A stretch of 64,000 nucleotides of DNA, from the IMG/VR virus record IMGVR_UViG_3300045988_092366; one strand, given 5' to 3'. This document shows, in pieces, positions 1 to 64,000 of this stretch. The DNA comes from a virus. The position numbers were made by a program, and so were the translations under genes. The notes beneath the pieces are model-generated. The model was not told the origin of the DNA, made no database searches, and saw nothing but the letters and a program-made list of their open reading frames with translations. The number at the start of each line of letters is the position of its first letter. The first letter of the stretch is position 1.

Positions 1-779
1 AAAGAATCGTATCCATTACTGGATACCATACGGCACAACGCGTCGATTAGTTTGTCGTAAGCGTAAGTACCTTTAAATCCGGCGCTTGTGACGTAGATGT
101 CGTTCTGGTTCAGTGTCTCGTCTGGGTCTACTTTACCATTGACTTTTCTAGAAATTACAAGCATAGGCGCAATGATTTCTTCGTACTTTTGCTGGTCTGT
201 AATAGTCGCAACCTCTTCTGTAAGTACAGCTTGAGCACGGAAACCACGAGAACCAGAAGTCATACTTACATTCTTAATCGTACTTCCGTTGCGGAAACTG
301 TAAGTTACTTCATCTTTGGATTGGCTTGTCTTAGCCAACGTACCACGTGTATCCCAGATAATCTCTCTCGCTAGACCGGGAATTAGTTTGCATATTTCTT
401 GCATCTTAGATTGCAGAATCATCGCTGATTGACCTTTAGCATCTGCTACCGTAATCAATGTAGAGCCTGGGTAAAGAATTGCCTTGACCATTAAAGACAA
501 AACAGCCATAAAAGATTTAGAAAATCCTCGACTAAATACTTCATAAACAGTCCTATACCGCATATTAATGCGAAGAATCATACGTTGAGTTGGATAAAAT
601 TGAAATTTATTATTCGGATTTAGTGAAGCCATATAATCTACAAATTTATCTGGATACATACGCCAATAGGCAATAATACGTTGATATTTATCTAGATTAT
701 CTTCAATCTTCTTTGGGTCAATCTCGGCAACGCTTTTCTTATTATGCGCCGCAATCTTCAATAAATTACTCAGCGCCAT
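1..779 (-). CDS. terL: Terminase large subunit, N-terminal ATPase region (gene runs off the left edge)
   Basis: Absent from the ORF track because it leaves the window. Hand translation of the minus strand from ATG at 777-779 gives MALSNLLKIAAHNKKSVAEIDPKKIEDNLDKYQRIIAYW...FYPTQRMILRINMRYRTVYEVFSRGFSKSFMAVLSLMVKAILYPGSTLITVADAKGQSAMILQSKMQEI...DETLNQNDIYVTSAGFKGTYAYDKL, which matches TerL ATPase-domain blocks. Its start overlaps the stop of the upstream gene by 14 nt. Confidence 0.8.
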   Translation of the reverse strand, partial: MALSNLLKIAAHNKKSVAEIDPKKIEDNLDKYQRIIAYWRMYPDKFVDYMASLNPNNKFQFYPTQRMILRINMRYRTVYEVFSRGFSKSFMAVLSLMVKAILYPGSTLITVADAKGQSAMILQSKMQEICKLIPGLAREIIWDTRGTLAKTSQSKDEVTYSFRNGSTIKNVSMTSGSRGFRAQAVLTEEVATITDQQKYEEIIAPMLVISRKVNGKVDPDETLNQNDIYVTSAGFKGTYAYDKLIDALCRMVSSNGYDS

Positions 780-2277
780 ATTGTTCTGCCAATCTCTTAG
801 CTTCTTCCTCGCGTTCCTCAATCTGGAACTGCTGGAAGTCCGCAGCTTCTTCATCAGTGACCGCATTATCTTCATCTGTCTTAATGCCCTCTGCGATAAT
901 TTCGTCTACACTTTTGGTCTTGTTTTCTTCAAGTTTCTTGATATAAGATTCAATGAGGTTTCCTAGACCAAGTTCGTTCTTTACGAGGTTATCTGTATAG
1001 TTCTTCATATCATTAATGATAAAATCAATCTTGTCTTGCGGCACATTGATTGGGTCATCTTTTTTTGGGATAATCCCACCTTTAGATTCTACAAATGCAA
1101 CGAGTTCACCAATAGAGTCAATATCTCTCTTCTTCTCTTCCTGCTTTTGGCTATCTGTGAACTTTCCTGACTTACGCAACATATCATTAGCACCTTGTAA
1201 ATCTTTAAAAGTCTTAATATCGCCTACGTCTAGAGCTTGATTCATCTTTAAATCAGTCTTGCAGATATTTTTCAATACCTGTTCACGGTCTGTAGATAAT
1301 TCATAATCTGCTTCATATTTTTTATACAGCTCTTCCATCTTAACCCATTCAGAGGGCTTATAGAGAAGACCCCATTTAAGAGATAAATATTTAATATCGT
1401 CTTCTGTAAGATTCTCTGTAATCTGCGCTTCATCAATACGTGCAACATCTGGAATAAAGTCATTTTTCATTTCATCAGTAATATCTAGCGGCGCATTATT
1501 GATATTTTCTACAGGGTTCACACCAAGAGAAGAAGCAACATCAGGCATAAGGTCAAGCACTTGCGGCTCAGGGTCTACTTCTTTTGGTTGCTCTTTTTTC
1601 TTTTCCTTCTCAGCTTTCTTTGCTAAGAATTCTTGCTCAACATCTTTAGCCGCACTGATAACGTCAGCATTCTTCTTAATTTCTTCTGAATCAACGGTAT
1701 TCTCTGGAACTTCAAGTTCCTTCTTGTCAAGTACGCTATCAGGATTGCTCGCAACCTCTTCCTCGCCTTGCCGCATCTTCTCATTGATACGGTCGAGGAC
1801 GCTTTTGCGGCTCATAGTATTGTATTCAGCTTGCGAGATTTCACCTGCTTTAAGACTCTCTAAAAGCCTGTTTTCAAACTCTTCATCATAGGAAGTACCT
1901 TTGATGTTCTGCTGTTCTTTCCTAGCCTGCTGGAATTTCTCATTGTTGATTTTCTCAGAATCCGCATATTTCAGCTCATTATACTGGTCCATATTCATAG
2001 TGCGAAGATAGGTGCCGATAACCGACATAGGGCCAAATGTGGCTGGATTTTTCATATAGCTTTTATTTGCTAGCTCAACCCATTTCTTTTCAATATACGG
2101 CACGTCCATCTTCTTTAAAATCCATTTGAAAGTATCTGGGCGGCGATTATCAATATACATCGTCAGGCAAGTCTTGCAAAGGTCACATCTTTCATCTGTA
2201 TTGGGTATTTTATAGAAATCAGTTTCCTTCTTGGTCTTGCCGCATTTCGCGCATGTTTTCATAGATACGTCTGCCAT
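766..2277 (-). CDS. Acidic Lys/Glu-rich coiled-coil protein with N-terminal Zn ribbon (CAKCGKTKK...CDLCKTC)
   Basis: ORF 766..2529 trimmed to the internal Met MADVSMKTCAKCGK at 2277, which has an AGGAGA RBS. The upstream 84 codons overlap the preceding gene. Confidence 0.55.
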   Translation of the reverse strand: MADVSMKTCAKCGKTKKETDFYKIPNTDERCDLCKTCLTMYIDNRRPDTFKWILKKMDVPYIEKKWVELANKSYMKNPATFGPMSVIGTYLRTMNMDQYNELKYADSEKINNEKFQQARKEQQNIKGTSYDEEFENRLLESLKAGEISQAEYNTMSRKSVLDRINEKMRQGEEEVASNPDSVLDKKELEVPENTVDSEEIKKNADVISAAKDVEQEFLAKKAEKEKKKEQPKEVDPEPQVLDLMPDVASSLGVNPVENINNAPLDITDEMKNDFIPDVARIDEAQITENLTEDDIKYLSLKWGLLYKPSEWVKMEELYKKYEADYELSTDREQVLKNICKTDLKMNQALDVGDIKTFKDLQGANDMLRKSGKFTDSQKQEEKKRDIDSIGELVAFVESKGGIIPKKDDPINVPQDKIDFIINDMKNYTDNLVKNELGLGNLIESYIKKLEENKTKSVDEIIAEGIKTDEDNAVTDEEAADFQQFQIEEREEEAKRLAEQYGAE

Positions 2278-2341
2278 AAATCTCCTTTCTATACAACAAA
2301 CCCACTCCATCCAAGAGAAGGAAGAAGTGTGGTTAGTAATA

Positions 2342-3430
2342 TTATTTCTTTTTAGATTTGCGGCACTCACGACATGTAGAATAGAAGCCATCTTTCGCAG
2401 AATTATTCTTTGAGAAGAATAAAGGATGTGCCAACTTGGTCTTTCCGCATTTGCCGCACTTTTTCCATTGTCCATATTCCACATTTGTGTAATACCACAT
2501 AACATAATTCTTTTGAGCTTGTTCTGCAATCATCTTTGGAATTTTCTTGCGCCATAGCGTTGAGAAATATTGCGCGGTATGTGAAACTCCATATTCAGTC
2601 TCCATCATGCCGCATATCTCGTCATTCGATTTACCATCAATTTTCCATACTAAAAGGTCATATAGCATAGCTGTTGTCTGGTCTTTAGATTTGAATGTCT
2701 GCTCAATTAGGTTCTCAAAGTCTAAAAGCTCCCAGTGCATATCGCAATTGAGGTCAGTATAACATTCCTGCTTAATTGATGAATAGTATGTGAGCAGAAA
2801 TGAAACATGAACTGGATTAAATAATGAGATGACTCCATCGGATACGGGATACCCACGCGAGTCGAAATAAATTTTCTCAGACAAGTCCATATGCGCCATA
2901 TTCTTTAGCTGCGCTGAAACTTTTGACTTTGCAGGCCAACCCTTAACTGACTGCTTTAACAAGTACATCTGCTGATATGTTTCGATAATCTGCTTTTTCA
3001 GATAATAACGTTGCTTACCAGTAGCAGAAAGAAATTGTCGTTTGAGTGATGTGATAATAGAATCGAATTCCCGCATACCAGGAATGTTCTCTAAATCATC
3101 TTCTGAAATAGTATCCTTGTTATCTAGGATTTGATTCTTATCGTTGTTGACGAGTGCATAGATGCCGTCCTCGCCATTTTCCATATTCTCAACCATTTCC
3201 TCAAAAGAAATCTGTCGTTTGTTTACTGTTGCTTCTCTATTCTTCGTGATAATACTACGTTCTTTTTTCTTTTCCTTTTTTGTTTGATTTCTATCTGCGG
3301 CAAAGAGTAGATAGTCTGTCATTACGCGCAGGTAATTTGCATCTAGATTCTCTTGAGAAGTGGCCGCAATGGTTTCCCGCACACATTTAAGTCGTTCTTC
3401 CTGTGTCTTCAATGTGTAATCAAGTGCCAT
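2342..3430 (-). CDS. Hypothetical protein with C-terminal Zn ribbon (CGKCGKTK...CRECRKSKKK)
   Basis: 362-aa ORF with AAGGAGAAG RBS. Its CxKCGKTK ribbon resembles the N-terminal ribbon of 766..2277, so the two look like paralogs. Confidence 0.55.
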   Translation of the reverse strand: MALDYTLKTQEERLKCVRETIAATSQENLDANYLRVMTDYLLFAADRNQTKKEKKKERSIITKNREATVNKRQISFEEMVENMENGEDGIYALVNNDKNQILDNKDTISEDDLENIPGMREFDSIITSLKRQFLSATGKQRYYLKKQIIETYQQMYLLKQSVKGWPAKSKVSAQLKNMAHMDLSEKIYFDSRGYPVSDGVISLFNPVHVSFLLTYYSSIKQECYTDLNCDMHWELLDFENLIEQTFKSKDQTTAMLYDLLVWKIDGKSNDEICGMMETEYGVSHTAQYFSTLWRKKIPKMIAEQAQKNYVMWYYTNVEYGQWKKCGKCGKTKLAHPLFFSKNNSAKDGFYSTCRECRKSKKK

Positions 3431-3470
3431 ATCTTTACTTCTCCTTCTCTATTGGTTTTATTGCATCTAT

Positions 3471-3500
3471 ATTATACCATAAAAGAGTATGAAACGCAAG
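3471..3500 (-). promoter_or_regulatory. sigma70-type promoter for the 3430 operon: TTGCGT-18-TATAAT plus purine-rich leader ACCAATAGAGAAGGAG
   Basis: Reverse complement reads TTGCGTttcatactcttttatggTATAATatagatgcaataaaaccaatagagaaggagaag then ATG. Confidence 0.55.
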
Positions 3501-4214
3501 TGTATTATATAAAATTTTAGATATTTTTCTATGTATATTATATTTAAGTATGCAGCAAATGTGATTACCGTTTTTTGCCCATAAAACCATTACACCTATA
3601 AATTTTGGCCGCAAATGATTACATGTATCATGGTGCTGCTTTGGATTGCCGCGCCGTTGCTTAGAGCAACGGGCGTCAATATACTAACATTTTTGTATGT
3701 CTATTGGCGTAATGCGTATCGCTATAGTAAAATCTGTATAGTTATACCTATGAAAGTATATGGAAAATTATGCACTATTACCCATGCTCACTCTCCCCTT
3801 GCATGGAACCTATTGGATGTGCTACTTTTTCCAAGAGTATCCTATCCCCCTCTGTATGCGGTACGGTAGAGATACCGTTCGTCTCTTGTAAACTAATAAA
3901 CCAACGCAAGACCGCTTGGCTACAGAAATATTCTACTGCAAGTGAGAGTACATCCATACTTCTCACGGCAGAATAAATCTGCAACGTTTAAGACCCAGCT
4001 ATTCACCTCATTGGGGATTTTTGATTTAGGATAGTTCCTAAGCCGACTGGGAACGGCGCTATGGTTAGTTTTGTATATATTATAGCAAAAGGTTCAGCGC
4101 TTTTCAATAGCTTCGTGAAAATTTTTTAATGCCGTAATCGGAAAGTTTAAAAAGCCAATAGAAGGAATAAAGAAGAAAAGCGTTGCGTTTTATGGAATTT
4201 GAAAAATCCTCTTA

Positions 4215-4259
4215 GGTCGGTAATTTGGTATTTCAAAAAATAACTGAGGTCGGTAATTT
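4215..4259. repeat. Direct repeat aggtcggtaatttg x2
   Basis: gaggtcggtaatttggtatttc and gaggtcggtaatttgtgcagg, 31 nt apart, in the divergent non-coding region. Confidence 0.6.
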
Positions 4260-4308
4260 GTGCAGGGCGGGGCGTGCCTGGGAAAAAACAGGACGCGAAC
4301 CCGGAACG

Positions 4309-4346
4309 CCCCCCCCCATAGGGGGGGGGGCTAGCGCGCTAGCGCG
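4309..4346. repeat. Homopolymer palindrome C9-ATA-G10 followed by tandem gctagcgc x2
   Basis: acgcccccccccatagggggggggg ctagcgcgctagcgcg, inside the 1.2-kb non-coding divergent region 3431-4715. Confidence 0.7.
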
Positions 4347-4715
4347 TCAACAGTTTAGCCGCCGCGAGCGATAGCAGACAATGAGCGCGTTACTTGTAAG
4401 GTGATAGACGATAAATGTAACGTTGTATTTGTTGCGTTAGCTCATTGATTCTAAGGCGCTTATAAAGCGCCTTTTTATTTGCCGCTTTTGGTCGTGCCTA
4501 TGCGCGTAGGCATTTTACTAAATGGCACCTTGTAGGCTATTCTGTGGGCTTGCAAGGGTAAAAAATTATGAATTAGTGGTCACAACTTGATAGAGTTGTT
4601 TTTTCTGTGTATTCGCGTATTCACGCTCTCACGGTTTGACTTTTCGCTTGACTTGTATTACACTAAAGGATTAGACCAGAGACTTATGGAGGAATTGTGT
4701 GCGGCAAATTGATAC

Positions 4716-4760
4716 TTGCCAAACTAGGACGCTTACCGCATAATAATAGTTGTCCAAAGG
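4716..4760 (+). promoter_or_regulatory. Promoter TTGCCA-17-CATAAT followed by conserved transcript start AATAGTTGTCCAAAGG
   Basis: The same 17-mer TAATAGTTGTCCAAAGG and the same ggggacRgaWtggRgttagc pre-ATG box recur upstream of the 8257 gene. Confidence 0.5.
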
Positions 4761-4822
4761 CGAGGGTGCAAGGAGCTAACAAAGGGTTAGCCAGCCCGAA
4801 CGGGGACAGAATGGAGTTAGCA

Positions 4823-5293
4823 ATGTCTAACGCTCAGAACTACAACAAGGCTCTCAACCTCGCGGCTCAGTCCCACACCGACAAGTACAACACCACCAAG
4901 ACGCGCGTACTTGCCACGGGCGTTAAGCTTTCGGACGAGGCTTTCGATGCACTTTACCGCGCGGCAGTTGGCACTTCGGGTTTGATTGGTACCGCGCCTA
5001 CCGAGATTAGCGACGCTCAAGCGGATGCTCTGGACCTTCTTGTTGCGTTCCTTAATGCAAACCGTGATGAATGGTTCACGTTCTCCGATTTGTGCGGTCG
5101 TTCGGGCGCTATTAAGACTAGCAAGATTCGCGATTGGAACGGCAACACCTATACCACGCTTGATAATAAGAACACGCGCGACATTCTTAAAGAGTTCTTC
5201 GACCGTCTGATTAAGGCTAAGGTTTTTGAGGTTGATACGATGGTGTTTAAGTCGAACGGTACTAACGTTCTTTACGTTTATAAAGCTCGTTAG
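4823..5293 (+). CDS. Hypothetical protein in GC-rich island, behind a long conserved structured leader
   Basis: ORF 4697..5293. Start chosen at ATG 4823 by analogy with gttagcNcATG of the 8257 gene (ATG 4811 is the alternative). GC-rich codon usage. Confidence 0.55.
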   Translation: MSNAQNYNKALNLAAQSHTDKYNTTKTRVLATGVKLSDEAFDALYRAAVGTSGLIGTAPTEISDAQADALDLLVAFLNANRDEWFTFSDLCGRSGAIKTSKIRDWNGNTYTTLDNKNTRDILKEFFDRLIKAKVFEVDTMVFKSNGTNVLYVYKAR

Positions 5294-5301
5294 TTTTTGA
5301 T

Positions 5302-5325
5302 AGCTAGGGCGGGGAACGTCCCCGC
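5302..5325 (+). terminator. GC hairpin terminator gggcggggaacgtccccgccc
   Basis: Perfect 8-bp GC stem directly after the stop codon. Confidence 0.6.
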
Positions 5326-5354
5326 CCATTACCTTTAGAATTGGAGATATTATA

Positions 5355-5591
5355 ATGTTGTATCTGGTTTCTGTTAGCGGCATTAGCGCGGGCGAACAGC
5401 TTGACGATTACGAGGATTTTATCGTTGAAGCGGAGAACGAGGAGAATCTCGCCGCCGCTATCGTTGCCGACCGTTTGGATGGTATGGAGTCTGGCGAGCT
5501 TGACGGTTCCGTTTGGCGTGTGCGTGAGTTAGGCGATGAATTCGAGCTAGGCATTAAGCTCGATTTTATTTGCAAGGGTGAACGTCTTTAG
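5355..5591 (+). CDS. Small acidic protein (78 aa)
   Basis: ORF with GGAGA RBS, followed by hairpin gggtagggcttgcgccctaccc. Confidence 0.55.
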   Translation: MLYLVSVSGISAGEQLDDYEDFIVEAENEENLAAAIVADRLDGMESGELDGSVWRVRELGDEFELGIKLDFICKGERL

Positions 5592-5600
5592 TTAGTCAAA

Positions 5601-5622
5601 GGGTAGGGCTTGCGCCCTACCC
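5601..5622 (+). terminator. GC hairpin gggtagggcttgcgccctaccc
   Basis: Inverted repeat after the stop. Confidence 0.55.
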
Positions 5623-5641
5623 ACTCTTTGAAAGTGGAATA

Positions 5642-6124
5642 ATGAAAGCAATTGTATTAGACCTTGACGGCGTGCTTGTTGATTTTTACAACGTCAACGG
5701 TTGGTTGCCTATGTTGCAAGCGGAAAACGCCGCGCCTTACCTAATCGCTAAACCGTTAGGCGACTACAAGAAACTAAACAGTTTGCTTGCCGCTTTGCAG
5801 GGCTACGGTTATGCGGTTGAAGTTATTAGTTGGTTGGCAAAGGGCAAGACTACTAAGCAATTTGATAGCGCGGTACGCAAGAATAAACGCGCATGGTTGC
5901 GCAAGTATTACCCTGCTATTGATTTGCGAAACGTTCACGTGGTCAAGCATGGCACTAACAAGTGGCGCGTATCAAACTACAAAGGCGGCATTTTGTTTGA
6001 CGATGAAAGCGGTAACGTCCACGCGTGGCAACGTGATACGTCAAGCGGCAAAGCGGTACGTATTAAAGATGAAACTACTTTGCTAGACGCGCTAGAATCT
6101 CTTATTATCCAAGAGCTAGAATAG
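5642..6124 (+). CDS. HAD-superfamily phosphatase, 5'(3')-deoxyribonucleotidase-like
   Basis: N-terminal MKAIVLDLDGVLVDF is the DxDGV HAD motif I; 160 aa. Confidence 0.7.
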   Translation: MKAIVLDLDGVLVDFYNVNGWLPMLQAENAAPYLIAKPLGDYKKLNSLLAALQGYGYAVEVISWLAKGKTTKQFDSAVRKNKRAWLRKYYPAIDLRNVHVVKHGTNKWRVSNYKGGILFDDESGNVHAWQRDTSSGKAVRIKDETTLLDALESLIIQELE

Positions 6125-6128
6125 AGTT

Positions 6129-6150
6129 AGGGGAGCGGCAACGTTCCCCT
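6129..6150 (+). terminator. GC hairpin aggggagcggcaacgttcccct
   Basis: Inverted repeat after the stop. Confidence 0.55.
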
Positions 6151-6638
6151 ATGTTTCACGTGAAACGGTGACAAATGAAACTGTACAAATTAGTTAAATG
6201 GTTGCCCGTTATAATGGGTTCTATTGGTTTGATTCAATTAGTTTTAGATATGCATGATTGGAGCGTTGTATTTTTCTTCTTTATGGCTCTAACTTATACG
6301 ATATTTTAAAGGCACCTAAAAGGTGCCTTTTTCCGTTACGCCATAGTTGGCGGCGATTTTACCACAACACGTAACCAAAAGCAAGAGAAAAATTAGAAAA
6401 ACTTTTTCTTTTTTCTCGCGTGCGGCACGTCCTAAAAGTGCTATACTAACCTTAGTCGGGAGGACAACGGCACCGAACATAGCCTACTCATTATGACTTC
6501 GGTGTTGGCGCAGAATGCGCCGACCCCGGCGTTTGCTACGCAAACGGCGACACGTTCTCTACAGTTAGGTACCTTGAGTTAGCTATGGCTAACTTTGGCA
6601 AGTTAGCCTAGGTGAACAAAAATAATTTAAAATAATGC

Positions 6639-6666
6639 TTGCATTGTCCGCGCAAACAGCTATTAT
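6639..6666 (+). promoter_or_regulatory. Promoter TTGCAT-16-TATTAT
   Basis: Upstream of the exonuclease gene; followed by AAGGAG RBS. Confidence 0.45.
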
Positions 6667-6709
6667 TATAAGTGTAGTGATTAGCCCAAACGATTAAGGA
6701 GTTTTTCCT

Positions 6710-7423
6710 ATGGCTAACTTTGTTGTACTCGATACCGAGACCGCCCCAACCGTCAATCACAAAGACGGCAAGGCGCACCCCGAGACGTCTTTGGTTTACG
6801 ATTTTGGCTATACCATCCGCGACAACGACAATAACGCTATTCGTGAGCGTTCGTTTGTAGTCACGGACACGTTTTATCAAATTGACCTCATGAAAAGTGC
6901 CTACTACGCCGATAAAATCCCTACCTATCTTGAGGGAATTAAGACGGGCGAATGGGTCGAATCGTCTTTTAATGAGGTTTGGCGCACGTTCAAAGCAGAT
7001 TGTAAAGAGTGCAACGTTAAAAGCGCGTGGGCGTACAATTGTCGATTTGACGAGATAGCGCTAAACAATACGTTGCGCACGTATTCAAACGGTTTCGCTA
7101 CGTGGTTCATGCCCTTTAAGCTACGACTTAAAGACATTTGGGACTATGCAAGTAACATTACTAGTTCTAAGCGCTATCTAAAGTATTGCGTGGCAACAGG
7201 CGCATTTACACCCACGGGCAACCCGTCCACTAGTGCGGAAAGTGTTTACCGCTTTATCAATAGCGAACACGACTTTACCGAGGACCATACCGCACTTTCA
7301 GACGCGCGCATTGAGGCCGCTATTTTGCTTGCGGCAAAGGCTAAGCACAAAAAGACGCGCCACGGTTCGCGCGGTCAAGGTTGGCGAGACGCAAGCGCGG
7401 CATTTAAAGCGCTCGACCTTTAG
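6710..7423 (+). CDS. DEDDh 3'-5' exonuclease (DnaQ/RNase T-like)
   Basis: Exo I motif VVLDTETA at the N-terminus and Exo III motif HTALSDARIEAAIL near the C-terminus; 237 aa. Confidence 0.8.
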   Translation: MANFVVLDTETAPTVNHKDGKAHPETSLVYDFGYTIRDNDNNAIRERSFVVTDTFYQIDLMKSAYYADKIPTYLEGIKTGEWVESSFNEVWRTFKADCKECNVKSAWAYNCRFDEIALNNTLRTYSNGFATWFMPFKLRLKDIWDYASNITSSKRYLKYCVATGAFTPTGNPSTSAESVYRFINSEHDFTEDHTALSDARIEAAILLAAKAKHKKTRHGSRGQGWRDASAAFKALDL

Positions 7424-7429
7424 AAAACT

Positions 7430-7458
7430 AGGGGAACGGTTTCGACCGCTCCCCTTTT
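7430..7458 (+). terminator. GC hairpin plus T-run aggggaacggtttcgaccgctcccctttt
   Basis: Inverted repeat with U-tract. Confidence 0.65.
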
Positions 7459-7787
7459 CTTTTGCCATGAGCAAAAGCGATTCTAGCGCCCTAGAGCGTG
7501 CGGCAAGCCCCTTTATTTAAAATAAGGACTTTGGCCTAATGGCACCTTAAAACGCGTCTCATGGCCGCTATGGCGATATTTTTTTATTTAGGTACCGCAT
7601 TATCCGACAAGAAGTTAGCTATGGTTAATCGTGAATCATCGTTAGGTACCTAACTATTAAAATAGTTTACCTGGGTAAACTTCCCAAGACGCCATTTATG
7701 GCGCAAAAAATTATGACACACCCGAGCTGATTTGTCAAGCATTATTTTCAGATTTTTTTGAAAACATATTTCCTTCACAAATCCTGA

Positions 7788-7871
7788 TTGAAACGCTTTA
7801 ATTTTTAAAACGCTTTAAAGTTAGCCTAGGGTAACGCCGATTGAAGCGCTTCAAGTTTTGAAACGTTTCAA
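7788..7871. promoter_or_regulatory. Tandem operator-like palindromes TTGAAACG(N)TTTCAA
   Basis: ttgaaacgctttaa, aaaacgctttaaag, ttgaagcgcttcaag and ttttgaaacgtttcaaatg (a perfect 14-bp palindrome) within 85 nt. Confidence 0.5.
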
Positions 7872-8147
7872 ATGCACTTGTTTAAACAACCGAAGCCCCG
7901 AGGTTGGGGCCAAAATTTTACACCCGTCTAATTAGGTTTGTCAAGAAAAATCTTTTGACAATTTTCAGAAAAACACAAACATAACACATCCCGAAACCCA
8001 AATTTTTTTATGCAAGATTTGCCGCAAATGGCCTGATTCTATTCATTTTGCTTTATCTGGCTACAGTGCCGATATTTTGGGAATCTGAAAAAACTAGGCC
8101 ATCTACCTGCGGTTTCCATGATTCCTCCATATTTTTTCAAAAAGTTC

Positions 8148-8192
8148 TTGCCAAAAGTCTATGCAAAGCGTATAGTAATAGTTGTCCAAAGG
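8148..8192 (+). promoter_or_regulatory. Promoter TTGCCA-17-TATAGT followed by conserved start AATAGTTGTCCAAAGG
   Basis: Paralogous to the promoter and leader at 4716-4760. Confidence 0.5.
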
Positions 8193-8256
8193 GGACAGAG
8201 AAAAAAGAGCCGAACGGCGGCTCACTCGCGTCTCGGGGACGGATTGGGGTTAGCTC

Positions 8257-8685
8257 ATGGCTACCACTCGCACCAAGTTTCAGTTCACCGACTATCAGAT
8301 GTTCGCCGCTTTGGTGAACGTGGCGGGTGAAGTCTCGCCCGAGGTCATCAAGTCCGCGCTGGGGGACAATTATGACCCCGAGAAGCACACGCCCGAGAAC
8401 CTTGCCCGCAAGGTTTCCCACAAGTTCCACGTTCTCAAGGAGAACGCTGCCAAGCCCAAGGAGCCGTCTAATACGGCTCAGCTCAACAAGGTGCTTGCTG
8501 AACAGGTGGCAGCTGAGTTCGCCGATGGTAAGCCATTCACGCTCAACGACGTTATGATTAAGCACCCCAACGAGGTTAGGACGTTCTCAAAAGCGGGCGT
8601 TGTGGTCAACGTTCTGCTCTCTGAGAAGCGCGTCCGCAAGGCGGCACCTATCAACAACAAGACAGCTTATATCATCGTAGCGTAG
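8257..8685 (+). CDS. Hypothetical protein (142 aa) in GC-rich island
   Basis: ORF with conserved leader, GGGG/GGAG RBS and a strong downstream hairpin. Confidence 0.55.
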   Translation: MATTRTKFQFTDYQMFAALVNVAGEVSPEVIKSALGDNYDPEKHTPENLARKVSHKFHVLKENAAKPKEPSNTAQLNKVLAEQVAAEFADGKPFTLNDVMIKHPNEVRTFSKAGVVVNVLLSEKRVRKAAPINNKTAYIIVA

Positions 8686-8693
8686 TCATCTAG

Positions 8694-8717
8694 GGTGGGG
8701 CGATAACAAGCCCCACC
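8694..8717 (+). terminator. GC hairpin ggtggggcgataacaagccccacc
   Basis: Inverted repeat after the stop. Confidence 0.55.
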
Positions 8718-8758
8718 CACTACCCTTGCACCTATAGAACAGCATAGGACGGTCACGT

Positions 8759-9025
8759 TTGGAAGCCTACAGACGTAACGCGCTAATTGCGGCATTTGGC
8801 GAGCTACCCGACAAAGAGCTACAGCGCCTAGGGCGCGGGCTTGAAGCCCACCACGCCAACTGTATGAAAAGCGGTCAAGTTGTATTAGTCCCGGTCGAGA
8901 TTCACGAACTAATACACACGCTAACGCGCCTAGGCGGCAACGCCTACGCGAGCGGCGAAACCGACAACGCGCAAGTACTCATAGAATGCGCACAAATGCT
9001 ATTAGCGCAATTTACAATAAAATAA
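8759..9025 (+). CDS. Small protein with HNH-like His/Asn pattern (EAHHANC...VEIHELIH); TTG start
   Basis: 88-aa ORF (TTG start as given by the ORF track), followed by terminator aaccccacctgcccggtggggttttctttt. Confidence 0.35.
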   Translation: MEAYRRNALIAAFGELPDKELQRLGRGLEAHHANCMKSGQVVLVPVEIHELIHTLTRLGGNAYASGETDNAQVLIECAQMLLAQFTIK

Positions 9026-9041
9026 CACAATTAAATAAATA

Positions 9042-9071
9042 ACCCCACCTGCCCGGTGGGGTTTTCTTTTG
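9042..9071 (+). terminator. Rho-independent terminator aaccccacctgcccggtggggttttctttt
   Basis: GC hairpin plus U-tract. Confidence 0.7.
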
Positions 9072-9457
9072 CGTTTAATTCCTACTGAAAAGGTAGGAAA
9101 AAGATCGCCCTGCCTAGCACAAACGCGCAGAAAAGTCAAGATATTTTGAAAAAAATCACAGAAAATCCATAGTTGGGTCGATTTTACACGATTAGGTACC
9201 TTATTGTCAAGATTTTTCAAGCAAAAACACAACTTTTACACAAAAAACTGAGCGCCTGAAACGCGTTTTAACGGCTTTGCGTTCCTAAGCACTTTTAGCT
9301 ATCGCGCCTTTTAGGGCTATCTCAGGGCCGCACACGCGAAAAAAATTAAGTTAGGTACCAAGCGACCAGAGCAAGTGTTACCCTCGGCTAACTCCGAATC
9401 ATTATGAGGTACCTAACTATTATTTGTGGAGATTCCGTGTTGGTTTTGTGAAGAGTC

Positions 9458-9486
9458 TTGACAGGCTGGAAAATCTATGGTATAAT
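9458..9486 (+). promoter_or_regulatory. Orphan consensus promoter TTGACA-17-TATAAT with no downstream ORF
   Basis: cTTGACAggctggaaaatctatggTATAATataat. The next ~200 nt are non-coding, with direct repeat cgcctatatggcga x2 and hairpin atccct...agggat. Confidence 0.55.
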
Positions 9487-9996
9487 ATAATAGAGGAGTA
9501 CTATACAATAATACCATATTTGGGACTGCCGCCGCCGTTGCGCCTATATGGCGAAAATATGTAGAAATGGGGGCCTGCCAGCCCAGCGCCCACAAAATCC
9601 TAAAACGAAAGTCAATCATAAAATTAAATAAAAAATCCCTCCCCGCCTATATGGCGAGAAGGGATAGAACTAGCGTCTACCAAGAGAACGTTCTAAAATG
9701 AATTTTAATCGTTTTTTGCGTACCCCTGTACGGTACAGGAAAAATAAATCTATTTGTCTTGATTCCTGCGGCCAGTAGAAATTCAAAGTCAATCGCCAAG
9801 GCGCGCTTGCGCGTCATAAAATAGGCTCACATAAACCAAGAGACAAAAGAAAAAACAGTGTGCGGCACATGCTTTTTGTAAGTGAAAATCAATGCGGAAA
9901 TGTAACTAATTTAGTCACATTTAAAAAGTGTTTTTTAATATATATTTTTATTAAAGTGTAAATTACACTTTCCTGCCCAGAAATTTTGGCCGCATC

Positions 9997-10368
9997 TTAT
10001 TTTGCCTTGGGCTTACGCTTGCATACCATAGACATCTCATACGTCTTGGAATTGAGAATGAATCGGATTTTACCATCATCGCCGACCTCGATGCCATGCG
10101 GGGAATCCTCCCAGTCACCGATGGTCATAGTAAGCTCTCCTAGTGCGTCCACAATGGAATTCATAATCAATCGCTTTTCAGACACTTTCTTCTCCTTCTT
10201 GTCTGTATCAGGTCTATATGCTGCGTCATACTCGATGCCATGCTCTAGCAGATAGAGGTTGGCCGCACTTGCTTTGAGAATTGCCTGCTGTCTCTTGGAC
10301 TCGATATACTCGTCAGGAATCTCTATGGTATGCTCGTTACCTTTCATATCATAGTAAGTGTACCGCAT
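9997..10368 (-). CDS. Hypothetical protein (123 aa)
   Basis: ORF at the left end of the minus-strand block. Confidence 0.5.
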   Translation of the reverse strand: MRYTYYDMKGNEHTIEIPDEYIESKRQQAILKASAANLYLLEHGIEYDAAYRPDTDKKEKKVSEKRLIMNSIVDALGELTMTIGDWEDSPHGIEVGDDGKIRFILNSKTYEMSMVCKRKPKAK

Positions 10369-10479
10369 ATGCTTACTTCCTTCTATCTCTTGGAATAGGC
10401 CGGGAGTCTCGTCAAATGGACTCCACGGCCCTTCTAATTAAAAACTCTAATAAGTAGACCCTACTTATTAAATATTTCG

Positions 10480-10809
10480 CTACAGAGCCTTGTACGTGAA
10501 GGTCTTGCTGTTCACTGCCACCTTCTCGGCACGACCGTCCTCAACGAGGAAACGCATGTTGGCCGCAACCTTGCGGGAGCTGACATCCTCGCCCATGTGC
10601 ATGGCTACAGCCTTGGAGGTCGCAGGCTCGTCAAAAGACTTGAGAGCTGCGTAAATCTCGTCAAGGAAAGCCTGCTTCTCTGCGGACTTCTCAGCGTCCT
10701 TGGCACGCTTACGCTCGATAGCCGCAAGCTGCTTATCACAGAATTCTACAACGTCTGCGTTGTCGGACATAGCGGACTTGATGGTGTTGTAAATCTCAAA
10801 CTGGGTCAT
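10480..10809 (-). CDS. Hypothetical protein (GC-richer), start trimmed to MTQFEIY
   Basis: ORF 10480..10836. Upstream is a conserved TATAAT plus TTAAAGAAAGGGAGG leader whose sequence includes the first annotated codons. Confidence 0.45.
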   Translation of the reverse strand: MTQFEIYNTIKSAMSDNADVVEFCDKQLAAIERKRAKDAEKSAEKQAFLDEIYAALKSFDEPATSKAVAMHMGEDVSSRKVAANMRFLVEDGRAEKVAVNSKTFTYKAL

Positions 10810-11026
10810 GCTAATCTTCTTTCTCTTGGAACCCACGGGAGGTTTCTTATCCCCTCCCTTTCTTTAATTATATTATACTATAAGTTTTTACTGGCCGCAA
10901 GAACTTTTTCAAGATGAATTTGGTTTTGAAAATGAAAACCGAAATGGAATTCAATTTCGTTTTAGAAATGAAATTCGTTTTTGTAATTGGAATCGAAAAT
11001 TAAAAGGGTTGGGCTGAATTTTTTTC

Positions 11027-11055
11027 TTGACATTGGTTTGCTGAACTGGTAAAAT
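11027..11055 (+). promoter_or_regulatory. Plus-strand promoter TTGACA-17-TAAAAT reading antisense into the 3' end of gene 11154..12005
   Basis: tcTTGACAttggtttgctgaactggTAAAATgcg; no plus-strand ORF downstream. Confidence 0.35.
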
Positions 11056-11153
11056 GCGCACTTCAATGAATTAAGTCATGTAATCATTTTTACACTTATA
11101 TGGACTTTCTTCACAGCTTTAACACTGTATACACAATGCTTATGTTGTCATTT

Positions 11154-12005
11154 TTAGTCTTCCAACATAGACTTCACTTTAAGTTCATTTGGCGACAACG
11201 AGAATAGAGCCTGTACAACGTCAGCATTTGCAGATTTTTTCGCCAAATGTTCAAGCCATGCGTCACCACATTCTTCACCAAGTTTTTTATAGTAGTCCTT
11301 GATTTCACTAAGAGTAACCAACTTGCACTCTTTATTATCAATATCAGCATACGCTTTTATTTCTTTCAACGTATTCTCAATAGATTCCTTCTGCGCACGT
11401 GCATAATCATTTACCCTGTAGAGTTCAGTATAAAGACCTTTCTTTCCCTTACGGTATACAGCTTTCCCCGCATACTCGATAAGACCTACATCCCTAAGCA
11501 CGATAAGGAACTCGTCTACTCGGCGAATATTCCTTGCGTTCTTGCAATATCCAAGAGCCTTCAAAATCTCAGTGCGGGAAAAGAAATAATTCTCACCACC
11601 CTTAAAGAATGCTTCATGAAGTTGATACCACCTTTTAAGATAGCAATATGTCTTGAAGCAATCTGCGCTTAACGCACTGAGACAGAATCTAACGGTATCC
11701 ACAGGGATAGTGACATACTGTCCTTCCACTGGCTGCACGATAACGTTCATACCATTTATCTTGATAACATCCAATGATTCAAAGCAACTCATGACATTTC
11801 TGATTTGATAGTTCGTCAAGCCTACACTTTTCAATCTGGCTCGGCTGTCCTTCATAGATAGAATTCTCGTATTGTCCTTCTCCAATCTAGTATCTAACAT
11901 TAGACTTCCCATAGCATTGTAGTCACAGTTTTTATTTTCCAATTTCTCTGGGTCTACGCTAAAACTCAACTTAGGTGCTTTGTGGCTTTCTTCTTTATCT
12001 GTCAT
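11154..12005 (-). CDS. Winged-helix-like protein, putative replication initiator or regulator, sitting beside iterons
   Basis: Start trimmed to MTDKEESHK (RBS AAGGAGA). The C-terminal region RTEILKALGYC...LIVLRDVGLIEYAGKAVYRKGKKGLYTELYRV looks winged-helix-like. Five iterons lie immediately upstream. Confidence 0.45.
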   Translation of the reverse strand: MTDKEESHKAPKLSFSVDPEKLENKNCDYNAMGSLMLDTRLEKDNTRILSMKDSRARLKSVGLTNYQIRNVMSCFESLDVIKINGMNVIVQPVEGQYVTIPVDTVRFCLSALSADCFKTYCYLKRWYQLHEAFFKGGENYFFSRTEILKALGYCKNARNIRRVDEFLIVLRDVGLIEYAGKAVYRKGKKGLYTELYRVNDYARAQKESIENTLKEIKAYADIDNKECKLVTLSEIKDYYKKLGEECGDAWLEHLAKKSANADVVQALFSLSPNELKVKSMLED

Positions 12006-12076
12006 ATTTCTCCTTTCTTGCATACGCGTGCATGACATATTATTTATTAAAATAATTTATTATATAATTTATTAGG

Positions 12077-12320
12077 GGTGTTCATTTTTTAACAGTTTTG
12101 AAGGGACTGGTGTTCATTTTTTAACTATTTTACCTTAACTGGTGTTCATTTTTTAACTTTCTAACCACTCCTTTCACTTCATTAAAAATTTAAGGTTAAA
12201 AAATAGTCACCAAAGTACCTGCGGAAATAGTAACTGGTGTTCATTTTTTAACCGTTTTGACACTGGTGTTCATTTTTTAATCGCTCCGAAAGTGAAAAAA
12301 TAGCCACCAAAATACCTGCG
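12077..12320. repeat. Iteron array: GGTGTTCATTTTTTAA x5 direct, plus two inverted related copies (gtYaaaaaatagYcaccaaaRtacctgcgg)
   Basis: Copies at 12077, 12109, 12141, 12236 and 12265; inverted-type copies at 12195 and 12291. Spacers are 12-14 nt, which rules out CRISPR. Confidence 0.75.
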
Positions 12321-12527
12321 GTTTTGTCATTTGCCAATCCGTCTTGTCCGTTCAAAATAATTTACCGCGCTATTGCGCCATTACTTAGTTAACACGCAAA
12401 AACGTATAAGCTAACTTCACACGAACATCAAAATGCTTCGCCGCACCTACAGTATAACATACTTTGTTTATTTTGTCAAGTAAAAGAAAAGACCCACGGC
12501 CATAGGCCGCAGGTCTTTTACTACGCA

Positions 12528-13064
12528 CTATTTAATTTTTTTATCCTTCTTTTGGATACAAATATATTCAGATACCCAGTCTTCATCATCAAGAGTACCC
12601 GTGTGAATCTTTAATGAATAACTCTCTTCTGCTTCTTGAAGAGCAGCTGTAAATGTTTGATAAGTCAAATAATCGCCGGCAATATAATCTAAATGCTCAA
12701 GAGGAATAACGCAAATATCCTTATCGCTGCAAACATAAACATAATGAACATACTCTGCTAGCAGATGTACAACTTTATAAGGTTCATTGACCAATTGAAT
12801 ACAGGTTTTATACATAGTATCAATTTCATCAATATCAAATGGCAAGCCCCAAGATACTACGATGATAGGCTTTTTATCGTCTTTTTGATACCAAGTGGAT
12901 TCAAAGCCCTTTTGCTGAAAATGTAAAACAACTGCATGACACTCTTGGAGAGTCATATCCTCATTTGCAACCCTTGTGACACAATTCTGATTATGCGGCT
13001 TATCCAAATTCTTATATATCTCTTGTGCCATATCATCAACAAAATTATGTATATTATTCATCAC
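12528..13064 (-). CDS. Hypothetical protein (178 aa)
   Basis: ORF with RBS GAAAGAG. Confidence 0.5.
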   Translation of the reverse strand: MMNNIHNFVDDMAQEIYKNLDKPHNQNCVTRVANEDMTLQECHAVVLHFQQKGFESTWYQKDDKKPIIVVSWGLPFDIDEIDTMYKTCIQLVNEPYKVVHLLAEYVHYVYVCSDKDICVIPLEHLDYIAGDYLTYQTFTAALQEAEESYSLKIHTGTLDDEDWVSEYICIQKKDKKIK

Positions 13065-13359
13065 TACGCTCTTTCATAGCTACAAAATATCCCCAAGTAT
13101 CCATTGTATACTTCCAGTTACTATTAACCTTTATACCACACAATTCTAACATATCAGGTATAGGCCAAAAATGCCTGCTGCCTAAAGGACACCAGACTTC
13201 ACGTTCAGGACATACATGCTTATGAAGTTCTTCTTTGCTGACAATAATAGCAGTTCCATATGGCACAGTTTCAAGCATGTCATACACATAATCCATAATT
13301 TTAAACTGCCAGTCAATCATAGCGTCTTTTCCTCTTGTATCGGAGAACAACGGATACAT
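13054..13359 (-). CDS. Hypothetical protein (101 aa)
   Basis: ORF with RBS AGGTAGGTGA. Confidence 0.5.
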   Translation of the reverse strand: MYPLFSDTRGKDAMIDWQFKIMDYVYDMLETVPYGTAIIVSKEELHKHVCPEREVWCPLGSRHFWPIPDMLELCGIKVNSNWKYTMDTWGYFVAMKERSDE

Positions 13360-13371
13360 ATTATCACCTAC

Positions 13372-13698
13372 CTACTGAAGTCCATCAATTGCATCAATGC
13401 TAGAAAGAATAGTCTTACCATCTTCCTTAACCATATGACAAGCAAAAGGATAATCAGAGAAATAGTTATCAGTTACAGGCAGATAGAGATAGTAATCATC
13501 CTCTTCATCTACGCCAGCGACCAAGACATCATCAATCAGGTCATACATAGTCGGCAGCTCAGTATCATTACACGTATCCCGATTGGTCGCAAGAATCTCA
13601 ACCCGATAACCCGCGCACTTATAAATATAATACGCCGCAGATGCCACGAAATCCAAAGTCCAATAGACGTTCTCATACTTCTCATTAGTCAACAGCAT
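13372..13698 (-). CDS. Hypothetical acidic protein (start trimmed to MLLTNEKY)
   Basis: RBS GGATTAGGAGTG lies before the second ATG. Confidence 0.45.
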   Translation of the reverse strand: MLLTNEKYENVYWTLDFVASAAYYIYKCAGYRVEILATNRDTCNDTELPTMYDLIDDVLVAGVDEEDDYYLYLPVTDNYFSDYPFACHMVKEDGKTILSSIDAIDGLQ

Positions 13699-13706
13699 AT
13701 GCACTC

Positions 13707-14036
13707 CTAATCCCAATCGTTGACAGTCCAATAGACGCTCAAATGACCGCCGGGCTTATTATCATACTCGTCAGCATCATGCCAATAGTAATCACAGACA
13801 CACAGACCAAGGTCCTCAAGAGTATTCTTGGCATCGAGCATTTCCTTCTCAGTCCCCTCGCAAACAACCCAATAGGCGCAACCAGCATAATAGTCCTTGC
13901 GCTCTTCAAGAAGCATATCGGCAGCAATGTTCACCAGAGGAGCAACTTCCTTCCAGAGCTTGCGGCCGTTGACAACCTCATATGCCGCGTCCAGAAGGCC
14001 GTCAACCTGTGCAAGAATCGTCTCAACCTTAGTCAT
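13707..14036 (-). CDS. Hypothetical protein (109 aa)
   Basis: RBS AAGGAGAAAG plus the conserved promoter-leader. Confidence 0.55.
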   Translation of the reverse strand: MTKVETILAQVDGLLDAAYEVVNGRKLWKEVAPLVNIAADMLLEERKDYYAGCAYWVVCEGTEKEMLDAKNTLEDLGLCVCDYYWHDADEYDNKPGGHLSVYWTVNDWD

Positions 14037-14128
14037 ATACTTTCTCCTTCTCTTGGAGGATTTTATCTTGTCCTCTCCCTTTCTCTATATATATTATATA
14101 ATAATATAGAGCAGACCGCAAGAACTTT

Positions 14129-14419
14129 TTATAGGTCAATTTCCTCCAGAGACAGATGAATACAATACTTGCCGCCAACTTTGGCATAACTAAGGCAATC
14201 CCAATGTGCTTTATAGCCAAAAGACGTGATAATGTAATTGATAGCCGCAATCACATAATCCATGTCACTCATGCAATTAGCAGGAATGTAGAAAAAATTA
14301 GGGCAATCTACATTCTCACGCATACGACAAATAACATCGACAGTCTTCGTGAGAATATTTTTATCCTTAATGCGAGCAAGAATAACATTAAGACGAAGGT
14401 TATCATATTTGTTGGTCAT
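14129..14419 (-). CDS. Hypothetical protein (96 aa)
   Basis: Conserved promoter-leader TATATAAT...AAAGAAAGGCAAGGAAAGGAA upstream. Confidence 0.55.
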   Translation of the reverse strand: MTNKYDNLRLNVILARIKDKNILTKTVDVICRMRENVDCPNFFYIPANCMSDMDYVIAAINYIITSFGYKAHWDCLSYAKVGGKYCIHLSLEEIDL

Positions 14420-14505
14420 TTGAATTCCTTTCCTTGCCTTTCTTTAATAATATTATATAACATTATTAAACAGACTGCAAGAAAAATCTTATGCGGCCAA
14501 TGGCC

Positions 14506-14730
14506 TTATTCTTTCTTTTCTTGGATTACCTCACGCACAAGAAACACAGTTTCCCTTGCCGCATACAGAATCATACAGATACCAACGATAAAACCAATAA
14601 CACATAGGACAGTGAAAATAAGCAGACTCATAGGAGAACTACCAATCAATGTCGCCAGTGTCATTATCATGTCCCCAACAGGAGAATATAAAAGACAAGA
14701 CAGCGCATACTCCAACGATTGAACAAACAA
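14506..14730 (-). CDS. Small membrane protein (TTG start, or internal ATG at MIMTLATL)
   Basis: Two hydrophobic stretches; AGGAG lies 9 nt before the TTG. Confidence 0.4.
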   Translation of the reverse strand: MFVQSLEYALSCLLYSPVGDMIMTLATLIGSSPMSLLIFTVLCVIGFIVGICMILYAARETVFLVREVIQEKKE

Positions 14731-14762
14731 GACAGACAGCTCCTAACACTTCATCAATCATA

Positions 14763-14924
14763 ATCTTCATTATCCCATGCATCAATTACATTGCCGAGCC
14801 AATCATAGAAAGTTTCGCCGCTACCGCTTTCAATCTTATTAACATAATCAGCAATATTATCTGTATCGTCAGTAGCACCAAGGGCATCTAAAATATCATC
14901 ATAGATATAATCCATATAACCTCC
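14763..14924 (-). CDS. Small acidic protein (53 aa), below the ORF-track cutoff
   Basis: Hand translation gives MDYIYDDILDALGATDDTDNIADYVNKIESGSGETFYDWLGNVIDAWDNEDYD with a GGAGG RBS. Confidence 0.45.
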
Positions 14925-14972
14925 AATAGCAAAAAGGAGAATAGATTTCTCTACTCTCCTTGTGCGGCCAAT

Positions 14973-15695
14973 CTAGTCTTCAAAATTCATTTCTTTTCGT
15001 TCTTGGCGCTCATAGTTTTGGCCGTCCTCGAAGCCTTCATCGTAACCATCTTCACGACCTTCATAGTAGCCATCTTCACGACCATCTGCATAGCCAGTAT
15101 CGTAACCATCTTGCCAACTGGTGACTTTATCGTTGTGTACATCGGTACAATATGTTTTCAAAACTTTGTTATATGCGCCAGCAGTCTGAAAATAATGTTT
15201 GGCAACACACGCATTAAAACCTGCGGACTCACTCCACACGTCGTTCTCAGCACACTTGGAACGAGTAACCTTACCGTCACGCCACCACACGATAGTCCAA
15301 GGATTATCGTACTTGACGCGCTTAATCATATTAACCGAATTTTGATTAAACTTGCGGCTAATCTCTTCCTCGTGCTTTTGCTTCTTCTTAGCTAGCTTCT
15401 CATAGCCCTCGATAAGTGCAGGATAGAGGAATTCAATCAAATCATCATCAAGTTCCATATCCACGATATTGTCTGCAAAATCAGTACCATAGTGAAACTT
15501 AGCAAGGAACTTAGAATTCAAAGCAGCAAGCTGATGTGCGGCACGTGCAATCTCAGCGGTCTTAACATCTGAATGGGTCACAACATCGCTCCTATAAAAT
15601 GCAGCATCGGGATTCTTTACCCTCTCAACACCAATCACACTAGTTCTCCTTACCAAAATCCTTTTGGACTTGCTCAAAATACTTATAAAGGTCAT
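14973..15695 (-). CDS. Hypothetical protein (240 aa) with C-terminal repeats DGYDTGYADGREDGYYEGREDGYDEGFEDG
   Basis: ORF; overlaps the upstream gene by 56 nt. Confidence 0.5.
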   Translation of the reverse strand: MTFISILSKSKRILVRRTSVIGVERVKNPDAAFYRSDVVTHSDVKTAEIARAAHQLAALNSKFLAKFHYGTDFADNIVDMELDDDLIEFLYPALIEGYEKLAKKKQKHEEEISRKFNQNSVNMIKRVKYDNPWTIVWWRDGKVTRSKCAENDVWSESAGFNACVAKHYFQTAGAYNKVLKTYCTDVHNDKVTSWQDGYDTGYADGREDGYYEGREDGYDEGFEDGQNYERQERKEMNFED

Positions 15696-16086
15696 CGTTC
15701 AGCTCACACAGCATTGCGATACGAATCCACGTATCGAACTTAGTGATACCTTCCTGACCATGCCCCATGAACTCATACCAAGGCACCTCGTCACCGTACT
15801 GGTCTTCGAGCAGCTCACGAATATCCTCGTCAGCGAACATATTCGCAATCATCTCATAATCAGGCGAATATGTCACAAGGAAACAATCAGGATGTCCCGC
15901 GGACGAAGCATTGCCAGTTACATCATCTGAAAAATACAAATCATCAAAAACTTCATCGCTCCAGTCGGTATTGGCATTATACGTGCCGTCCTCGAAGTTT
16001 GCAACGATGAAATTCTTCGCATCGTCCTCGACCATATTCTTGAAAGAAAGATAAATCACACCCATTTTAATTCCTCTCTTGGACAA
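15640..16086 (-). CDS. Hypothetical acidic protein (148 aa)
   Basis: ORF with AAGAGAGGAA RBS. Confidence 0.5.
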   Translation of the reverse strand: MSKRGIKMGVIYLSFKNMVEDDAKNFIVANFEDGTYNANTDWSDEVFDDLYFSDDVTGNASSAGHPDCFLVTYSPDYEMIANMFADEDIRELLEDQYGDEVPWYEFMGHGQEGITKFDTWIRIAMLCELNDDLYKYFEQVQKDFGKEN

Positions 16087-16120
16087 ACTGATATATCAGA
16101 AGGTAAACTAACACATTAGA

Positions 16121-16321
16121 TTAAAGGCTCTGAATGCTGCCGACATAGCCCTCATAGACAAGATGATGCTCACGAAGGTTCTTGGCGGCAACCTCGGCCA
16201 TGATGCGGTCAAGCTGCTCAAGGCTCTTGAACACGCACTCAGTATACTCGATGCCGCAGAAGCGACCATCACCCTCGTAGAACTTGTTGAAGATGATGTT
16301 AGCCTTCATGTACTTAGCCAT
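16121..16321 (-). CDS. Hypothetical protein (66 aa)
   Basis: Conserved promoter-leader upstream. Confidence 0.5.
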   Translation of the reverse strand: MAKYMKANIIFNKFYEGDGRFCGIEYTECVFKSLEQLDRIMAEVAAKNLREHHLVYEGYVGSIQSL

Positions 16322-16400
16322 ATTGGAGAACCTTTCTTCCTTGCCTTTCTTTAATTATATTATATAACAATTTCAAACAGAACGCAAGAACTTTTTTGGA

Positions 16401-16724
16401 CTAATGACGCATAATAGGATAGAATAACCGTTGATAAAGTATTTGACCGCAATCTTGCCACCACTTTTCACGGTCTGCTGGAATATATACAGTGACCATA
16501 ATATCGCAAAGTTCCCAATAAGGTTTTATGGGTTCAACGCTACAATATGCAAAAAAACGATATTTATTTAATAAATCAATCGCTTTCTTAATGTTTTTAC
16601 GAGTGCGTTTATCACAGCCTTTATAAACTGAACACCACTCAAATTGAGTCGGCGGCATAAAAATTGTCTTTTTAAGGAAATATTTAAAAAAGACATTGGT
16701 TTCGCAATGGGTCAAAATATTCAT
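16401..16724 (-). CDS. Hypothetical protein (107 aa)
   Basis: ORF in the tiling path. Confidence 0.45.
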   Translation of the reverse strand: MNILTHCETNVFFKYFLKKTIFMPPTQFEWCSVYKGCDKRTRKNIKKAIDLLNKYRFFAYCSVEPIKPYWELCDIMVTVYIPADREKWWQDCGQILYQRLFYPIMRH

Positions 16725-16731
16725 ATTACCT

Positions 16732-17010
16732 CTAATAATAATAACAAACAGTCACTTCTACTTCCTCAGTACCATCGCAATGATGTGCAGATTTAATGCC
16801 AATTTTATATCCAGCTTCGGCATACTTAGCAAGGACTTTAATATCGGCTTCGCTCAAATATAGAAGATAAAGGGTACAATACGTAGTATTATCATAGGCG
16901 CTGTACTTTAAAGCTGTGTCAATCATAGTCTCAAGACTGGTATGTTCGTTTGCATGAGAAGGATTATTATGAATGTATTCGCGCTTAAATTCTAAAGGTT
17001 GAATCATCAA
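16732..17010 (-). CDS. Hypothetical protein (92 aa)
   Basis: ORF in the tiling path. Confidence 0.45.
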   Translation of the reverse strand: MMIQPLEFKREYIHNNPSHANEHTSLETMIDTALKYSAYDNTTYCTLYLLYLSEADIKVLAKYAEAGYKIGIKSAHHCDGTEEVEVTVCYYY

Positions 17011-17012
17011 TT

Positions 17013-17282
17013 CTACTTTCCATTGTTAAACCGATAAGAAAACGAAGCTGCGAGCTTTGTTTTGTCGCCATAAGAACGCGGTTCGATAGTAACTTCGTAG
17101 CCGGCATTTATATATTTTGTTAAAAGTTTCATCTTTTCAGCAGAGATTTCTTGAAAAACGTAAGTAAAGTTGCAGGAATCAGTTACACGATTATATGTTA
17201 ATCCATCATCAATATGACGCTCAAGGCTCATACCAAAATCTTCATTAAGCTGCCTATCTTTAACTTCATAGGGTGAAATCAC
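17013..17282 (-). CDS. Hypothetical protein (89 aa)
   Basis: ORF in the tiling path. Confidence 0.45.
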   Translation of the reverse strand: MISPYEVKDRQLNEDFGMSLERHIDDGLTYNRVTDSCNFTYVFQEISAEKMKLLTKYINAGYEVTIEPRSYGDKTKLAASFSYRFNNGK

Positions 17283-17291
17283 ATTTACTCC

Positions 17292-17450
17292 TTAATAAGA
17301 CAAAAGTTCCCAAGTATTGACCAGAAATGCTTCGTTCGTATCGACTGCATACAGAAGGACATGACCATCGCCATAAATTTCTTCAATCTGGCAGATGATA
17401 AACTTGCGAGTATAAGGGTTAAGATACTGTACATAATCGTTGCGCTTCAT
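17292..17450 (-). CDS. Small protein (52 aa), below the ORF-track cutoff
   Basis: Hand translation gives MKRNDYVQYLNPYTRKFIICQIEEIYGDGHVLLYAVDTNEAFLVNTWELLSY; RBS GGAAAG and conserved promoter upstream. Confidence 0.45.
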   Translation of the reverse strand: MKRNDYVQYLNPYTRKFIICQIEEIYGDGHVLLYAVDTNEAFLVNTWELLSY

Positions 17451-17530
17451 ATACTTTCCTTTCCCTCTTGGTATACTTATATTATATACTATTATTTCAC
17501 CATCTGCAAGAAAAATTTTAGATGTGCGGC

Positions 17531-17707
17531 TTAAAGATTACTCATATAATATAGATTATCTACCAAAAGACGAAAATAACGTCCAAGCATATCATCAGAT
17601 AGGATATATCTGCTAGGCGGCACACTAATTTCAGGACGTATATTGGCAAACCCATCTGTATTCTCAAATGAAATATGTATAGTACCAGTAGTAGGATACG
17701 TATACAT
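17531..17707 (-). CDS. Hypothetical protein (start ambiguous: TTG at 17752 or ATG at 17707)
   Basis: The conserved CCAAGAGAAA leader sequence sits inside the annotated N-terminus, which favours the later start. Confidence 0.35.
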   Translation of the reverse strand: MYTYPTTGTIHISFENTDGFANIRPEISVPPSRYILSDDMLGRYFRLLVDNLYYMSNL

Positions 17708-17888
17708 AAAAAATACACAACGACCTAATTTCTCTTGGCTACATTTAGACAAAACGTCAAAATGACAACACTCAGAGCCAGCATCATTATAAAATTTTAC
17801 ATGTCCAACAGTTCATTTGGAAGTTCTCCTATCAAGAGAACAATCTTTCAAAGCGTTATAGATTTTCTCAAGAATCTTCATATCTCTC

Positions 17889-18287
17889 CTAATAACAACG
17901 CATCAAAGTATCAACTTCAGTTATAAAGCTATAAACGTATTGACCAATAGAGTCCCAGTCATTGCCGCCGTGATACGGAATAACAAACCTAGCTGTTGAA
18001 TCGCCTAAATGACGATTATACTCCCAAATTGAAAAGTCTAGTTTGTGCTGCTTTTCCAAATTATGGTCAGTTGTCACTAAATCATCTACAGACACGCAGC
18101 CTTTAAGTGATTCATCATCAAGCCAAACCATATTGAAAAATACTTTGCTTGGATTAAGTTCATTTACAGAAATACATGCGGGTTTCCAATCAAAATGACA
18201 AAGAGGACGCTCGCGGTATGCTTGCTCAACCTTGGCGGAGTATTCAGTCAAGCTCTTAACAATTTCATCAGTTAGATAATAACTCAT
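17889..18287 (-). CDS. Hypothetical protein (132 aa)
   Basis: ORF in the tiling path. Confidence 0.5.
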   Translation of the reverse strand: MSYYLTDEIVKSLTEYSAKVEQAYRERPLCHFDWKPACISVNELNPSKVFFNMVWLDDESLKGCVSVDDLVTTDHNLEKQHKLDFSIWEYNRHLGDSTARFVIPYHGGNDWDSIGQYVYSFITEVDTLMRCY

Positions 18288-18289
18288 GA

Positions 18290-18628
18290 TTAATCCTTAT
18301 CAAAATCATTTGCGGCCAATAGACAGTCAAGAACGTGCGCGGCATCTGCTACTTTTTCTAGAACTCCTACACAAGTTCCTGCACTATCTCCTTCATCGTC
18401 TCGAAAACATAGTACAAAATTATAAGCAGCAGAATCGCTATCGTCCAAGCTGCCATCGTTAGGATAGATATGAATATTGCAATCAGCAGTCTTATATGAA
18501 AGGCCAGAAGCTACACGAACATATAGATTATCCTCTTGCTTTTTGACGATATTAAGGATATACCAAGAATACTTGGCAACATTCTTATACATGAAATCGT
18601 GGATAAGCTGATTCATAAACTTGTTCAT
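18290..18628 (-). CDS. Hypothetical protein (start trimmed to MNKFMNQ)
   Basis: RBS GGGAG before ATG 18626-18628; this avoids a 62-nt overlap with the upstream gene. Confidence 0.45.
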   Translation of the reverse strand: MNKFMNQLIHDFMYKNVAKYSWYILNIVKKQEDNLYVRVASGLSYKTADCNIHIYPNDGSLDDSDSAAYNFVLCFRDDEGDSAGTCVGVLEKVADAAHVLDCLLAANDFDKD

Positions 18629-18629
18629 C

Positions 18630-18938
18630 TTACACTCCCAACATTTGGCAAATGGCGGCATAGACATATGCACACTCCATATAACCTGCACTATATACTA
18701 TCAATTCCTCAACATCGTCACTGCCGAGTGCGGCAATAACGAATAGCGGCGCATATTCAAAGCCCTTATAGTTAACATAAGCCGTAACAGTCACATGCTT
18801 ATCACCAAAAGAGTAAGTATAAGTCTGCTCGTCCATGCTTGCAATTGCCACGTCCTCATGACACATGCGCATTACGTTATTGACGCTGGCGAAAACCTGA
18901 TTGATAGTCTGCTTGAACTTCTTGCTGCTCTGGGTCAT
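18630..18938 (-). CDS. Hypothetical protein (102 aa)
   Basis: Conserved promoter-leader upstream. Confidence 0.5.
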   Translation of the reverse strand: MTQSSKKFKQTINQVFASVNNVMRMCHEDVAIASMDEQTYTYSFGDKHVTVTAYVNYKGFEYAPLFVIAALGSDDVEELIVYSAGYMECAYVYAAICQMLGV

Positions 18939-19007
18939 GTTATATCCCTTCCTTGTCTTTCTTTATATATATTATATAATAATATAAGACTGGCCGCAAG
19001 TATAAAA

Positions 19008-19439
19008 TTATCGGTAGAGCATCTTAATTGCCATGTCGACAATGTCATTCATGTAGATGCTACCGACCTCGCATTTATAATCCTCTACATTAAACTCTAA
19101 CGAATCGCAACCATCATAGAATAAGAAATGCACACGGCCAACAGGATAATCACAATCGTATATATACTCTTCAAAACAACTTAGAGCGCAAGAGCAAAGA
19201 AGCTGATTGTCTGCCTTTTGCCGCACATCGAATGATACTACGTTATCATGCTCTTTAGGCTTACACGCTTTCCAGCTATACATATCACCATTACTGCACT
19301 TACCATGAATGGTATCAAACAAAATCTTGGCGCTCTTCATTCTATTTCCTCTCTTGGAAAATAAAAACAGAGGCTTGCGCCCCTGTTTACGATTAGTATA
19401 GAGACAACTTATTCTCTGGTACGTGAACGGTAGAGCCAT
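19008..19439 (-). CDS. Hypothetical protein (143 aa)
   Basis: ORF with AGAGGAAA RBS. Confidence 0.5.
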   Translation of the reverse strand: MALPFTYQRISCLYTNRKQGRKPLFLFSKRGNRMKSAKILFDTIHGKCSNGDMYSWKACKPKEHDNVVSFDVRQKADNQLLCSCALSCFEEYIYDCDYPVGRVHFLFYDGCDSLEFNVEDYKCEVGSIYMNDIVDMAIKMLYR

Positions 19440-19554
19440 TCAGATATTTGACAAGGACTGTTCCGTTGCTATTGAAGTGTAGAATCTTAACAACACTTAC
19501 CAGACCAGCAGGGCCAGTATAGGTAACGTAATCTCCAACAGATAGCTTAAGCAT
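19393..19554 (-). CDS. Small protein (start trimmed to MLKLSVGDYVTY)
   Basis: RBS GAGGAAGAGGA. Confidence 0.4.
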   Translation of the reverse strand: MLKLSVGDYVTYTGPAGLVSVVKILHFNSNGTVLVKYLNGSTVHVPENKLSLY

Positions 19555-19828
19555 CTTCGTCCTCTTCCTCTTCGTCAGTGTCCTCAATCCACTCATGGTC
19601 TTCATTGAGGAACCCGGCTTCTTCCAAGTCATATTTCATATAGAACCAAAGATAATCGTTAATATCAGTCTCAGTGCGGGCTTCGCCCTCTCCATACAAC
19701 TCGGCTTCTTCAACCAAGTCAACGATATAATCGTAAGCCTTTGGATGGTCAATCAGCTCTTCCAGCCAAGTCTTGCCGCCAGACCATGCTTGAAAACGAT
19801 TAAGTTCACGTTCGACAACGTAACGCAT
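19547..19828 (-). CDS. Acidic protein (93 aa)
   Basis: Conserved promoter-leader upstream. Confidence 0.5.
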   Translation of the reverse strand: MRYVVERELNRFQAWSGGKTWLEELIDHPKAYDYIVDLVEEAELYGEGEARTETDINDYLWFYMKYDLEEAGFLNEDHEWIEDTDEEEEDEDA

Positions 19829-19891
19829 ATCTTTCTTCTTCCTCTTGGCTTTCTTTAATAATATTATATAATATTAAAGAACGTAGGTCAA

Positions 19892-20218
19892 CTAGAAAAT
19901 AGTAAGGATTTTTGATTCTTTTACCATATCACAGAAAAGCATAACTGCGAAGTTCTGAACAGGACTCTCGCCCATTACGCCTTTCTCACCTAGATATGTG
20001 CGGCCAATTTTGCTATATGTAACATCCTTCCCGTTTTGATATTCACAATAAATATCAAAATAGACAGGTACTTGCTTGCGGCCAACTACTGTGAATTTGA
20101 TTCCACGATAGTAGAAAGTGCTGCGCGTCTCGCCGTTATACTCACCAACTAGCCAGCCTTCATTATATGCGATAGTCTCCAAAGCCGACAAAATATTAGA
20201 GATAAGGTTGCAATTCAT
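19892..20218 (-). CDS. Hypothetical protein (108 aa)
   Basis: ORF in the tiling path. Confidence 0.5.
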   Translation of the reverse strand: MNCNLISNILSALETIAYNEGWLVGEYNGETRSTFYYRGIKFTVVGRKQVPVYFDIYCEYQNGKDVTYSKIGRTYLGEKGVMGESPVQNFAVMLFCDMVKESKILTIF

Positions 20219-20227
20219 TAAATCTCC

Positions 20228-20548
20228 TTAGAGCTTGCGGCCACAGAAAGGACAATACTTAATCTCATGCGACAGACCGAACTTATCAATGCCATTATCG
20301 TAATACTCGCCAATGAGATAGTGGGTTTTATCTACGTAAGAGTAATGAATATATATACCAACGTCGGAACAGGCGCTGTCATAATCAGTGCAGTCGATGC
20401 TATTGCCCCAAATGGCCTTCATCTTGAAATTACAATACTTGCACATGTTAAACTCCTTAGAGATAGTAGACATCTTCACGCTTGGCGGTATGGAACACAC
20501 CGTCTTCATCAACAATAACAAGGCTATCGCAGAATAAAAGAACATCAA
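20228..20548 (-). CDS. Cys-rich Zn-ribbon protein (CKYCNF...CPFCGRKL)
   Basis: ORF with CxxC pairs and a conserved promoter. Confidence 0.5.
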   Translation of the reverse strand: MMFFYSAIALLLLMKTVCSIPPSVKMSTISKEFNMCKYCNFKMKAIWGNSIDCTDYDSACSDVGIYIHYSYVDKTHYLIGEYYDNGIDKFGLSHEIKYCPFCGRKL

Positions 20549-20672
20549 TGACTACGCCATATACATCGCCGTATAGAGCCTTATAAAGAACCATGGAGCC
20601 AATCATGTAATTTCCTTTCCTTCTTGGTCTATATATATTATATAATGATATATAGCGAAATGCAAGAACTTT

Positions 20673-21065
20673 TTAATGCGGCATTAGGAGATTTATAAAG
20701 GCACCATAAGGCGAGATAATCCAAGGGATAATGGTGGCAAATTCTATAACCGCAATACCCGCGAAAGCTGCACTTAGGCCATAGCAGACGTAACTTGTAG
20801 CTTCGAGAGCTTCATATTTATTCCTTACACAGCTTTTTTGATACTTTGTTAACGGTAATTTCTCCCAGTCAGAATATTCCTTACTTTTAGCCATACAAAA
20901 CCGAGCTACAACCAAAAGAACAATAGCGAGAATGGCAAGGATGATAACCCTACTAGCGTATGCCGCAATCACATATGAAGCATATGCTGGAATTACGTCT
21001 TTTGTAACAGCGCTTACAGCGATTCCAAGCTGATTTGCGATTTCTTTAATAACTTCTGTATTCAT
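20673..21065 (-). CDS. Membrane protein, paralog of 21084..21449 (holin-like or exclusion-like candidate)
   Basis: Shared N-terminus M(D/N)xExIxEIANQLGIxVxAVTKxVIPAxA followed by 2-3 TM segments. Confidence 0.5.
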   Translation of the reverse strand: MNTEVIKEIANQLGIAVSAVTKDVIPAYASYVIAAYASRVIILAILAIVLLVVARFCMAKSKEYSDWEKLPLTKYQKSCVRNKYEALEATSYVCYGLSAAFAGIAVIEFATIIPWIISPYGAFINLLMPH

Positions 21066-21083
21066 TGTTCACATTCTTTCCGA

Positions 21084-21449
21084 CTAATTAAGAATATAAT
21101 TAATAAAAGAACCATAAGGATAATATACCCAAAGAGCAATGGATGAAATTGAACAAAACAAAAGAACGAAAAATACTGTTGCACAAAACCCAGCGATAGC
21201 ACCAATTATAAAATAAAGACTTGAATCGTAGTCTTGATTTAAATCACCATTTCTTTTTTCAATTATGCCCTTTTTAATAAAAAATATCGTTAAAGTTAAA
21301 GTCAAAGCGAATAAACACCCAAATAGAATAGCCCCAAAGATATAATTTGCTGTTTCAAACTGTGCAAAGGCTGGAATCACTTCTTTGGTAACTGCATCAA
21401 CCGTAATACCAAGTTGGTTCGCAATCTCTTGAATAGCTTCTGCGTCCAT
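21084..21449 (-). CDS. Membrane protein, paralog of 20673..21065
   Basis: ATGA overlap with the RuvB-like stop; two TM segments. Confidence 0.5.
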   Translation of the reverse strand: MDAEAIQEIANQLGITVDAVTKEVIPAFAQFETANYIFGAILFGCLFALTLTLTIFFIKKGIIEKRNGDLNQDYDSSLYFIIGAIAGFCATVFFVLLFCSISSIALWVYYPYGSFINYILN

Positions 21450-23482
21450 TATTCACACTCTCCCATCATTGAACGGCCTAAATCGGTGATAACACGACCA
21501 CGCGGCTGCTTTTGAATATAACACTTAGATAACAGATAAGGCTCAATCTTCGTCTGTACAGTATCTTTATCCATACCAAGAGTAAGACAGATTGTATCTA
21601 CACCTACAGCACGAGTATTGCTGTTAAGGAAATTCATATAATCCATATCGTCTTGATTAAGACCAAACTTATTGATTCCCATCACATATAGAGCTTCATC
21701 AACGATTTCAGGATTGATTATACCATCATTCATAACCAAGGCAAAATCATATACACGGGCTACATAAGAATTGGCATTGCGCGGAATGCCGCGAGTAGTT
21801 GCCGCAATCTTATAGATACTCTTTTCATCAATCTTGATTTTCTTCTCTTGGCAAATCTTCTCTACAATAGATGCCATATCAGTTTTAGAATATGCGGCCA
21901 ATTTAATTTGAATAGGAAAACGATTCAAGAGTGCATCATTAAGACCGCCATAAAGATTAGTCGCGGCAATAAGAGTGAAATGCGGCAAACTCACCCTTGT
22001 CGCTACACCGTCTACTACCACGTCTGCTTCAAACTGTTCCATTGCGAAATAAAGAGACTCTTGCAGTCTTTGCGAAATGCGGTGTATCTCGTCGATGAAG
22101 AGAACGTCATTCTCTTTAAGATTAAGAAGAATCTCGTCAATTACTTTCTTGTCGTTAATCGCAGGACCAGAGAAAGCCTTGAACCCGTAGCCAAGCTCAT
22201 GTGCAATCACATTGGAAACTGTTGTATTGTGCGTTACAATAAAATCGTTAGTCAAATATAGGTGTTCATCATTATCAACATAGATACAAACCATTTCTTC
22301 TTTTTCTGGCATCTTTTCAATGTCTATAATAGAAATGTGATTATGACTAAAATTGTGTTTCTTAATGCCAATTGCTGATGCCATTAACATCTTTTTCCTA
22401 TTAAGTTTAAAAAGTTTTGGCTTTTCTTCATCGGAACAGCTAATTGTAATACTATAACAGATGCCAGTTTTGTATTTTTTTCTAGTATCGCTATAAATAC
22501 GCGGGCAATAAAAACCCAAAGAATTAGCTAAACGAATAACATCGTGGATAAGGTTAATATTAACAGAAGTAAAAGATACACTAGTTCTGTTATCTTTGGA
22601 TACCCTAGCATATCCGTCTGTGTCTAATAAACCCTGTAACAGATTAAGCCTTTGTTCAATGTCTCCATAAAAATATTCCTCTGGAATTCGTTTACTATGT
22701 GAATCGCAACATACTTGTTCTTCGCAAGTTGAAAATAGCTGCTTAGTCTGGACCGTTGTTACCATACAACCACTTGTAGCATTAACGCAAGGAGACTTTA
22801 GTTTAAAACACCAATTATAATTATTTTGAGTATACTTAAAAGGAACTGCTTTAAACTTTTCAGGAAGTAAACTTGCTACAATTTTTGGAATTTCATCATT
22901 TTCCGATGAAAGAGTGAGTTGGCTCTGCAAACAACATCCATCACCAAGAAAAGCTCCTACAATATACGGATGTACATTAAAGTTTTTATGAGTATATTCA
23001 ACGGCTTTTGATATAGGAACTTTGTACTTGTAGTCACGGCGACCGTTGCCTGTAATTCTATATATTCCATTGTCAATGATTTCTCGTAGCGTCATTGTCT
23101 TTAAATTATCTTTGGATGTACAATAACTCCAAAGATGTTCATCATTGCAATAAGTAGAACGTCCATCTTTAAAAGTAACCTTATAATTATCGAGTTTTCC
23201 TTGCGGGAAAACGCCCAAAACTTTCGTAGGCTTACCAAGCCTATCAAAAACATAATCTCCGACAGCAATATCGCCAAGACGCTTATCACCATCAGGCGTA
23301 GGAATAATTGTATCAACAGGTTGGGCTTTTCCGCATCCAGACTGGCCTGTGATAATCGTGTGCGGGAAAGACTCCTTCTTAATCTGCGCTGCCTTAATAT
23401 AGATTTGCAACATCTTTTGGACTTTGGGCTGTCCTTTCAAGTCTTCAATCTTACAAGGACGGAAACCGAACTCAGAAGCCAT
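21449..23482 (-). CDS. RuvB-like AAA+ ATPase interrupted by an intein in the Walker A loop
   Basis: N-extein FRPCKIEDLKGQPKV...IITGQSGCGK and C-extein TTVSNVIAHELGYGFKAFSGPAI...DVLFIDEIHRISQRLQESLYFAMEQFEADVVVDG correspond to RuvB GPPGLGKTTLA...DVLFIDEIHRL. Start trimmed to MASEFGF (RBS AAAGGA). Confidence 0.8.
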   Translation of the reverse strand: MASEFGFRPCKIEDLKGQPKVQKMLQIYIKAAQIKKESFPHTIITGQSGCGKAQPVDTIIPTPDGDKRLGDIAVGDYVFDRLGKPTKVLGVFPQGKLDNYKVTFKDGRSTYCNDEHLWSYCTSKDNLKTMTLREIIDNGIYRITGNGRRDYKYKVPISKAVEYTHKNFNVHPYIVGAFLGDGCCLQSQLTLSSENDEIPKIVASLLPEKFKAVPFKYTQNNYNWCFKLKSPCVNATSGCMVTTVQTKQLFSTCEEQVCCDSHSKRIPEEYFYGDIEQRLNLLQGLLDTDGYARVSKDNRTSVSFTSVNINLIHDVIRLANSLGFYCPRIYSDTRKKYKTGICYSITISCSDEEKPKLFKLNRKKMLMASAIGIKKHNFSHNHISIIDIEKMPEKEEMVCIYVDNDEHLYLTNDFIVTHNTTVSNVIAHELGYGFKAFSGPAINDKKVIDEILLNLKENDVLFIDEIHRISQRLQESLYFAMEQFEADVVVDGVATRVSLPHFTLIAATNLYGGLNDALLNRFPIQIKLAAYSKTDMASIVEKICQEKKIKIDEKSIYKIAATTRGIPRNANSYVARVYDFALVMNDGIINPEIVDEALYVMGINKFGLNQDDMDYMNFLNSNTRAVGVDTICLTLGMDKDTVQTKIEPYLLSKCYIQKQPRGRVITDLGRSMMGECE
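22226..23326 (-). mobile_element. Intein (367 aa) with LAGLIDADG homing-endonuclease domain, inserted between GK and TT of the P-loop
   Basis: Begins AQPVDTIIPTPDGD (Ala1, Hint block A-like) and ends FIVTHN immediately before Thr+1. Two LAGLIDADG-type motifs: IVGAFLGDGCC and LLQGLLDTDGY. Confidence 0.75.
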
Positions 23483-23547
23483 ATAAAATCCTTTCTGCTT
23501 CATTTCTTAAATATATTATATCATTTTATATGGCTTACTACAAGAAA

Positions 23548-23576
23548 AAAATAGGGCTATTTCTAGCCCTACCATT
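23548..23576 (-). terminator. Hairpin agggctatttctagccct plus T-run (minus strand)
   Basis: Sits between gene 23575..23919 and the RuvB promoter. Confidence 0.55.
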
Positions 23577-23919
23577 AGTACCGAGGAATCCGTCCCTTGA
23601 ACTTGCGCTCGCCGCATTTAGTAAATTTATCACAATCTAAGTAAGAACATATAAAGTTATCTTCTTCATCAAAGATACCGTTATCACTATGAAATACATA
23701 TACATCGTGCGGCTTCTCGTACTCTTCCCAAGCGTCCATGTTGTAAGCAATGTCATGTGCGAGGAAAAGTGCAATATCTGCATCACTATCTAGAATAGGG
23801 ATTACCTTCATTCCACGATAGGAATCAACGCCATCTTCAAACCAGTCCATCATAACAAAAAACATATTTACCACTCCACTACTAAAACAAAATGACCATT
23901 GCACGGTGTTATATAACAA
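23575..23919 (-). CDS. Hypothetical protein (114 aa)
   Basis: ORF in the tiling path. Confidence 0.5.
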   Translation of the reverse strand: MLYNTVQWSFCFSSGVVNMFFVMMDWFEDGVDSYRGMKVIPILDSDADIALFLAHDIAYNMDAWEEYEKPHDVYVFHSDNGIFDEEDNFICSYLDCDKFTKCGERKFKGRIPRY

Positions 23920-24209
23920 TTATAACCTAAGCTGTGATAATACACGACAATACTGCGGCGAAATTCTACATCCTGCGCACGTTCATCGTCACAAGGAAAA
24001 AGTTCGACCTTGCAACGGAACTTCATGCGCTCTGCCGCGGCAATAATCTCTTCATTGATTTTATCTTCTAGCTCTTGTGGAATATCATACTCATATTTAT
24101 AGAGAGTATCATATACCATCGTGCGGGCATCATTAGCAATCATAAAATACCTTTCTAAATCATTGCGCGACAAGTAACAACTGGGCGACCTTGCCAATCG
24201 CGCATACAA
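23868..24209 (-). CDS. Hypothetical protein (113 aa)
   Basis: ORF in the tiling path. Confidence 0.45.
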   Translation of the reverse strand: MYARLARSPSCYLSRNDLERYFMIANDARTMVYDTLYKYEYDIPQELEDKINEEIIAAAERMKFRCKVELFPCDDERAQDVEFRRSIVVYYHSLGYNCYITPCNGHFVLVVEW

Positions 24210-24349
24210 TCTCTATTAAACCAAGTATCACAAGGGCGATACTTAGGCTCAAACCAAGGACAATTAGGACAAGACGCACGCAATGGTGCAATACTGCCCG
24301 TTTGCCGCATCCATGCACGGCACACGTCTCCATGAACACATGCGGCCAT
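24155..24349 (-). CDS. Cys-rich small protein (64 aa)
   Basis: ORF; overlaps its neighbour by 55 nt. Confidence 0.4.
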   Translation of the reverse strand: MAACVHGDVCRAWMRQTGSIAPLRASCPNCPWFEPKYRPCDTWFNRDCMRDWQGRPVVTCRAMI

Positions 24350-24660
24350 TACTCATGCTCCTTACGATAACGCTCGGCATCTGCCGCAGTCGCTAGAAAA
24401 TATTCATGCTCATGGCCGGGCCAATTATATTCAACGAAGATACCAATCGAGCGTAGAATGGACTGAGCACCGCGAAGTTGCGTCTCATAACGTTCACGGT
24501 TCTCAGAGAAAGCCTTTAGTTCACGTTCAGACTTACTCTTTACAGAAGTGCTGATAATACTGCGCTCAATATCTTTTGTCGTGTTAAACCAGCTTAGAAC
24601 GCTCTCCTGCTGGTCTTTTGTAAGATAATTATAATGTTCTGGATAATCAAATGTACACAT
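24349..24660 (-). CDS. Hypothetical protein (103 aa)
   Basis: ORF in the tiling path. Confidence 0.5.
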   Translation of the reverse strand: MCTFDYPEHYNYLTKDQQESVLSWFNTTKDIERSIISTSVKSKSERELKAFSENRERYETQLRGAQSILRSIGIFVEYNWPGHEHEYFLATAADAERYRKEHE

Positions 24661-24662
24661 AT

Positions 24663-24884
24663 CTACTCTTTCATCACTGTAATTGTAGACTCACTACCGA
24701 GTCTATGTCCTATAATTGCATTATACCCAAGTTTCTGCAAGATTATACATATATCTTCACACTCTTTTTGTGGCATTTCATATACACAATATTCAAAGCC
24801 AATAGGCAAGTCAGATGTTTCTTGCTCTTGGATAATATCTAAGATACATTTGAGGTCATATATAGTATCTTTTTCCATAATCAT
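24663..24884 (-). CDS. Hypothetical protein (73 aa)
   Basis: ORF in the tiling path. Confidence 0.45.
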   Translation of the reverse strand: MIMEKDTIYDLKCILDIIQEQETSDLPIGFEYCVYEMPQKECEDICIILQKLGYNAIIGHRLGSESTITVMKE

Positions 24885-24908
24885 AGTTATAGACTCGCTA
24901 TCGAGCCA

Positions 24909-25307
24909 TTAACCTTCACCTCTCAGTTTGCGAATGCGATTACGAATGTCGGTAAATACTCTGCGCGTGCAGTAGCGTGCGCTTTCAAAACAACACTTAT
25001 CACACGAATAGGTTTTACTGCCAGCATAAGCGCAACATGGAGACGCGCCAGATATTCCGTTGTTCAAGTCCTCTTCCAGCTGCTTCCAGCTATCAGTATA
25101 AGGCTGTGTAAAATACATTTGTGAAACAAACCTTCTGACACCATTTTTGTACTCGACTGTCCATTTGCTATCGGTAGTTTCACCGCTCAGGTCGTAAGTA
25201 AATTTTGCAATATCCCACTGATTTCCATATTCGTCATATAGTGTCTTTGTGTCTAACGGAACCTCTTTACCTTTGGCATCTTTGGGTAGTGTGATTTGAA
25301 TTGCCAT
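24909..25307 (-). CDS. Hypothetical protein (132 aa)
   Basis: ORF in the tiling path. Confidence 0.5.
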   Translation of the reverse strand: MAIQITLPKDAKGKEVPLDTKTLYDEYGNQWDIAKFTYDLSGETTDSKWTVEYKNGVRRFVSQMYFTQPYTDSWKQLEEDLNNGISGASPCCAYAGSKTYSCDKCCFESARYCTRRVFTDIRNRIRKLRGEG

Positions 25308-25318
25308 TTAATCTCCTT

Positions 25319-25798
25319 CTATACAATCATATACTCGTCTACAAGACCCTTAGCCTTGGCGCGAGCAGGCATATAACGTCCAGCCCACATGCGGCGAATG
25401 ACATCCTCTGGAACACGCTCTACACCACCACGTTTGGCATTCTGCGGCAAAGCGATGTCAAGACCACGGTTGAAGTACACAAGGATAATCTTGTCGGCGT
25501 TCTTACCGCAATTCTCAACGGTCTTGCGAAGCGACTTCCAAGAAATATGAGTAGCATCTGCAATAACATTAATATCATTGCAAAGATTGTCGTTAATCTG
25601 ACTATAGAAACCCTTAATAACGTCACTCTCATACTTAAAGTAATCCATAGAAGGAAGAAAATCAGGGTCATTTGCCATATACTCAAAGCGAATATAATCA
25701 CGAGAAACAATTTTGGCATTAAGTTCAGCACTATGCTCATGCGCCCAAAACGACTTGCCGCAACCAGGAATTCCTGCTAGAATATAAAGATTAGCCAT
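25319..25798 (-). CDS. P-loop kinase (polynucleotide-kinase/AAA_33-like)
   Basis: MANLYILAGIPGCGKSFWA is a Walker A motif; 159 aa. Promoter TTGACT...TATAATATATTTAAAGAAAGCCAAAAGAAGGAGA upstream. Confidence 0.6.
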   Translation of the reverse strand: MANLYILAGIPGCGKSFWAHEHSAELNAKIVSRDYIRFEYMANDPDFLPSMDYFKYESDVIKGFYSQINDNLCNDINVIADATHISWKSLRKTVENCGKNADKIILVYFNRGLDIALPQNAKRGGVERVPEDVIRRMWAGRYMPARAKAKGLVDEYMIV

Positions 25799-25865
25799 GT
25801 GACTCTCCTTCTTTTGGCTTTCTTTAAATATATTATACTAAAATATAAAGTCAATAATCAAAATA

Positions 25866-26217
25866 TTAATTACGATGACTATCAAAATAAATATTTTCTG
25901 CCGCACAATCCTCAAAATAGTCATTGATAGTATCAACTACATTATAATTCAAAGGATAGGATTGCGTGCCGCCCCAGTATCCACGGACAACGCCGTCAAA
26001 AGTATCAATATAGATATTGGGACCACCAAAAGCAACAAGAGCGCACACCGATAAGACCTACACCCATACGCCATATATAGTCAATTCCATAGTTATCGTT
26101 AAAATATTCTATTAATTCATCGCAGTCATCAGAATGATTATATTTGTCTACAAGTTCATCAAGTTCTTCTGAAATACACTTGCACTGTTCATAAAGCATA
26201 TCATCGGTGTTGCTCAT
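25866..26217 (-). pseudogene. Two overlapping ORFs (26005..26217 and 25866..26048); possible frameshifted single gene
   Basis: 44-nt overlap in different frames; only the upstream ORF has a promoter-leader. Confidence 0.3.
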
Positions 26218-26223
26218 GGGATA

Positions 26224-26281
26224 ACCTTTCTCTTGGCTTTTCTTTAAATATATTATATCATTTTGAATTGCTGTCTGTCAA
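26224..26281 (-). promoter_or_regulatory. Archetype of the repeated promoter-leader unit: TTGACA-18-TATAAT-ATATTTAAAGAAAAGCCAAGAGAAAGG
   Basis: Reverse complement of ctttctcttggcttttctttaaatatattatatcattttgaattgctgtctgtcaa. More than 20 near-identical copies in the minus-strand block. Confidence 0.7.
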
Positions 26282-26287
26282 TAAAAA

Positions 26288-26318
26288 AATAGGGTAACTT
26301 CTATAAAAGAAGTTACCC
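26288..26318 (-). terminator. Hairpin gggtaacttct-ataaa-agaagttaccc followed (on minus) by a T7 run
   Basis: Perfect 11-bp stem; terminates minus-strand transcripts leaving the RNA-gene region. Confidence 0.7.
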
Positions 26319-26328
26319 TACGTAATGT

Positions 26329-26425
26329 ATGGAGGAAGTGACTGGTGACGCTCCAGATTCCCTACTAAGGAACACATCGCTTTCGAGGCGAGTCCGAACG
26401 CTGGTTCGATTCCACTTCCTTATGG
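26329..26425 (+). ncRNA. tRNA-like structured element (imperfect cloverleaf with canonical T-loop GGTTCGATTCC on the plus strand)
   Basis: Terminal stem AGGAAGT/ACTTCCT, D-like hairpin CTGGtgacgctCCAG, hairpins TTCCctactaaGGAA and CGCtttcgagGCG, T-loop GGTTCGATTCC. The T-stem and acceptor cannot both be made canonical. Confidence 0.45.
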
Positions 26426-26713
26426 CGGCTAACCGAAGTGCTGCCCTCCATTCCATCTCGGGAACGCACCGCTTTCTAGGCGGGCCTAGTCGCTGGACTA
26501 GTTGATTAGCCAAAGCAGGATGCGTATTCACGGCACATCCAGACTAGCTGTTTTTGGTGTTTCGGCTCACCTAATACTCCGTGAAAGCACTTGCTTATCT
26601 CCTAGCAAGAAGGCTCGCTATCCTTTCGAATAGCTGTGCGGCGTTGCCTATTCTACCGCAAAGCTGTTTTCGGCACAACTTCAAAACCACCGCCAATAGG
26701 AGCGTGGAAAACT

Positions 26714-26796
26714 CGGAGATACCGAGACTCGAACTCGGAATGGCTTTCACCACGACACCTTAGCAGGGTGCTGCGCTACCATTACGCCACATCTCC
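26714..26796 (-). tRNA. tRNA-Ser(GCU), class II
   Basis: Reverse complement GGAGATG-TG-GCG TAATGGTA GCGC-A-GCACC CTGCTAA GGTGT-(variable arm TGGTGAAAGCCA)-CCGAG TTCGAGT CTCGG-TATCTCC-G. All stems pair (one GU); anticodon GCU. Confidence 0.8.
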
Positions 26797-26907
26797 ATAT
26801 ATAAACAGCATCAGACCTCTCTCTGTCAAGTTTCGCTATAAAGAAGCGCTGCGAGTTATCATTATTCTGTATCTAATGCTGTTTTAAATAAGTAACTGCT
26901 TTTTAAA

Positions 26908-27807
26908 CTATTGGTGAGACTTTAGCCACTTCTGAACATACCAAAGCTGGCCGCATCCACCACCAATATCATCTTGACCAGCTGGGTCAAATGTCCTTAC
27001 ATTATAACCCTTTTCTAAGAACTTATTCTGAAACTTCTTAATAACATCTAAGTTTCTAAACGCCGCATCTTTCATAGTTTCATCAGATGCGCAAACTACG
27101 CTAAAAGTAAAATTAAAGATTACAGGAGAAAACAGGTCTGTAAGTTCTTTAAAGTTCTTATCTCCATTATTGGTTCCATCAATGCAGTAATTTAAGAACG
27201 GATGTCTACCAGTTTCTTTCCACCAAACAGTTCCAGCATCCCTAATCTTTTGAAGATTCATCTTCTTCTTGAATGGAATTAACACATTCCGCTCTGCATC
27301 ATTGGACTTGTGGATAGAAAATTGTAGGCCGATTTTATCTATCTTTTTAGATAAAGCAATCATCTTTGCAAAAGTTTCATCATTATCGCATCCAATAGTA
27401 GAAAGCAATAATTGAGCATTACTAAACTTTTCGTGAAGATTGATAATTGCTTTCTCAACTTCTGTCCAATTTAACATAGGCTCGCCCATGCTCATAAACA
27501 TAAACTGTAACTTTTTACACTTTTCGTTAATGTCATTAATTAAACCTTTATCAGTTAAGACAGTTACAATCTGGTCTACAATTTCATCAGCAGTAAGATT
27601 CCTAACAAACTTAGACCCCGTGCCGCAAAAACGACATCCAACAGGACAACCGCTCATAACACTACAACAAATTACAGTTCTATCATAGTAACTATTATAT
27701 TTATATAGAACCGCTTCGGCGACCATATCTTCTTTTGTAAAGACATACTTCCATACATCGCCAGAGTTTCCCTCAAAAGTCTTAAAATTCATAACCGCTA
27801 CTTTCAT
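26908..27807 (-). CDS. RlmN/Cfr-family radical SAM RNA methyltransferase (short form)
   Basis: CSVMSGCPVGCRFCGTGSKFVRNLTADEIVDQI (CxxxCxxC plus the F.RNL...EI block) and C-terminal DDIGGGCGQLW (the RlmN catalytic Cys context). Confidence 0.7.
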   Translation of the reverse strand: MKVAVMNFKTFEGNSGDVWKYVFTKEDMVAEAVLYKYNSYYDRTVICCSVMSGCPVGCRFCGTGSKFVRNLTADEIVDQIVTVLTDKGLINDINEKCKKLQFMFMSMGEPMLNWTEVEKAIINLHEKFSNAQLLLSTIGCDNDETFAKMIALSKKIDKIGLQFSIHKSNDAERNVLIPFKKKMNLQKIRDAGTVWWKETGRHPFLNYCIDGTNNGDKNFKELTDLFSPVIFNFTFSVVCASDETMKDAAFRNLDVIKKFQNKFLEKGYNVRTFDPAGQDDIGGGCGQLWYVQKWLKSHQ

Positions 27808-28044
27808 TTAGCAATCTTCGTCAAAATAATAGTCTTCTAACATAGCGGGAATGCCGTCAAGCAGCTCATTCTCGCCAAGAGTCTCTAAAGAAACATCAAC
27901 CAAGTCGGCATCGTACATATCATAAAGCAGGTCAAGATATGCGTCACGGTCAGATTTACTAATCTCCATTGTATTCCTCTTCGTCATACTCGCCATCATT
28001 GCACATCCAATCATTGACGCATACCTTTTCAGGTTCATCTTCAA
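27808..28044 (-). CDS. Acidic small protein (78 aa)
   Basis: ORF; ATGA-type junction with the RlmN-like gene. Confidence 0.5.
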   Translation of the reverse strand: MKMNLKRYASMIGCAMMASMTKRNTMEISKSDRDAYLDLLYDMYDADLVDVSLETLGENELLDGIPAMLEDYYFDEDC

Positions 28045-28200
28045 TCAGATGCTTGCGGCAAATACCTAGATACCAAAGGTCTGTAGACTCATAATATTTG
28101 CAATTGCCGCAGATATTAGTCGCTTCAACCATTATTTCTTCTTTCTCTTGGTTTCTTTAACTATATTATAGCATATCTTTTAACCAAAAGTCAAGAAAAA

Positions 28201-28473
28201 TTAAGCATAAAATTCGTTGAAATCATTAAGCCAATCTAAGAGAGCTAAAGATGTAAGTGAAGCCATGTCCCATAACTGCTCAGCACAATAAGTACTAGTA
28301 TGAGAAGGATTCTTTTCCATAGCATTTACAACAAGCTCATGGAAAACAGCACGGTCAACCTTTTTAAGTTCATCGACAATCTTCTCAATATCCTTTTGCT
28401 GACTAAGATATACAATGAAATCAAGAATCATAGCAGTCATTTTATTAAGGTGCATACTACACATTTCACTCAT
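28201..28473 (-). CDS. Hypothetical protein (start trimmed to MSEMCSMHL)
   Basis: RBS GGAGACAGAAAT; ATGAGTGA overlap with the upstream stop. Confidence 0.45.
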   Translation of the reverse strand: MSEMCSMHLNKMTAMILDFIVYLSQQKDIEKIVDELKKVDRAVFHELVVNAMEKNPSHTSTYCAEQLWDMASLTSLALLDWLNDFNEFYA

Positions 28474-28948
28474 ATTTCTGTCTCCAAAGTTCACGTGCGG
28501 CCATTCGTGCTTCACGACATTCAGGAGAAGAATCATTCTTTCCTGTCTGCTGAAAAACATAATCTTCGATGAAATCATAACTATTTATATCAGTAACACT
28601 CTTTACAAACTTAGGGCAACATGTAGGCCACCAAGCTCCAACACGGCCGATTGTATAGAAGCACGAACCGAATCTCTCATGACGCTTTTCTTTTGAAGTA
28701 ACGTCACCTAACCAATGAACACATTCGCCGCATGTATGGTCAGAATTTACATCACAAAACTGAAAACAAGATTCACCAATAACATCGTGCATCTGACCTT
28801 TGCAAACGCAAGGAAAGAAATCATACCTTACGCGATTATTGCGACCTTCACAATGCTGCGGACAATGGCTTAATCCTTCACATGAAATTTCATATTCTTT
28901 TTTAGTCAGACTCATGCTTCTCCAATTTAGGATGAATTGCCCATTCAC
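28466..28948 (-). CDS. Cys-rich protein (160 aa, multiple CxxC/HC pairs)
   Basis: ORF in the tiling path. Confidence 0.5.
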   Translation of the reverse strand: MNGQFILNWRSMSLTKKEYEISCEGLSHCPQHCEGRNNRVRYDFFPCVCKGQMHDVIGESCFQFCDVNSDHTCGECVHWLGDVTSKEKRHERFGSCFYTIGRVGAWWPTCCPKFVKSVTDINSYDFIEDYVFQQTGKNDSSPECREARMAARELWRQKYE

Positions 28949-29099
28949 CGCATCTGTCTCCAGGCGCAGGCGATGGATGAACGGTACGAATCATAAAGTC
29001 CATGTCTTGGATTACGTTTGGCGGGAAACGATAGCATGAGCGTCCTCGATAATATTTACAATTATCGCAAATCCTTTGCACCTTATGCTTGACTTCCAT
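28902..29099 (-). CDS. Cys-rich small protein (CDNCKYYRGRSCYRF)
   Basis: ORF. Confidence 0.4.
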   Translation of the reverse strand: MEVKHKVQRICDNCKYYRGRSCYRFPPNVIQDMDFMIRTVHPSPAPGDRCGEWAIHPKLEKHESD

Positions 29100-29101
29100 G
29101 T

Positions 29102-29638
29102 TTACTCTCCAAGCTCAATCTTTTTCTGCTGGACATCGAGCCAAATGTCGTGAATATTGACAGGAGTAAGGTTATTCGTGTCAACGCCTACGTGATACGT
29201 CCAATCAGCAAGGCCTTTAGGAGCCGCATCATGGACATGACCATACAGAATGACATTGGCGCTGTCTCCACACATTTCCTCGGGACGCTCGTGAATCATA
29301 ATGAAACTAACATCGTTGTAATCAAGGCAAGACACCTTGTTTTCGATAATCCAGCCGAGCTTTTCCATTTCTGCAATGCGCTTCTTGGTATCATGATTGC
29401 CGGGAATCACATGAATCTTGCCGTTAAGACGAGAACCGTACTTAGCTACAGTCTCAAGCGGTCCCATGAAGCAATCACCAAGATGATAAACAGTATCACC
29501 AGGAGATACAACAGAGTTCCACTTTTCAACGATGTGTTCGTTCATATCTTCGACCGTATTAAAAGGACGCGACTGGTCACAATAGGTGATAATATTCTTG
29601 TGAGAAAAGTGAGTGTCGCTTACTACAAAGGTGCTCAT
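29102..29638 (-). CDS. Calcineurin-like metallophosphoesterase
   Basis: Start trimmed to MSTFVVSDTHFSH (RBS AAGGAG). Motifs VVSDTHF, YHLGDCF and IPGNHDT. Confidence 0.7.
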   Translation of the reverse strand: MSTFVVSDTHFSHKNIITYCDQSRPFNTVEDMNEHIVEKWNSVVSPGDTVYHLGDCFMGPLETVAKYGSRLNGKIHVIPGNHDTKKRIAEMEKLGWIIENKVSCLDYNDVSFIMIHERPEEMCGDSANVILYGHVHDAAPKGLADWTYHVGVDTNNLTPVNIHDIWLDVQQKKIELGE

Positions 29639-29654
29639 TGAATCTCCTTTCGAT

Positions 29655-29695
29655 TTCTTAAATATATTATAACATAATATATAGCCAATAGTCAA
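29655..29695 (-). promoter_or_regulatory. Promoter TTGACT-18-tgtTATAAT-ATATTTAAG
   Basis: Reverse complement of cttaaatatattataacataatatatagccaatagtcaa. Confidence 0.6.
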
Positions 29696-29705
29696 CAAAA
29701 AAAAT

Positions 29706-29724
29706 AGGGACTCAAGAGAGTCCC
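29706..29724 (-). terminator. Hairpin gggactcaagagagtccc plus T8 (minus strand)
   Basis: Sits between the RNA-element array and the phosphoesterase promoter. Confidence 0.65.
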
Positions 29725-29740
29725 TACAAAAATATCAATG

Positions 29741-29823
29741 TGTGCGGAAAAAGTTTATTCAGTGCTGGATGGTCATAAAAATTGCTATATGAAGTAACTG
29801 AATAATAATCACGCACATTTGCG
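29741..29823 (-). ncRNA. Two-stem structured RNA element, copy A
   Basis: tgtgcg...cgcaca terminal stem and agtttattcagt/actgaataa inner stem around a 40-nt variable core. Confidence 0.5.
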
Positions 29824-29990
29824 TCTATATAGCTCGCACACTATATAGGCGAGAAAGGGGTTTACAAATAAAGGCAAGGAAAAAGTGTAAAGAGTGTTGG
29901 TGGGGTTGCCTCTTTCTAATGAAAGCTGCTCTTATTTAAACATATAACGAAGTAACTCTTTACTAATCACTTGCCGCACAAGAGAAAGCG

Positions 29991-30066
29991 ATACGGAAAT
30001 AGGTGTTTCAGTTTGAGTAATCAGCTCAGAATGGAGATTTGAAGTATCTGGAACATTATCACGTAT
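29991..30066 (-). ncRNA. Two-stem structured RNA element, copy F (compensatory variant atacg/cgtat)
   Basis: atacggaaa...gtttcagtt...tctggaac...atcacgtat. A 3'-half remnant of a further copy lies at 29948-29982. Confidence 0.45.
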
Positions 30067-30087
30067 CGCCTACTTTAATAAAATGAA

Positions 30088-30195
30088 TGCGGAAAAGGTT
30101 AAATCAGTTTAAACGTGCAACCGACACAGAGCTGGAGTCGAACCAGCGAGTACATTTTTCCAGAATGAAGTAACTGATTTATTATCACGCATTAT
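30088..30195 (-). ncRNA. Two-stem structured RNA element, copy B, carrying a tRNA T-arm mimic in the core
   Basis: aatgcg/cgcatt and aaatcagtt/aactgattt stems. Core (minus strand) contains GCTGG-TTCGACT-CCAGC. Confidence 0.55.
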
Positions 30196-30208
30196 AATAA
30201 ATAAGATA

Positions 30209-30295
30209 AATGCGGAAAAGTTAGATTCAGTGTCTAATTATTAACATACCAAAATTAATGAAGTAACTGAATCTTAATCACGCATTTAATAAACG
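30209..30295 (-). ncRNA. Two-stem structured RNA element, copy C
   Basis: aatgcg/cgcatt and tagattcagt/actgaatcta stems. Confidence 0.5.
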
Positions 30296-30398
30296 TTGGT
30301 GCCGCATCTAGGTACCGCCCCTAGCCAGTCTAAGACAGAAGATTTACAGTCTTCCCCTCGTCTTTAAAGGAATACTGCGGCAATTATAATTTAAAATT

Positions 30399-30504
30399 TA
30401 GTATGCCTTGTCTTGGGTTCGGGAGTCGGACCCGAATGCCTTGCGGCGCTATTTTTTGAGAATAGTGTGTATGCCAGTTCCACCAACCCAAGATAAGGCA
30501 TACT
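30399..30504 (-). ncRNA. 20-bp inverted repeat (19/20 match) enclosing a 66-nt loop with a T-arm-like hairpin
   Basis: agtatgccttgtcttgggtt ... aacccaagataaggcatact. Loop (minus strand) has CGGG-TCCGACT-CCCG and aaaaaatagcgccgc. Confidence 0.5.
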
Positions 30505-30513
30505 AACATGCCT

Positions 30514-30960
30514 TTAATTTGTCTGTTTCTGAATCCCAAGCTGGTCAAAAAACTCGTCTGGAATAAACTTGTCATCCAAAGGCTGATAATCTTTCCAGAT
30601 AATCAGAGGATACCAAGTCTTTGACCACTCGGTAAATTCAGCGAATTCATCATTATATCCAAAAGAAACAGCAAAACCAAACCAGCTTGGTTTGACATGC
30701 GGGAAAGTCTTTTTGATAATTCCCTCGTTGTCAACAAAATCGCCGATACGACCGCAAATAGTACAAACGTTCCTATAAGCATAAGTCCATGTGCCAGCGT
30801 ACTTATCAAAGTAATTGATAACAATGCTCTTATCGTAAGTGTGTTTATGATTGGCTTTCTTCACTGTCTTTTTCTTTTTACGAGCGGGAGCATTGGCCGC
30901 ATCGTCAGGAATATAAGCGTATTTAGTTGCCAATACTTCATCCTTATAAGGATACGACAT
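30514..30960 (-). CDS. Hypothetical protein (148 aa), CxxC present
   Basis: ORF with RBS AAAAGGAGC; the 20-bp IR hairpin lies just 3' of it. Confidence 0.5.
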   Translation of the reverse strand: MSYPYKDEVLATKYAYIPDDAANAPARKKKKTVKKANHKHTYDKSIVINYFDKYAGTWTYAYRNVCTICGRIGDFVDNEGIIKKTFPHVKPSWFGFAVSFGYNDEFAEFTEWSKTWYPLIIWKDYQPLDDKFIPDEFFDQLGIQKQTN

Positions 30961-31005
30961 TTACAAAGCTCCTTTTCTGCTTTTGGATAAATTGAGTAGC
31001 TATCT

Positions 31006-31063
31006 ACTCTGCTGGAATGGTAGGACTCGAACCTACAACAATGCTGGCTGCTTACACATCAGC
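31006..31063 (-). tRNA. 3' half of a split tRNA gene (variable region, T-arm GTAGG-TTCGAGT-CCTAC, acceptor CATTCCA)
   Basis: Acceptor 3' strand pairs 7/7 (one GU) with TGGAGTG of the 5' half at 31544-31550. Confidence 0.5.
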
Positions 31064-31483
31064 TTACCAGTTCTTTACTACTTCCTCCAATTCATAATCT
31101 TTTGCCCAAGTTACTCCCCTGCTTTGCCCATTCTTTGCAGGAAGAACACGAAGTTTTTTATCTGCTCCGCATTCATCGACAGGAATCAAGTAACATTTTT
31201 TATTGAACGAAGTAACAAAATAATCAATTTCATCTTTTGTATATTTATGATGAATTATCTTACCATCTTTACGATTACAGCTTCTTCCACTAAAACTAAA
31301 AGAAGCTCCATTGTCATTTGTATGAGAAGTTTTACTTTGAATTCGTAAAAATTTTCCTCCTGCATCAACTACAAAATCATATCTTTCACAATCTCCATAT
31401 GGAGTTAATACATTGAAACCCAATTTTAAAAAGGCTAACATAGCTTCAAATTCCGTTACGTTGCCTATTTGTTTACTATTCAT
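31064..31483 (-). CDS. PD-(D/E)XK nuclease (Hjc-like), homing-endonuclease-like, inserted inside a tRNA gene
   Basis: GNVTEFEAMLAFLKLGFNVLTPYGDCERYDFVVDAGGKFLRIQSKTSH. The D...D...QxK core is shared with the N-terminus of 38286..39035. Confidence 0.6.
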   Translation of the reverse strand: MNSKQIGNVTEFEAMLAFLKLGFNVLTPYGDCERYDFVVDAGGKFLRIQSKTSHTNDNGASFSFSGRSCNRKDGKIIHHKYTKDEIDYFVTSFNKKCYLIPVDECGADKKLRVLPAKNGQSRGVTWAKDYELEEVVKNW

Positions 31484-31511
31484 ATTTGTTTCATAAAGCT
31501 AGTAAGGTCAG

Positions 31512-31550
31512 GTAAACAGCCGCGTGCTCTACCATTGAGCTACACTCCAG
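31512..31550 (-). tRNA. 5' half of the split tRNA (acceptor TGGAGTG, D-arm GCTC-AATGGTA-GAGC, start of anticodon stem)
   Basis: Reverse complement TGGAGTGTAGCTCAATGGTAGAGCACGCGGCTGTTTACC. The ATG of the nuclease ORF follows about 25 nt later. Confidence 0.5.
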
Positions 31551-31578
31551 CAGGGTAGATAAACCACATTTTGTTCTA

Positions 31579-31647
31579 TTGGAGCGGCAAGACTCGAACT
31601 TGCGACACGTTGAGTTAACAACATTCTACCAACTGAATTACACTCCA
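31579..31647 (-). tRNA. tRNA-like gene (69 nt) with canonical acceptor, D and T arms but a truncated anticodon arm and a 12-13-bp extended acceptor helix
   Basis: TGGAGTG-TA-ATTC AGTTGGTA GAAT-[GTTGTTAACTCAACGTGTC]-GCAAG TTCGAGT CTTGC-CGCTCCA-A. Flanked by ttctattgga/tccaatagaa. Confidence 0.45.
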
Positions 31648-31877
31648 ATAGAACGAATTACTTAGATAAAAGGACGTTATGAAGATAACCGTCAGCTTCT
31701 TCAAACGTATCAAAGCTCTTGATGATTTCAAAACGAACAACAGAGCAATCAGTGTTGACACGAATCGAATAGATGCCGCAAGTCTTTTCACGGCAGATAA
31801 CGAACTTTTTCATAACTTCCTTCTCTCTCTTGGTTTATATATATTATATCATTATATAAACCAGAAGTCAAGAAAAA

Positions 31878-31978
31878 TATGCGGAAAAATTGCATTCAGA
31901 CTATAAGTGCGGCGTACCGCATCCTTAAAATAAAAATTGTCTTCAAGAAGTAACTGAATTCTCGTCACGCATATCAAA
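31878..31978 (-). ncRNA. Two-stem structured RNA element, copy E
   Basis: atgcggaaaa...gcattcagac...gaagtaactgaattc...tcacgcat. Confidence 0.45.
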
Positions 31979-32206
31979 TTACTAATTAAGAAAGAATGAC
32001 ACCCTGCTTTGCCTTGTTAATCTTGCGGCGAAGTTTGCGCATAATGCCGACATTCTCTGAGTTCTTACCCTTGCGATTAATAAGCATCTGATAACGCTGT
32101 TCCATCGTCTCGATTGACTGTGCCATACTTTCTTACCTTTCTCTTGGTTAAATATATTATATCAAATTATTCAACTATTTGTCAAATAATTTTTTATAAA
32201 CAAGGT

Positions 32207-32277
32207 GGCGAGAGGGAAGAGTCGAACTTCCAACTGTTGCATATGAAACAACTGTGATACCTTTTCACCACTCCGCA
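32207..32277 (-). tRNA. tRNA-Met/Ile(CAU)-like, probably degenerate (acceptor stem does not pair)
   Basis: D-arm GTGA-AAAGGTA-TCAC; anticodon arm GTTGT-TTCATAT-GCAAC (CAU); T-arm GGAAG-TTCGACT-CTTCC. 5' TGCGGAG versus 3' CTCTCGC mismatched. Confidence 0.35.
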
Positions 32278-32707
32278 TGTTTGTAGTTTTCACATCTGCC
32301 GAGGTTTGAAAACTACCAAAATATACCAGATTCCTCTTCCCCTAGGCGCTTCTTTTCAAGTATGCGCTGGCCCGCATTGTCTACGGCTACAGAGACGGCA
32401 TATATAAAATCTTGCAAGCAAGATAATATAATCACGTGGACGGTTTCAAACTGGGAAAACCGCCAACCCTTTAATCTATAATCCCTGCAAAAGACTATAG
32501 AAGTCGGGAGACATTTACCTTGCAGCGATAACCTCTCCCCAAGCATTGGATATAACATAATCGCTAGGTGCTATTCTCACCAATTAGACTAACCGCCGCT
32601 AACTCGGCCTGTCCGGGAGTCGAACCCGAATCTTCACCATCACGATTTGTTAACTATATTATACAAAATTACTCGGCGTTTGTCAAGTAATTTTTTAATT
32701 ATTTTGG

Positions 32708-32780
32708 CTGGTTCTGAGAGATTCGCACTCCCGTGACCACATTCAGAGTGTGGCATCCTAAGCTACTAGATGAAGAACCA
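32708..32780 (-). tRNA. tRNA-Gln(CUG) candidate (73 nt, non-canonical D-arm)
   Basis: Acceptor TGGTTCT/AGAACCA pairs 7/7; anticodon arm CCACA-CTCTGAA-TGTGG; T-arm GGGAG-TGCGAAT-CTCTC. Confidence 0.5.
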
Positions 32781-32781
32781 A

Positions 32782-32857
32782 TGGTCTGCTCAGCTTGACT
32801 TGAACAAGCAACCCCAAGTTCCCAAAACTTGAGCTCTACCAATTGCGCTATGAGCAG
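32782..32857 (-). tRNA. tRNA-Pro(UGG) with encoded CCA
   Basis: CTGCTCA-TA-GCGC AATTGGTA GAGC-T-CAAGT TTTGGGA ACTTG-GGGTT-GCTTG TTCAAGT CAAGC-TGAGCAG-A-CCA. All stems pair. Confidence 0.8.
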
Positions 32858-32975
32858 AAAATGGACAAATTTATATAGCGACTGCCCAAACCGCTAAATT
32901 AACTTGGGATAAGCACAGACGAATTCAAAGTTCGCTCTACTTATCACTTGGAGAGTGTCTAAGATTAGCACTCTG

Positions 32976-33059
32976 AGCAGGAAGTCAGATTTGAACTGAC
33001 GTGTTCGTAAAGAAGCGGGCTTACAAGACCCGTGCCATCGACCGCTAGGCGATTCCTGC
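32976..33059 (-). tRNA. Class II-type tRNA (84 nt), anticodon ambiguous (UGU or GUA)
   Basis: Acceptor GCAGGAA/TTCCTGC perfect; 3-bp D-stem GCC...GGC with GG in the loop; anticodon arm CGGGT-CTTGTAA-GCCCG; 14-nt variable arm; T-arm GTCAG-TTCAAAT-CTGAC. Confidence 0.6.
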
Positions 33060-33081
33060 TCAGAATGTTAAAAGAAAAATG

Positions 33082-33114
33082 AGCCTGCAATACTCTAGAA
33101 ATCTTGCAGGCTCT
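33082..33114 (-). terminator. Hairpin gagcctgcaa...ttgcaggctc plus T-run, between an upstream TTGACA/TATAAT promoter and the tRNA array (terminator or attenuator)
   Basis: 10-bp stem; the promoter lies at about 33188-33216 on the minus strand. Confidence 0.5.
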
Positions 33115-33233
33115 AACACCACTATTACAATATAAAAGTTGCGCAACAAAAATTATAACTTTTTGCCCAGAACTTTTATCTTGTAACTAAAGTTATTATA
33201 CCATATTGGTATAACGTCTGTCAAGAACTTTTT

Positions 33234-33767
33234 TTAGCTGTCAAACCAATAGACAACAAGAATATCTTGCGGAGTTAGATAATATGCTCCTTCAATGCTA
33301 CAATAACGCTTAATGTCCTCGATAAAATCGCCAACACTATCTTTAAGCTCATTGTTAGAGGAATGACTTCCGAGCATATCATCAATCGCATACTTAGTAG
33401 AACTAATCATATTGTAATGACTGATAATATCAGAAAGCATGACCGCATTATATCCATATGCGCCACCATCTTCCCACTCTTCCCATTCTTTGAGAATCTT
33501 TTGCGGCACAAGGTCATCATATGCGAAATACTTGCCAATAGGACAAGCAGATTCATCTACATATACACGACCATTGCCATCCATGAGCCAAGAAAATAAC
33601 TCATAGTTGCGACCATTGTATGGCTCTGCATAACTATACACGACATTATCATCGTCGTTATCGTAATACTGAGAAAACAACTCTACCGGATAATACTTCT
33701 CGCATCCATTCTTTCGTGCATGCTCGCTAGTCTTGCGAGCAAGATAAACATGAATGTCCTGTCCCAT
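33234..33767 (-). CDS. Hypothetical protein (start trimmed to MGQDIHVY)
   Basis: RBS AAGGAG immediately after the upstream stop. Confidence 0.5.
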   Translation of the reverse strand: MGQDIHVYLARKTSEHARKNGCEKYYPVELFSQYYDNDDDNVVYSYAEPYNGRNYELFSWLMDGNGRVYVDESACPIGKYFAYDDLVPQKILKEWEEWEDGGAYGYNAVMLSDIISHYNMISSTKYAIDDMLGSHSSNNELKDSVGDFIEDIKRYCSIEGAYYLTPQDILVVYWFDS

Positions 33768-33777
33768 AAAAAGCTCC

Positions 33778-34128
33778 TTACAGCGTGTCCCTGTCATATA
33801 CCTGACAGGAAAAGTTTAAGTCCATAAGATTGGCGTAAATATCACTAAGTCGATTTGCAATATCCGCACGAGTGTTATTCTTGCACGAACGACCATTAAG
33901 ATTCTTAATCTCGTTTTCCAAGTCACTCAGCTCAGAGTTGATAGCGTGCTGAACCTCGTACAAATCATCGCCGATAAGACCTTCAACACCAGTTGCGTAC
34001 TGTGCTTCATGATAGGAAAGCATCACGGACTCTAATTCATCATAGTTGAAGCCGTTCTCTTTCAAGCAAACGTCCAAGTCGCGCTTCGAGTCAATATTGT
34101 AATATTTATCTTTGACAAACAAATCCAT
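33778..34128 (-). CDS. Hypothetical protein (116 aa)
   Basis: ORF with AGAGAGGAAGG RBS and conserved promoter. Confidence 0.5.
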   Translation of the reverse strand: MDLFVKDKYYNIDSKRDLDVCLKENGFNYDELESVMLSYHEAQYATGVEGLIGDDLYEVQHAINSELSDLENEIKNLNGRSCKNNTRADIANRLSDIYANLMDLNFSCQVYDRDTL

Positions 34129-34196
34129 GATACCTTCCTCTCTCTTTCTTTAACTATATTATATAACTTCTTAAACCTCTTGGCAAGAACTTTTTT

Positions 34197-34616
34197 TTAA
34201 CTAAATAGCTTTAGCAGACGAGCGAAATCTTGGTCAAGAAGAGACTCATAGGAAGGACGGCTTGTGCGGACAGTCTTTGTATCCTTAGTGTCCTTTTCAA
34301 TTTCCTCAATCTGCTTCTTGATTTTCTCAGCCTGAGACTTTAGGTCAGCTAGCTTAGCCGCACGCTCTTCGCGCTCCTTCTTAATCTTTTCAGCCTGTTC
34401 CTTATCCTTCTTCTGCTTGCGGCCATTGGATACAGTCATAAGCTCGCGCGTAAGAGTGCTAGTTAGCTCATCAATAACCTTCATAGCATCTTTACCGCTA
34501 GCTTTATGGTCTAGGTCAAGGCCGTCAGAATCAGTTACATGTACACCAAAGTCTACAACACCATCCTCATTCGTTGTCATAGCTAGATTAAAGTTTAGAC
34601 CATAAGATTCTGCCAT
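34197..34616 (-). CDS. Lys/Glu-rich coiled-coil protein (139 aa)
   Basis: ORF in the tiling path. Confidence 0.5.
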   Translation of the reverse strand: MAESYGLNFNLAMTTNEDGVVDFGVHVTDSDGLDLDHKASGKDAMKVIDELTSTLTRELMTVSNGRKQKKDKEQAEKIKKEREERAAKLADLKSQAEKIKKQIEEIEKDTKDTKTVRTSRPSYESLLDQDFARLLKLFS

Positions 34617-34709
34617 TTACCATTCTCCTTTTAATTCTTTTGTTCCTTTAACTTCGTTAATATTATAACAAATATTTTTTTAGAAGTCAACTATTTTATT
34701 GAAAATATT

Positions 34710-35483
34710 TTAGTACCAACCATGAGACTGCCAGTGTGCGGCCGCATTTTCCCAGCTACCATATCTATTTGATACATATTGCTCAGCAACCCTGTCTTGA
34801 TTTTCCTGCGACAAGTCTCCATTCAAATAGGAAATATCAAGCTGATATGCGCCATAGTAGCGTCCATTGGTGGCACTATAGCTGCCGCCACTTTCTTTAG
34901 AAACAATGAAGTCACGCGCTGAACCATTCCAAGAGTAATCAGCATATGAATAACTTGGAGCGCTATATGAACTAGATTGCTGATTCTGGTAGTTTGCCTG
35001 CGCAGCCGCTTTAGCAGCAGCTTCTTGAGCCGCACGTTCTTCTGCTTCTTTCTTCTCTTGGAGTGCTTTCTGTTTCTTATCTGCACCATACTGTTTCCAG
35101 CTATCAAGTCGAGCCTTATATTGCTTTAACTCGGTGATAGTGTCGCAAACAGATTGCTTCTCCATAATATCTTGAATCTCTAAAATATCATTCTGTTCAA
35201 GATAATCTCCGTAATTTTGAATAATATATATGACTTCATCAAACTGTGAGTCTTTCATATTACATTTATCCACTAGCCATGTCTGAGCATTATCGTACCC
35301 ATCTTCCTTATATGGAATCATAGCATCAAGTGTAGTTGTGCGTACTGCCGCATTTGTAATTTCGTAATTAACGATAATTGCATCTGCTTCGTTTACACAA
35401 AAAGCATTTGTCACGCCAGCGAGTGCCACTACGGATAGGCACATAGCCAATGCTTTCGTTTTGTTTTTAATGAATTTCATTCG
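34710..35483 (-). CDS. Secreted protein with C-terminal transglycosylase-like (IsaA/SceD/Rpf-type) domain
   Basis: Signal peptide MKFIKNKTKALAMCLSVVALAGVTNA (RBS AGAAAGAGGAA). C-terminus KESGGSYSATNGRYYGAYQL...SWENAAAHWQSHGWY fits the ESGG..A.N...G.YQ...W pattern. Confidence 0.55.
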   Translation of the reverse strand, partial: RMKFIKNKTKALAMCLSVVALAGVTNAFCVNEADAIIVNYEITNAAVRTTTLDAMIPYKEDGYDNAQTWLVDKCNMKDSQFDEVIYIIQNYGDYLEQNDILEIQDIMEKQSVCDTITELKQYKARLDSWKQYGADKKQKALQEKKEAEERAAQEAAAKAAAQANYQNQQSSSYSAPSYSYADYSWNGSARDFIVSKESGGSYSATNGRYYGAYQLDISYLNGDLSQENQDRVAEQYVSNRYGSWENAAAHWQSHGWY

Positions 35484-35576
35484 GATAATTCCTCTTTCTA
35501 TTCCTATACGACAAGACGATTGCTTAAAAATATATAAAAAATATGGGCAAAAGATTATAACCATTTGCCCAATTAG

Positions 35577-36389
35577 TTAATTTGTAAAACGGATTTGCTT
35601 TTTCTTTAAGACCTCGCCAAGAGACAGAAAATCTTCACACTTATTACAATGATTTGATAGACGCTTGCAGCAACGGCGTTCGCAGTCAATCTTGCTTGCG
35701 GTGAAACTTGGATGGATTGCGTCACAATGAAAGTCCATATCTACATCTTCGTTGATTTCGCTCATTTGACCATGCCAATACTTGTTGATAAACCATGCGC
35801 GATATAGGACATCGAACTTCGCCCAGTCATACGGCAGTCCGCATTCAAATTCAAAAACATCAAAATATGGATTGATAGTATCCATGTCTTTTGGCATGAA
35901 AATTGGAGCCTTTGGATTAATACCACGGTCAAGTGTCATTGACGGCACCTGATTTAAAATTAGACGCATCTGAACATTGTTCTCTTGGCAAATGTCATGT
36001 ACATTCTTTAGATTATAACATAAATCATCGGCAATATATATATCAGATACACCTAGATTGATAAAAGATTCAAGACAAGAATAAGTTGGAACTTTCATAT
36101 CTTGGTTGAAGAAAAACTTATATGAGTTCTCTTTAAGTTCTGCGGCCTTTGTAATATCTGTTGGCGCTACGCGGATATAAATCTTGTCTGACACTTTGTT
36201 AATTGACTTGACTGTAGGCATATGAATACCTTCTGGGAATTCAAGATTGATACGAGTATCCTCATACTCCTGCACAAAGTCAATAAGGTCTTCAATTGAA
36301 TTGCGAGATTTGTAAAAGAGAATATTAAACTCTTTGACTTCATCGTTCAATTCGCCATTCAATTGAAATGGAATTGCCAATTTAATCAT
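35577..36389 (-). CDS. Hypothetical protein (270 aa) with C-terminal Cys cluster
   Basis: ORF in the tiling path. Confidence 0.5.
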   Translation of the reverse strand: MIKLAIPFQLNGELNDEVKEFNILFYKSRNSIEDLIDFVQEYEDTRINLEFPEGIHMPTVKSINKVSDKIYIRVAPTDITKAAELKENSYKFFFNQDMKVPTYSCLESFINLGVSDIYIADDLCYNLKNVHDICQENNVQMRLILNQVPSMTLDRGINPKAPIFMPKDMDTINPYFDVFEFECGLPYDWAKFDVLYRAWFINKYWHGQMSEINEDVDMDFHCDAIHPSFTASKIDCERRCCKRLSNHCNKCEDFLSLGEVLKKKQIRFTN

Positions 36390-36470
36390 ATATCATCCTT
36401 TCATAATAACCTATTTTATATTATATAACAAAAAAGGGCAATTGTCAAGAGACAATCACCCTAAAAATCA

Positions 36471-36686
36471 TTAAAGATATGCGGCCAAACGATTCCACAA
36501 CCATTGCGGCAAATCGGAAGTCTCGACCTCATAAGAATCCAAGAGGTCATAGACAATATCGGCAGAAGCACGCCCATCATATTCAGTTTCAATAGTCTGG
36601 ATTACAGAATCAACCTTCTGCTCCATCTCTTCCTCAGAAGCAAGAAGCATCATGGGGTTGCCCACAGAATTGTCCATATGCAGCAT
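36471..36686 (-). CDS. Acidic small protein (71 aa)
   Basis: ORF in the tiling path. Confidence 0.45.
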   Translation of the reverse strand: MLHMDNSVGNPMMLLASEEEMEQKVDSVIQTIETEYDGRASADIVYDLLDSYEVETSDLPQWLWNRLAAYL

Positions 36687-36688
36687 TA

Positions 36689-36871
36689 TTAGTCCTCCAT
36701 CAAAATGTCGGCAATCTTGAACATGTCTGCGGAAATACGCTCTACGCGCACGCCGTAGATGTTGTGAATCATATCAATTGCACCATCAAGATAATACCCA
36801 GAAATATCATCATGATGCTCAAGATAATAGTTTGCAAGGTGCAGAATAGCGGTGTTGTAAGAAGCCATCAT
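36689..36871 (-). CDS. Small protein (60 aa)
   Basis: Conserved promoter upstream. Confidence 0.45.
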   Translation of the reverse strand: MMASYNTAILHLANYYLEHHDDISGYYLDGAIDMIHNIYGVRVERISADMFKIADILMED

Positions 36872-36932
36872 ATCTTTTCCTCTCTCTTGGCTATATCATA
36901 ATTATAGCATATGATATAGCCAATCGTCAAGA

Positions 36933-37883
36933 TTAATTTTCAAACCAGTTACGCAACTCGATTACCGAAGGGCAAGTTCCTCGACCTTGCTCGCGGCACT
37001 CTTCCACGAACTCAGGAATTGCGTCCATGAGACTGGGTTCAAATGCCAGCTTGTTCTTGATGTTCTTGATAGTCTCAATATCGCGTCCAGTCCAAACCTG
37101 CTGCAAAACTCCACGAGCCTGCTTCCAGTTCTTGTACCAAGGAGTCTTATACTTCACCATAAAACCGTCTGCATCCTCGAAGACAAAGCCCTCGATGCTA
37201 GCACGTGCGGCCCACTTGTCAATGAAGGCTTCAAACTCCTGCCAGTTAGCAATGACTTTGCTAAGAACCTTGCAATAGAATCCAAAATGTCCAGCTACAT
37301 CAATAAGTGTATAGTACCCCGCATGGCTATAGTTGAAATCATTGTACACCAAGTCCAAAAGCACAAGGTGAGGATGTGAATACTCAACGATATGCGGGTC
37401 ATGGATAGGGTCAATGCACTCGAAGACAGCAGTGCAGTCATTCTTGTGCAGATATTCTGCAAATTCCTCCTGCTGTGCAGTGGTCAACGTCTTGTCAAGA
37501 ACGTCACGGATATATCCTGCAAAATCTCCCTCATTCGTGCTCTTGGATGCGATGAACAGCTTACCGTCCTCGGTCGGGTCGGCAGAAATCATCGCAAGAA
37601 ATCCGTTAGACTTGACATATGCGCACACAGGGAACACAAGATTCTCACGCAGGCTAACCATTTCAGTCTCAGGACGCTCTCCAATGTTGAAAAATTTGTT
37701 GTACGAACGTGCAACAACCTTATTGTTAGCACAATCCACGAAAAGCCCTCGACTACGAATCGAAGCAGAATCCCATTCCTTTTTGAAAAAGCACTTGTTG
37801 GAGAAATTAAAAGACGAGATTCCATTTGCAAGATGCTTCTCGCGCACAAGCGAGCTATTACGCAGCATATCGACTTCGTTCAT
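36933..37883 (-). CDS. ATP-dependent ligase-like nucleotidyltransferase (RNA/DNA ligase superfamily, KSNG variant of motif I)
   Basis: Motif I AYVKSNGFLAM; III TAVFECID; IV EGFVFEDADG; V FMVKYKT. 316 aa. Confidence 0.55.
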   Translation of the reverse strand: MNEVDMLRNSSLVREKHLANGISSFNFSNKCFFKKEWDSASIRSRGLFVDCANNKVVARSYNKFFNIGERPETEMVSLRENLVFPVCAYVKSNGFLAMISADPTEDGKLFIASKSTNEGDFAGYIRDVLDKTLTTAQQEEFAEYLHKNDCTAVFECIDPIHDPHIVEYSHPHLVLLDLVYNDFNYSHAGYYTLIDVAGHFGFYCKVLSKVIANWQEFEAFIDKWAARASIEGFVFEDADGFMVKYKTPWYKNWKQARGVLQQVWTGRDIETIKNIKNKLAFEPSLMDAIPEFVEECREQGRGTCPSVIELRNWFEN

Positions 37884-37957
37884 TTATCTTCCTCTCTCTT
37901 GGTTTAATAATATTATACCATATATAAATGTGTGCGGCAAATATTTTTTTCTACAAA

Positions 37958-37990
37958 AAAAAGGGAGAGGAACTAGTCCTCTCCCTTTGT
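37958..37990 (-). terminator. Hairpin gggagaggaactagtcctctccc plus T-run (minus strand)
   Basis: Lies before the promoter of the ligase-like gene. Confidence 0.6.
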
Positions 37991-38146
37991 AGCATTTTCT
38001 TCAAATTCCATGCGCTCTAACTTTTCCTTACGTTTTGCTTTATAAGTATCGTCTTTGCGCTGACGAATTAGCTTTGCTTTGTGGGAAAACTTTTCAAAAG
38101 TATCATCATCGCTATACTCAAGTTCGTCCCAGTCACGAATTTTCAC
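37973..38146 (-). CDS. Small Lys/Glu-rich protein (GTG start, RBS AAAGGA)
   Basis: ORF 37973..38239 trimmed; low confidence. Confidence 0.3.
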   Translation of the reverse strand: MKIRDWDELEYSDDDTFEKFSHKAKLIRQRKDDTYKAKRKEKLERMEFEENATKGED

Positions 38147-38285
38147 AATAAATCCTTTCAAAGAAAAATGCTGTCTAATATATAAAATCTCATTAAGAGA
38201 TATTATATGTGGACTCCCCGGCGAGACTCCAACTCGCATGATTAAGTTTAGAAGACTTGGCTCTGTGCTATTGAGTTACGGGGAG

Positions 38286-39035
38286 TTATAATTTTTCCCA
38301 TTCTTCATCAGAATAAGAAAATATATCAGTCTTTTTTCTTGGCAAATTATAAACATCGCACCATTTTCGGATTGCATTGTCACTTACCTGATATTCAGCA
38401 CCAATTGATAAAAAAGACTGAGTCCTAATTTTTGATTTTAATTCATCACGAGTAATATGTAATTTTGCACTAGTACCATAGCTATCTTTCTTTTCTTTAA
38501 TTGAACATTGTTTGCATAAAATTGCTCCGTATGATACGGTTTGTCCACAATTAGCACATCGTGGCGCAGACAATTCTTTTTCTTTTTGTTCTTCATTTAC
38601 CATTCGAATAATAGATTTTGTATTTAAAATTTTATCAAACGTATAATCACTTTCATAATTAACATTTTCAAAATTGCCGTTTGAAGTTTCATTAAACCTT
38701 ATTGTTATTGAATGTACATCACAGAAAGGTACTAAAATAGGATGCGGCCTTTGAAGACAGTATATTGCAAAATAATCTACATCATCTTCATTATAAAAAG
38801 TTGTCACGGTAGAATCAGCTCTTAGAGATGTATTCTTTAATTTAACTTGATAAACGCCATTACCGCTATATTTGCTAGTAGTTTTTACTTGTATTTTGTT
38901 AAGTTTATTATTGAACTTAGCAATCATATCAATTTTGGTATTTTCTCCGTATGGAAGAAATACTTCAATTCCATATTTTAAAAATTCTGTCAGTACAACT
39001 GCTTCTCCAATATCACCAATATTTTTACCATTCAT
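38286..39035 (-). CDS. PD-(D/E)XK (Hjc-like) nuclease plus Zn ribbon plus C-terminal HTH: free-standing homing-endonuclease-like
   Basis: N-terminus GDIGEAVVLTEFLKYGIEVFLPYGENTKIDMIAKFNNKLNKIQVKTTS is paralogous to 31064..31483; then CANCGQTVSYGAILCKQC. Confidence 0.55.
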   Translation of the reverse strand: MNGKNIGDIGEAVVLTEFLKYGIEVFLPYGENTKIDMIAKFNNKLNKIQVKTTSKYSGNGVYQVKLKNTSLRADSTVTTFYNEDDVDYFAIYCLQRPHPILVPFCDVHSITIRFNETSNGNFENVNYESDYTFDKILNTKSIIRMVNEEQKEKELSAPRCANCGQTVSYGAILCKQCSIKEKKDSYGTSAKLHITRDELKSKIRTQSFLSIGAEYQVSDNAIRKWCDVYNLPRKKTDIFSYSDEEWEKL

Positions 39036-39116
39036 ATTAAATCCTTTCGAACTTTAAAAATGCTTATACTATATATAAAGTATAAAGTTCGAATTATACA
39101 ATTTTGTCCAAGATAT

Positions 39117-39407
39117 TTAATAAGTGATGATATAGACCTTGCGGCTAGTGTCGTGATAAATCTGCGTCACTTCTGCTAAAATGTTGTGCAGTACAGCATC
39201 GCCAACAATCTTCTTAGCTTCATCATCGCCATATGCGAGAATAAAATGCGGAACAATTGCATCGTATGTATCACGAACAGGAACGCGCTTGCCATTAACG
39301 AAATCTACAAGGGTAGTATACTGTTCACACCATACAAATACAAAATTCGGATTGAGCTTTGTAATGTATGAATTCATTTCCTTGTCAGGAATAATAATAC
39401 AATTCAT
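39117..39407 (-). CDS. Hypothetical protein (96 aa)
   Basis: ORF in the tiling path. Confidence 0.45.
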   Translation of the reverse strand: MNCIIIPDKEMNSYITKLNPNFVFVWCEQYTTLVDFVNGKRVPVRDTYDAIVPHFILAYGDDEAKKIVGDAVLHNILAEVTQIYHDTSRKVYIITY

Positions 39408-39496
39408 TACTTAAATCGCTTTCCATAGTAATATGCGTATACAGAAAAAAGAAAAATAGAAACAATTCCTATAATTACAATCAACATGTTATCACC

Positions 39497-39940
39497 TTAG
39501 TAAAGTTCTTGAAAAGCCAAACCATTATCATCTGTGTAATAGATATGGCGAATTCCTTTGTCTCGCAAAGCGTTAAGACATGCGGCGCAAGGAAAACTTC
39601 TGCCCATAAGAAGTGGCTTGCCGGGCGAGATACGATAAATATAAATGTTTGCCTTGCTATAATTGATATTTATATCAATACACTTTGGAATATTTAGCAA
39701 ACAATCCATTTCAGCGTGCAAATAATCATGAATAGGCTTTCCATTATACCTAAAAGTCCTATATTTACGATTATACTTTTTCTGCAAAGGATTGGTCTTG
39801 CGACTATTATGACCAGTAGCAAGAACACGTCCCTTGTATGAGATTACCGCCCCGAGTTTGAAAGGTTCATATGTAGATTCCAGTGCCGCCTTTCGCGCCA
39901 AATCAAACATCTTCATATCATGCTTACTAAACTCAGCCAT
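39497..39940 (-). CDS. dCMP/cytidine deaminase family protein
   Basis: HAEMDCL (H-A-E) and PCAACLNAL (PCxxC) zinc-binding motifs. Confidence 0.75.
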   Translation of the reverse strand: MAEFSKHDMKMFDLARKAALESTYEPFKLGAVISYKGRVLATGHNSRKTNPLQKKYNRKYRTFRYNGKPIHDYLHAEMDCLLNIPKCIDININYSKANIYIYRISPGKPLLMGRSFPCAACLNALRDKGIRHIYYTDDNGLAFQELY

Positions 39941-40005
39941 TTATTAAATCCTTTCACATCTTATATTATATATAATATCATAAGATGTATCCAGTGTCAA
40001 GAATT

Positions 40006-40218
40006 TTATTTCACCAAAGTAAAATTAGGATGATAGCCAATCGACTTGCCGCATAGTGTAAGCAAGTTTACACAATTTGAGATAATACGTTCATACTCTT
40101 TAGTGCTATTGGCATTCTCCAATAGAGAAATAGAAGCGGCCATAGAAGTTTTTGCAAACTCTACAGGGCTTAACTCAATATAGATTTTTGCTTCTGGTGA
40201 TAAATCGTTCCAATTCAT
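40006..40218 (-). CDS. Small protein (70 aa)
   Basis: ORF in the tiling path. Confidence 0.45.
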   Translation of the reverse strand: MNWNDLSPEAKIYIELSPVEFAKTSMAASISLLENANSTKEYERIISNCVNLLTLCGKSIGYHPNFTLVK

Positions 40219-40279
40219 ATGACCGCATCCTTTCTTAAACTAAATATATTATAGAATAAAATAATTCAAAAGTCAATAA

Positions 40280-41254
40280 TTATTTTTCATCGTATGCGGC
40301 AAAAGCATTTAGCATTTTAGTGATAAGAGCGTGCCTTACAACATCTGCTTCTGTCATGCGGACAACGCCGATACCAGATACATCTTTCAGACTATTGGCA
40401 AGATATTCAAGACCGCTTTCGCCTTTGGAATCTTGCTGAACCAAGTCGCCGCACAAGACAATCTTAGAATCTTCTCCTAAACGTGTGACTGCAAGTTTTC
40501 CTAGAATCGTATTCATATTCTCTGCTTCATCCACGAGAAGGAAAGTCTTATATAGAGAACATCCGCGCATATATCCTAGCGGTAACATCTTAATTTTACC
40601 CTTTTCGATATATGAATCAAGTTTCTCACGCCCGAGAACTCGTTCAAATACATCCATCATAGGAAGTGCATATAGTGAAAACTTTTCATCGGCAGTGCCG
40701 GGAAGTGCGCCTAAATCTGCTTCACCTTTTGCTGAAACCATTGGACGAGAGATAACGATAGTATCTACGTTCTTATTGATAAGCTGAGACAGAGCATAGC
40801 ATACTGCTGTATAGGTCTTGCTTGCACCAGGAGGAGCAATACAAATAGTAATAGCATTGTGCCGCATACTATTTAGATATTCAAGTTGACCTTCTGTGCG
40901 GACCTTGATTTCTTTCTTACCATATTTCAAAATCGTGGTAGAAGAATCAGAATTGTCAAAGATGCCGCCATCCGCACTTTGCCTTGCAAGAAGCTGTACT
41001 TCATCTGTACTGATTTCGTCTTTTGAGCAAGCAATTTCAATCAGCTTTTCAAATACCTCTTGAGCTTGATGTACAGATTTCTCCTTGCCAAAAATTACGA
41101 TATTATTCTCTTCCTTAGAGCGTCCAAGATTAACACGTAGAGAGTCATCAATTTGCTCTTTAATGGCCTTCACATACCTATCTGATGGGCCTAGCACATT
41201 GACGGCATCAATACCACGAGGAATAGACACGTTAACTTGGATACTGTTGTTCAA
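40280..41254 (-). CDS. phoH: PhoH-like ATPase
   Basis: P-loop APPGASKTYTAV; LVDEAENM and CGDLVQQD motifs; N-terminal KH-like region. Confidence 0.75.
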   Translation of the reverse strand: MNNSIQVNVSIPRGIDAVNVLGPSDRYVKAIKEQIDDSLRVNLGRSKEENNIVIFGKEKSVHQAQEVFEKLIEIACSKDEISTDEVQLLARQSADGGIFDNSDSSTTILKYGKKEIKVRTEGQLEYLNSMRHNAITICIAPPGASKTYTAVCYALSQLINKNVDTIVISRPMVSAKGEADLGALPGTADEKFSLYALPMMDVFERVLGREKLDSYIEKGKIKMLPLGYMRGCSLYKTFLLVDEAENMNTILGKLAVTRLGEDSKIVLCGDLVQQDSKGESGLEYLANSLKDVSGIGVVRMTEADVVRHALITKMLNAFAAYDEK

Positions 41255-41267
41255 TAGAATCCCGCCT

Positions 41268-41861
41268 TTAATCTAATACTAGCTCCGTATTCTTCTTATA
41301 TCGCTCATAGTCCTCTTGCGGCACATCGAATACAGTAAAGATACCTGTCTTAATATACACGCCACCCATATTACCGTCACGCTTAATGCGACCGAGCATG
41401 TCTTTCCATCCGTCCTCAATCACTTCAACGCGTTGTTTGTCTGGCGCTACGACATATGCAGCAGAATATTTGCGACCTTCTTCTTTGCTTACTTCACCGC
41501 TAAGATAAAGATACTGTGGAGTTTTACTAATATCTTCCTCATATGAACGATATATAGAAACCATGTTATCCATGAGGTTTCCTAAAACATAGATTTGAAG
41601 GATAGGACGCACATGCTTGTAATCACAAATGACAGTATTGAGCCAATCGTTTAAGGACATGTCCTCGCATTTAAACTCTGCGCCAAAATCGTCCATCAAC
41701 ATAACTTCAAAGTCAAGTTCTTCTTCATCATCTTCGATGTTAAAGTCAATCGCTTCGGAGATATAATATTCAATTTCATCATATGAAATAAGATTATCAA
41801 ATTGTCCATATAAAGTATATGGAATATCATTTACAATAGTTTGAATCTTGCAATAACGCAT
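41268..41861 (-). CDS. Hypothetical protein (197 aa)
   Basis: ORF abutting the SPOUT gene. Confidence 0.5.
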   Translation of the reverse strand: MRYCKIQTIVNDIPYTLYGQFDNLISYDEIEYYISEAIDFNIEDDEEELDFEVMLMDDFGAEFKCEDMSLNDWLNTVICDYKHVRPILQIYVLGNLMDNMVSIYRSYEEDISKTPQYLYLSGEVSKEEGRKYSAAYVVAPDKQRVEVIEDGWKDMLGRIKRDGNMGGVYIKTGIFTVFDVPQEDYERYKKNTELVLD

Positions 41862-41862
41862 A

Positions 41863-42435
41863 TTAACCTTTCATCCTATAGCGTCGAGAGTATTCCATCA
41901 TGCAACATGCTGCGCTTTGCGCAACATTCAATGAGCGGCAAGAGCCATATTGACGAATATAAATCATTTCATCACACTTGTCAATGATTTCTTTTGGCAG
42001 TCCATCACATTCATTTCCATATACAAATGCAGACTTCATTGGAATATCAGCATCATAAATATTCTGCGGATTATACTCTGGAATATTATCTACAGCAAAA
42101 ATAGTATATCCAAGAGGATGAAGAATCTCAAGAACTTCATCGAAATCATCAGCATGATATACAGTTTCATATCTATGAGTGCTAATTGAACCACGCCTAT
42201 CCCATTTCTTGCGGCCAACGATATAGACTTCTTTTCCAAGAAACGCATTATTCGCGCGAATACCACTTGCGATATTGATATTATAGTTGACATTCATGAA
42301 GATGGAGACAATCGGAAGTCGATTCTTCTGCAAATCTGCTTTAATCTCTTCGTCAGTCCACTGCTTGTATGCGTCAATCACATTACGCTTTGCTGTCTCA
42401 CAGAATTCAGTGCTGCAACCATATTGAGTAATCAT
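41863..42435 (-). CDS. SPOUT (TrmH/SpoU-like) RNA 2'-O-methyltransferase
   Basis: Motif 2-like FVYGNECDGL and motif 3-like RSLNVAQSAACCMMEY. Confidence 0.6.
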   Translation of the reverse strand: MITQYGCSTEFCETAKRNVIDAYKQWTDEEIKADLQKNRLPIVSIFMNVNYNINIASGIRANNAFLGKEVYIVGRKKWDRRGSISTHRYETVYHADDFDEVLEILHPLGYTIFAVDNIPEYNPQNIYDADIPMKSAFVYGNECDGLPKEIIDKCDEMIYIRQYGSCRSLNVAQSAACCMMEYSRRYRMKG

Positions 42436-42443
42436 AATATCCT

Positions 42444-42680
42444 TTACATATTAATTAGAATAGTAAGCATTAAATATCCATAGTTCTTATCAACTTTAAT
42501 ATTGAAAGTAACAACATCTGCCTTTAAAATCGCGTCATGTTGTTCCTTTATCCATTCATTAAACGGAACAGAAGAAGTGCTCATTTCAGGAATGTTATAC
42601 ATCGCAAATGAAATATATAAGTTATTTCGCATATCATCATCAATAGCATCTAACAGACAATAAACATTCATATTTACCAC
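42444..42680 (-). CDS. Small protein (78 aa)
   Basis: ORF in the tiling path. Confidence 0.45.
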   Translation of the reverse strand: MVNMNVYCLLDAIDDDMRNNLYISFAMYNIPEMSTSSVPFNEWIKEQHDAILKADVVTFNIKVDKNYGYLMLTILINM

Positions 42681-42955
42681 TCAATCAATGAAAGCTGGTC
42701 AGTAAGGCGCTGGGACAGTTCATCATCTTCAATATAGAAAATATCTTCCTTGTCATTTACAAGATAATTAGAGATAATCTGCCCAAAACGCTGGTCAGGG
42801 TACTGCTCCCAAAGGTCTTGAAACTTTACAAGAATATCATAGATTCTATTTACATCACGCATAATTGTTCCTTTCAAATATAAAGTCAAGAGACTCCTAC
42901 TGGTAATGCTCCAGTTTAAACGCCTTTGCAGGGCGCTGCATAACTTTTCTGCCAA
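42674..42955 (-). CDS. Hypothetical protein (93 aa)
   Basis: ORF in the tiling path. Confidence 0.45.
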   Translation of the reverse strand: MAEKLCSALQRRLNWSITSRSLLTLYLKGTIMRDVNRIYDILVKFQDLWEQYPDQRFGQIISNYLVNDKEDIFYIEDDELSQRLTDQLSLIEW

Positions 42956-43204
42956 GGAGTCTCTTGACTTTATATTTGTATTATATTATATATAAAGTCA
43001 AAAGTCAATTAAAACATTTCAAGAAATGCCTTATAGATTTCAAAACGAAACTTTTCAAAACGTGCGGCAAATGCAATATACGAATAGCCGCACATAAAAA
43101 GTACATATAGTACAAATAGACAATCTGCCATTACTACTCCCTAGAATTAAACATGAGACATGCTACAGTGTAGCCAAAAAAGAAACCAATAGCAAAACAA
43201 ATCA

Positions 43205-43393
43205 TTACTTAATCTTGACCTTCCAAATATCATCGTATGTGTATGGAACGTTGTCAAGATTTTTCTGCTGCGGACTTGCTTTAGCACGAATCTTTCGAGT
43301 CTCTAAGGCTATATGCTCCATATAGCATTTCCCAGCAATTGCCGCAATCACAAGAACAGTGATGCAGATAATTGTAATAGCATCAATTCCCAT
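43205..43393 (-). CDS. Small single-TM membrane protein (62 aa)
   Basis: TM segment AITIICITVLVIAAIAG; conserved promoter upstream. Confidence 0.5.
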   Translation of the reverse strand: MGIDAITIICITVLVIAAIAGKCYMEHIALETRKIRAKASPQQKNLDNVPYTYDDIWKVKIK

Positions 43394-43479
43394 TATTCTT
43401 CCTTCTCTTGGATTTCATTTAAGTCTATTATATAGCAAAAAAGTCCCAAAGTCAATAGAAACTTTGGGACTAATTTATA

Positions 43480-44412
43480 TTATTTTGTATTGACTACTGG
43501 TGTTGACCCTTGCGGCACAACTACAGTATTACCATTCTTTGACATTTCCTTTAAAGCATCAATGTACTCTTGGGTTAGAACATTATCAGTTAGAGACTCG
43601 TTGAGAACACGGTTTGCTTCTGCTTCTTTCGTAGCTTCGATAACCTTAGTCTCACCCTTAATCTTTGCAGTTTCCTGCTGGTTTTGAGCCTTGGCTTTCT
43701 CTACTTCTGCGGCCTGAGAATCAGCATACGCGTCAGTAATAGACTTAGCATAAGAAATATCCTGAACGCTTACCTGCTCAACAGTAAGACCAATCTTAGA
43801 CCACTTCTTTTCAAGAGCCTTTTGGACAGCCTTGGTATACTGAGCGCGGTCAGTTAGCATTGTAATGGTATCGAATTGACCAGAAACTTCACGTGCTACA
43901 GAACGGAGGTCATTAGCTGCATAATTCTTGGTGAAGTTCTCTTGGGTGCCGTATTCAGTGTAAAGATACTCAGCTGTCTTCGGGTCAAGGCTATAGTTAA
44001 TCTGAATATCAACATTAGCAGAAGAACCTGACTTATCATTTACAGTTACGCAAGGACCCTCAGCAGAACCACCATCATAAGAGTATTCTGTATCTTTACC
44101 GTAAAAGTTGATTAAGTTATTGCGCGTATCAAACGTAATCACATCATTCCAAGGTGCGGTAAAGTGAAAGCCTGCATCTGTAGTAGACCCAGCTAGATTG
44201 CCGCCAAGAGAACGAAGAACAACTACTTCACCTACGTCTTGTGAGTAGACACAGCCAAGGCCAATAGCAATTAGACCAAGCACGATAACTACCGCTCGTA
44301 GCCCTAGTGGAACACGCTCTTCATGTTTATCTTCTTTGAAGAAAGATAGACATACGGCAATTCCTACAACCGTAATGATTACACCAATAATAAAAATAAG
44401 AATTTTAAACAT
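43480..44412 (-). CDS. SPFH/band-7 (stomatin/prohibitin-like) membrane protein
   Basis: Two N-terminal TM segments, then QDVGEVVVLRSLGG...GFHFTAPWNDVITFDTR and a C-terminal coiled-coil. Confidence 0.65.
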   Translation of the reverse strand: MFKILIFIIGVIITVVGIAVCLSFFKEDKHEERVPLGLRAVVIVLGLIAIGLGCVYSQDVGEVVVLRSLGGNLAGSTTDAGFHFTAPWNDVITFDTRNNLINFYGKDTEYSYDGGSAEGPCVTVNDKSGSSANVDIQINYSLDPKTAEYLYTEYGTQENFTKNYAANDLRSVAREVSGQFDTITMLTDRAQYTKAVQKALEKKWSKIGLTVEQVSVQDISYAKSITDAYADSQAAEVEKAKAQNQQETAKIKGETKVIEATKEAEANRVLNESLTDNVLTQEYIDALKEMSKNGNTVVVPQGSTPVVNTK

Positions 44413-44455
44413 TATAACCTTTCATCATAGTTGACTTTAATATTCAATTGTAAGA

Positions 44456-44968
44456 CTAGATTGCTTTTAATTGGTCAATGATTGGCAAGATTTGCATATT
44501 GCTTGTGCCGATAGCGTAGTTTTGCTGCTCTGAAATAAATACAATCTTGTCAAACGGTTCATTGTCTTGTGGCGAAACTTTGCATCTATACATTTCTGCA
44601 ATTTCCTTTTCACTTAGACGATGATATTTATCACGATTCTTATTGCGCGCAACTGCTACATTTTGTGGAGTTTCAACCCAAACGCAAATAACTTCGCAGC
44701 CATTGTAATTTACATTGTTGAAAAACTTATCGCGCTCAACGCGATTGATATTGCGGTCATTCGCCACAACGTAACGATGTGATTTTAAGGCAATGTTAAC
44801 TGCGTTATAAAAGCGCTTGTCAACTGTGTCGGCTTCTTCTGAATTATACATGCGGCAATTATCTCTCTTGATTGCCATACAGTCTTCATGTGAATCTTGA
44901 ATTGCCTTTGCAAATACAGACTTACCGCTCTGCGTTACACCGCACATTAGAATTAGCGTATGCTTCAT
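44456..44968 (-). CDS. P-loop kinase (polynucleotide-kinase/dNMP-kinase-like)
   Basis: MKHTLILMCGVTQSGKSVFA is a Walker A motif. Confidence 0.55.
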   Translation of the reverse strand: MKHTLILMCGVTQSGKSVFAKAIQDSHEDCMAIKRDNCRMYNSEEADTVDKRFYNAVNIALKSHRYVVANDRNINRVERDKFFNNVNYNGCEVICVWVETPQNVAVARNKNRDKYHRLSEKEIAEMYRCKVSPQDNEPFDKIVFISEQQNYAIGTSNMQILPIIDQLKAI

Positions 44969-44974
44969 TTTTGC

Positions 44975-45355
44975 CTACCAATAGATAGTATACTTACTAA
45001 TCGTAATATCAATTCGGTCAACGCCACGGAAATAAGTTACTTGATAGTGTTCATTGCGTGTTACGTCATAGCCAAGAGACTCTTCAAGGGATGCAAATAC
45101 TTCCTTCTGTGGATTGGTGAAGTCTTTCTCTGCGGCAGGAACGATGCTACCGCTCTGAACGATTTCTTCGTAGAAGTCAGATACATGCGGATAGAAGTCT
45201 ACACTATTCTTACCATCATTGGCTGCTTTCTCAATATCTTTCATTACAATATTGAAATAATCATATTTTTGAACTTGCTTGAACCGCTCTTCCCTTTTCT
45301 TCTTTAGAGCTAAGTAACGCATGTCACGTGCTTTTTCTGCTGTAATTGGTTCCAT
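44975..45355 (-). CDS. Hypothetical protein (126 aa), first gene of the minus block
   Basis: Promoter TTGACA-17-TATAAT (tgtcaa at 45410-45415) with leader AAAAGAAAGGA. Confidence 0.5.
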   Translation of the reverse strand: MEPITAEKARDMRYLALKKKREERFKQVQKYDYFNIVMKDIEKAANDGKNSVDFYPHVSDFYEEIVQSGSIVPAAEKDFTNPQKEVFASLEESLGYDVTRNEHYQVTYFRGVDRIDITISKYTIYW

Positions 45356-45419
45356 GTAATATCCTTTCTTTTATGCATTGGCTATATTATAAACCATAGT
45401 TATAATATTTGTCAATAGT

Positions 45420-45830
45420 TTTTTAAAGATAATTTGAGTAAAAATTTTTTCTTGACAAAAGATTTGAAAATCATTATACTTTTTAACTGGGTTGTTAAGG
45501 GGTTTACCCCTTAAATATATATAATATAAATTATATTAGTTTATAATGTAATTAAATTAGTTTATATATTAGTTTATATGTATATATTGATTTTTATATA
45601 TATAAGAGATATTATATAATTGTTTTATATATAAGAGATATTATTATAAAGAAATTCCTGTGCTACGCACAGTAATTTCTATTAAAAGAAGAGAATAAAA
45701 GAATAAAGAAAAATAAACTACTTTACTACGTAAAGTAGTAAAAAGAAACAGGAAAAAGAGAAGAAAAAAGTTCTTGCGTGCGGCCAAAAATTCATGTATA
45801 ATGTAGCTATGAAAACAAGAGAAAGGATTT
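45420..45830. repeat. AT-rich divergent control region with direct repeats (tagtttata x3; tatataagagatattat x2; ctactttactacgtaaagtagtaaa palindrome)
   Basis: Lies between the first minus-strand and first plus-strand promoters; candidate origin of replication. Confidence 0.55.
45775..45804 (+). promoter_or_regulatory. Promoter TTGCGT-18-TATAAT for the RNA ligase gene; leader ACAAGAGAAAGGA
   Basis: ttcTTGCGTgcggccaaaaattcatgTATAATgtagc. Confidence 0.6.
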
Positions 45831-45834
45831 TATA

Positions 45835-46767
45835 ATGTCTCACTTCAATAAGTATGTGCATCTTGAGCGCTCGACTCGTGCAGAAGTCCAGAACTTCATC
45901 GGTCGTGACGTAATTTTGCAGCCTAAACTGGATGGTAGCAACGCTTCCATCTGGGTAGATGATGATGGAAATATCGCTTGCGGCAGCCGCACCCGTGAGA
46001 TTTCTGTTGATAATGATAATGCTGGTTTCACTGAGTACGTCACCAACACTGATGATGTTGAGGTCAAGGCACTAAAGAACTGGTTGCTTGACCATCCTAA
46101 TTATATCATTTATGGTGAGTGGCTTGGCGGTGTTGATGGCCGCAAGTTTACTGGTACTATCAAGACTTATCTTGAGGGCGGTTTCTTCATCTTTGATATT
46201 CTCAATACTGAGGATGGTGAGTATATTGATTATGATGTATGGTATCCAGTAGTCAGCAAGTTCTATCATCGTTGCGTTCCTGTCATTTGCCGCATCAATA
46301 ACATGACTTGGGATGATGTGAACAAGCATGTTGACGAGTGTACTTACAATCTTCCGAAAGGAACTATCGGAGAGGGCATCGTAATCAAGGCTTATCCTTG
46401 CGTGCGCGACCCGTGGGGTAATGTTCAAATTGCCAAGATTGTCCGTGACGAGTGGCATCAGGATAAGTCTAAGAAGAAGCCTGTCTACACGGGCACTGAC
46501 TCTTTGGAGAAGGAGTTTGTAGAGAAGTATTGCACCGATGCCTTTGTCGAGAAGGAGGTCAATAAGGTTCTTATCGCTCTTGATATGGACAAAATTGATT
46601 GTAAGAACGGCAAGTTCTTCGGCATGGCTATCAATAAGGTTCTTGACGAACTTATGGAAGAGAACTTCTGGGATTTCTTCAAGAAGAAGAAAGCTGCTTC
46701 TGTCAAACTGGCCGCAATCAAGGGTCTTACTCAAGCACGAGTACGCGAGTACATTCTTAACAACTAA
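45835..46767 (+). CDS. Rnl2-family ATP-dependent RNA ligase
   Basis: YVHLERSTRAEVQNFIGRDVILQPKLDGSNASIWVDDDGNIACGSRTREI parallels T4 Rnl2 Y..LEnhy...ewvarEKIHGTNfSliie.d.v.caKRTg; motif I KLDGS. Confidence 0.7.
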   Translation: MSHFNKYVHLERSTRAEVQNFIGRDVILQPKLDGSNASIWVDDDGNIACGSRTREISVDNDNAGFTEYVTNTDDVEVKALKNWLLDHPNYIIYGEWLGGVDGRKFTGTIKTYLEGGFFIFDILNTEDGEYIDYDVWYPVVSKFYHRCVPVICRINNMTWDDVNKHVDECTYNLPKGTIGEGIVIKAYPCVRDPWGNVQIAKIVRDEWHQDKSKKKPVYTGTDSLEKEFVEKYCTDAFVEKEVNKVLIALDMDKIDCKNGKFFGMAINKVLDELMEENFWDFFKKKKAASVKLAAIKGLTQARVREYILNN

Positions 46768-46772
46768 ATAAA

Positions 46773-46809
46773 ATTTTAAGTGGGCTGTCAAATTTTTCTT
46801 GACGGCTCA
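46773..46809 (+). terminator. Hairpin gtgggctgtcaa...ttgacggctcac plus T-run, overlapping the next promoter (TTGACG-17-TATAAT)
   Basis: Inverted repeat after the ligase stop. Confidence 0.5.
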
Positions 46810-46865
46810 CTTTTTATATGTTATAATTATGTCAAAAGAAAAAAGACATTCTCTAGGGAGATTTA

Positions 46866-47078
46866 ATGACACTCGAAGATGCAATCATTCAAGGCCGACC
46901 TGAATATAAGACTTTTGATTTGTTTGGTTTGGTAAATCAAGATGGATATACGCATTTTGTATGGCTTGGAAATGTTGACCAAGTATATGATTGCTATCAA
47001 GACCAAGAGATAGAAGCAATTAACAATTTTACTAAAGAAATTCGTTTAAAGCATATCATAGAAGAATTGGAGTATTAA
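46866..47078 (+). CDS. Small protein (70 aa)
   Basis: ORF with GGGAG RBS. Confidence 0.5.
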   Translation: MTLEDAIIQGRPEYKTFDLFGLVNQDGYTHFVWLGNVDQVYDCYQDQEIEAINNFTKEIRLKHIIEELEY

Positions 47079-47081
47079 ATT

Positions 47082-47285
47082 ATGTGGATGATTTACGGAA
47101 AGCGCACCAAGGAACCTTATATTGATAAGCAGTTCCGTATGCTTACAGCAAAAGGTATGCGCACAACTGATTCAAGCAAGGCAATGATGTTTGTCGAGAA
47201 GAAGGATGCCGAAGCATTTCTTGAGAAAGTCAAAGCTGGCAAGACTTATTATGACCCTATCTTTGAAATCCGCAAGGCTCGCTAA
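47082..47285 (+). CDS. Small protein (67 aa)
   Basis: ORF immediately after the previous stop. Confidence 0.5.
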   Translation: MWMIYGKRTKEPYIDKQFRMLTAKGMRTTDSSKAMMFVEKKDAEAFLEKVKAGKTYYDPIFEIRKAR

Positions 47286-47527
47286 TGTATACATATATTG
47301 GCGAAGACTGGGTATATAAAAATCTTGTGCCGCCAATGAATGTTGAATTGAAACATGGACAGCAATATGATATTCATATTGAATCTGATTCACAGATGAT
47401 ATATGTAAACGGTGTTCCTATAGTCACAGAGTCAGTAGAAGTAAGAGTAGTTCTGCCACCAGATTATCAAGCATGGATTCCATACAATCCAGCTAGATTT
47501 GTAAAAGACTGGCAACCAAGTGGATGA
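47285..47527 (+). CDS. Small protein (80 aa)
   Basis: ORF; 1-nt overlap with the previous stop. Confidence 0.5.
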   Translation: MYTYIGEDWVYKNLVPPMNVELKHGQQYDIHIESDSQMIYVNGVPIVTESVEVRVVLPPDYQAWIPYNPARFVKDWQPSG

Positions 47528-47852
47528 TTATACAATCGTTAGCCTATATTGCCATGAGTGCGATAATGATTCATGCCCATTGTGCCGCATAGGTGAATAT
47601 GTTCCAGAAGAATCTAGGCAAGGATGCACTAGAAAATTAGACAATGATACATATGCTGAATATGAGCATATAAATAATGAGATTCTACCCTTTCTTTCTT
47701 TTGGTATGTACAAAAATGAGACTGAAAGGGTAGACGAATTTTTAAAATATGTCTATAAAAGATGTCCTATCGGTACAGTTTTAGATGAAAAAGGCAAGGC
47801 CATCGGCACTAAAAAGAAAATAATTGACAAATGCAACTCTGAAATGATATAA
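47520..47852 (+). CDS. Zn-ribbon protein (CHECDNDSCPLC)
   Basis: ORF with a CxxC...CxxC motif. Confidence 0.5.
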   Translation: MDDYTIVSLYCHECDNDSCPLCRIGEYVPEESRQGCTRKLDNDTYAEYEHINNEILPFLSFGMYKNETERVDEFLKYVYKRCPIGTVLDEKGKAIGTKKKIIDKCNSEMI

Positions 47853-47879
47853 TATAGTGGAACGAAGAAAGGAAACTAT

Positions 47880-48668
47880 ATGAATAAATCAGAGATGTTT
47901 AATTTTCTTGACAATAGGTTTCGTAATTGTAATCCTGAGTTCTTAAAATTGTCTCAGGTATATTTTGAAGATGCCGTTGAAGATACTTTTTATAATTTTA
48001 TTAAGCAAATTGGCAATACTATTGGTGCTGATTGGGTTAATGGTGGTTGTTCTAAATCTGTATTTCATTTTAAAGAGTTTAACAACTATGTGTTTAAGAT
48101 TCCTTATATTGGATTTTTTCATATTGAGGATGAAGATAATCAATATTTTAAAGACTGTGCTGAGCAAGAGCGTGTGCCTACGTATTTCTGCTTTGATGAT
48201 GTAGTCCTTTATAAAAATGCAAATAATGATGGTGCATATCCAGTAGATGCAAATGACTATTGTGCGGTTGAAGAATATATTTATCGTATTGCCCGCAAGT
48301 ATAATGTTAATCAGATGTTTACTAAGACTGCTTTTTTAGGTTTTATATGCGGCGTTCCGGTGTATGTTTCTTCTTGCGCTGGGAAAACATATAGTCGTAA
48401 AAAGAGCAATTGCCGCAAGACGGATAAAATTGCAAAGGCAATGATTGATAAAAGCTGCAAAGAGCACAAAGATAGCTATAGTGAATTTTATACTACAGAG
48501 TGTGGCGTTTTCATTGAAACGTATGGTCGCAGGGCAACTCAACGCTTTATTGATTTTCTTTATAAAGAAAAGATTTCAGACTTGCATACTGGCAACTATG
48601 GTTATGATGCTCTTGGCAATTTGAAAATCATTGACTACTCTGGTTTCCATGACCTAGATGTTTTCTAA
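47880..48668 (+). CDS. Putative atypical (ePK-like) protein kinase
   Basis: Gly-rich loop GGCSKSVFHF; VFKIP (VAIK-like Lys); HTGNYGYDALGN (catalytic-loop-like); KIIDYSGF (DFG-like). Confidence 0.35.
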   Translation: MNKSEMFNFLDNRFRNCNPEFLKLSQVYFEDAVEDTFYNFIKQIGNTIGADWVNGGCSKSVFHFKEFNNYVFKIPYIGFFHIEDEDNQYFKDCAEQERVPTYFCFDDVVLYKNANNDGAYPVDANDYCAVEEYIYRIARKYNVNQMFTKTAFLGFICGVPVYVSSCAGKTYSRKKSNCRKTDKIAKAMIDKSCKEHKDSYSEFYTTECGVFIETYGRRATQRFIDFLYKEKISDLHTGNYGYDALGNLKIIDYSGFHDLDVF

Positions 48669-48676
48669 AATTTTAC

Positions 48677-48706
48677 TTGACAAGTCATATAAACAGATGT
48701 TATAAT
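48677..48706 (+). promoter_or_regulatory. Promoter TTGACA-18-tgtTATAAT; leader TTCCAAGAGAAAGTGA
   Basis: acTTGACAagtcatataaacagatgtTATAATatagg. Confidence 0.65.
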
Positions 48707-48743
48707 ATAGGAAAGTTTTCCTTCCAAGAGAAAGTGATAAAAT

Positions 48744-50204
48744 ATGTCTAAGTTTAATGAAAAGGTTAAGCCCGAGCGTTCTATGTCATACGAGGGCGGC
48801 GAGAATTACAAGAAGGATGTACTTGAGGATTGGATGAATTTCCTGTTCTCTAGCAAGATGGACGATGGTTTCTACGAGAATGCCGACACGCAGCAGACTC
48901 GTTTCATCGAACTTACGAATCTTGTAATTGATAAGTATGGCGCTGAGTTCGCTGGTAAGTGTGCCATGTTTGCACGAAACCAACTTGGTATGCGTAGTGT
49001 CTCGCAGCTTGTTGCGGCTATGCTGAATGGTCAGAGCTTTGAGCGCAAGCGCGATTTCTATAAGGCTTTCTGTCATCGTCCTGATGATATGTCTGAGATT
49101 TTCGCAGCTGTTGACATGCTTGGTGGCAAGCGTTCTCATTCTATGATTCGTGGTTTTGCAGATTATATGTCTGGTCTTTCTGAGTACAATCTTATGAAGT
49201 ATCAGATGAAGGGCAAGCGCTATAACATGTATGACCTTATCAATATCATTCATCCCAAGAGTGGCATTGTTGATGGTTACATGAATGGTAAGCTAGAAGC
49301 TGCTGATACTTGGGAAGTCAATATCTCCACTGGCAAGGATAGTTGGAAGAATATGGTTGAGGGTAATCGTCTCGGTTATCTCGCTCTTATCCGTAATCTC
49401 AACAACATTCTCGCAGAGGACGTTGACGATGAATGGATTAAGCGTAATCTTGTAGACCAGCTTATTAACGAGGTTTCTATCAAGAAGTCTCTTGTATTTC
49501 CTTATCAGATTTATATCGCTTATCGTAATTTAAATGTTCAGAATTTTGCGGTCATCACTGCACTTGATACTGCTTTCCGCATTGCTTGCGGAAACATGCC
49601 AAAGTTGGAAGGTAATTCTGTTATCATGCTTGATGTCTCCGGTTCGATGGAAGACCGCTATGGTAATAAGTCCAATCTCACCATCAAGGAAGTTGGCGCT
49701 TGCTATGCTGCGGCTCTTTACATTAACGGTAATTGCGACTTTGTAAAGTTCGGCAATCGTGCTAAGTCTGCAACTTTCAAGAAGGCTTGCGGCCCATTCC
49801 AAGTAATTCGTGAAATGTGTGAGAACGATAATTGCGGTTATGGAACTGACATTGCTCCTGCTTTCGGTCTTATCAGTGACAAGAAATACGACCGCATCTT
49901 CGTTGTCTCTGATATGCAGGTGATGGCAAGACAGTATACTTATTGGGGAGATAGCACTGACGGTATGTGCAACTATAATAATTATTGTGCTGTACATGGC
50001 CGCACAATTCTTTATAGTTTCGACCTCGGCAACTATGCTGACCAAATTGCTAATCCAGGTAATCCTGACGTCCACCTCATGACAGCTCTGAACGATAACG
50101 TCTTCAAGATGCTTGAATACGTAGAGAATGGCGGCAAGCTGTACGACTACATCAATGATAACTACCATTTCTACGCCAACGATAACGATAACTACCTCTT
50201 CTAA
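48744..50204 (+). CDS. Ro60/TROVE-domain protein with C-terminal vWA domain (Rsr-like)
   Basis: C-terminal MIDAS motif VIMLDVSGSMEDRYG and FVVSDMQ; N-terminal 300 aa have TROVE-like length and composition. Architecture matches bacterial Rsr. Confidence 0.65.
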   Translation: MSKFNEKVKPERSMSYEGGENYKKDVLEDWMNFLFSSKMDDGFYENADTQQTRFIELTNLVIDKYGAEFAGKCAMFARNQLGMRSVSQLVAAMLNGQSFERKRDFYKAFCHRPDDMSEIFAAVDMLGGKRSHSMIRGFADYMSGLSEYNLMKYQMKGKRYNMYDLINIIHPKSGIVDGYMNGKLEAADTWEVNISTGKDSWKNMVEGNRLGYLALIRNLNNILAEDVDDEWIKRNLVDQLINEVSIKKSLVFPYQIYIAYRNLNVQNFAVITALDTAFRIACGNMPKLEGNSVIMLDVSGSMEDRYGNKSNLTIKEVGACYAAALYINGNCDFVKFGNRAKSATFKKACGPFQVIREMCENDNCGYGTDIAPAFGLISDKKYDRIFVVSDMQVMARQYTYWGDSTDGMCNYNNYCAVHGRTILYSFDLGNYADQIANPGNPDVHLMTALNDNVFKMLEYVENGGKLYDYINDNYHFYANDNDNYLF

Positions 50205-50220
50205 TTTTCTTTCTTTTGGT

Positions 50221-50248
50221 AAAGGCACCCTCATGGGTGCCTTTTTTG
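50221..50248 (+). terminator. Rho-independent terminator aaaggcaccctcatgggtgccttttttg
   Basis: 9-bp stem plus T6. Confidence 0.75.
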
Positions 50249-50249
50249 T

Positions 50250-50279
50250 ATTGACACTGGTAAATAAATCTGTTATAAT
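50250..50279 (+). promoter_or_regulatory. Promoter TTGACA-18-tgtTATAAT
   Basis: aTTGACActggtaaataaatctgtTATAATa. Confidence 0.65.
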
Positions 50280-50304
50280 ACATATATAGAGAAAGGAAAT
50301 AGAA

Positions 50305-51156
50305 ATGGCAGAAAATGTAAATAAAATTCAGAATAGGGTTGAAGAGCATCTTGGCGCTATTATTGCCACAGGCAAGTATTGGCAGTATCCATATCTTGTA
50401 TGCGCAGCCAATGGTTCCATGAATTATAATCTATGGGACGAAGAATCTGATGTTGATACCAAGTTGCTTATGATTCCAACAGCATATGATTTGTTCTTGG
50501 ATAAGAAGCATCTTAATAAAGTCGAGATTATGGACAATGACGAGCATTGTACAGTTAAAGATTTTCGAGACTATTTTAAGATTCTCCATAAGGCAAATAT
50601 TAACTTCTTGGAAATTCTTTGCACTGAGTATTATGTTGTTAATCCTAAGTATAAGATTTACTGGGAATATCTTCGTAAACATTGTGATGATATTGCCAAT
50701 CTTAATCCGCAGAAATTAATTTTTTCTTCTCTTGGAATGGCTATGGAAAAGGCAAAGAAGATTTGCCATGATTCTCCTGCAAACCATGAACTGATTGAAA
50801 AGTATGGGTATGTGGCGAAGGAATTGCAACATATCATGCGACTGTATCTGTTTGTCAAGCGTTATCTTATTGATGGAGCGTCATTCTCAGAAGCTATCTG
50901 GATTGATGAACGTAATTCTTTAGGTAAAGAGAACCTATATCGTGATGAAATGATGGCTATTAAACGTTATGGTATTATATATTCGTCAGAAGATGCAAAG
51001 GCAAAGGCAGAACACTATGTAATGAAAATGGACGAGCTTATTGAGAATAATTCTAAGTTTATTCCTGAGCCGTCTAAGGATGCGGTAGATGCACTTGAAT
51101 CAACTCAGTTTGCTATCATGAATTCTTATATGTCCGCAGCCTATAATAAACGATAA
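50305..51156 (+). CDS. Pol-beta-superfamily nucleotidyltransferase
   Basis: Gx9-13-D-x-D/E pattern in CAANGSMNYNLWDEESDVDTKLL; 283 aa. Confidence 0.5.
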   Translation: MAENVNKIQNRVEEHLGAIIATGKYWQYPYLVCAANGSMNYNLWDEESDVDTKLLMIPTAYDLFLDKKHLNKVEIMDNDEHCTVKDFRDYFKILHKANINFLEILCTEYYVVNPKYKIYWEYLRKHCDDIANLNPQKLIFSSLGMAMEKAKKICHDSPANHELIEKYGYVAKELQHIMRLYLFVKRYLIDGASFSEAIWIDERNSLGKENLYRDEMMAIKRYGIIYSSEDAKAKAEHYVMKMDELIENNSKFIPEPSKDAVDALESTQFAIMNSYMSAAYNKR

Positions 51157-51167
51157 GGAGAAAACAA

Positions 51168-51578
51168 ATGGCGCATTGTCAGCTTACAGATTGCTATTGG
51201 AATGAGGAAACTAAGGTAGCATCGGTTACTATTACTTCACAGTGGGGTAAATTCGTTGAATACGCTAAGCCGCATGATGAAGATATGGACGTTGCTAATA
51301 AGTGGATTGGTTGGAGCATTGCCGAATACAAGTGCCGCATGAAGCTACAGCAGAAGCGTGCGGCAGCTATGCGTGAACGTTATAATGGTCTTGTGGCTTA
51401 TGAGGACCAACTTTGGTATTCATTTAAGTACAATGATGCACTTCGCTATGCTAAAAAGGATTGGTATGATGCTCGTGACAAGTATCATGCTTTAAAGAAT
51501 AATTTCCGCACGTTCTGCAAAGACCAAGTGGAAAGCCGTAGAAAGTTCTTAGAGGACTTAGAGAAAAAGGGACTGTAG
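51168..51578 (+). CDS. Hypothetical protein (136 aa)
   Basis: ORF with GGAGAAAAC RBS. Confidence 0.5.
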   Translation: MAHCQLTDCYWNEETKVASVTITSQWGKFVEYAKPHDEDMDVANKWIGWSIAEYKCRMKLQQKRAAAMRERYNGLVAYEDQLWYSFKYNDALRYAKKDWYDARDKYHALKNNFRTFCKDQVESRRKFLEDLEKKGL

Positions 51579-51621
51579 TTTATGATGGGTGTCGATTGCT
51601 ATAATCGGCATCCATTTTTTG

Positions 51622-51651
51622 TTGACAACTGAAAATGAAAATGATATAATA
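51622..51651 (+). promoter_or_regulatory. Promoter TTGACA-18-TATAAT
   Basis: gTTGACAactgaaaatgaaaatgaTATAATatc. Confidence 0.65.
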
Positions 51652-51673
51652 TCTATAAAAGAAAGGAGGACTT

Positions 51674-52474
51674 TTGAGTAAAATTAAAACTGTAAAAGGT
51701 TCCTATATAGAAGATATTACAGGCCAAACTTTTAACAGACTAACAGTCATTGGATTAACTGATAAACAAAATAGTGATAATCGTTGGCTTTGGAAATGTC
51801 AATGCTCTTGTGAAAAACATAGTATTGTATATACTTCTATGCACCACCTTAAGTCTGGAAATACAAAATCTTGTGGATGTTTAAAATCTGAAAAGTGTGC
51901 CCAAAGAAATCATGACAATACTTTAGATTTAACAAATACAAAGATTGGTATGTTAACGCCAATTAAATTGCTTAAAACTCCAGATGGAGAACAAAAAAGA
52001 TGGCTATGTAAATGTGATTGTGGAAATTATGTTGAAGTTTTATTAGGAGAACTTCGTAGAGATAATTATGGCAATGATTCAAGACACTCACAGTTAAGTT
52101 GTGGATGTATGAAAAGGTCTGCTGGCGAAGAATTGATTATACAATATCTTGATAAACATAATATTAAATATGAACCAGAAAAATATTTTTCTGGTTGTAT
52201 TAATCCTAAAACAAACGGTCGTTTGCGTTTTGATTTTTATCTTCCAGATTATAATTTATGCATCGAATTTGATGGTGAACAACATTTTAAAACTGGTAAA
52301 TGGGCTTGGACAAAAGAAATTAAAGCGGAGGACATTCATTATAGAGATAATTTAAAAAATCAATTTTGTGAAGACAACAATATTAACCTATTAAGAATTC
52401 CATATACTGATTATGGCAAACTAAATAAAAATGATGATTATTTAATGAGGAAAATTAATGAAGCAACATCGTGA
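51674..52474 (+). CDS. Putative endonuclease: Cys-repeat Zn fingers plus C-terminal Vsr/DUF559-like PD-(D/E)XK domain (TTG start)
   Basis: CQCSCEKH...CGCLKSEKC and CKCDCGNY...LSCGC, then RLRFDFYLPDYNLCIEFDGEQHF. RBS GGAGGA lies 5 nt before the TTG. Sits upstream of the topoisomerase II genes. Confidence 0.5.
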   Translation: MSKIKTVKGSYIEDITGQTFNRLTVIGLTDKQNSDNRWLWKCQCSCEKHSIVYTSMHHLKSGNTKSCGCLKSEKCAQRNHDNTLDLTNTKIGMLTPIKLLKTPDGEQKRWLCKCDCGNYVEVLLGELRRDNYGNDSRHSQLSCGCMKRSAGEELIIQYLDKHNIKYEPEKYFSGCINPKTNGRLRFDFYLPDYNLCIEFDGEQHFKTGKWAWTKEIKAEDIHYRDNLKNQFCEDNNINLLRIPYTDYGKLNKNDDYLMRKINEATS

Positions 52475-54308
52475 AATTGAATCCTTATCTCCATTAGAGC
52501 ATGTAAGATTACGTAGTGATGTATATGCGGGAGACTGCTCTGATGCAACTCAATTGATTATTGAGATTTTAGGTAATTCTATTGATGAATATAATATTGG
52601 ATATGGCAAAGAAATTATCGTTAAAGTTGATAATATAAATCATATCTATTCAGTAGAAGATTACGGTCGAGGTTTCCCTGTCAATGAGCTTAGGGAAGAT
52701 GGTGAAACCACTCTTCAAGCTAGTTTTGACGTTCTAAATACCAGTGGTAAGTTTAGGAATGATGGCAGCTATGCTGGTGTAAGTCTTGGCAAAAATGGCC
52801 AGGGTGGTAAACTCACCAACTTTCTTTCACATTCTATGGAAGTATATAGTTGTCGCAATCATAATTATGAATTTGTTCAGTTCAAAGAGGGTGTTTTTCA
52901 AGAGAGAAAGTTAGGTAAAAGTACAAAAGAACATGGCACGACTGTTACTTTCAATCCTAGTGAAGAGTTTTTCGATTCTCCTGCTATCAATGAATCTAAA
53001 GTAAAACAGTTTTGCAATGAAATTACTTGTTTATGCCACGGTCTAATCATTGATTATAATGGTCAAAAGATTTTTCATGAAAATGGAATCGCAGATTTAT
53101 TGAGCAGTCAAGTTAAAGATAATATTGAGATTGTTTCAAATCGTTTCATTGAAGAGTTTACCTATGGTAAACAAGGCATGAGCGTTGGACTAACGTATAC
53201 TAGCTCTTCTTCTTCAAGTATTATTTCATACGTCAATTGCGGTTTAACTAGTGCTGGCCCACATATAGCTTCTATGAAGTCTACAATTACCCGTATTCTA
53301 AATAAGTGGGCTAAAGAGAATAATCTTCTGGGTGATAAAGATAAAAATCTAGATGGTGTTTCTTTACAAGAAGGTTTAATTTTAGTTTCTAATATTACTG
53401 CGGAGAATGTAAAATATGAAGCGCAAGTAAAAAGTACAGTTACTAAAATTGATACTGATTTCACTTCTATTTTTGGACAGCAGCTAGAAGTATGGCTAGA
53501 TAGCAACCCAGAAGATGCAAAGGCTATTCTTGAAAAGGCTATCCTTGCGCGAAAAGCAGCAGAAGCAGCTAAACGTGCGCGTGCGGCAGTTAAGAATAAT
53601 AAAAAGCGTGGTAATAAGGTTAAGATTCTTAATCCAGATAAGCTCAAAGATGCTGAATTCCTTGGCCAAGATTCTACTCTTCTCGTAGTAGAAGGACTGT
53701 CAGCTGGAGCTTCGATGTGTGTTGCACGTGAAATTGACAAATATGGAATTTTAATGCTGCGCGGCAAGCTAATCAACGCACTTGCAAATAAAGATGATAG
53801 ACTATTAAAGAACGAAGAGATTCAATTACTTTTTAAGGCACTTGGTATTAAACCACATGAAGATTATGAAGAGACAAATTTAAGATACGGCAGGATTGGC
53901 ATATGCGTTGACTCCGATAGTGACGGTTACCACATCGGATTGCTTATTGCATCAGCTCTAGAACACTTCTGTCCTAAGTTTATTCAAGAGAATAGACTAT
54001 GTTGGTTACGCTCACCTCTCTATATTGTCAAAGGTAAAGATAAGGAACAATATTACTTTACAGACCAAGAAATGGACGCAGCTAGACCAAACCTTCCAGC
54101 AGGAGTAGAGGTACAACGTTGTAAGGGACTCGGTTCGCTATCTGCAAGTCAAGCACGTAATTCTATGTTTGGCGCGAATCAGCATATGGATGTTCTTATT
54201 CCAACAGACAAAACAAAGAATAAACTTATAACTCTTATGGGTTCAAATGCAGATGGCCGCAAAGATTTTATTTTCAATAATATTGACTTTAGTGAGGTGA
54301 AAGAGTAA
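52458..54308 (+). CDS. Topoisomerase II ATPase/TOPRIM subunit (GyrB/ParE-like, T4 gp39-type)
   Basis: GHKL N-box EILGNSIDE, G1 box EDYGRGFPV, TOPRIM LLVVEGLSAGAS, MLRGKLINA. Confidence 0.8.
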   Translation: MKQHREIESLSPLEHVRLRSDVYAGDCSDATQLIIEILGNSIDEYNIGYGKEIIVKVDNINHIYSVEDYGRGFPVNELREDGETTLQASFDVLNTSGKFRNDGSYAGVSLGKNGQGGKLTNFLSHSMEVYSCRNHNYEFVQFKEGVFQERKLGKSTKEHGTTVTFNPSEEFFDSPAINESKVKQFCNEITCLCHGLIIDYNGQKIFHENGIADLLSSQVKDNIEIVSNRFIEEFTYGKQGMSVGLTYTSSSSSSIISYVNCGLTSAGPHIASMKSTITRILNKWAKENNLLGDKDKNLDGVSLQEGLILVSNITAENVKYEAQVKSTVTKIDTDFTSIFGQQLEVWLDSNPEDAKAILEKAILARKAAEAAKRARAAVKNNKKRGNKVKILNPDKLKDAEFLGQDSTLLVVEGLSAGASMCVAREIDKYGILMLRGKLINALANKDDRLLKNEEIQLLFKALGIKPHEDYEETNLRYGRIGICVDSDSDGYHIGLLIASALEHFCPKFIQENRLCWLRSPLYIVKGKDKEQYYFTDQEMDAARPNLPAGVEVQRCKGLGSLSASQARNSMFGANQHMDVLIPTDKTKNKLITLMGSNADGRKDFIFNNIDFSEVKE

Positions 54309-56402
54309 TTGGATTTTAAAGTAAGTTTAGACGATGTTATTGATAATAGCTTTGGACAATATGCAGGAGCAGTTATTCAATCACGTGCGCTAGTAGACGT
54401 TCGAGACTGCGTAAAGCCATCTACTAGACAAGTCCTGTACTGTATGTTCACAGACAAATTCACTCATGACAAGCCATTTAAAAAGACGCTGAAAGCAATA
54501 GGAAGTTGCATGAGACTCTATATTCACGGAGACGCATCTTGCGAAGGTATTGTAATGCGCAGTGGACAGCCTTTTTCCATGAGGTATCCATTGGTAGAAG
54601 TTGAAGGTTCATACGGGACTTTAACAGAAACAGGAAACTGGGCCGCACCACGATACACGGCATCACGTCTTTCTCCGCTGTCTGATTATCTTCTTAAAGA
54701 AACTGATAAATATACAGTAGATGAATGGGTAGATAATTATGACGATACTGAGAAGTATCCTAGAATTCTTTCTTCTCTTGGATTTTATAACATCGTCAAT
54801 GGCACAAGCGGAATTGCGTCTGGTCTTGCAAGCTCTGTTCCACAGTTCAATCTCAAAGAAGTAAATGCGGCAATGGTATATATGCTAGAACACAAGGATA
54901 CTACATTTGATGATATTCTATGTTATCCTGATTTTGCAACTGGCGGCACAATTCTCAATAAAGATGAAGTGCGTGAAAGCCTTAAAACTGGCAAAGGTAA
55001 AGGCTGTATTATTCGTGCAAAGCTAGAATATGATAAAAAAGATAATTGCATTATTGTTCGTGAACTTCCTTACAGCGTATATACTAATACAATTTGTAAT
55101 GAAATTGAAAAGATTACAAATGATGAAGAAACCAATCCCGGCATTATTAATCTAAATGACCTTACAGGTGAAGATGTTTGTATTAAGATTTATCTTTCTA
55201 GGTCTGCCAATCCAAAAGAAGTAGCAACTTATCTGTTTGAAAATACTTCTTTGCAGAAAACTTATGGTATTAATATGACTATGCTTGAGAACGGTCGTTA
55301 TCCTAAAGTCTTTGGTTGGCAAGAAGCATTGACAGCACACTTAAAACATGAAAAGCAAGTATATATCAATATGTATAATCATCAACTTGATGTTCTTAAT
55401 TACAAGTTGAAAATTACAAACGGTATCATTGCGGCAATTAATAAGATTGATGAAACAGTTGAGACAATTAAAAATTCTTCTTCAACCAAAGAAGCTAATG
55501 AAAAACTACAATCTTTTCTAAGCATTGATGAAAACCAAGCCAAAGCGATTCTAGAAATTAAACTTATTCGTCTTGCAAAATTAGAAGTAAACAAGCTACT
55601 TAAAGATAAAGAAAATCTTGAGTCTGAGATTGAACGAATTAGTTCTATTTTAAATTCAAATAAACTTCTAAAGCAAGAAATGATTAAACGTTTTAATGAA
55701 GTATCTGAAAAGTTTGGAGACGAGCGTCGCACTAAAGTAGTCCAAAAAGAAATTACAAAAACAAAAAAGGCAAGGTCTTCTGCGCCAAAAGAGAATAGGA
55801 ATTTTGTTATTGCATTTAATCCTCTTGGTTATCTGCAAAAAGTCTCACCTTCTAAGTACAAGAGTGATGGTAGCCTTGCATTCACTGTATCTGAGGATAG
55901 AAAAGTAGCTCTATTCTCGAACAAGGGGCGATTCTTTAGGATTGCTCTTTCAGATATTAAAGAATGCGGTTCAAAGGATAAGGGCACAGCTATCGGTGCA
56001 ATCATCAATCTTGATAATGACGAAAAGATTATCACAATTCATAATGATGTATTCGTAGATAAGCCTTATATGTTCTTTGTTACAGAAGACGGTAAGGTTA
56101 AGAAGTGTGAAGGTAAACAATTCGCTGGTGGCACTCGTAACGTTAAAGGTTCTGTAGCATTTAAGACCGACAGCAAAATTGTCAGCATCCAAGAGACAAA
56201 TGGATGTGTTGTAACATTAACATCAACCAAGAGACAAATTAGTTTCATGGCTGATAGTGTGCGGGCAAGCAGTATTCGTTCTGGCGGCATGTGCGGTATT
56301 AAGTTAGACGATGATGATAGAATTGTATCTATGACAATTACTGAACCGCAGAACTTTACAGGTAAAATTGCAAATAAGGGTGGACGAGGGGTTATTCTTT
56401 AG
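54309..56402 (+). CDS. Topoisomerase II DNA breakage-reunion subunit (GyrA/ParC-like, T4 gp52-type); TTG start
   Basis: QSRALVDVRDCVKPSTRQVLYCM and the active-site Tyr context NWAAPRYTASRLS. RBS GAGGTGA before the TTG, which directly follows the gyrB-like stop. Confidence 0.8.
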   Translation: MDFKVSLDDVIDNSFGQYAGAVIQSRALVDVRDCVKPSTRQVLYCMFTDKFTHDKPFKKTLKAIGSCMRLYIHGDASCEGIVMRSGQPFSMRYPLVEVEGSYGTLTETGNWAAPRYTASRLSPLSDYLLKETDKYTVDEWVDNYDDTEKYPRILSSLGFYNIVNGTSGIASGLASSVPQFNLKEVNAAMVYMLEHKDTTFDDILCYPDFATGGTILNKDEVRESLKTGKGKGCIIRAKLEYDKKDNCIIVRELPYSVYTNTICNEIEKITNDEETNPGIINLNDLTGEDVCIKIYLSRSANPKEVATYLFENTSLQKTYGINMTMLENGRYPKVFGWQEALTAHLKHEKQVYINMYNHQLDVLNYKLKITNGIIAAINKIDETVETIKNSSSTKEANEKLQSFLSIDENQAKAILEIKLIRLAKLEVNKLLKDKENLESEIERISSILNSNKLLKQEMIKRFNEVSEKFGDERRTKVVQKEITKTKKARSSAPKENRNFVIAFNPLGYLQKVSPSKYKSDGSLAFTVSEDRKVALFSNKGRFFRIALSDIKECGSKDKGTAIGAIINLDNDEKIITIHNDVFVDKPYMFFVTEDGKVKKCEGKQFAGGTRNVKGSVAFKTDSKIVSIQETNGCVVTLTSTKRQISFMADSVRASSIRSGGMCGIKLDDDDRIVSMTITEPQNFTGKIANKGGRGVIL

Positions 56403-56430
56403 TCTGCCCTTTTCTTTCTATTGGAGGAAT

Positions 56431-57465
56431 ATGTCTCTAAATATTTATTCGCCAATGTTGGTTGGCAAAGCTCCCAAAAATTACGAAGATATGCTTAAAA
56501 ATACACCAATCATCGGTACTATTAAGAAAGATGGATATTGGTCACAACTAGTTAAAGACGAGAATGAGGTTCATCTTTATAGTCGCACAGTCTCTAAAAA
56601 GACTGGCTATTATAGTGATAATATTGATAAAGTGCCGCATATTAAAGATTGGGCTATGAATGAGCTTCCTAATGGCACATGTATCATCGGTGAAGTTTAT
56701 TATCCTAATGGTACCTCTAAGAATGTAACATCAGTTTTAGGTGCTTTACCAGAGAAAGCAATTGAACGTCAGAAAGGCGAGTACGGCAAAATTCATTTTT
56801 ATATGCACGATATTCTTGCATATAACGGCGAAGATTATGTTATGAATAATATGACATATGATTATCGTTACAGTAATCTTTGTGAGCATATTGATATTGC
56901 TACTCCTTTAATTCCAGAACTTGAAGTAGCACGATGCTACGATAACGCTTATTTAGACCTAAATAAAGTCACAATTGATAAACTCGCCGCAGGCGAAGAG
57001 GGTATGGTATTTCGTGTCGAGAATGGTCTATATGCACCAGGCAAGCGACAGCCAAAAGTCATGTTCAAAATCAAGCAGGCTCAGAATGATATTGATTTTG
57101 TAATTACAGAAGTTCTGCCGCCAGAATATCTTTATACTGGTAAGGAATCTGAGACTTGGGGCTATAAAGATAAAGAAGGTAATCTAATTACAAAGGCCGC
57201 ATATTATGGTTGGGCTGGGGCTTTACGACTTGGCGCATATGATAATGCTGGAAACCTTGTGTCTGTTGGTCGTGTGTCTTCTGGTCTTACAGATAATCTT
57301 AAAGCTGACCTCGCAGCCAATCCTGATAAATATATTGGAACGGTTGTAGAGGTAAACTGCATGAGTCTAGATAAAGGAAATAAAACCATGAGACATTGTT
57401 ACCTATCTAGGCTTCGCGCGGACAAACCAGCACAGGACTGTAAGCTAGAAGAAATTTTTAGCTAA
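56431..57465 (+). CDS. ATP-dependent DNA ligase (T7-like)
   Basis: Start trimmed to MSLNIYSPML (RBS GGAGGA). Motif I IKKDGYW (KxDG); motif IV EGMVFRV; motif V KVMFKIK. Confidence 0.7.
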   Translation: MSLNIYSPMLVGKAPKNYEDMLKNTPIIGTIKKDGYWSQLVKDENEVHLYSRTVSKKTGYYSDNIDKVPHIKDWAMNELPNGTCIIGEVYYPNGTSKNVTSVLGALPEKAIERQKGEYGKIHFYMHDILAYNGEDYVMNNMTYDYRYSNLCEHIDIATPLIPELEVARCYDNAYLDLNKVTIDKLAAGEEGMVFRVENGLYAPGKRQPKVMFKIKQAQNDIDFVITEVLPPEYLYTGKESETWGYKDKEGNLITKAAYYGWAGALRLGAYDNAGNLVSVGRVSSGLTDNLKADLAANPDKYIGTVVEVNCMSLDKGNKTMRHCYLSRLRADKPAQDCKLEEIFS

Positions 57466-57468
57466 GGC

Positions 57469-57497
57469 TTGACTTCTAGAATATTTTATGTTATCAT
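57469..57497 (+). promoter_or_regulatory. Promoter TTGACT-17-TATCAT
   Basis: gcTTGACTtctagaatattttatgtTATCATgt. Confidence 0.5.
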
Positions 57498-57533
57498 GTA
57501 TATGAAATAAAAATGAAAAAGTAAAGGAGTTAT

Positions 57534-57806
57534 ATGATTACTATTACCAAGCCAGTATTTTCAGACAATGCTAAAAAGGTTCTAAAGCACCTACAGGAGA
57601 ATCAGGGCAAGGATGAAACTTTTAAGGACATTGCAAAGGCTGTTCATCTAACTGATAAGGCTACTAATTGCATTATCACCTCATCGCTTGTTCGCAAAGG
57701 CTATGCGGTTCGTGAGCTACAGCCTGATGGTGGCACTAACTTTATTCGCCTTACCGATGAAGGTATGAAAGTTGACCCTGAAATCACCGTAACATACACC
57801 AAGTAA
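57534..57806 (+). CDS. Small winged-HTH-like DNA-binding protein (90 aa)
   Basis: ORF with AAAGGAG RBS. Confidence 0.4.
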   Translation: MITITKPVFSDNAKKVLKHLQENQGKDETFKDIAKAVHLTDKATNCIITSSLVRKGYAVRELQPDGGTNFIRLTDEGMKVDPEITVTYTK

Positions 57807-57807
57807 T

Positions 57808-58692
57808 ATGGTTCTCGAATTTATTATAGCTGTTGTCTGTGCTATTACATTTATCGTATGCGGCTATAGTGTAGGCGTTATAGCTGGCAGAAAAGAAACA
57901 TGTGATATAGTCGAAGAGAACAACAAAGAAGTTCTTATTGCGCGAGAGCATATTGAATATCAAATTCAAAATGAAAAGGCACATTTAAAATCTCTCCAAG
58001 AGAATGTGGAACAGCAGAAGCAGAGTTTTGAAGACTTTAAAAAAGTTGAAAAAGAGAATATCATGAATAACCTTCGTGATTTTCAAGCTCAAGTTGACGA
58101 AGACAAAGCTGAATATATTGAGCAGATTCAAATTCTTCAAAGCTCACTTGACAAGCTACAGCGCCAAAAGGCTGCGACAATTGAAGCGTTTCAACGTGAA
58201 CAGGCGGTTCAAGATTCTAAAGATGATTATCGTATCATTATCGAAGATAGTGACAAAGCAGATATTGATATTCTAAATTCGTTTAAGAACCGCCTTTCTA
58301 ATCCAGAAATTCTTTCAAAGCTAATATGGTCAACGTACTTCCAGAAGAAAGCAAAGGCTTTATTCGTTAATATTGTTGGTACTGAAAAGACTTGCGGTAT
58401 TTATAAGATTACAGATATAAATGATACAAAGTGCTATATAGGTCAATCTGTAGATATTGCAAATCGTTTTACGCAGCATTGCCGTTGCGGATGCGGTATA
58501 AAAACTCCTAAAGATAATAAACTATATGCAGCGATGCTTAAAGAAGGTTTAGACCAATTCACATTTGAAATTGTAGAACTTTGTCCGCAAGAAGAATTAA
58601 ATGAAAAAGAAAAATATTATATTGATGTATATAATTCAGTTAATTATGGTTTTAATTCACAGGATGGTGTAAATGGGAAAAGTAACGATTAA
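57808..58692 (+). CDS. Membrane-anchored coiled-coil protein with C-terminal GIY-YIG nuclease domain
   Basis: N-terminal TM segment FIIAVVCAITFIVCGYSVGVIAG; about 160 aa of coiled-coil; then CGIYKITDINDTKCYIGQSVDIANRFTQH (GIY...YIG...R...H). Confidence 0.55.
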   Translation: MVLEFIIAVVCAITFIVCGYSVGVIAGRKETCDIVEENNKEVLIAREHIEYQIQNEKAHLKSLQENVEQQKQSFEDFKKVEKENIMNNLRDFQAQVDEDKAEYIEQIQILQSSLDKLQRQKAATIEAFQREQAVQDSKDDYRIIIEDSDKADIDILNSFKNRLSNPEILSKLIWSTYFQKKAKALFVNIVGTEKTCGIYKITDINDTKCYIGQSVDIANRFTQHCRCGCGIKTPKDNKLYAAMLKEGLDQFTFEIVELCPQEELNEKEKYYIDVYNSVNYGFNSQDGVNGKSND

Positions 58693-59353
58693 CAGTAATA
58701 CTGTTAAGAATCCTATTACGTTAATTGGCGAAATGGCTGGCCCTTGCTATGGCACAGATACCAGTAACGTAGAGAAGAATTATAAGCGCGGTCTTTCTTG
58801 TATTAAAGACGGGCATTTCCGCACACTTGAGTTTGGAGAAGTGTGGTTTGTTCTAGAGGGGTATTCAGCGAAGGTAATTCGAGAATTCTATACTCATAAT
58901 GGTGGAGCGCCTACACGTCTACAGGCAAGTACGCGTTATATTAAGTATCAAGATTTTGATTATGTAGTTCCTCCAAAAATCGCGGCAAATGAAGATGCGA
59001 AGCAAATGTACGATTCTTGTATGAAAGCTATTGCTGAAGCTACTACTTATATGCAAAAGGAATGTGGAATTCCGCAGGAAGATGCAAATATGGTTCTTCC
59101 TCTTGGAATGGCAACTACTGTCAGTTGTCGCTTCAATAGCCGCACACTTATGACTATGGCTGAACAACGTCTATGTACTCGTGCCTATTGGGAATTTAGG
59201 CAGCTAATGAAAGATATAATTGAAGCATTATCTAAGTATTCTGATGAATGGAAAACTATTTGTGATTTATTCTTTAAGTGTAAATGTGATAAAGCTGGTT
59301 ATTGTCTAGAGCATAAGTCATGTGGAAAATACCCCAAAAAAGTTATTGACTAA
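58673..59353 (+). CDS. ThyX-like protein with non-canonical RHR motif (THN)
   Basis: ThyX family blocks GEMAGPCYG, GHFRTLEF...FVLEGYSAKV...EFYTHNGGAPTRLQASTRY, versus canonical RHR...SQRY. Confidence 0.5.
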   Translation: MGKVTINSNTVKNPITLIGEMAGPCYGTDTSNVEKNYKRGLSCIKDGHFRTLEFGEVWFVLEGYSAKVIREFYTHNGGAPTRLQASTRYIKYQDFDYVVPPKIAANEDAKQMYDSCMKAIAEATTYMQKECGIPQEDANMVLPLGMATTVSCRFNSRTLMTMAEQRLCTRAYWEFRQLMKDIIEALSKYSDEWKTICDLFFKCKCDKAGYCLEHKSCGKYPKKVID

Positions 59354-59374
59354 GAATTAAAAATATGTTATAAT
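59346..59374 (+). promoter_or_regulatory. Promoter TTGACT-17-tgtTATAAT
   Basis: aTTGACTaagaattaaaaatatgtTATAATatg. Confidence 0.6.
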
Positions 59375-59415
59375 ATGTGATATAAGATTGAAAGAAAAAT
59401 TAGAAAGGAAAATGA

Positions 59416-60369
59416 ATGTTCCAGAAGACAAACAATTCATGCCATATCGAGGGATACGTATTTTCAACTGACCGCCTTGCACAGCGTGTCTCTAAAAAGA
59501 CAGGCACTCCATTTATTAACGGTACAGTGAACATTGCGACTGATGATAAGGGCCTTAACGTTGTTCCTGTATTTTTCCGTTATGTTACTGAGACTTTTAA
59601 GAGCGGCAAGCCTAATCCAGCATGGGAGATTCTAACTGCTCTTATCGACCATGAGGGTTCAGATACTTTTGAAGCTGTAGGTACTTCCGCTCTCAAGGTT
59701 CGTATTGACGGCTCTGTCGGCACAAATGATTTTGTATCTCGTGATGGTGAAGTTGTTTCTCCTAAGCGTGTCGAAGGTCAGTTTATGCACGTCATGACTA
59801 ATGAGATTTCTGAGAATCCCGCAACCTTTGATGTCGATATGCTGATTGCAAATGCGGCTGAGCAGGAAGTTGAAGAGGGCGATGATTTCGTCAAGCTACG
59901 CGGTTATGTCTTTGATTATCGTGGTGACGTTCTCCCCGTTGATGTTAATGTTCGTTCCAAGGGCGGTATGGACTACTTCATTGACCAAGATATTTCCAAT
60001 AAGAATCCTCTTCTAACTCATATTAAGGGTTCCATTGTATCTCAGGCTATTACGACTGAGAAGACTGAGGAATCTGCATTTGGCGACCCAGTAGTTCACA
60101 AGGTTGTTCGTCATGTTCGTTCTTGGGATGTTACTTGGGCTGCGGTCGAACCTTATGAGTGGGATGATGAATCTACTATCACTAAGAAGGAGTTCAAGCA
60201 GAAGCTAAACGAGCGTGAAGAGCGTATGGCAGAAGTTAAGCGTAATCATGACGAGTATCAGGCTAGTCGTAACGGTGGTCAGAACTTTGCGGCAGCAAAG
60301 GTAGTCGCAAAGGTTGAAGCCCCAGCGGATGAAAACGAAGATGATGATGACGATGATTGGCCCTTCTAG
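59416..60369 (+). CDS. ssb: Single-stranded DNA-binding protein (acidic C-terminal tail ...ENEDDDDDDWPF)
   Basis: 317 aa; tail resembles SSB/T7 gp2.5 acidic aromatic-terminated tails; strong terminator downstream. Confidence 0.5.
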   Translation: MFQKTNNSCHIEGYVFSTDRLAQRVSKKTGTPFINGTVNIATDDKGLNVVPVFFRYVTETFKSGKPNPAWEILTALIDHEGSDTFEAVGTSALKVRIDGSVGTNDFVSRDGEVVSPKRVEGQFMHVMTNEISENPATFDVDMLIANAAEQEVEEGDDFVKLRGYVFDYRGDVLPVDVNVRSKGGMDYFIDQDISNKNPLLTHIKGSIVSQAITTEKTEESAFGDPVVHKVVRHVRSWDVTWAAVEPYEWDDESTITKKEFKQKLNEREERMAEVKRNHDEYQASRNGGQNFAAAKVVAKVEAPADENEDDDDDDWPF

Positions 60370-60392
60370 TCAAGTATCAGACAATTAAATAG

Positions 60393-60424
60393 ATAGGGGA
60401 GAGATTAAGTCCTCTCCCCTATAA
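60393..60424 (+). terminator. Hairpin gataggggagagattaagtcctctcccctataag
   Basis: 11-bp stem. Confidence 0.7.
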
Positions 60425-60464
60425 GATAGAAAAGGATTTAAAATGGAATTTAATTTTACGCCAT

Positions 60465-60806
60465 GTGCGGTCCTGCTGCCAAGTGCTCGGAGTGCGCCGC
60501 AAGATAGCGAATAAGTTGCGTAAAGCCGGTGAATGGATGACTGAGAAATACATCGGAAAAGCCAGGCACTACAAGCACAACAACGACTTGTTCTGGAAAT
60601 ATAGAGACATCGTACTTGACGATAATGGCAATCCTGTTACGGACGATAACGGCAGACTTGTATGGCTACTGCTCAGATGGAAGGGTTGCGACAACGCTGC
60701 ATGGTGGACGAAAGGGTACAAGGATTGCAAGCTGTGCCGCGATGAAGGCAAGACGTACTGCATCGACTTTACCGACTGCAACGTCTACGAGGTCGTAAGC
60801 GAATGA
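60465..60806 (+). CDS. Hypothetical protein in the second GC-rich island (start ambiguous; alternative ATG at MTEKYIGK)
   Basis: ORF; local GC near 50%. Confidence 0.4.
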   Translation: MRSCCQVLGVRRKIANKLRKAGEWMTEKYIGKARHYKHNNDLFWKYRDIVLDDNGNPVTDDNGRLVWLLLRWKGCDNAAWWTKGYKDCKLCRDEGKTYCIDFTDCNVYEVVSE

Positions 60807-60831
60807 GCTGTGGAGCGAAGGCGGTAAGCAA

Positions 60832-61149
60832 ATGCTAACAGCGGATGAAGTCAAGTTCCTAAAGGAGCTTCAAGACAAATTGAATACGCAAGAGACGTTT
60901 TGTCAAGCGGACCCACGTTTCTGGGTAGTTGAGCAGGATCGCTGGTACACATGCCCAAAGGGCTACGAAGACCGCGTTGTTGTCGTAGACAACGAAGGGT
61001 GTGACACAATGACTCTTGGGCAGGGCGTGAAAGCAGCATTTTCTAGCATCCAAGCGAAGTTTAGCAGCGAGGACGCAACTGAGTGGCTAAGCAATTGGGG
61101 ACATAGCACTTGCCGCCGAGACAATGTTATTTATCTAAATCGTATTTAA
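60832..61149 (+). CDS. Hypothetical protein (105 aa), GC-rich island
   Basis: ORF. Confidence 0.45.
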   Translation: MLTADEVKFLKELQDKLNTQETFCQADPRFWVVEQDRWYTCPKGYEDRVVVVDNEGCDTMTLGQGVKAAFSSIQAKFSSEDATEWLSNWGHSTCRRDNVIYLNRI

Positions 61150-61197
61150 TAGTAGATAGCAAAAGATTAAACCAAGAGAGAAAAGAGAAAGCAATAT

Positions 61198-62214
61198 ATG
61201 TCAATTGATATTTTTAATATTGAACCTCACAAAGTTAGTCGTTCGCTAGAGGGCTATACAATCATGTTTTACGGTGAGCCTAAGACTGGAAAAACATCAA
61301 CAGCAGCCAAATTTCCAAAAGCCTTACTATTAGGTTTTGAGGTTGGCTATCTAGCAATTGGCGGCGTAAAACCGCAACCTATTAACAAATGGTCTGAATT
61401 TAAACAGGTTCTAAAGCAGCTAAAAGACCCGAAAGCTCATGAGCTATACAGCAATATTATTATTGATACTGCTGACATTGCTTATGACCTTTGTGAAAAG
61501 TACATCTGCAATCAGGCTGGAGTCTCGGCTGTGAATGAGCTACCTTATGGTCAGGGGTGGTCTAAAACTAGTAAAGAGTTCGATGAATGTCTTCGTTCCA
61601 TTCCTCAGATGGGCTATGGTCTAGTAATGATTTCACATAGTCAAGACAAGACTTTTACTGATGAAAATGGTAGTGAATATAACCAGATTGTTCCTACTCT
61701 TGGCAATCGTCCGCGTCTAATCGTTGACCGAATGAGTGACGTTATCGGTTACGCCCATCCAGTAGAAGAGGAAGATGGCCGCACTCATACTGTTCTGTAT
61801 ATGCGCGGAACCCCTCGATTCGTAGCTGGTTCTCGATTTAAGTATACGCCTGATTCTATTGACTTCACCTATGACAATCTTGTCAAGGCTATTGGTGATG
61901 CAATTGATAAGCAGGCAGAGGAAGATGCTGGAAAATTCGTGACTGATGCACGCACTACTGCTTATGACATTAATGATGGACCTGACTTTGAAGCTATGAA
62001 GAATGAGTTCAAAGAACTAACTGTCAAGATTCAACACAGTGTTTCTAAGGATGAATTCAAGAAGTCTTGGGCGCCTAAGATTATCGAAATTACAGATAAG
62101 TATCTCGGTGTCGGCAAGAAGGTCAATGACTGTACTGCTAAGCAAGCTGAACAGCTTTCACTTATCCTTGATGACCTTAAAGACTTACTGTCTAATGGAA
62201 TTGATGTAGCTTAA
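61198..62214 (+). CDS. RecA-fold P-loop ATPase (Sak4/AAA_24-like recombination protein)
   Basis: Walker A YGEPKTGKTS; Walker B-like IIIDTAD; 338 aa. Confidence 0.55.
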   Translation: MSIDIFNIEPHKVSRSLEGYTIMFYGEPKTGKTSTAAKFPKALLLGFEVGYLAIGGVKPQPINKWSEFKQVLKQLKDPKAHELYSNIIIDTADIAYDLCEKYICNQAGVSAVNELPYGQGWSKTSKEFDECLRSIPQMGYGLVMISHSQDKTFTDENGSEYNQIVPTLGNRPRLIVDRMSDVIGYAHPVEEEDGRTHTVLYMRGTPRFVAGSRFKYTPDSIDFTYDNLVKAIGDAIDKQAEEDAGKFVTDARTTAYDINDGPDFEAMKNEFKELTVKIQHSVSKDEFKKSWAPKIIEITDKYLGVGKKVNDCTAKQAEQLSLILDDLKDLLSNGIDVA

Positions 62215-62220
62215 TTCTAA

Positions 62221-62248
62221 AGACCGTCCATAATTGGGCGGTCTTTTT
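62221..62248 (+). terminator. Rho-independent terminator gaccgtccataattgggcggtctttttt
   Basis: Hairpin plus T6, followed by TTGACA-17-TATAAT. Confidence 0.75.
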
Positions 62249-62303
62249 TATTGACAAAATCTCCTGAATATGTTATAATTATATTATAAAGTTAGGAGAA
62301 AAT

Positions 62304-62822
62304 ATGGCAAAACAAAGACTTGTTAAATGTCCATATTGCGGCCAAATGATTGACCGTGATTGTGAGTTTGATTGGAACAAGATTGGCAACCGATATTGGC
62401 ATGATGAATGTTATACCAAAAGCCAAGAGGAAAAAGAAAAGAATAAAGATAAGCTGAAAAAGCAACGAGAAGCAGTTATGAAAATGGCTGGAAAATATCT
62501 TGGGGTATATATAGATTATCAAAAGGTAGCCTTAAATATGGGGCAACTTATTCAAGCTGGCGTTACATATGAGCAAATGGCTAAGTCTTTAAAATATTGG
62601 TATGAGGTAAAACATAACGACCCGAGTAGGTCGAATGGCGGTATATGGATTGTCAAATCAATTTATATCGAAGCGGAAAACTATTTCAAGCGATTGGAAG
62701 AGATTAGAACTGTACAGAGTGAAGAGCAAGTGAATACAGATATTACAGATGAACATCGTGTATTTGTGCGACCAAGAGACGTAAATATCTATAGAAAAAA
62801 GCCACGTTTCAATTTGGAATAG
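62304..62822 (+). CDS. Zn-ribbon protein (CPYCGQ...HDECY), 172 aa
   Basis: ORF with AGGAGAAAAT RBS. Confidence 0.5.
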   Translation: MAKQRLVKCPYCGQMIDRDCEFDWNKIGNRYWHDECYTKSQEEKEKNKDKLKKQREAVMKMAGKYLGVYIDYQKVALNMGQLIQAGVTYEQMAKSLKYWYEVKHNDPSRSNGGIWIVKSIYIEAENYFKRLEEIRTVQSEEQVNTDITDEHRVFVRPRDVNIYRKKPRFNLE

Positions 62823-62834
62823 AAGGGAGGATAT

Positions 62835-63542
62835 TTGATTAGTAAATACTATGATTCTGTCGCGGCATTACAGGTAATTGGATGTTGTATGCGGAAACCC
62901 GAATACTTAGCAGCAGATGGACAATACTTCTTTTCAGAACACGACTTTTGCAATGATTTACATAAGGTAGTATTTGGTGCGTTATATAGTCTATATAACG
63001 CAGGTGTAACCGACCATCTTGCGCGAGAAATTGAAAATTATCTTAAAGATAAGCCAAAAGCATATGCAGTTTATAAAGCCAATAAAGGTCGAGAGTGGAT
63101 GTTTGAAACTCATGCAAATGCCCACTTAGATGCTTTTGAGTATTATTATAATCGTCTAAAGAAAATGTCTCTACTTCGCGCATATGATGGTGTTGGCGTA
63201 GATGTATCTGATATTTATGACCCTGATAATATCTTAGATTCTGCAAAGAAGCAAGCGCAAGACGAGTACCTTGACGGCACGACATTGGAGCAATTAGCAG
63301 ATGATGTAGAAGGTAAATTTTATTTTATCAGGGATTTATATGTAGACAATAACGATAATGACTCTGTTGCTATTGGTGATAATGTCCAAAAGATTGTAGA
63401 TGAATTAGCACAGCATCCTGCTCGTGGTTGGGCAATGTATGATTTATATGAAGATGCAATCGCTATGGGCGCACGACCTGGCCGCTTTTATCTAAGAAGT
63501 GCAGCAACAGGTGTCGGTAGAATGATTTGCCGACAATAAACT
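62835..63542 (+). CDS. DnaB-like replicative helicase, N-terminal part, ending in a stop inside the Walker A region (TTG start)
   Basis: DnaB N-domain-like ALQVIGCCMRKPEYL...DFCNDLHKVVFGAL, then ...AIAMGARPG RFYLRSAATGVG RMICRQ*. RBS AAGGGAGGA. Confidence 0.55.
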
Positions 63543-63758
63543 GGGGAGAAAATCTGGAACCCTAAACCAAAAGGCAAGGGAATCAGAGGTGAAGGTTAAT
63601 TTTAAATTAATCAGCCGCAACGCATAGCAGGTGAAAAGATATAATCCTGCCACGAGGCCCCAGCTTTCTTTACAAGAAAGAAAAGATATGCTGAACTTGC
63701 GGGAAACTGTAAGAGCTGTAGGATAAAAAGCCTACAGGGTAACAAATTGAAATCAAGA
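63543..63758 (+). other. ORF-less, hairpin-rich intervening sequence splitting the helicase P-loop; candidate small self-splicing intron (boundaries approximate)
   Basis: Hairpins GCAGG-tgaaaagatataat-CCTGC, CTTTCTTT-acaag-AAAGAAAG and CTGTAGG-ataaaaagc-CCTACAG. The stretch aaaagatataatcc resembles the group I S element AAGATATAGTCC. No start codon in the downstream frame. Confidence 0.4.
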
Positions 63759-64000
63759 ACTGGTGTTGCCGATGCTTGCTTCTTTTCATGTTCTGAATAT
63801 TATTCAGATGAAGGTAAATGGGAGCGTTTATATAATCGAGTACCTACTTTATATATTTCGGTAGAATTAGACATTGAAGAGCTTACAACTATGGCGCTGG
63901 CTTTTATTGGTAATATTCCAGAAGACCATATCGTTGAAATGGATTTACTTACTTTTGACGAGGAAGAGAGATTAAAGAAAGCAGTACAGATTCTAGAAGA
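63759..64000 (+). CDS. DnaB-like helicase continuation (partial, runs off the right edge), in frame with no start codon
   Basis: KSRTGVADACFFSCSEYYSDEGKWERLYNRVPTLYISVELDIEELTTMALAFIGNIPEDHIVEM is comparable to DnaB KTAFALNIAENAA...LIFSLEMPSEQIMMRSLASLSRV. Confidence 0.5.

Follow-up and report, generated by a model that had tools for sequence, protein, structure and literature searches.

The locus examined here raises the question of what kind of element can split a tRNA gene while consisting of little more than a nuclease reading frame, and whether the interrupted RNA is ever made whole again. It lies in a viral stretch of 64,000 nucleotides (IMG/VR record IMGVR_UViG_3300045988_092366), which we refer to in its entirety as the window. 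Only two classes of intron, the group I and group II ribozymes, are generally recognized in bacteria and phages, and protein-spliced tRNA introns are regarded as a hallmark of archaea and eukaryotes. The cassette described below is a homing gene in an anticodon loop that almost certainly belongs to neither ribozyme class, yet it is accompanied by an exon-pairing structure that is re-tuned to the anticodon of each host gene.

A nuclease cassette in a tRNA-Asn gene

With introns allowed, ARAGORN calls a single tRNA across 31011..31549 (minus strand, as are all features given below) with an intervening sequence of ~460 nt, whereas without the intron option, the program misses the split tRNA. We took the boundaries between exons and insertion from the sequence and from alignment to intron-less alleles, and ARAGORN -i agrees with them. 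Exon 1 of the tRNA-Asn(GUU) (nt 1–36, T1 to T36; 31549..31515) comprises the 5′ strand of the acceptor, the D arm, the 5′ strand of the anticodon stem and C32 U33 G34 U35 U36, and it is identical to the 5′ part of two intron-less alleles (L167 and L169). It is followed by an insertion of 465 nt (31514..31050) and by exon 2 (A37 to discriminator G73; 31012..31049), which carries a scar near the junction. In 14 close relatives from IMG/VR, the tRNA-Asn(GUU) at the same locus is uninterrupted (...CGCGG CTGTTAA CCGCG...), and alignment to these alleles places the insertion exactly between nt 36 and 37. The anticodons that ARAGORN itself reports (“Stop tta” for the window, “Asp gtc” for relatives) were rejected because the program places the intron arbitrarily, and the intron-less alleles are Asn GUU with a 36/37 junction. 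A tRNA-Val(UAC) obtained through a shifted register for the window copy was likewise set aside, as it distorts the D arm and the homologous alleles are Asn.

The first-pass annotation of this DNA, made from the sequence alone, had described a tRNA gene whose two halves pair at the acceptor around an insertion that is almost wholly a nuclease ORF. All of this holds: the acceptor stem is paired at 7/7 positions (six Watson–Crick pairs and a G-U), neither the D arm (GCTC/GAGC) nor the T arm (GTAGG TTCGAGT CCTAC) is disrupted, and the ORF accounts for 420 of the 465 nt. Its measurements needed revision, in that the insertion is shorter than the 480 bp given there, and the ORF starts 31 nt after exon 1 rather than about 25 nt and ends 14 nt before exon 2 rather than about 30 nt. 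The non-coding part of the insertion is only 45 nt.

The ORF (31483..31064; 420 nt, 139 aa) encodes a PD-(D/E)XK homing endonuclease of the I-Ssp6803I family. It scores 109.4 bits (E = 1.9e-31) with the Pfam profile PF11645 (PDDEXK_5), whose cutoff is 26.1, the alignment covering residues 1–132 of the protein and positions 1–137 of the 138 in the profile, and it also matches the structure of I-Ssp6803I (2OST, E = 8.8e-9). We found 526 homologues of the protein. The columns P-Y-G-D-C-E-R-Y-D and Q-x-K are invariant in 11/11 diverse members and align with G-D...Y-D and Q-V-K of 2OST, and we infer from the sequences that these motif residues are catalytic. The ORF had also been proposed to be paralogous to the N-terminus of a gene elsewhere in the window (38286..39035), and the comparison bears this out (25% identity, E = 1e-15). 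This second gene is a free-standing nuclease that likewise matches PF11645 and has an extra C-terminal domain.

More than 100 related loci, mostly from gut and rumen phages, have the same architecture (30–40 viral, 80 metagenome and 8 MAG loci). The recurrence of the split in independent loci, together with the junction defined by the 14 intron-less alleles, shows that it is not a chance arrangement, and we conclude with high confidence that the insertion is a homing-endonuclease cassette of this family, inserted at 36/37. The contigs that carry such cassettes are binned with Bacillota and other bacterial MAGs, and one carrier is a cultured Enterococcus phage. The host genes are tRNA-Asn, Ile, Lys, Pro and ochre-suppressor-like tRNAs, and the site is always 36/37; even distant clades (40–45% identity) display the same design in tRNA-Lys and tRNA-Pro. 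The cassette is found only as a unit, made of a short 5′ leader, an I-Ssp6803I-type ORF and a 3′ tail of 0–15 nt. Pattern scans of IMG/VR with spacers of 5–35 and 36–66 nt, and with the 3′ junction motif alone, returned no ORF-less or deleted derivatives. All of the family ORFs are intact, and we rejected the notion that some are pseudogenised: the apparent breaks are in-frame TAG or TGA codons at conserved positions, which indicates that these phages are recoded.

When the exons are joined in silico at 36/37, ARAGORN recognizes a tRNA in 70/74 unique cases (Asn 43, Ile 18, with Lys, suppressor and others). Changes in the anticodon loop do occur in single loci, with a mutated anticodon (GCU) in L063 and C33 in L003 and L039. 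In a completeness test, the split isoacceptor was usually the only copy in the tRNA set, which is expected under splicing and non-splicing alike and so does not discriminate between them. A literature search found no description of such a cassette-in-tRNA arrangement, and the family is apparently undescribed. As standard tRNA finders miss split genes, phage tRNA repertoires are under-counted, including the suppressor tRNAs of recoded phages.

Structure of the RNA around the junctions

Covariation shows a transcript built as a normal tRNA body with its anticodon stem prolonged into a long rod, at the end of which the ORF forms a 420-nt loop. Closest to the tRNA is helix H, in which a 5′ strand of U33 G34 U35 U36 and the first three intron bases (+1..+3, UAC; 31512..31518) pairs with a 3′ strand of the last six intron bases (−6..−1, GUAAGC) and A37 (31049..31055), as seen with RNAalifold, in the pairing across the family and in the minimum free energy (MFE) fold. 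Next is an internal loop of two conserved strands, the box-D-like CUGAC (31507..31511) and the box-C-like CUGAUGU (31056..31062), the latter directly after helix 2. The 5′ strand of helix 2 (CUUAC, then an imperfect extension; 31493..31506) is paired with a 3′ strand at the end of the ORF (GUAAG; 31063..31074) that overlaps the UAA stop and takes in the final codons before it, according to family covariation and the MFE fold. The 31-nt untranslated part at the 5′ end of the insertion (31484..31514) supplies the n-strands of helices H and 2 and of the CUGAC loop between them. In the MFE fold of the 544-nt window precursor, the rod forms (z = −3.7) and helix 2 closes the whole ORF.

Across 66 unique family sequences, positions 33:37 to +2:−5 of helix H form standard pairs in essentially all members and +3:−6 does so in 59/66, and the variable positions show 2–6 kinds of pair; in RNAalifold, both the anticodon stem and helix H emerge, with compensatory changes. 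Helix 2 is found in 31 distinct covarying versions. The 3′ end of the intron tracks the host anticodon (AGC|A in Asn, AUC|A in Ile, AAA|A in Lys and CUG|G in Pro), and of the 48 cases that have U at nt 35, 44 retain a U35-G(−2) wobble. This covarying helix between exon and intron favours the reading as a non-canonical intron, which was among those offered by the first-pass annotation.

The loop is also conserved, with NUGA(C/U) in 43/46 unique Asn/Lys-type members (G at +6 or +7) and, in a script-parsed count, YU-GAUG right after helix 2 in 38/45. Ile-type members share this architecture and the junction, but have an A/AC loop instead of CUGA/CUGAUG. When compared to kink-turns, at least 42/46 members have C-U-G-A in the n strand and G-A-U-G in the b strand, a likeness of primary sequence. 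The CUGAC/CUGAUG(U) loop is thus compatible in sequence with tandem sheared G-A pairs of a K-turn or box C/D-like kind, which in such motifs are flanked by U-U and a Watson–Crick pair. A canonical K-turn was rejected because the bulge, as drawn, is 2+1 and not 3+0: nearly all members have two nucleotides (CU) on one side and a single C facing them.

The relationship of the protein to I-Ssp6803I had suggested another reading, in which the cassette is a group I (or group II) intron with a core that extends into the reading frame, after the example of the cyanobacterial tRNA-fMet intron that encodes I-Ssp6803I, and classical group I introns do occur in the tRNA-Leu genes of related phages. A group I core is a structured RNA of roughly 180–250 nt and a group II ribozyme is at least 400 nt. 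The covariance-model search that the first-pass annotation had suggested gave no match to Intron_gpI or group II models at E ≤ 10 in 30300–33200, no match to group I (RF00028) or group II at E ≤ 1 inside the nuclease insertion of 10 related loci and no group I/II match in a whole-window Rfam scan at the gathering thresholds; in the scan of the related loci, the positive control, a tRNA-Leu group I intron in L001, was detected with 47.4 bits. Within the ORF, synonymous-site variability is flat (relative entropy 0.46–0.74), dipping only in the last ~12 codons, and RNAalifold on 38 full-length inserts finds no conserved structure or pairs there. The last base of the intron is C in Asn and Ile hosts and A in Lys, with the G of a group I intron seen only in the Pro type, and the pairing partner of the 5′ exon is the far end of the intron (U36 with A(−3)), not a 5′ guide sequence. 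The boundaries of the insertion, UACCUG...UAAGC, also differ from the GUGYG...AY of group II introns. An overlapping group I or II core is therefore very improbable, and we are nearly certain that the cassette is neither a group I nor a group II intron.

The analogy with I-Ssp6803I drawn at first pass thus stands for the protein, given its PF11645 and 2OST matches, and fails for the RNA, which has no group I core. The phage and cyanobacterial elements have in common the PF11645 nuclease family, the anticodon region as target, an ORF inside the interrupted tRNA gene and a presence/absence polymorphism that marks mobility. The cyanobacterial intron is 655 nt long with a ribozyme of ~200 nt (PMC1995217), and its position is reported as 33/34 (PMC13011429), whereas the phage element is 465 nt with 45 nt of non-coding sequence, is inserted at 36/37 and is without a group I core, a terminal G and a P1-type guide. 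PF11645-bearing group I introns are known in tRNA-Arg as well.

Mobility of the cassette and the scar of the window copy

The clade of the window includes 4 cassette-bearing and 14 cassette-free members. The Enterococcus phage EFP01 (KY549443) carries, at about 105.24–105.78 kb, a cassette that ~30 of its relatives do not have, and comparison with EFDG1 and phiSHEF16, in which the uninterrupted alleles are annotated as tRNA-Asn, reveals a clean insertion (CTGTT|AACC) with exons that are 100% identical and no target duplication. Only 1 of ~66 Schiekvirus records has the cassette. Family ORFs that are 1–3% distant in nucleotides sit in tRNA bodies that have diverged by 19–25%, and, as a rule, divergence is greater in the exon bodies than in the ORFs.

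In an alignment with five intron-less alleles, the joined exons of the window correspond to allele L167 plus two changes, both in exon 2: the substitution A38G at 31048 and an additional A at 31045, which forms a bulge in the anticodon stem. This scar is found in 4/4 intron-bearing relatives and 0/14 intron-less ones, and it accompanies the cassette on three different exon backgrounds. A search of IMG/VR for an intron-less allele with the scar yielded only chance 15-mer matches. From the known behaviour of its family, the nuclease would cut the palindromic anticodon-stem-loop DNA of intron-less tRNA alleles, and repair from a cassette-bearing genome would copy the cassette along with a few adjacent exon bases. 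Such co-conversion would account for a scar that moves with the cassette from one exon background to another. Together with the presence/absence polymorphism, the scar lends indirect support to cleavage of the intron-less gene near the insertion site.

Once joined, the window copy has the bulged stem and a C32:G38 pair, departs from a 5-bp anticodon stem with a 7-nt loop and is accepted by ARAGORN only with a distorted D arm or a shifted register. Even if its exons were joined precisely, the product would probably be misfolded, with a loop of 5 nt. Given the scar, the tRNA of the window is probably crippled, and we consider it likely that this copy is a selfish insertion that has disabled its tRNA-Asn. 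The possibility that the tRNA had been killed by invasion of a homing endonuclease was raised at first pass, with a difference around the junction in intron-less homologues named as a sign of it. Invasion is shown by the clean presence/absence polymorphisms; the loss of the tRNA is probable for the window copy, which differs from its intron-less homologues on the 3′ side of the junction (A38G and the 1-nt insertion). The joined-exon junction expected for the window lineage is GCGGCTGTT|AGCCAGCATTG, and the joined string with the scar included, GCGGCTGTTAGCCAGCATTGTTGTAGG, is absent from all DNA alleles examined.

Proposed excision by proteins or a possible tRNA scaffold

For the family at large, we tentatively propose, with a confidence just short of even, that the cassette is excised at the RNA level by proteins. 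The rod of helix H, the CUGAC/CUGAUG(U) loop and helix 2 would be the substrate for protein-dependent excision. The two junctions are opposed across helix H with a stagger of 3 bp, such that a structure-specific nuclease would cut both, and an RNA ligase would then seal the exon halves, which the tRNA body keeps in place. The window holds candidates for sealing and healing: an Rnl1-type RNA ligase (36933..37883; PF09511, E = 7.5e-41) and, from a Pfam scan, a P-loop kinase that is possibly a polynucleotide kinase (AAA_33/KTI12-like; 44456..44968) and a calcineurin-type metallophosphoesterase that is possibly an RNA end-healing phosphatase (29102..29698). The covarying rod, the anticodon-matched 3′ end of the intron, the conserved loop and these ligation genes all count in favour of excision. 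Taken as a whole, an account that combines the 36/37 cassette, the RNA rod, excision by proteins in the family and a crippled copy in the window is our best explanation, in which we place slightly better than even confidence.

The logic of such a pathway would be that of an archaeal intron, in a bacterial virus. Archaeal bulge-helix-bulge introns with homing ORFs (e.g., rRNA introns with LAGLIDADG genes) and archaeal or eukaryal tRNA introns next to the anticodon offer a parallel: a ribozyme is likewise missing, the ORF nearly fills the intron, the intron ends pair with exon bases that include the anticodon and bring the junctions together, the site is in the anticodon loop, and an endonuclease with a ligase would be the logical route. 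The archaeal motif has two 3-nt bulges that carry the splice sites and a 4-bp helix between them, whereas the junctions of the phage cassette lie 3 bp apart in a continuous helix (33:37 to +3:−6) with no bulges. The cassette further differs in its position at 36/37 rather than 37/38, in its nuclease family and in having bacterial phages as its hosts. We know of no splicing endonuclease in bacteria and, to our knowledge, no bacterial enzyme excises such an insert; no EndA-like protein was found among 20 window proteins scanned against Pfam, and no excising enzyme was identified in the present analysis. RNase III, which removes the intervening sequences of bacterial rRNA, was rejected on geometry, as its 2-nt stagger would leave loops of 6 or 8 nt and a 7-nt loop requires 3 bp. 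Those rRNA intervening sequences resemble the cassette as extended helices that protrude from a conserved RNA and are processed by host enzymes with no ribozyme; they differ in being short and non-coding, with no nuclease-driven mobility, and their removal without religation leaves a fragmented rRNA that still works, whereas a tRNA nicked in its anticodon loop is unable to decode.

Several observations count against excision. The Rnl1 ligase is not universal among carriers: a tblastn search with it matched 158 phage records, and Enterococcus is absent from the ten commonest genera named although 65 Enterococcus records have the tRNA region of EFP01, so that EFP01 probably has no such ligase. 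The close relatives of the window ligase in IMG/VR come from cassette-free relatives of the window phage, and co-occurrence of cassette and Rnl1 across IMG/VR therefore lends no support. Stable neutral introns usually leave ORF-less or deleted derivatives, and none was seen here. The exon scar that travels with the window lineage is expected to damage the tRNA, the anticodon-loop changes of L063, L003 and L039 point the same way, and the intact exons of other members may reflect mere recent invasion of healthy genes.

These observations lead to a reading that we regard as quite possible, if somewhat less than even, in which the cassette is never spliced and is a purely selfish intragenic endonuclease gene, its host tRNA being a sacrifice that a phage can afford. 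The tRNA body and rod would then act as a “tRNA scaffold”: the chimera would be trimmed by RNase P and the 3′-end enzymes and have its ends shielded in the acceptor stem, and the endonuclease mRNA would be made from strong tRNA promoters as a loop of the anticodon arm. Besides the spreading scar and the missing ORF-less derivatives, this would fit with ORFs that are intact in every case once recoding is considered, with an analysis that identified no splicing machinery and a ligase that is probably missing from EFP01, and with a precursor whose fold is that of a tRNA in which the anticodon arm is lengthened. The low and polymorphic prevalence (1 of ~66 in Schiekvirus, 4 versus 14 in the window clade) is also like that of free-standing homing genes. 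Such genes in phage tRNA clusters (e.g., SegB of T4) are selfish, linked to tRNAs and propagated by cleavage and by repair that co-converts the flanking DNA, as the cassette probably is, and PF11645 genes outside the family are themselves free-standing beside tRNA genes, such as those by tRNA-Asn, Ile or Val in Kuttervirus, My1, Sf-FR1 and HSTV-4. Free-standing homing genes, however, lie between genes and leave the tRNA intact, while the cassette lies inside the anticodon loop with a dedicated, covarying RNA that pairs with the exon. A scaffold has no need for the last three intron bases to track the anticodon in Asn, Ile, Lys and Pro hosts, for a G-U wobble to be kept between the junctions when an A-U pair is one transition away, or for an internal loop that is conserved in sequence at a fixed distance from the junctions, and it does not call for joined exons that are canonical tRNAs in 70/74 cases.

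The conserved loop has also to be considered as the catalytic centre, together with helix H, of a new small RNA that cleaves and ligates itself without protein. The loop lies between covarying helices at 4–8 nt from the junctions, which are separated by the G-U wobble, and it bears a loose likeness to the CUGAUGA strand of the hammerhead, with L070 and L072 reading exactly CUGAUGA. On inspection, however, the third helix and the GAAA strand of the hammerhead are missing, which together with the Ile type led us to reject hammerhead, hairpin and other small ribozymes; no Rfam ribozyme match overlaps the junctions at E ≤ 1, and only ~45 nt are available. As the Ile-type subfamily does not have the CUGA/CUGAUG loop, there is no catalytic core common to all members, and we judge self-cleavage to be highly unlikely. 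Excision at the DNA level by an Hjc-like enzyme acting on a cruciform was also rejected, as the spacer is 420 bp, the “pairs” would include G-T and G-A, and the anticodon would be lost.

Protein-dependent excision has a more far-reaching version, in which the cassette is a third kind of bacterial or phage intron, ribozyme-free and protein-excised, and which, in its boldest form, makes the encoded homing endonuclease the splicing nuclease as well. We consider this unlikely. Helix H and the anticodon stem would mimic, in double-stranded RNA, the left half and the centre of the DNA target, with RNA junctions after nt 36 and opposite 33/34 in a 3-nt 3′ stagger; these are the positions, flanking the anticodon triplet, at which I-Ssp6803I reportedly cuts DNA in work by Bonocora and Shub from 2001. 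Hydrolysis would produce a 3′-OH and a 5′-phosphate, which an Rnl1-type ligase could seal directly in the anticodon loop. A dual role of this kind would also account for the constant presence of the ORF in the cassette.

If the cassette is excised, it would represent a new splicing route in the bacterial world and a living model for the linkage of endonuclease genes, tRNA introns and RNA repair ligases. If it is not, selfish nuclease genes would be able to ride inside tRNA scaffolds, and tRNA genes that are missing from phage annotations would be possible casualties of homing.

Upstream of the split gene and outside the cassette is a tRNA-like element (31579..31647), which scores 44.5 bits with the Rfam tRNA model and has an anticodon loop of 6 nt. 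It had been described as a near-identical tRNA-like gene; its tRNA-like nature is confirmed by the Rfam match, while near-identical it is not: it shares the 5′ strand of the acceptor and the T loop, but the D and T stems differ and the anticodon arm is degenerate. A match to YrlA (RF02553) that covers the T arm of this element and the D arm of exon 1 was rejected at 38.4 bits against a gathering threshold of 69, and it arises because two adjacent tRNA-like genes have the same acceptor sequence. The element itself occurs in relatives both with and without the cassette.

The split tRNA-Asn gene and its insertion site

The split tRNA-Asn gene of the window is a real feature and not an ordinary one. 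Missed by default ARAGORN, it is reported as a single tRNA spanning 31011..31549 when introns are allowed, and the first-pass annotation, which had described a split tRNA with a nuclease ORF inside, was correct in substance. On the minus strand, exon 1 (31549..31515, delimited from the sequence and by alignment to intron-less alleles) is followed by an insertion of 465 nt (31514..31050) rather than the 480 first estimated, and by exon 2 (31049..31012). The 5′ side reads CTGC TGGAGTG TA GCTC AATGGTA GAGC A CGCGG CTGTT up to the junction and continues TACCTGACCTTACTAGCTTTATGAAACAAAT ATG, while the 3′ side reads TGG TAA GCTGATGTGTAAGC up to the junction and continues AG CC A GCA TTGTT GTAGG TTCGAGT CCTAC CATTCCA G CAG. 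Between them stands a 139-codon ORF (31483..31064, minus strand), with non-coding flanks of 31 and 14 nt in place of the roughly 25 and 30 nt initially given. The ORF can be assigned with confidence to Pfam PF11645 (E=1.9e-31) and aligns to 2OST, the crystal-structure sequence of I-Ssp6803I (E=8.8e-9). Within the I-Ssp6803I family its product is unexceptional; the RNA context that encodes it differs from the known one. The proposed paralogy with the N-terminus of a free-standing PF11645 gene (38286..39035) holds, at 25% identity to that domain.

A scan of IMG/VR for the tRNA's 5′ half yielded 14 contigs, 13 of which are close phage relatives with the same flanking genes (12 of these 13 encode the RNA ligase of the window phage at 87-98% identity), while the flanks of the fourteenth (L160) are different. 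In 14/14 the tRNA-Asn is uninterrupted (GAGC A CGCGG CTGTTAA CCGCG CTGTT GTAGG), with minor allelic variants. The joined window exons differ from the intron-less allele L167 in two respects, both just 3′ of the junction: A38 is changed to G, and one additional A stands between nt 40 and 41. Since the joined exons are L167 with these two changes, the point of insertion is exactly between U36 and A37. This scar recurs on three different exon backgrounds in all three other cassette-bearing relatives recovered (L031, L124 and L125), and is found in none of the 14 intron-less alleles, nor in IMG/VR generally. It is evidence of exon co-conversion. In the mechanism we propose, the nuclease would cleave the anticodon region of intron-less tRNA genes, and repair would copy the cassette in.

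The insertion site is independently confirmed by the cultured Enterococcus phage EFP01 (Herelleviridae, Schiekvirus), in which an ORF 59% identical to that of the window lies within tRNA-Asn, while the annotated tRNA-Asn is intact in about 30 sequenced relatives, EFDG1 and phiSHEF16 among them. Their alignment gives a clean insertion between CTGTT and AACC with exons that are 100% identical and no target duplication. The cassette is a discrete, mobile, endonuclease-bearing insert at 36/37 and belongs with the mobile homing-endonuclease elements of tRNA genes.

Several allelic details accompany these comparisons. L031 (SKEO01000025.1, a 145-kb metagenome contig) encodes an ORF 100% identical to that of the window at the protein level, and its exon 1 differs by two bases (GAGC-CT-GCGG vs GAGC-AC-GCGG). 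A C at position 33 (loop CCGTTAA) is found in the intron-less alleles L158, L161 and L164, which also have a different anticodon stem, and in the cassette-bearing L003 and L039; these may be target-site variants shaped by endonuclease pressure. In EFP01 (L020 3395-3425), the final ~26 nt of the ORF resemble the phage's own tRNA D-arm region (20/26 identical in a MAFFT alignment), which may be chance or a trace of the origin of this subfamily's 3′ end.

Distribution and RNA architecture of the cassette family

A large protein collection holds 526 homologues of the nuclease. The surrounding DNA could be retrieved on 30-40 viral contigs, 80 metagenome contigs from human gut and rumen, and 8 MAG contigs, of which 5 are assigned to Bacillota lineages and the rest to Bacteroidales or Acidobacteriaceae or left unresolved. 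On nearly every one of these contigs, the ORF is enclosed by a split tRNA. When junctions were re-derived from pairing rules and the exons joined at 36/37, ARAGORN accepted 70/74 unique cases as tRNAs, largely Asn(GUU) (43) and Ile(GAU) (18), with two Lys(UUU), two UUA suppressor-like and a few others. Among nuclease clades further removed (40-45% identity), some of which have an additional domain, the design is unchanged and the host genes are tRNA-Lys and tRNA-Pro. Apparent breaks in family ORFs are in-frame TAG (L023, L029, L040, L069) or TGA at a conserved Trp (L064); a pseudogene reading was rejected, as several of these phages appear to use recoded stop codons. A UUA anticodon occurs in the host tRNA of L027, L092 and L101, where the cassette may gate a recoding tRNA.

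The insert and exons pair to form a rod that is under selection. Helix H joins U33 to A37, the anticodon triplet to the final three bases of the insert, and insert positions +1 to +3(4) to -4 to -6(7); these positions are essentially always paired in 66 unique sequences, with 2-6 pair types at the variable ones. The 3′ end of the insert follows the host anticodon, being AGC before A in Asn, AUC before A in Ile, AAA before A in Lys and CUG before G in Pro. An Asn-type cassette residing in tRNA-Ile (L093) ends in AUC, while a few Ile hosts retain AGC and with it an A-G mismatch. Of the 48 cases with U at nt 35, 44 retain a U-G wobble. Beyond helix H, Asn/Lys-type members have an internal loop, 5′-(C/U)UGAC-3′ facing 5′-CUGAUG(U)-3′, in at least 42 of 46 unique sequences, and its distance from the junctions hardly varies; in the main Ile-type subfamily, only a small A/AC loop takes its place. 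The Asn/Lys-type loop sequence is compatible with C-G and U-U pairs and with tandem G-A/A-G pairs of the kind found in box C/D K-turns, although the adjacent bulge is 3+0 in the latter and 2+1 in the cassette. Helix 2 (5-16 bp, 31 different covarying versions) pairs the 5′ leader with the last codons and stop codon, and the start codon that follows lies in an A-rich segment with no obvious Shine-Dalgarno on inspection. For the 544-nt precursor of the window, the predicted fold has acceptor, D and T arms and an unbroken rod closing the ORF (z = -3.7), in which A38G would close the C32-A38 mismatch and the additional A would form a bulge.

Fate of the insert RNA

That the insert is a group I or II intron, perhaps with a core overlapping the ORF as the first-pass annotation had allowed, is extremely unlikely. 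Under permissive Rfam settings, 30300-33200 contained no intron match at E<=10, and a scan of 10 related loci gave none within the nuclease insertion while recovering, as a positive control, the classical group I intron in tRNA-Leu(UAA) of L001 (4858-5062) at 47.4 bits. The non-coding share of the window insert is 45 nt only; the I-Ssp6803I intron of cyanobacteria measures 655 nt, with an ORF of 150 codons (PMC1995217). Within the ORF, RNAalifold on 38 full-length inserts found no conserved pairing, and codon-wise synonymous entropy over 46 unique ORFs is flat (0.46-0.74), with a dip limited to the ~12 codons or so at its end, whose pairing partner is the 5′ leader. The window insert ends in C and thus has no terminal G, and the last exon base pairs with the insert 3′ end, not with a 5′ guide. 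The insert bears no ribozyme signature, and excision by a small ribozyme of a new kind is very unlikely.

We tentatively favor excision of the insert RNA by proteins and religation of the exons, as helix H tracks the host anticodon, the wobble between the junctions and the internal loop are conserved, the joined exons are canonical, and the design is old and widespread. Against this, we know of no bacterial machinery performing such excision, the RNase III stagger does not fit the junctions, a search of IMG/VR found no ORF-less cassette derivatives, and the RNA ligase is probably not universal among carriers: Enterococcus is not among the ten commonest genera named in the tblastn summary for the ligase. 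Quite possibly, the insert is instead never spliced, being a selfish insertion for which the tRNA body and rod would be a natural scaffold for the endonuclease mRNA. Also counting against excision, the tRNA-damaging scar persists and spreads within the window's lineage, and divergence is often lower in the cassettes than in the tRNA bodies holding them: ORF and tRNA-body divergence give r=0.46 in a Mantel test, and near-identical ORFs occur in exons 19-25% diverged, so that intact exons may simply reflect recent invasion. Given the scar, a functional tRNA-Asn from the window copy is unlikely, spliced or not. That the nuclease is itself the splicing enzyme is doubtful, an idea resting partly on the cut pattern of I-Ssp6803I, which is reported to cleave DNA on both sides of the anticodon triplet to leave 3-nt 3′ overhangs.

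In functional terms, the nearest analogues are the protein-spliced introns of archaea with homing-endonuclease ORFs, which are likewise ORF-filled and ribozyme-free, with exon-intron pairing that defines the junctions; unlike these, the cassette lacks a bulge-helix-bulge and its hosts are bacterial phages. If excised, the cassette would constitute a new, ribozyme-free intron class of bacterial viruses, for which we consider the chance substantial, though below even. We found no description of the arrangement in the searchable literature; for Lak megaphages, "enigmatic" tRNA introns have been noted, with no mechanism (bioRxiv 10.1101/356790).

Neighboring genes and structured RNAs

Compared with the free-standing homing genes that phages carry beside tRNA genes, the cassette is the intragenic variant with its own RNA structure. 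PF11645 genes elsewhere are free-standing and keep close to tRNA genes. Salmonella phage PM10 has one 24 nt beyond its tRNA-Asn, and haloarchaeal virus HSTV-4 has one 3 nt beyond its own tRNA-Asn; in Pectobacterium phage My1 the gene overlaps the tRNA-Ile start, and in a cyanophage it is placed between tRNA-Arg and tRNA-Val. The second PF11645 nuclease of the window (38286..39035, minus strand, 249 aa), which has a Cys-rich, helix-turn-helix-like C-terminal extension, has no adjoining tRNA gene. Scattered around the tRNA cluster is an RNA-repair-type set on the minus strand: a T4 Rnl1-type RNA ligase (36933..37883; PF09511, E=7.5e-41), a P-loop kinase (44456..44968, AAA_33/KTI12-like), a calcineurin-type phosphoesterase (29102..29698) and a SpoU-family RNA methylase (41863..42435). 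A second selfish element, an intein with a LAGLIDADG homing endonuclease, splits a RuvB-like AAA+ ATPase gene (21449..23503, minus strand; Hint, Hom_end and LAGLIDADG_3 matches).

The upstream element at 31579..31647 (minus strand; Rfam tRNA, 44.5 bits) is tRNA-like and not, as initially described, near-identical to the tRNA: it shares the acceptor 5′ strand of tRNA-Asn, its "anticodon" loop has 6 nt, and its anticodon arm is poorly conserved. It is present in all relatives, cassette or no cassette, and its T stem covaries (GCAAG/CTTGC vs GCAGG/CCTGT). Leader and trailer lengthen its acceptor helix by 6 bp (TTCTAT/ATAGAA), as the tRNA-Asn flanks do by 4 bp (CTGC/GCAG).

Other phage tRNA genes are interrupted, within the anticodon loop or close to it, by short intervening sequences of 31-77 nt that have no ORF (L014 4065-4195 and 4880-5025; L028 4095-4270 and 2530-2660; L017 4360-4475) and no sequence relation to the cassette termini. 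Phage tRNA islands with cassette relatives are rich in structured RNAs, including an HDV-F-prausnitzii-like ribozyme directly 3′ of the split tRNA in L017 (3473-3540; 38.4 bits, below threshold), a twister-P1-like match in L005 (6052-6110, 40 bits) and a ROOL RNA in L028 (4611-5235, 341 bits).

Follow-up and report, generated by a model that had tools for sequence, protein, structure and literature searches.

The DNA analyzed here is a stretch of 64,000 nucleotides from an uncultured virus (IMG/VR record IMGVR_UViG_3300045988_092366), hereafter called the window, the end of which carries a gene for a yorI-type DnaB-like replicative helicase in two pieces; this gene and all the other features described below lie on the plus strand. 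The upstream ORF (62835..63539) starts with TTG and encodes 234 amino acids, with the C-terminal stretch ...LRSAATGVGRMICRQ and the C-terminus ...AATGVGRMICRQ, after which comes the TAA stop codon at 63537-63539, a few bases before the position 63542 that a preliminary description of this DNA had assigned to it. The first 228 codons of the ORF (62835..63518), ending in ...AATGVG, constitute the 5' exon of the helicase gene, as judged from the ORF itself, its 99% identity to the best homologue and synteny. The downstream part is in a different frame that is open from 63645 without an ATG, as previously noted, and its translation contains no Met. From 63750 this frame reads ...KSRTGVADACFF... 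or, in a longer form, KSRTGVADACFFSCSEYY...ISVELDIEEL; the 3' exon that starts at this position (63750..64000) runs beyond the end of the window and reaches its stop codon in L010, a second contig that shares 60000-64000 with the window without any difference and continues further.

Fusion of ...AATGVG to KSRTG... produces a protein of 311 amino acids, which we used as the query for homologues of the helicase. The search retrieved 2,729 homologues, nearly all of which contain the PF03796 (DnaB_C) domain, and the best among them is a protein of 520 amino acids, P0001, that is 99% identical with 100% query coverage. The joined protein, in which AATGVG followed by KS recreates a GxGKS motif as suggested earlier, aligns to DnaB_C-type helicase homologues without any gap at the junction, and the columns of G226, G228, K229 and R231 do not vary among the nine sequences that were aligned. 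The Logan contig encoding P0001 (L001) presents the gene order YorF, AAA_24, YorH, helicase, Toprim primase and RecJ, which is the order yorF-yorG-yorH-yorI-yorJ-yorK of Bacillus phage SPbeta; the source phage is SPbeta-like. Megablast of window positions 44000-64000 against deposited phages returned no match, and the search of genome contigs with P0001 found no relative.

The alignment of the window with the DNA of L001 shows a single clean insertion of 231 nt (63519-63749), slightly longer than the 220 bp or so originally estimated, which lies between GGT (Gly228) and AAA (Lys229) in the Walker A motif. Removing the insert restores a colinear and conserved gene, in the manner of a group I intron: the L010 gene without 63519-63749 measures 1563 nt, equal to the length of the intron-less gene, and its spliced protein differs from that of the intron-less allele in only 4 of 520 amino acids. 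The predicted ligated junction is ...GGUGUCGGU|AAAUCAAGA.... Since both the intron and exon 2 begin with A, the boundary of the insert can be shifted by one base; we have set it behind U63518, which makes G63749 the final base of the intron, because this is the placement that fits the rules of group I introns. The interruption is not a one-off assembly error, given that the exact 234-aa truncated product is found on seven Logan contigs and that L010 is identical to the window. When all the fetched loci were searched by tblastn with the helicase, none proved to contain another helicase split at the GGT|AAA site, and the helicases of cultured relatives, the closest of which are 30-34% identical, are all uninterrupted; an intron at this helicase site is absent from every cultured relative examined.

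Both exon ends can be paired with bases near the 5' end of the insert. In the P1 hairpin (63513..63534), the exon bases GUCGGU (63513-18) pair with GCCGAC (63529-34), U63518·G63529 forming the wobble at the 5' splice site. GCCGAC is the 3' half of the internal guide UGAUUUGCCGAC (63523..63534), which is complementary to both exon ends; its 5' half, UGAUUU (63523-28), pairs with AAAUCA of the 3' exon (63750-55) to form a P10 of 6 bp. This 12-mer is a classical P1/P10 internal guide, pairing at 12/12 positions with its own ligated junction, GUCGGU|AAAUCA, vs only 8/12 with the junction of the intron-less allele. The pairing previously proposed was a different one, in which the TGV-coding nucleotides duplicated on the two sides of the insert were ascribed to the guide, but this duplication is a coincidence, TGV simply occurring twice. 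At the other end of the insert, a conserved 3' tail (63738..63749; GGUAACAAAUUG), defined from the alignment of relatives, terminates with G63749 (omega G), and the tails of the relatives aligned or analyzed here can also be read as ending in G. Between P1 and P3, 18 nt into the intron, the sequence reads an in-frame UAA (63537..63539), the stop codon of the upstream ORF.

The core of the insert can be followed helix by helix. The 5' strand of P3, CUGGGG (63541..63546), pairs with CCCCAG (63658-63663), and five of its six pairs show double compensatory changes. The alignment fold then gives P4 (63554-57/63583-86) around P5 (63560-62/63578-80) with a small P5a hairpin, together spanning 63554..63586, followed by P6 (63589-90/63614-15) with the P6a hairpin (63594-600/63606-12) over 63589..63615; the joining segments J3/4, J4/5 and J5/4 are A-rich, J4/5 and J5/4 both being AA in the window. 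It is in the P6/P6a loop that the endonuclease ORF of larger relatives, situated upstream of their 3' domain, probably sits. The 5' strand of P7, ACGCAUA (63620..63626), pairs with UAUGCU (63687-63692) in a pseudoknot with P3, with all cells of the alignment paired. C63621 is bulged in P7 and G63622-C63691 is the candidate guanosine-binding pair, which is invariant in 18/18 and 28/28 sequences while the flanking pair alternates between A-U and G-C. (Early manual pairings for P7, CCACGAG/CUUGCGG and CAGC/GCUG, were displaced by the covarying ACGCAUA/UAUGCU in the alignments.) Between P7 and P3' there is the P7.1 hairpin (63627..63650), formed by GCAGG (63627-31) and CCUGC (63646-50) with double changes in four of its five pairs; larger relatives have a second hairpin nested at this position, whereas the window intron has a single P7.1.

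The remainder of the 3' domain, also deduced from the alignment fold, comprises the P8 hairpin CUUUCUU/AAGAAAG (63664..63680; 7 bp in the window), J8/7 (AAAAGA) continuing into the 3' strand of P7 (UAUGCU; together 63681..63692), the P9 hairpin (63696..63713) of 7 bp with a GAAA tetraloop at 63703-06 and the P9.1 hairpin (63716..63737), also of 7 bp, the loop of which, AUAAAAAG, is invariant in the family together with the closing G-C pairs by construction, because these bases were fixed in the search pattern. The preliminary description had singled out AAGAUAUGCUG as resembling the S element of group I introns; it does belong to a group I element, but its identity is that of J8/7 plus the 3' strand of P7. 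The hairpins it had noticed in the insert are present too, and the insert folds more stably than its shuffled versions (z = -4.2). The predicted architecture corresponds to a group I intron of IA-like type, the latter assignment resting upon the bulge beside the invariant G-C pair in P7, the additional P7.1, the A-rich joining segments and the GAAA tetraloop of P9. An extra helix between P7 and P3' is typical of subgroup IA, whose IA1, IA2 and IA3 forms are marked by P7.1/P7.2 or P7.1/P7.1a at this position. Within this framework the window copy represents a minimal form, which lacks P2 and has short P5, P6a, P7.1, P8 and P9.

Searching deposited phages with blastn, we found matches to the region that were confined to the 3' half of the insert and corresponded to the 3' ends of endonuclease-bearing inserts splitting other genes. 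In Staphylococcus phage 6ec the tape measure gene is split by an insert with an HNH ORF, and in Alicyclobacillus phage MMB025 the DNA polymerase gene is split by an insert whose ORF is annotated only as 'endonuclease'; further matches were in Clostridioides, Clostridium and uncultured phages. The window contains one copy of a 24-nt search pattern taken from P9.1 and the tail, and the same pattern matches at least 120 IMG/VR loci; the matches listed include 110 distinct 3' flanks, indicating many different host genes, and 21 ORF-less full-length relatives. The window intron itself contains no homing endonuclease ORF of the HNH, GIY-YIG or LAGLIDADG kind, its sole sense ORF coding for 31 amino acids. 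An ORF-less insert this small had appeared unusual, but other genes of phages repeatedly contain relatives of 227-236 nt (L045, the L129 group and L036), in which different exon sequences are accompanied by a guide that fits them, a U·G wobble and a G at the end of the intron, and the terL intron of phage 2972, of the same family, is ORF-less as well.

The structure outlined above is sustained by covariation among these relatives. RNAalifold applied unguided to alignment A2, which contains 18 full-length ORF-less sequences including that of the window, recovered P3, P4, P5, P6, P6a, P7.1, P8, P9 and P9.1. For counting pairs, P7 was added to the structure as the pseudoknot with P3 and the heterogeneous 5' hairpin was left out. 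Standard pairs then occupy 98.0% of 930 cells, vs 31-42% after the partners have been shifted by 1-3 columns as a control, and double changes occur in 39/52 pairs, values matched in 0/500 shuffles; these counts, like the compensatory changes in 43 of the 52 pairs predicted by RNAalifold, do not represent independent events, since the relatives (gathered by the sequence pattern and nhmmer) are phylogenetically related. P7 covaries at two positions, and among 28 sequences aligned further all its cells are paired, A-U and G-C alternating at both positions in all four combinations. The window copy retains all the family-invariant positions and has every core helix intact. (A tRNA-like motif within the P7.1 insert of one relative, L106, gave no match with ARAGORN.)

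None of this is visible to Rfam. No intron match emerged when 63000-64000, 63480-63790 and the entire window were scanned, and the weak matches obtained (snoR16, C0465 and others) are due to chance. The model RF00028 gave no match to the insert at E <= 1, nor to a slice of 311 nt at E <= 10, and it also detected none of 8 related phage loci, thereby missing 9/9 loci tested. General insensitivity of RF00028 to phage introns can be dismissed, because in a positive control it detected the bnrdE intron of SPbeta (92.4 bits), the terL intron of phage 2972 (53.3 bits) and both halves of the SPbeta bnrdF intron; the miss is thus specific to the subfamily. [quoted passage not shown]

We then used R1, a covariance model of the 3' domain of the family with 132 positions and 30 pairs, which scores 133 bits in the window over 63617-63750 and finds no second copy there. 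R1 also matches the phage 2972 terL intron with 82.9 bits (E about 1e-16) and the SPbeta bnrdE intron with 27.5 bits (E about 1e-4), E-values that are rough owing to a shortened calibration; the latter match ends where the frame of exon 2 opens. Neither sequence belongs to the set from which R1 was built, and their matches indicate that the family is homologous to introns recognized by Rfam. The visible difference from the 2972 intron, which RF00028 does detect, is P7: the subfamily has GCAUA/UAUGC or GCGUA/UACGC, whereas the 2972 intron has GACUA/UAGUC. The P7 of the T4 td intron is GACUA/UAGUC as in 2972; its second pair is A-U where the window has C-G, a difference that counts against the intron reading. 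Many of the IMG/VR loci retrieved, which number at least 120, share the C-G variant beside the guanosine-binding pair. Incomplete coverage by RF00028 and phage intron variants missed by current models have been described before (PMC11878797).

The closest comparison is offered by the terL intron of Streptococcus thermophilus phage 2972, which shares with the window intron the architecture of the 3' domain, namely P7, P7.1, P3', P8, J8/7, P9 with its GAAA loop, P9.1 and a GAUAACA tail. It is likewise ORF-less and situated between the two halves (orf3 and orf4) of an essential phage gene, which is reported to give rise to one protein via splicing (PMC3364186, citing Levesque 2005). The 2972 intron differs in its host gene, in its greater length and larger 5' half, and in having a canonical P7 detected by RF00028, unlike the undetected GCAUA/UAUGC of the window intron. 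The second comparison is with SPbeta (Bacillus phage SPBc2), in which the yorF-yorL module has the same gene order as in the window phage and yorI itself is uninterrupted. The bnrdE intron of SPbeta resembles that of the window in residing in a gene of DNA metabolism and in its weak but specific match to R1, but it lies in ribonucleotide reductase and scores strongly with RF00028 (92.4 bits). The T4 td and Twort orf142 introns, which are phage introns of IA type, probably resemble the window intron as well.

In prophages of the Bacillus cereus group, the IA1 and IA2 introns of tape measure and nrdE genes have an extra helix between P7 and P3', follow a U in the best-conserved part of their gene and in some cases lack an ORF (PMC2504315; PMC11878797); the window intron differs from them in that it lacks P2 and that its P7.1 is one hairpin. 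Genes for DNA metabolism and for structural proteins often harbour phage IA introns (PMC2504315). The intron of the window is an ordinary kind of phage element, which leaves the understanding of group I introns unchanged. The inteins of DnaB and of other P-loop proteins are also selfish elements, lodged in the highly conserved ATP-binding motif of a replicative helicase and removed after transcription, which keeps the gene functional. Inteins, however, are translated in frame and leave the protein by protein splicing, whereas the window insert contains stops in the reading frames of the exons and would be removed at the RNA level.

The exons carry a trace of how the intron may have arrived. 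They differ from those of the intron-less allele at 46 of 1563 positions, and 15 of these 46 differences are concentrated in the 60 nt around the junction (binomial P about 1e-10, or about 2e-9 after correction for the choice of window), all of them synonymous. These 15 differences fall in codons 224-228 and 230-240, and the allele comparison delimits the whole recoded tract as codons 224-228 and 230-244 (63506..63797), where the intron-less sequence GTGGGCAAAAGC contrasts with GTCGGTAAATCA, and the recoded bases include precisely those that pair with the guide. The recoded tract fits either co-conversion at the DNA level (homing or recombination involving a diverged donor) or selection for complementarity to the guide, and thereby illustrates clearly, in a natural P-loop target, how exons are co-converted or become co-adapted to a guide. 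Reverse splicing alone leaves the exons unrecoded (PMC2504315). The intron was probably acquired by DNA-level homing or recombination from a diverged allele, in an event that would have co-converted about 13 nt of exon upstream and about 48 nt downstream. (Elsewhere in the window there are two free-standing nuclease-like ORFs, neither of which is tied to the helicase site: ORF 57808-58692 has a GIY-YIG domain and ORF 51674-52474 resembles ORFs found just upstream of the intron 3' domain in L007 and L008.)

The insert at 63519-63749 is thus very probably, in our reading of the sequence, an ORF-less group I self-splicing intron of IA-like type, 231 nt long and without P2, in the mRNA of a yorI-type replicative helicase; the insertion relative to L001, the covariation in the family and the R1 score of 133 bits all point to it. 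The preliminary description had proposed that an ORF-less intron splits the codons of the P-loop, and this proposal holds, given the insertion vs L001, the P1/P10 pairings with their wobble and terminal G, and the covarying core. Splicing would start with the pairing of GUCGGU at the end of the 5' exon with the guide to form P1, which places the U·G wobble at the splice site. An exogenous guanosine bound in P7 at G63622-C63691 would then attack after U63518, following which G63749 would take the same P7 site while P10 aligns the 3' exon. Ligation would produce GGU|AAA and restore the Walker A sequence GVGKS in a helicase of 520 amino acids. From the known behaviour of phage group I introns, we infer that the in-frame UAA at 18 nt may serve to release ribosomes ahead of the ribozyme core.

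Could the insert instead be a decayed relic that has lost splicing, the helicase having become a pseudogene in this phage lineage? The failure of RF00028 to recognize it would agree with decay, and the intron-less allele seems to be the more abundant, its cluster having 1,283 member sequences vs the 7 interrupted contigs. Against such a relic, however, all core helices are intact and family-invariant positions are kept, the guide still matches its own exons at 12/12 positions and we noticed no other helicase among the genes of the replication module; moreover, the 46 nucleotide differences in the exons change only 4 amino acids, which indicates purifying selection. We consider this alternative very unlikely. 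It is harder still to believe that the helicase is produced without any RNA splicing, either as two polypeptides or by ribosome bypass as in T4 gene 60, although the gene caller did return a separate ORF of 293 amino acids with a TTG start that overlaps the last bases of the intron. The gene is broken within the Walker A loop itself, GVG being separated from KS, and its 3' part has neither a Met nor independent support as a separate gene. The gap consists of 231 nt of conserved structured RNA of a group I family; the bypass gap of T4 gene 60 is about 50 nt.

An equally minute chance is left to an artefact of assembly or sequencing, or to a mobile insertion other than a group I intron, be it a MITE, a group II intron or an intein. 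While the source is uncultured and has no close match among deposited phages, the identical sequence is present on 7 contigs and the insert belongs to a family occupying at least 120 IMG/VR loci. Group II introns have six domains, including domain V, extend over about 600 nt or more and usually contain a reverse transcriptase ORF; the insert, with 231 nt, is too small for one, has no Rfam group II match and has no ORF. An intein is rejected by the reading frames, since translation from the upstream side ends after 18 nt of the insert and the downstream frame does not open before 63645.

Beyond the self-splicing intron as described, a more ambitious proposition is that its splicing gates phage replication and, separately, that the P7 variant invisible to Rfam defines an unclassified IA-like subgroup; we regard this as unlikely. 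Were such a gate real, the unspliced mRNA would yield the N-terminal fragment of 234 amino acids, which is the primase-interacting part, and the spliced mRNA the full ATPase; the efficiency of splicing, under the influence of translation, Mg2+ or GTP status, would determine how much inhibitory fragment there is relative to active helicase.

With regard to annotation, the helicase should be recorded as one spliced gene of 520 amino acids and not as two fragments or a pseudogene. The most useful by-product of our analysis is that an abundant subfamily, counting at least 120 IMG/VR loci together with relatives in phages of Staphylococcus, Clostridioides, Clostridium and Alicyclobacillus, escapes RF00028. 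In the deposited records that we inspected the host gene has no intron annotation, 6ec having its tape measure gene and MMB025 its DNA polymerase gene entered as separate CDS, and a dedicated covariance model would repair many such annotations.

In the family members L035, L041, L044, L071 and L106, as well as in the related phage locus L009, introns of the present subfamily lie in or adjoining Walker A codons (3′ flanks), with exon 2 opening with either GGTAAAAC (encoding GKT) or AAATCAAG (encoding KS). On the basis of these insertion positions, P-loop-coding DNA looks like a recurrent target of the intron subfamily. The L106 intron holds an additional insert of ~100 nt in the loop of P7.1, the hairpin between P7 and P3′ of the core; this insert contains the motif GGTTCGAGTCC, which resembles a tRNA T-arm, and ARAGORN found no tRNA in it.

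The Rfam group I intron model, RF00028, detected none of nine subfamily loci, namely the eight intron-containing related phage loci (L002-L009) and the window intron itself (63519-63749); the introns of SPbeta and of phage 2972, used as positive controls, were found by the same model. Among the deposited records that we inspected, no intron feature is present at the match positions, where the coding sequence is split, labeled 'hypothetical' or unannotated.

The window is part of a large SPbeta-like phage, which also encodes a ligase and ThyX, gyrB- and gyrA-like topoisomerase subunits (52458-56402) and six tRNA genes on the minus strand (26714-33059). No close relative was recovered among deposited phages, either by megablast of 44000-64000 or by comparison of the helicase. 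Two free-standing ORFs on the plus strand are nuclease-like. The first (57808-58692, 294 aa), flanked by the genes for ATP-dependent ligase (56368-57465) and thyX (58673-59353), has a GIY-YIG domain at its C-terminus, which makes its product a candidate for a homing endonuclease, one that could work in trans. The second (51674-52474, 266 aa) immediately precedes the gyrB-like gene and has a weak match to DUF5889, under the Pfam cut-off. It is similar to the ORFs that, in L007 and L008, directly precede the 3′ domain of the intron, and may be another free-standing endonuclease.

The RecJ/DHH gene, the next replication gene but one after the helicase, is shortened to 371 aa on L010, the contig that continues the window sequence, versus >583 aa on L001, the contig with the intron-less helicase allele. 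The resemblance between the two contigs ends at ~8399 of L010, and a GIY-YIG ORF starts at 8580. The segment 8400-8705 is probably a second insertion, either an endonuclease-encoding intron or an endonuclease gene that stands free. It lies ~3.5 kb past the window end, in the same phage.
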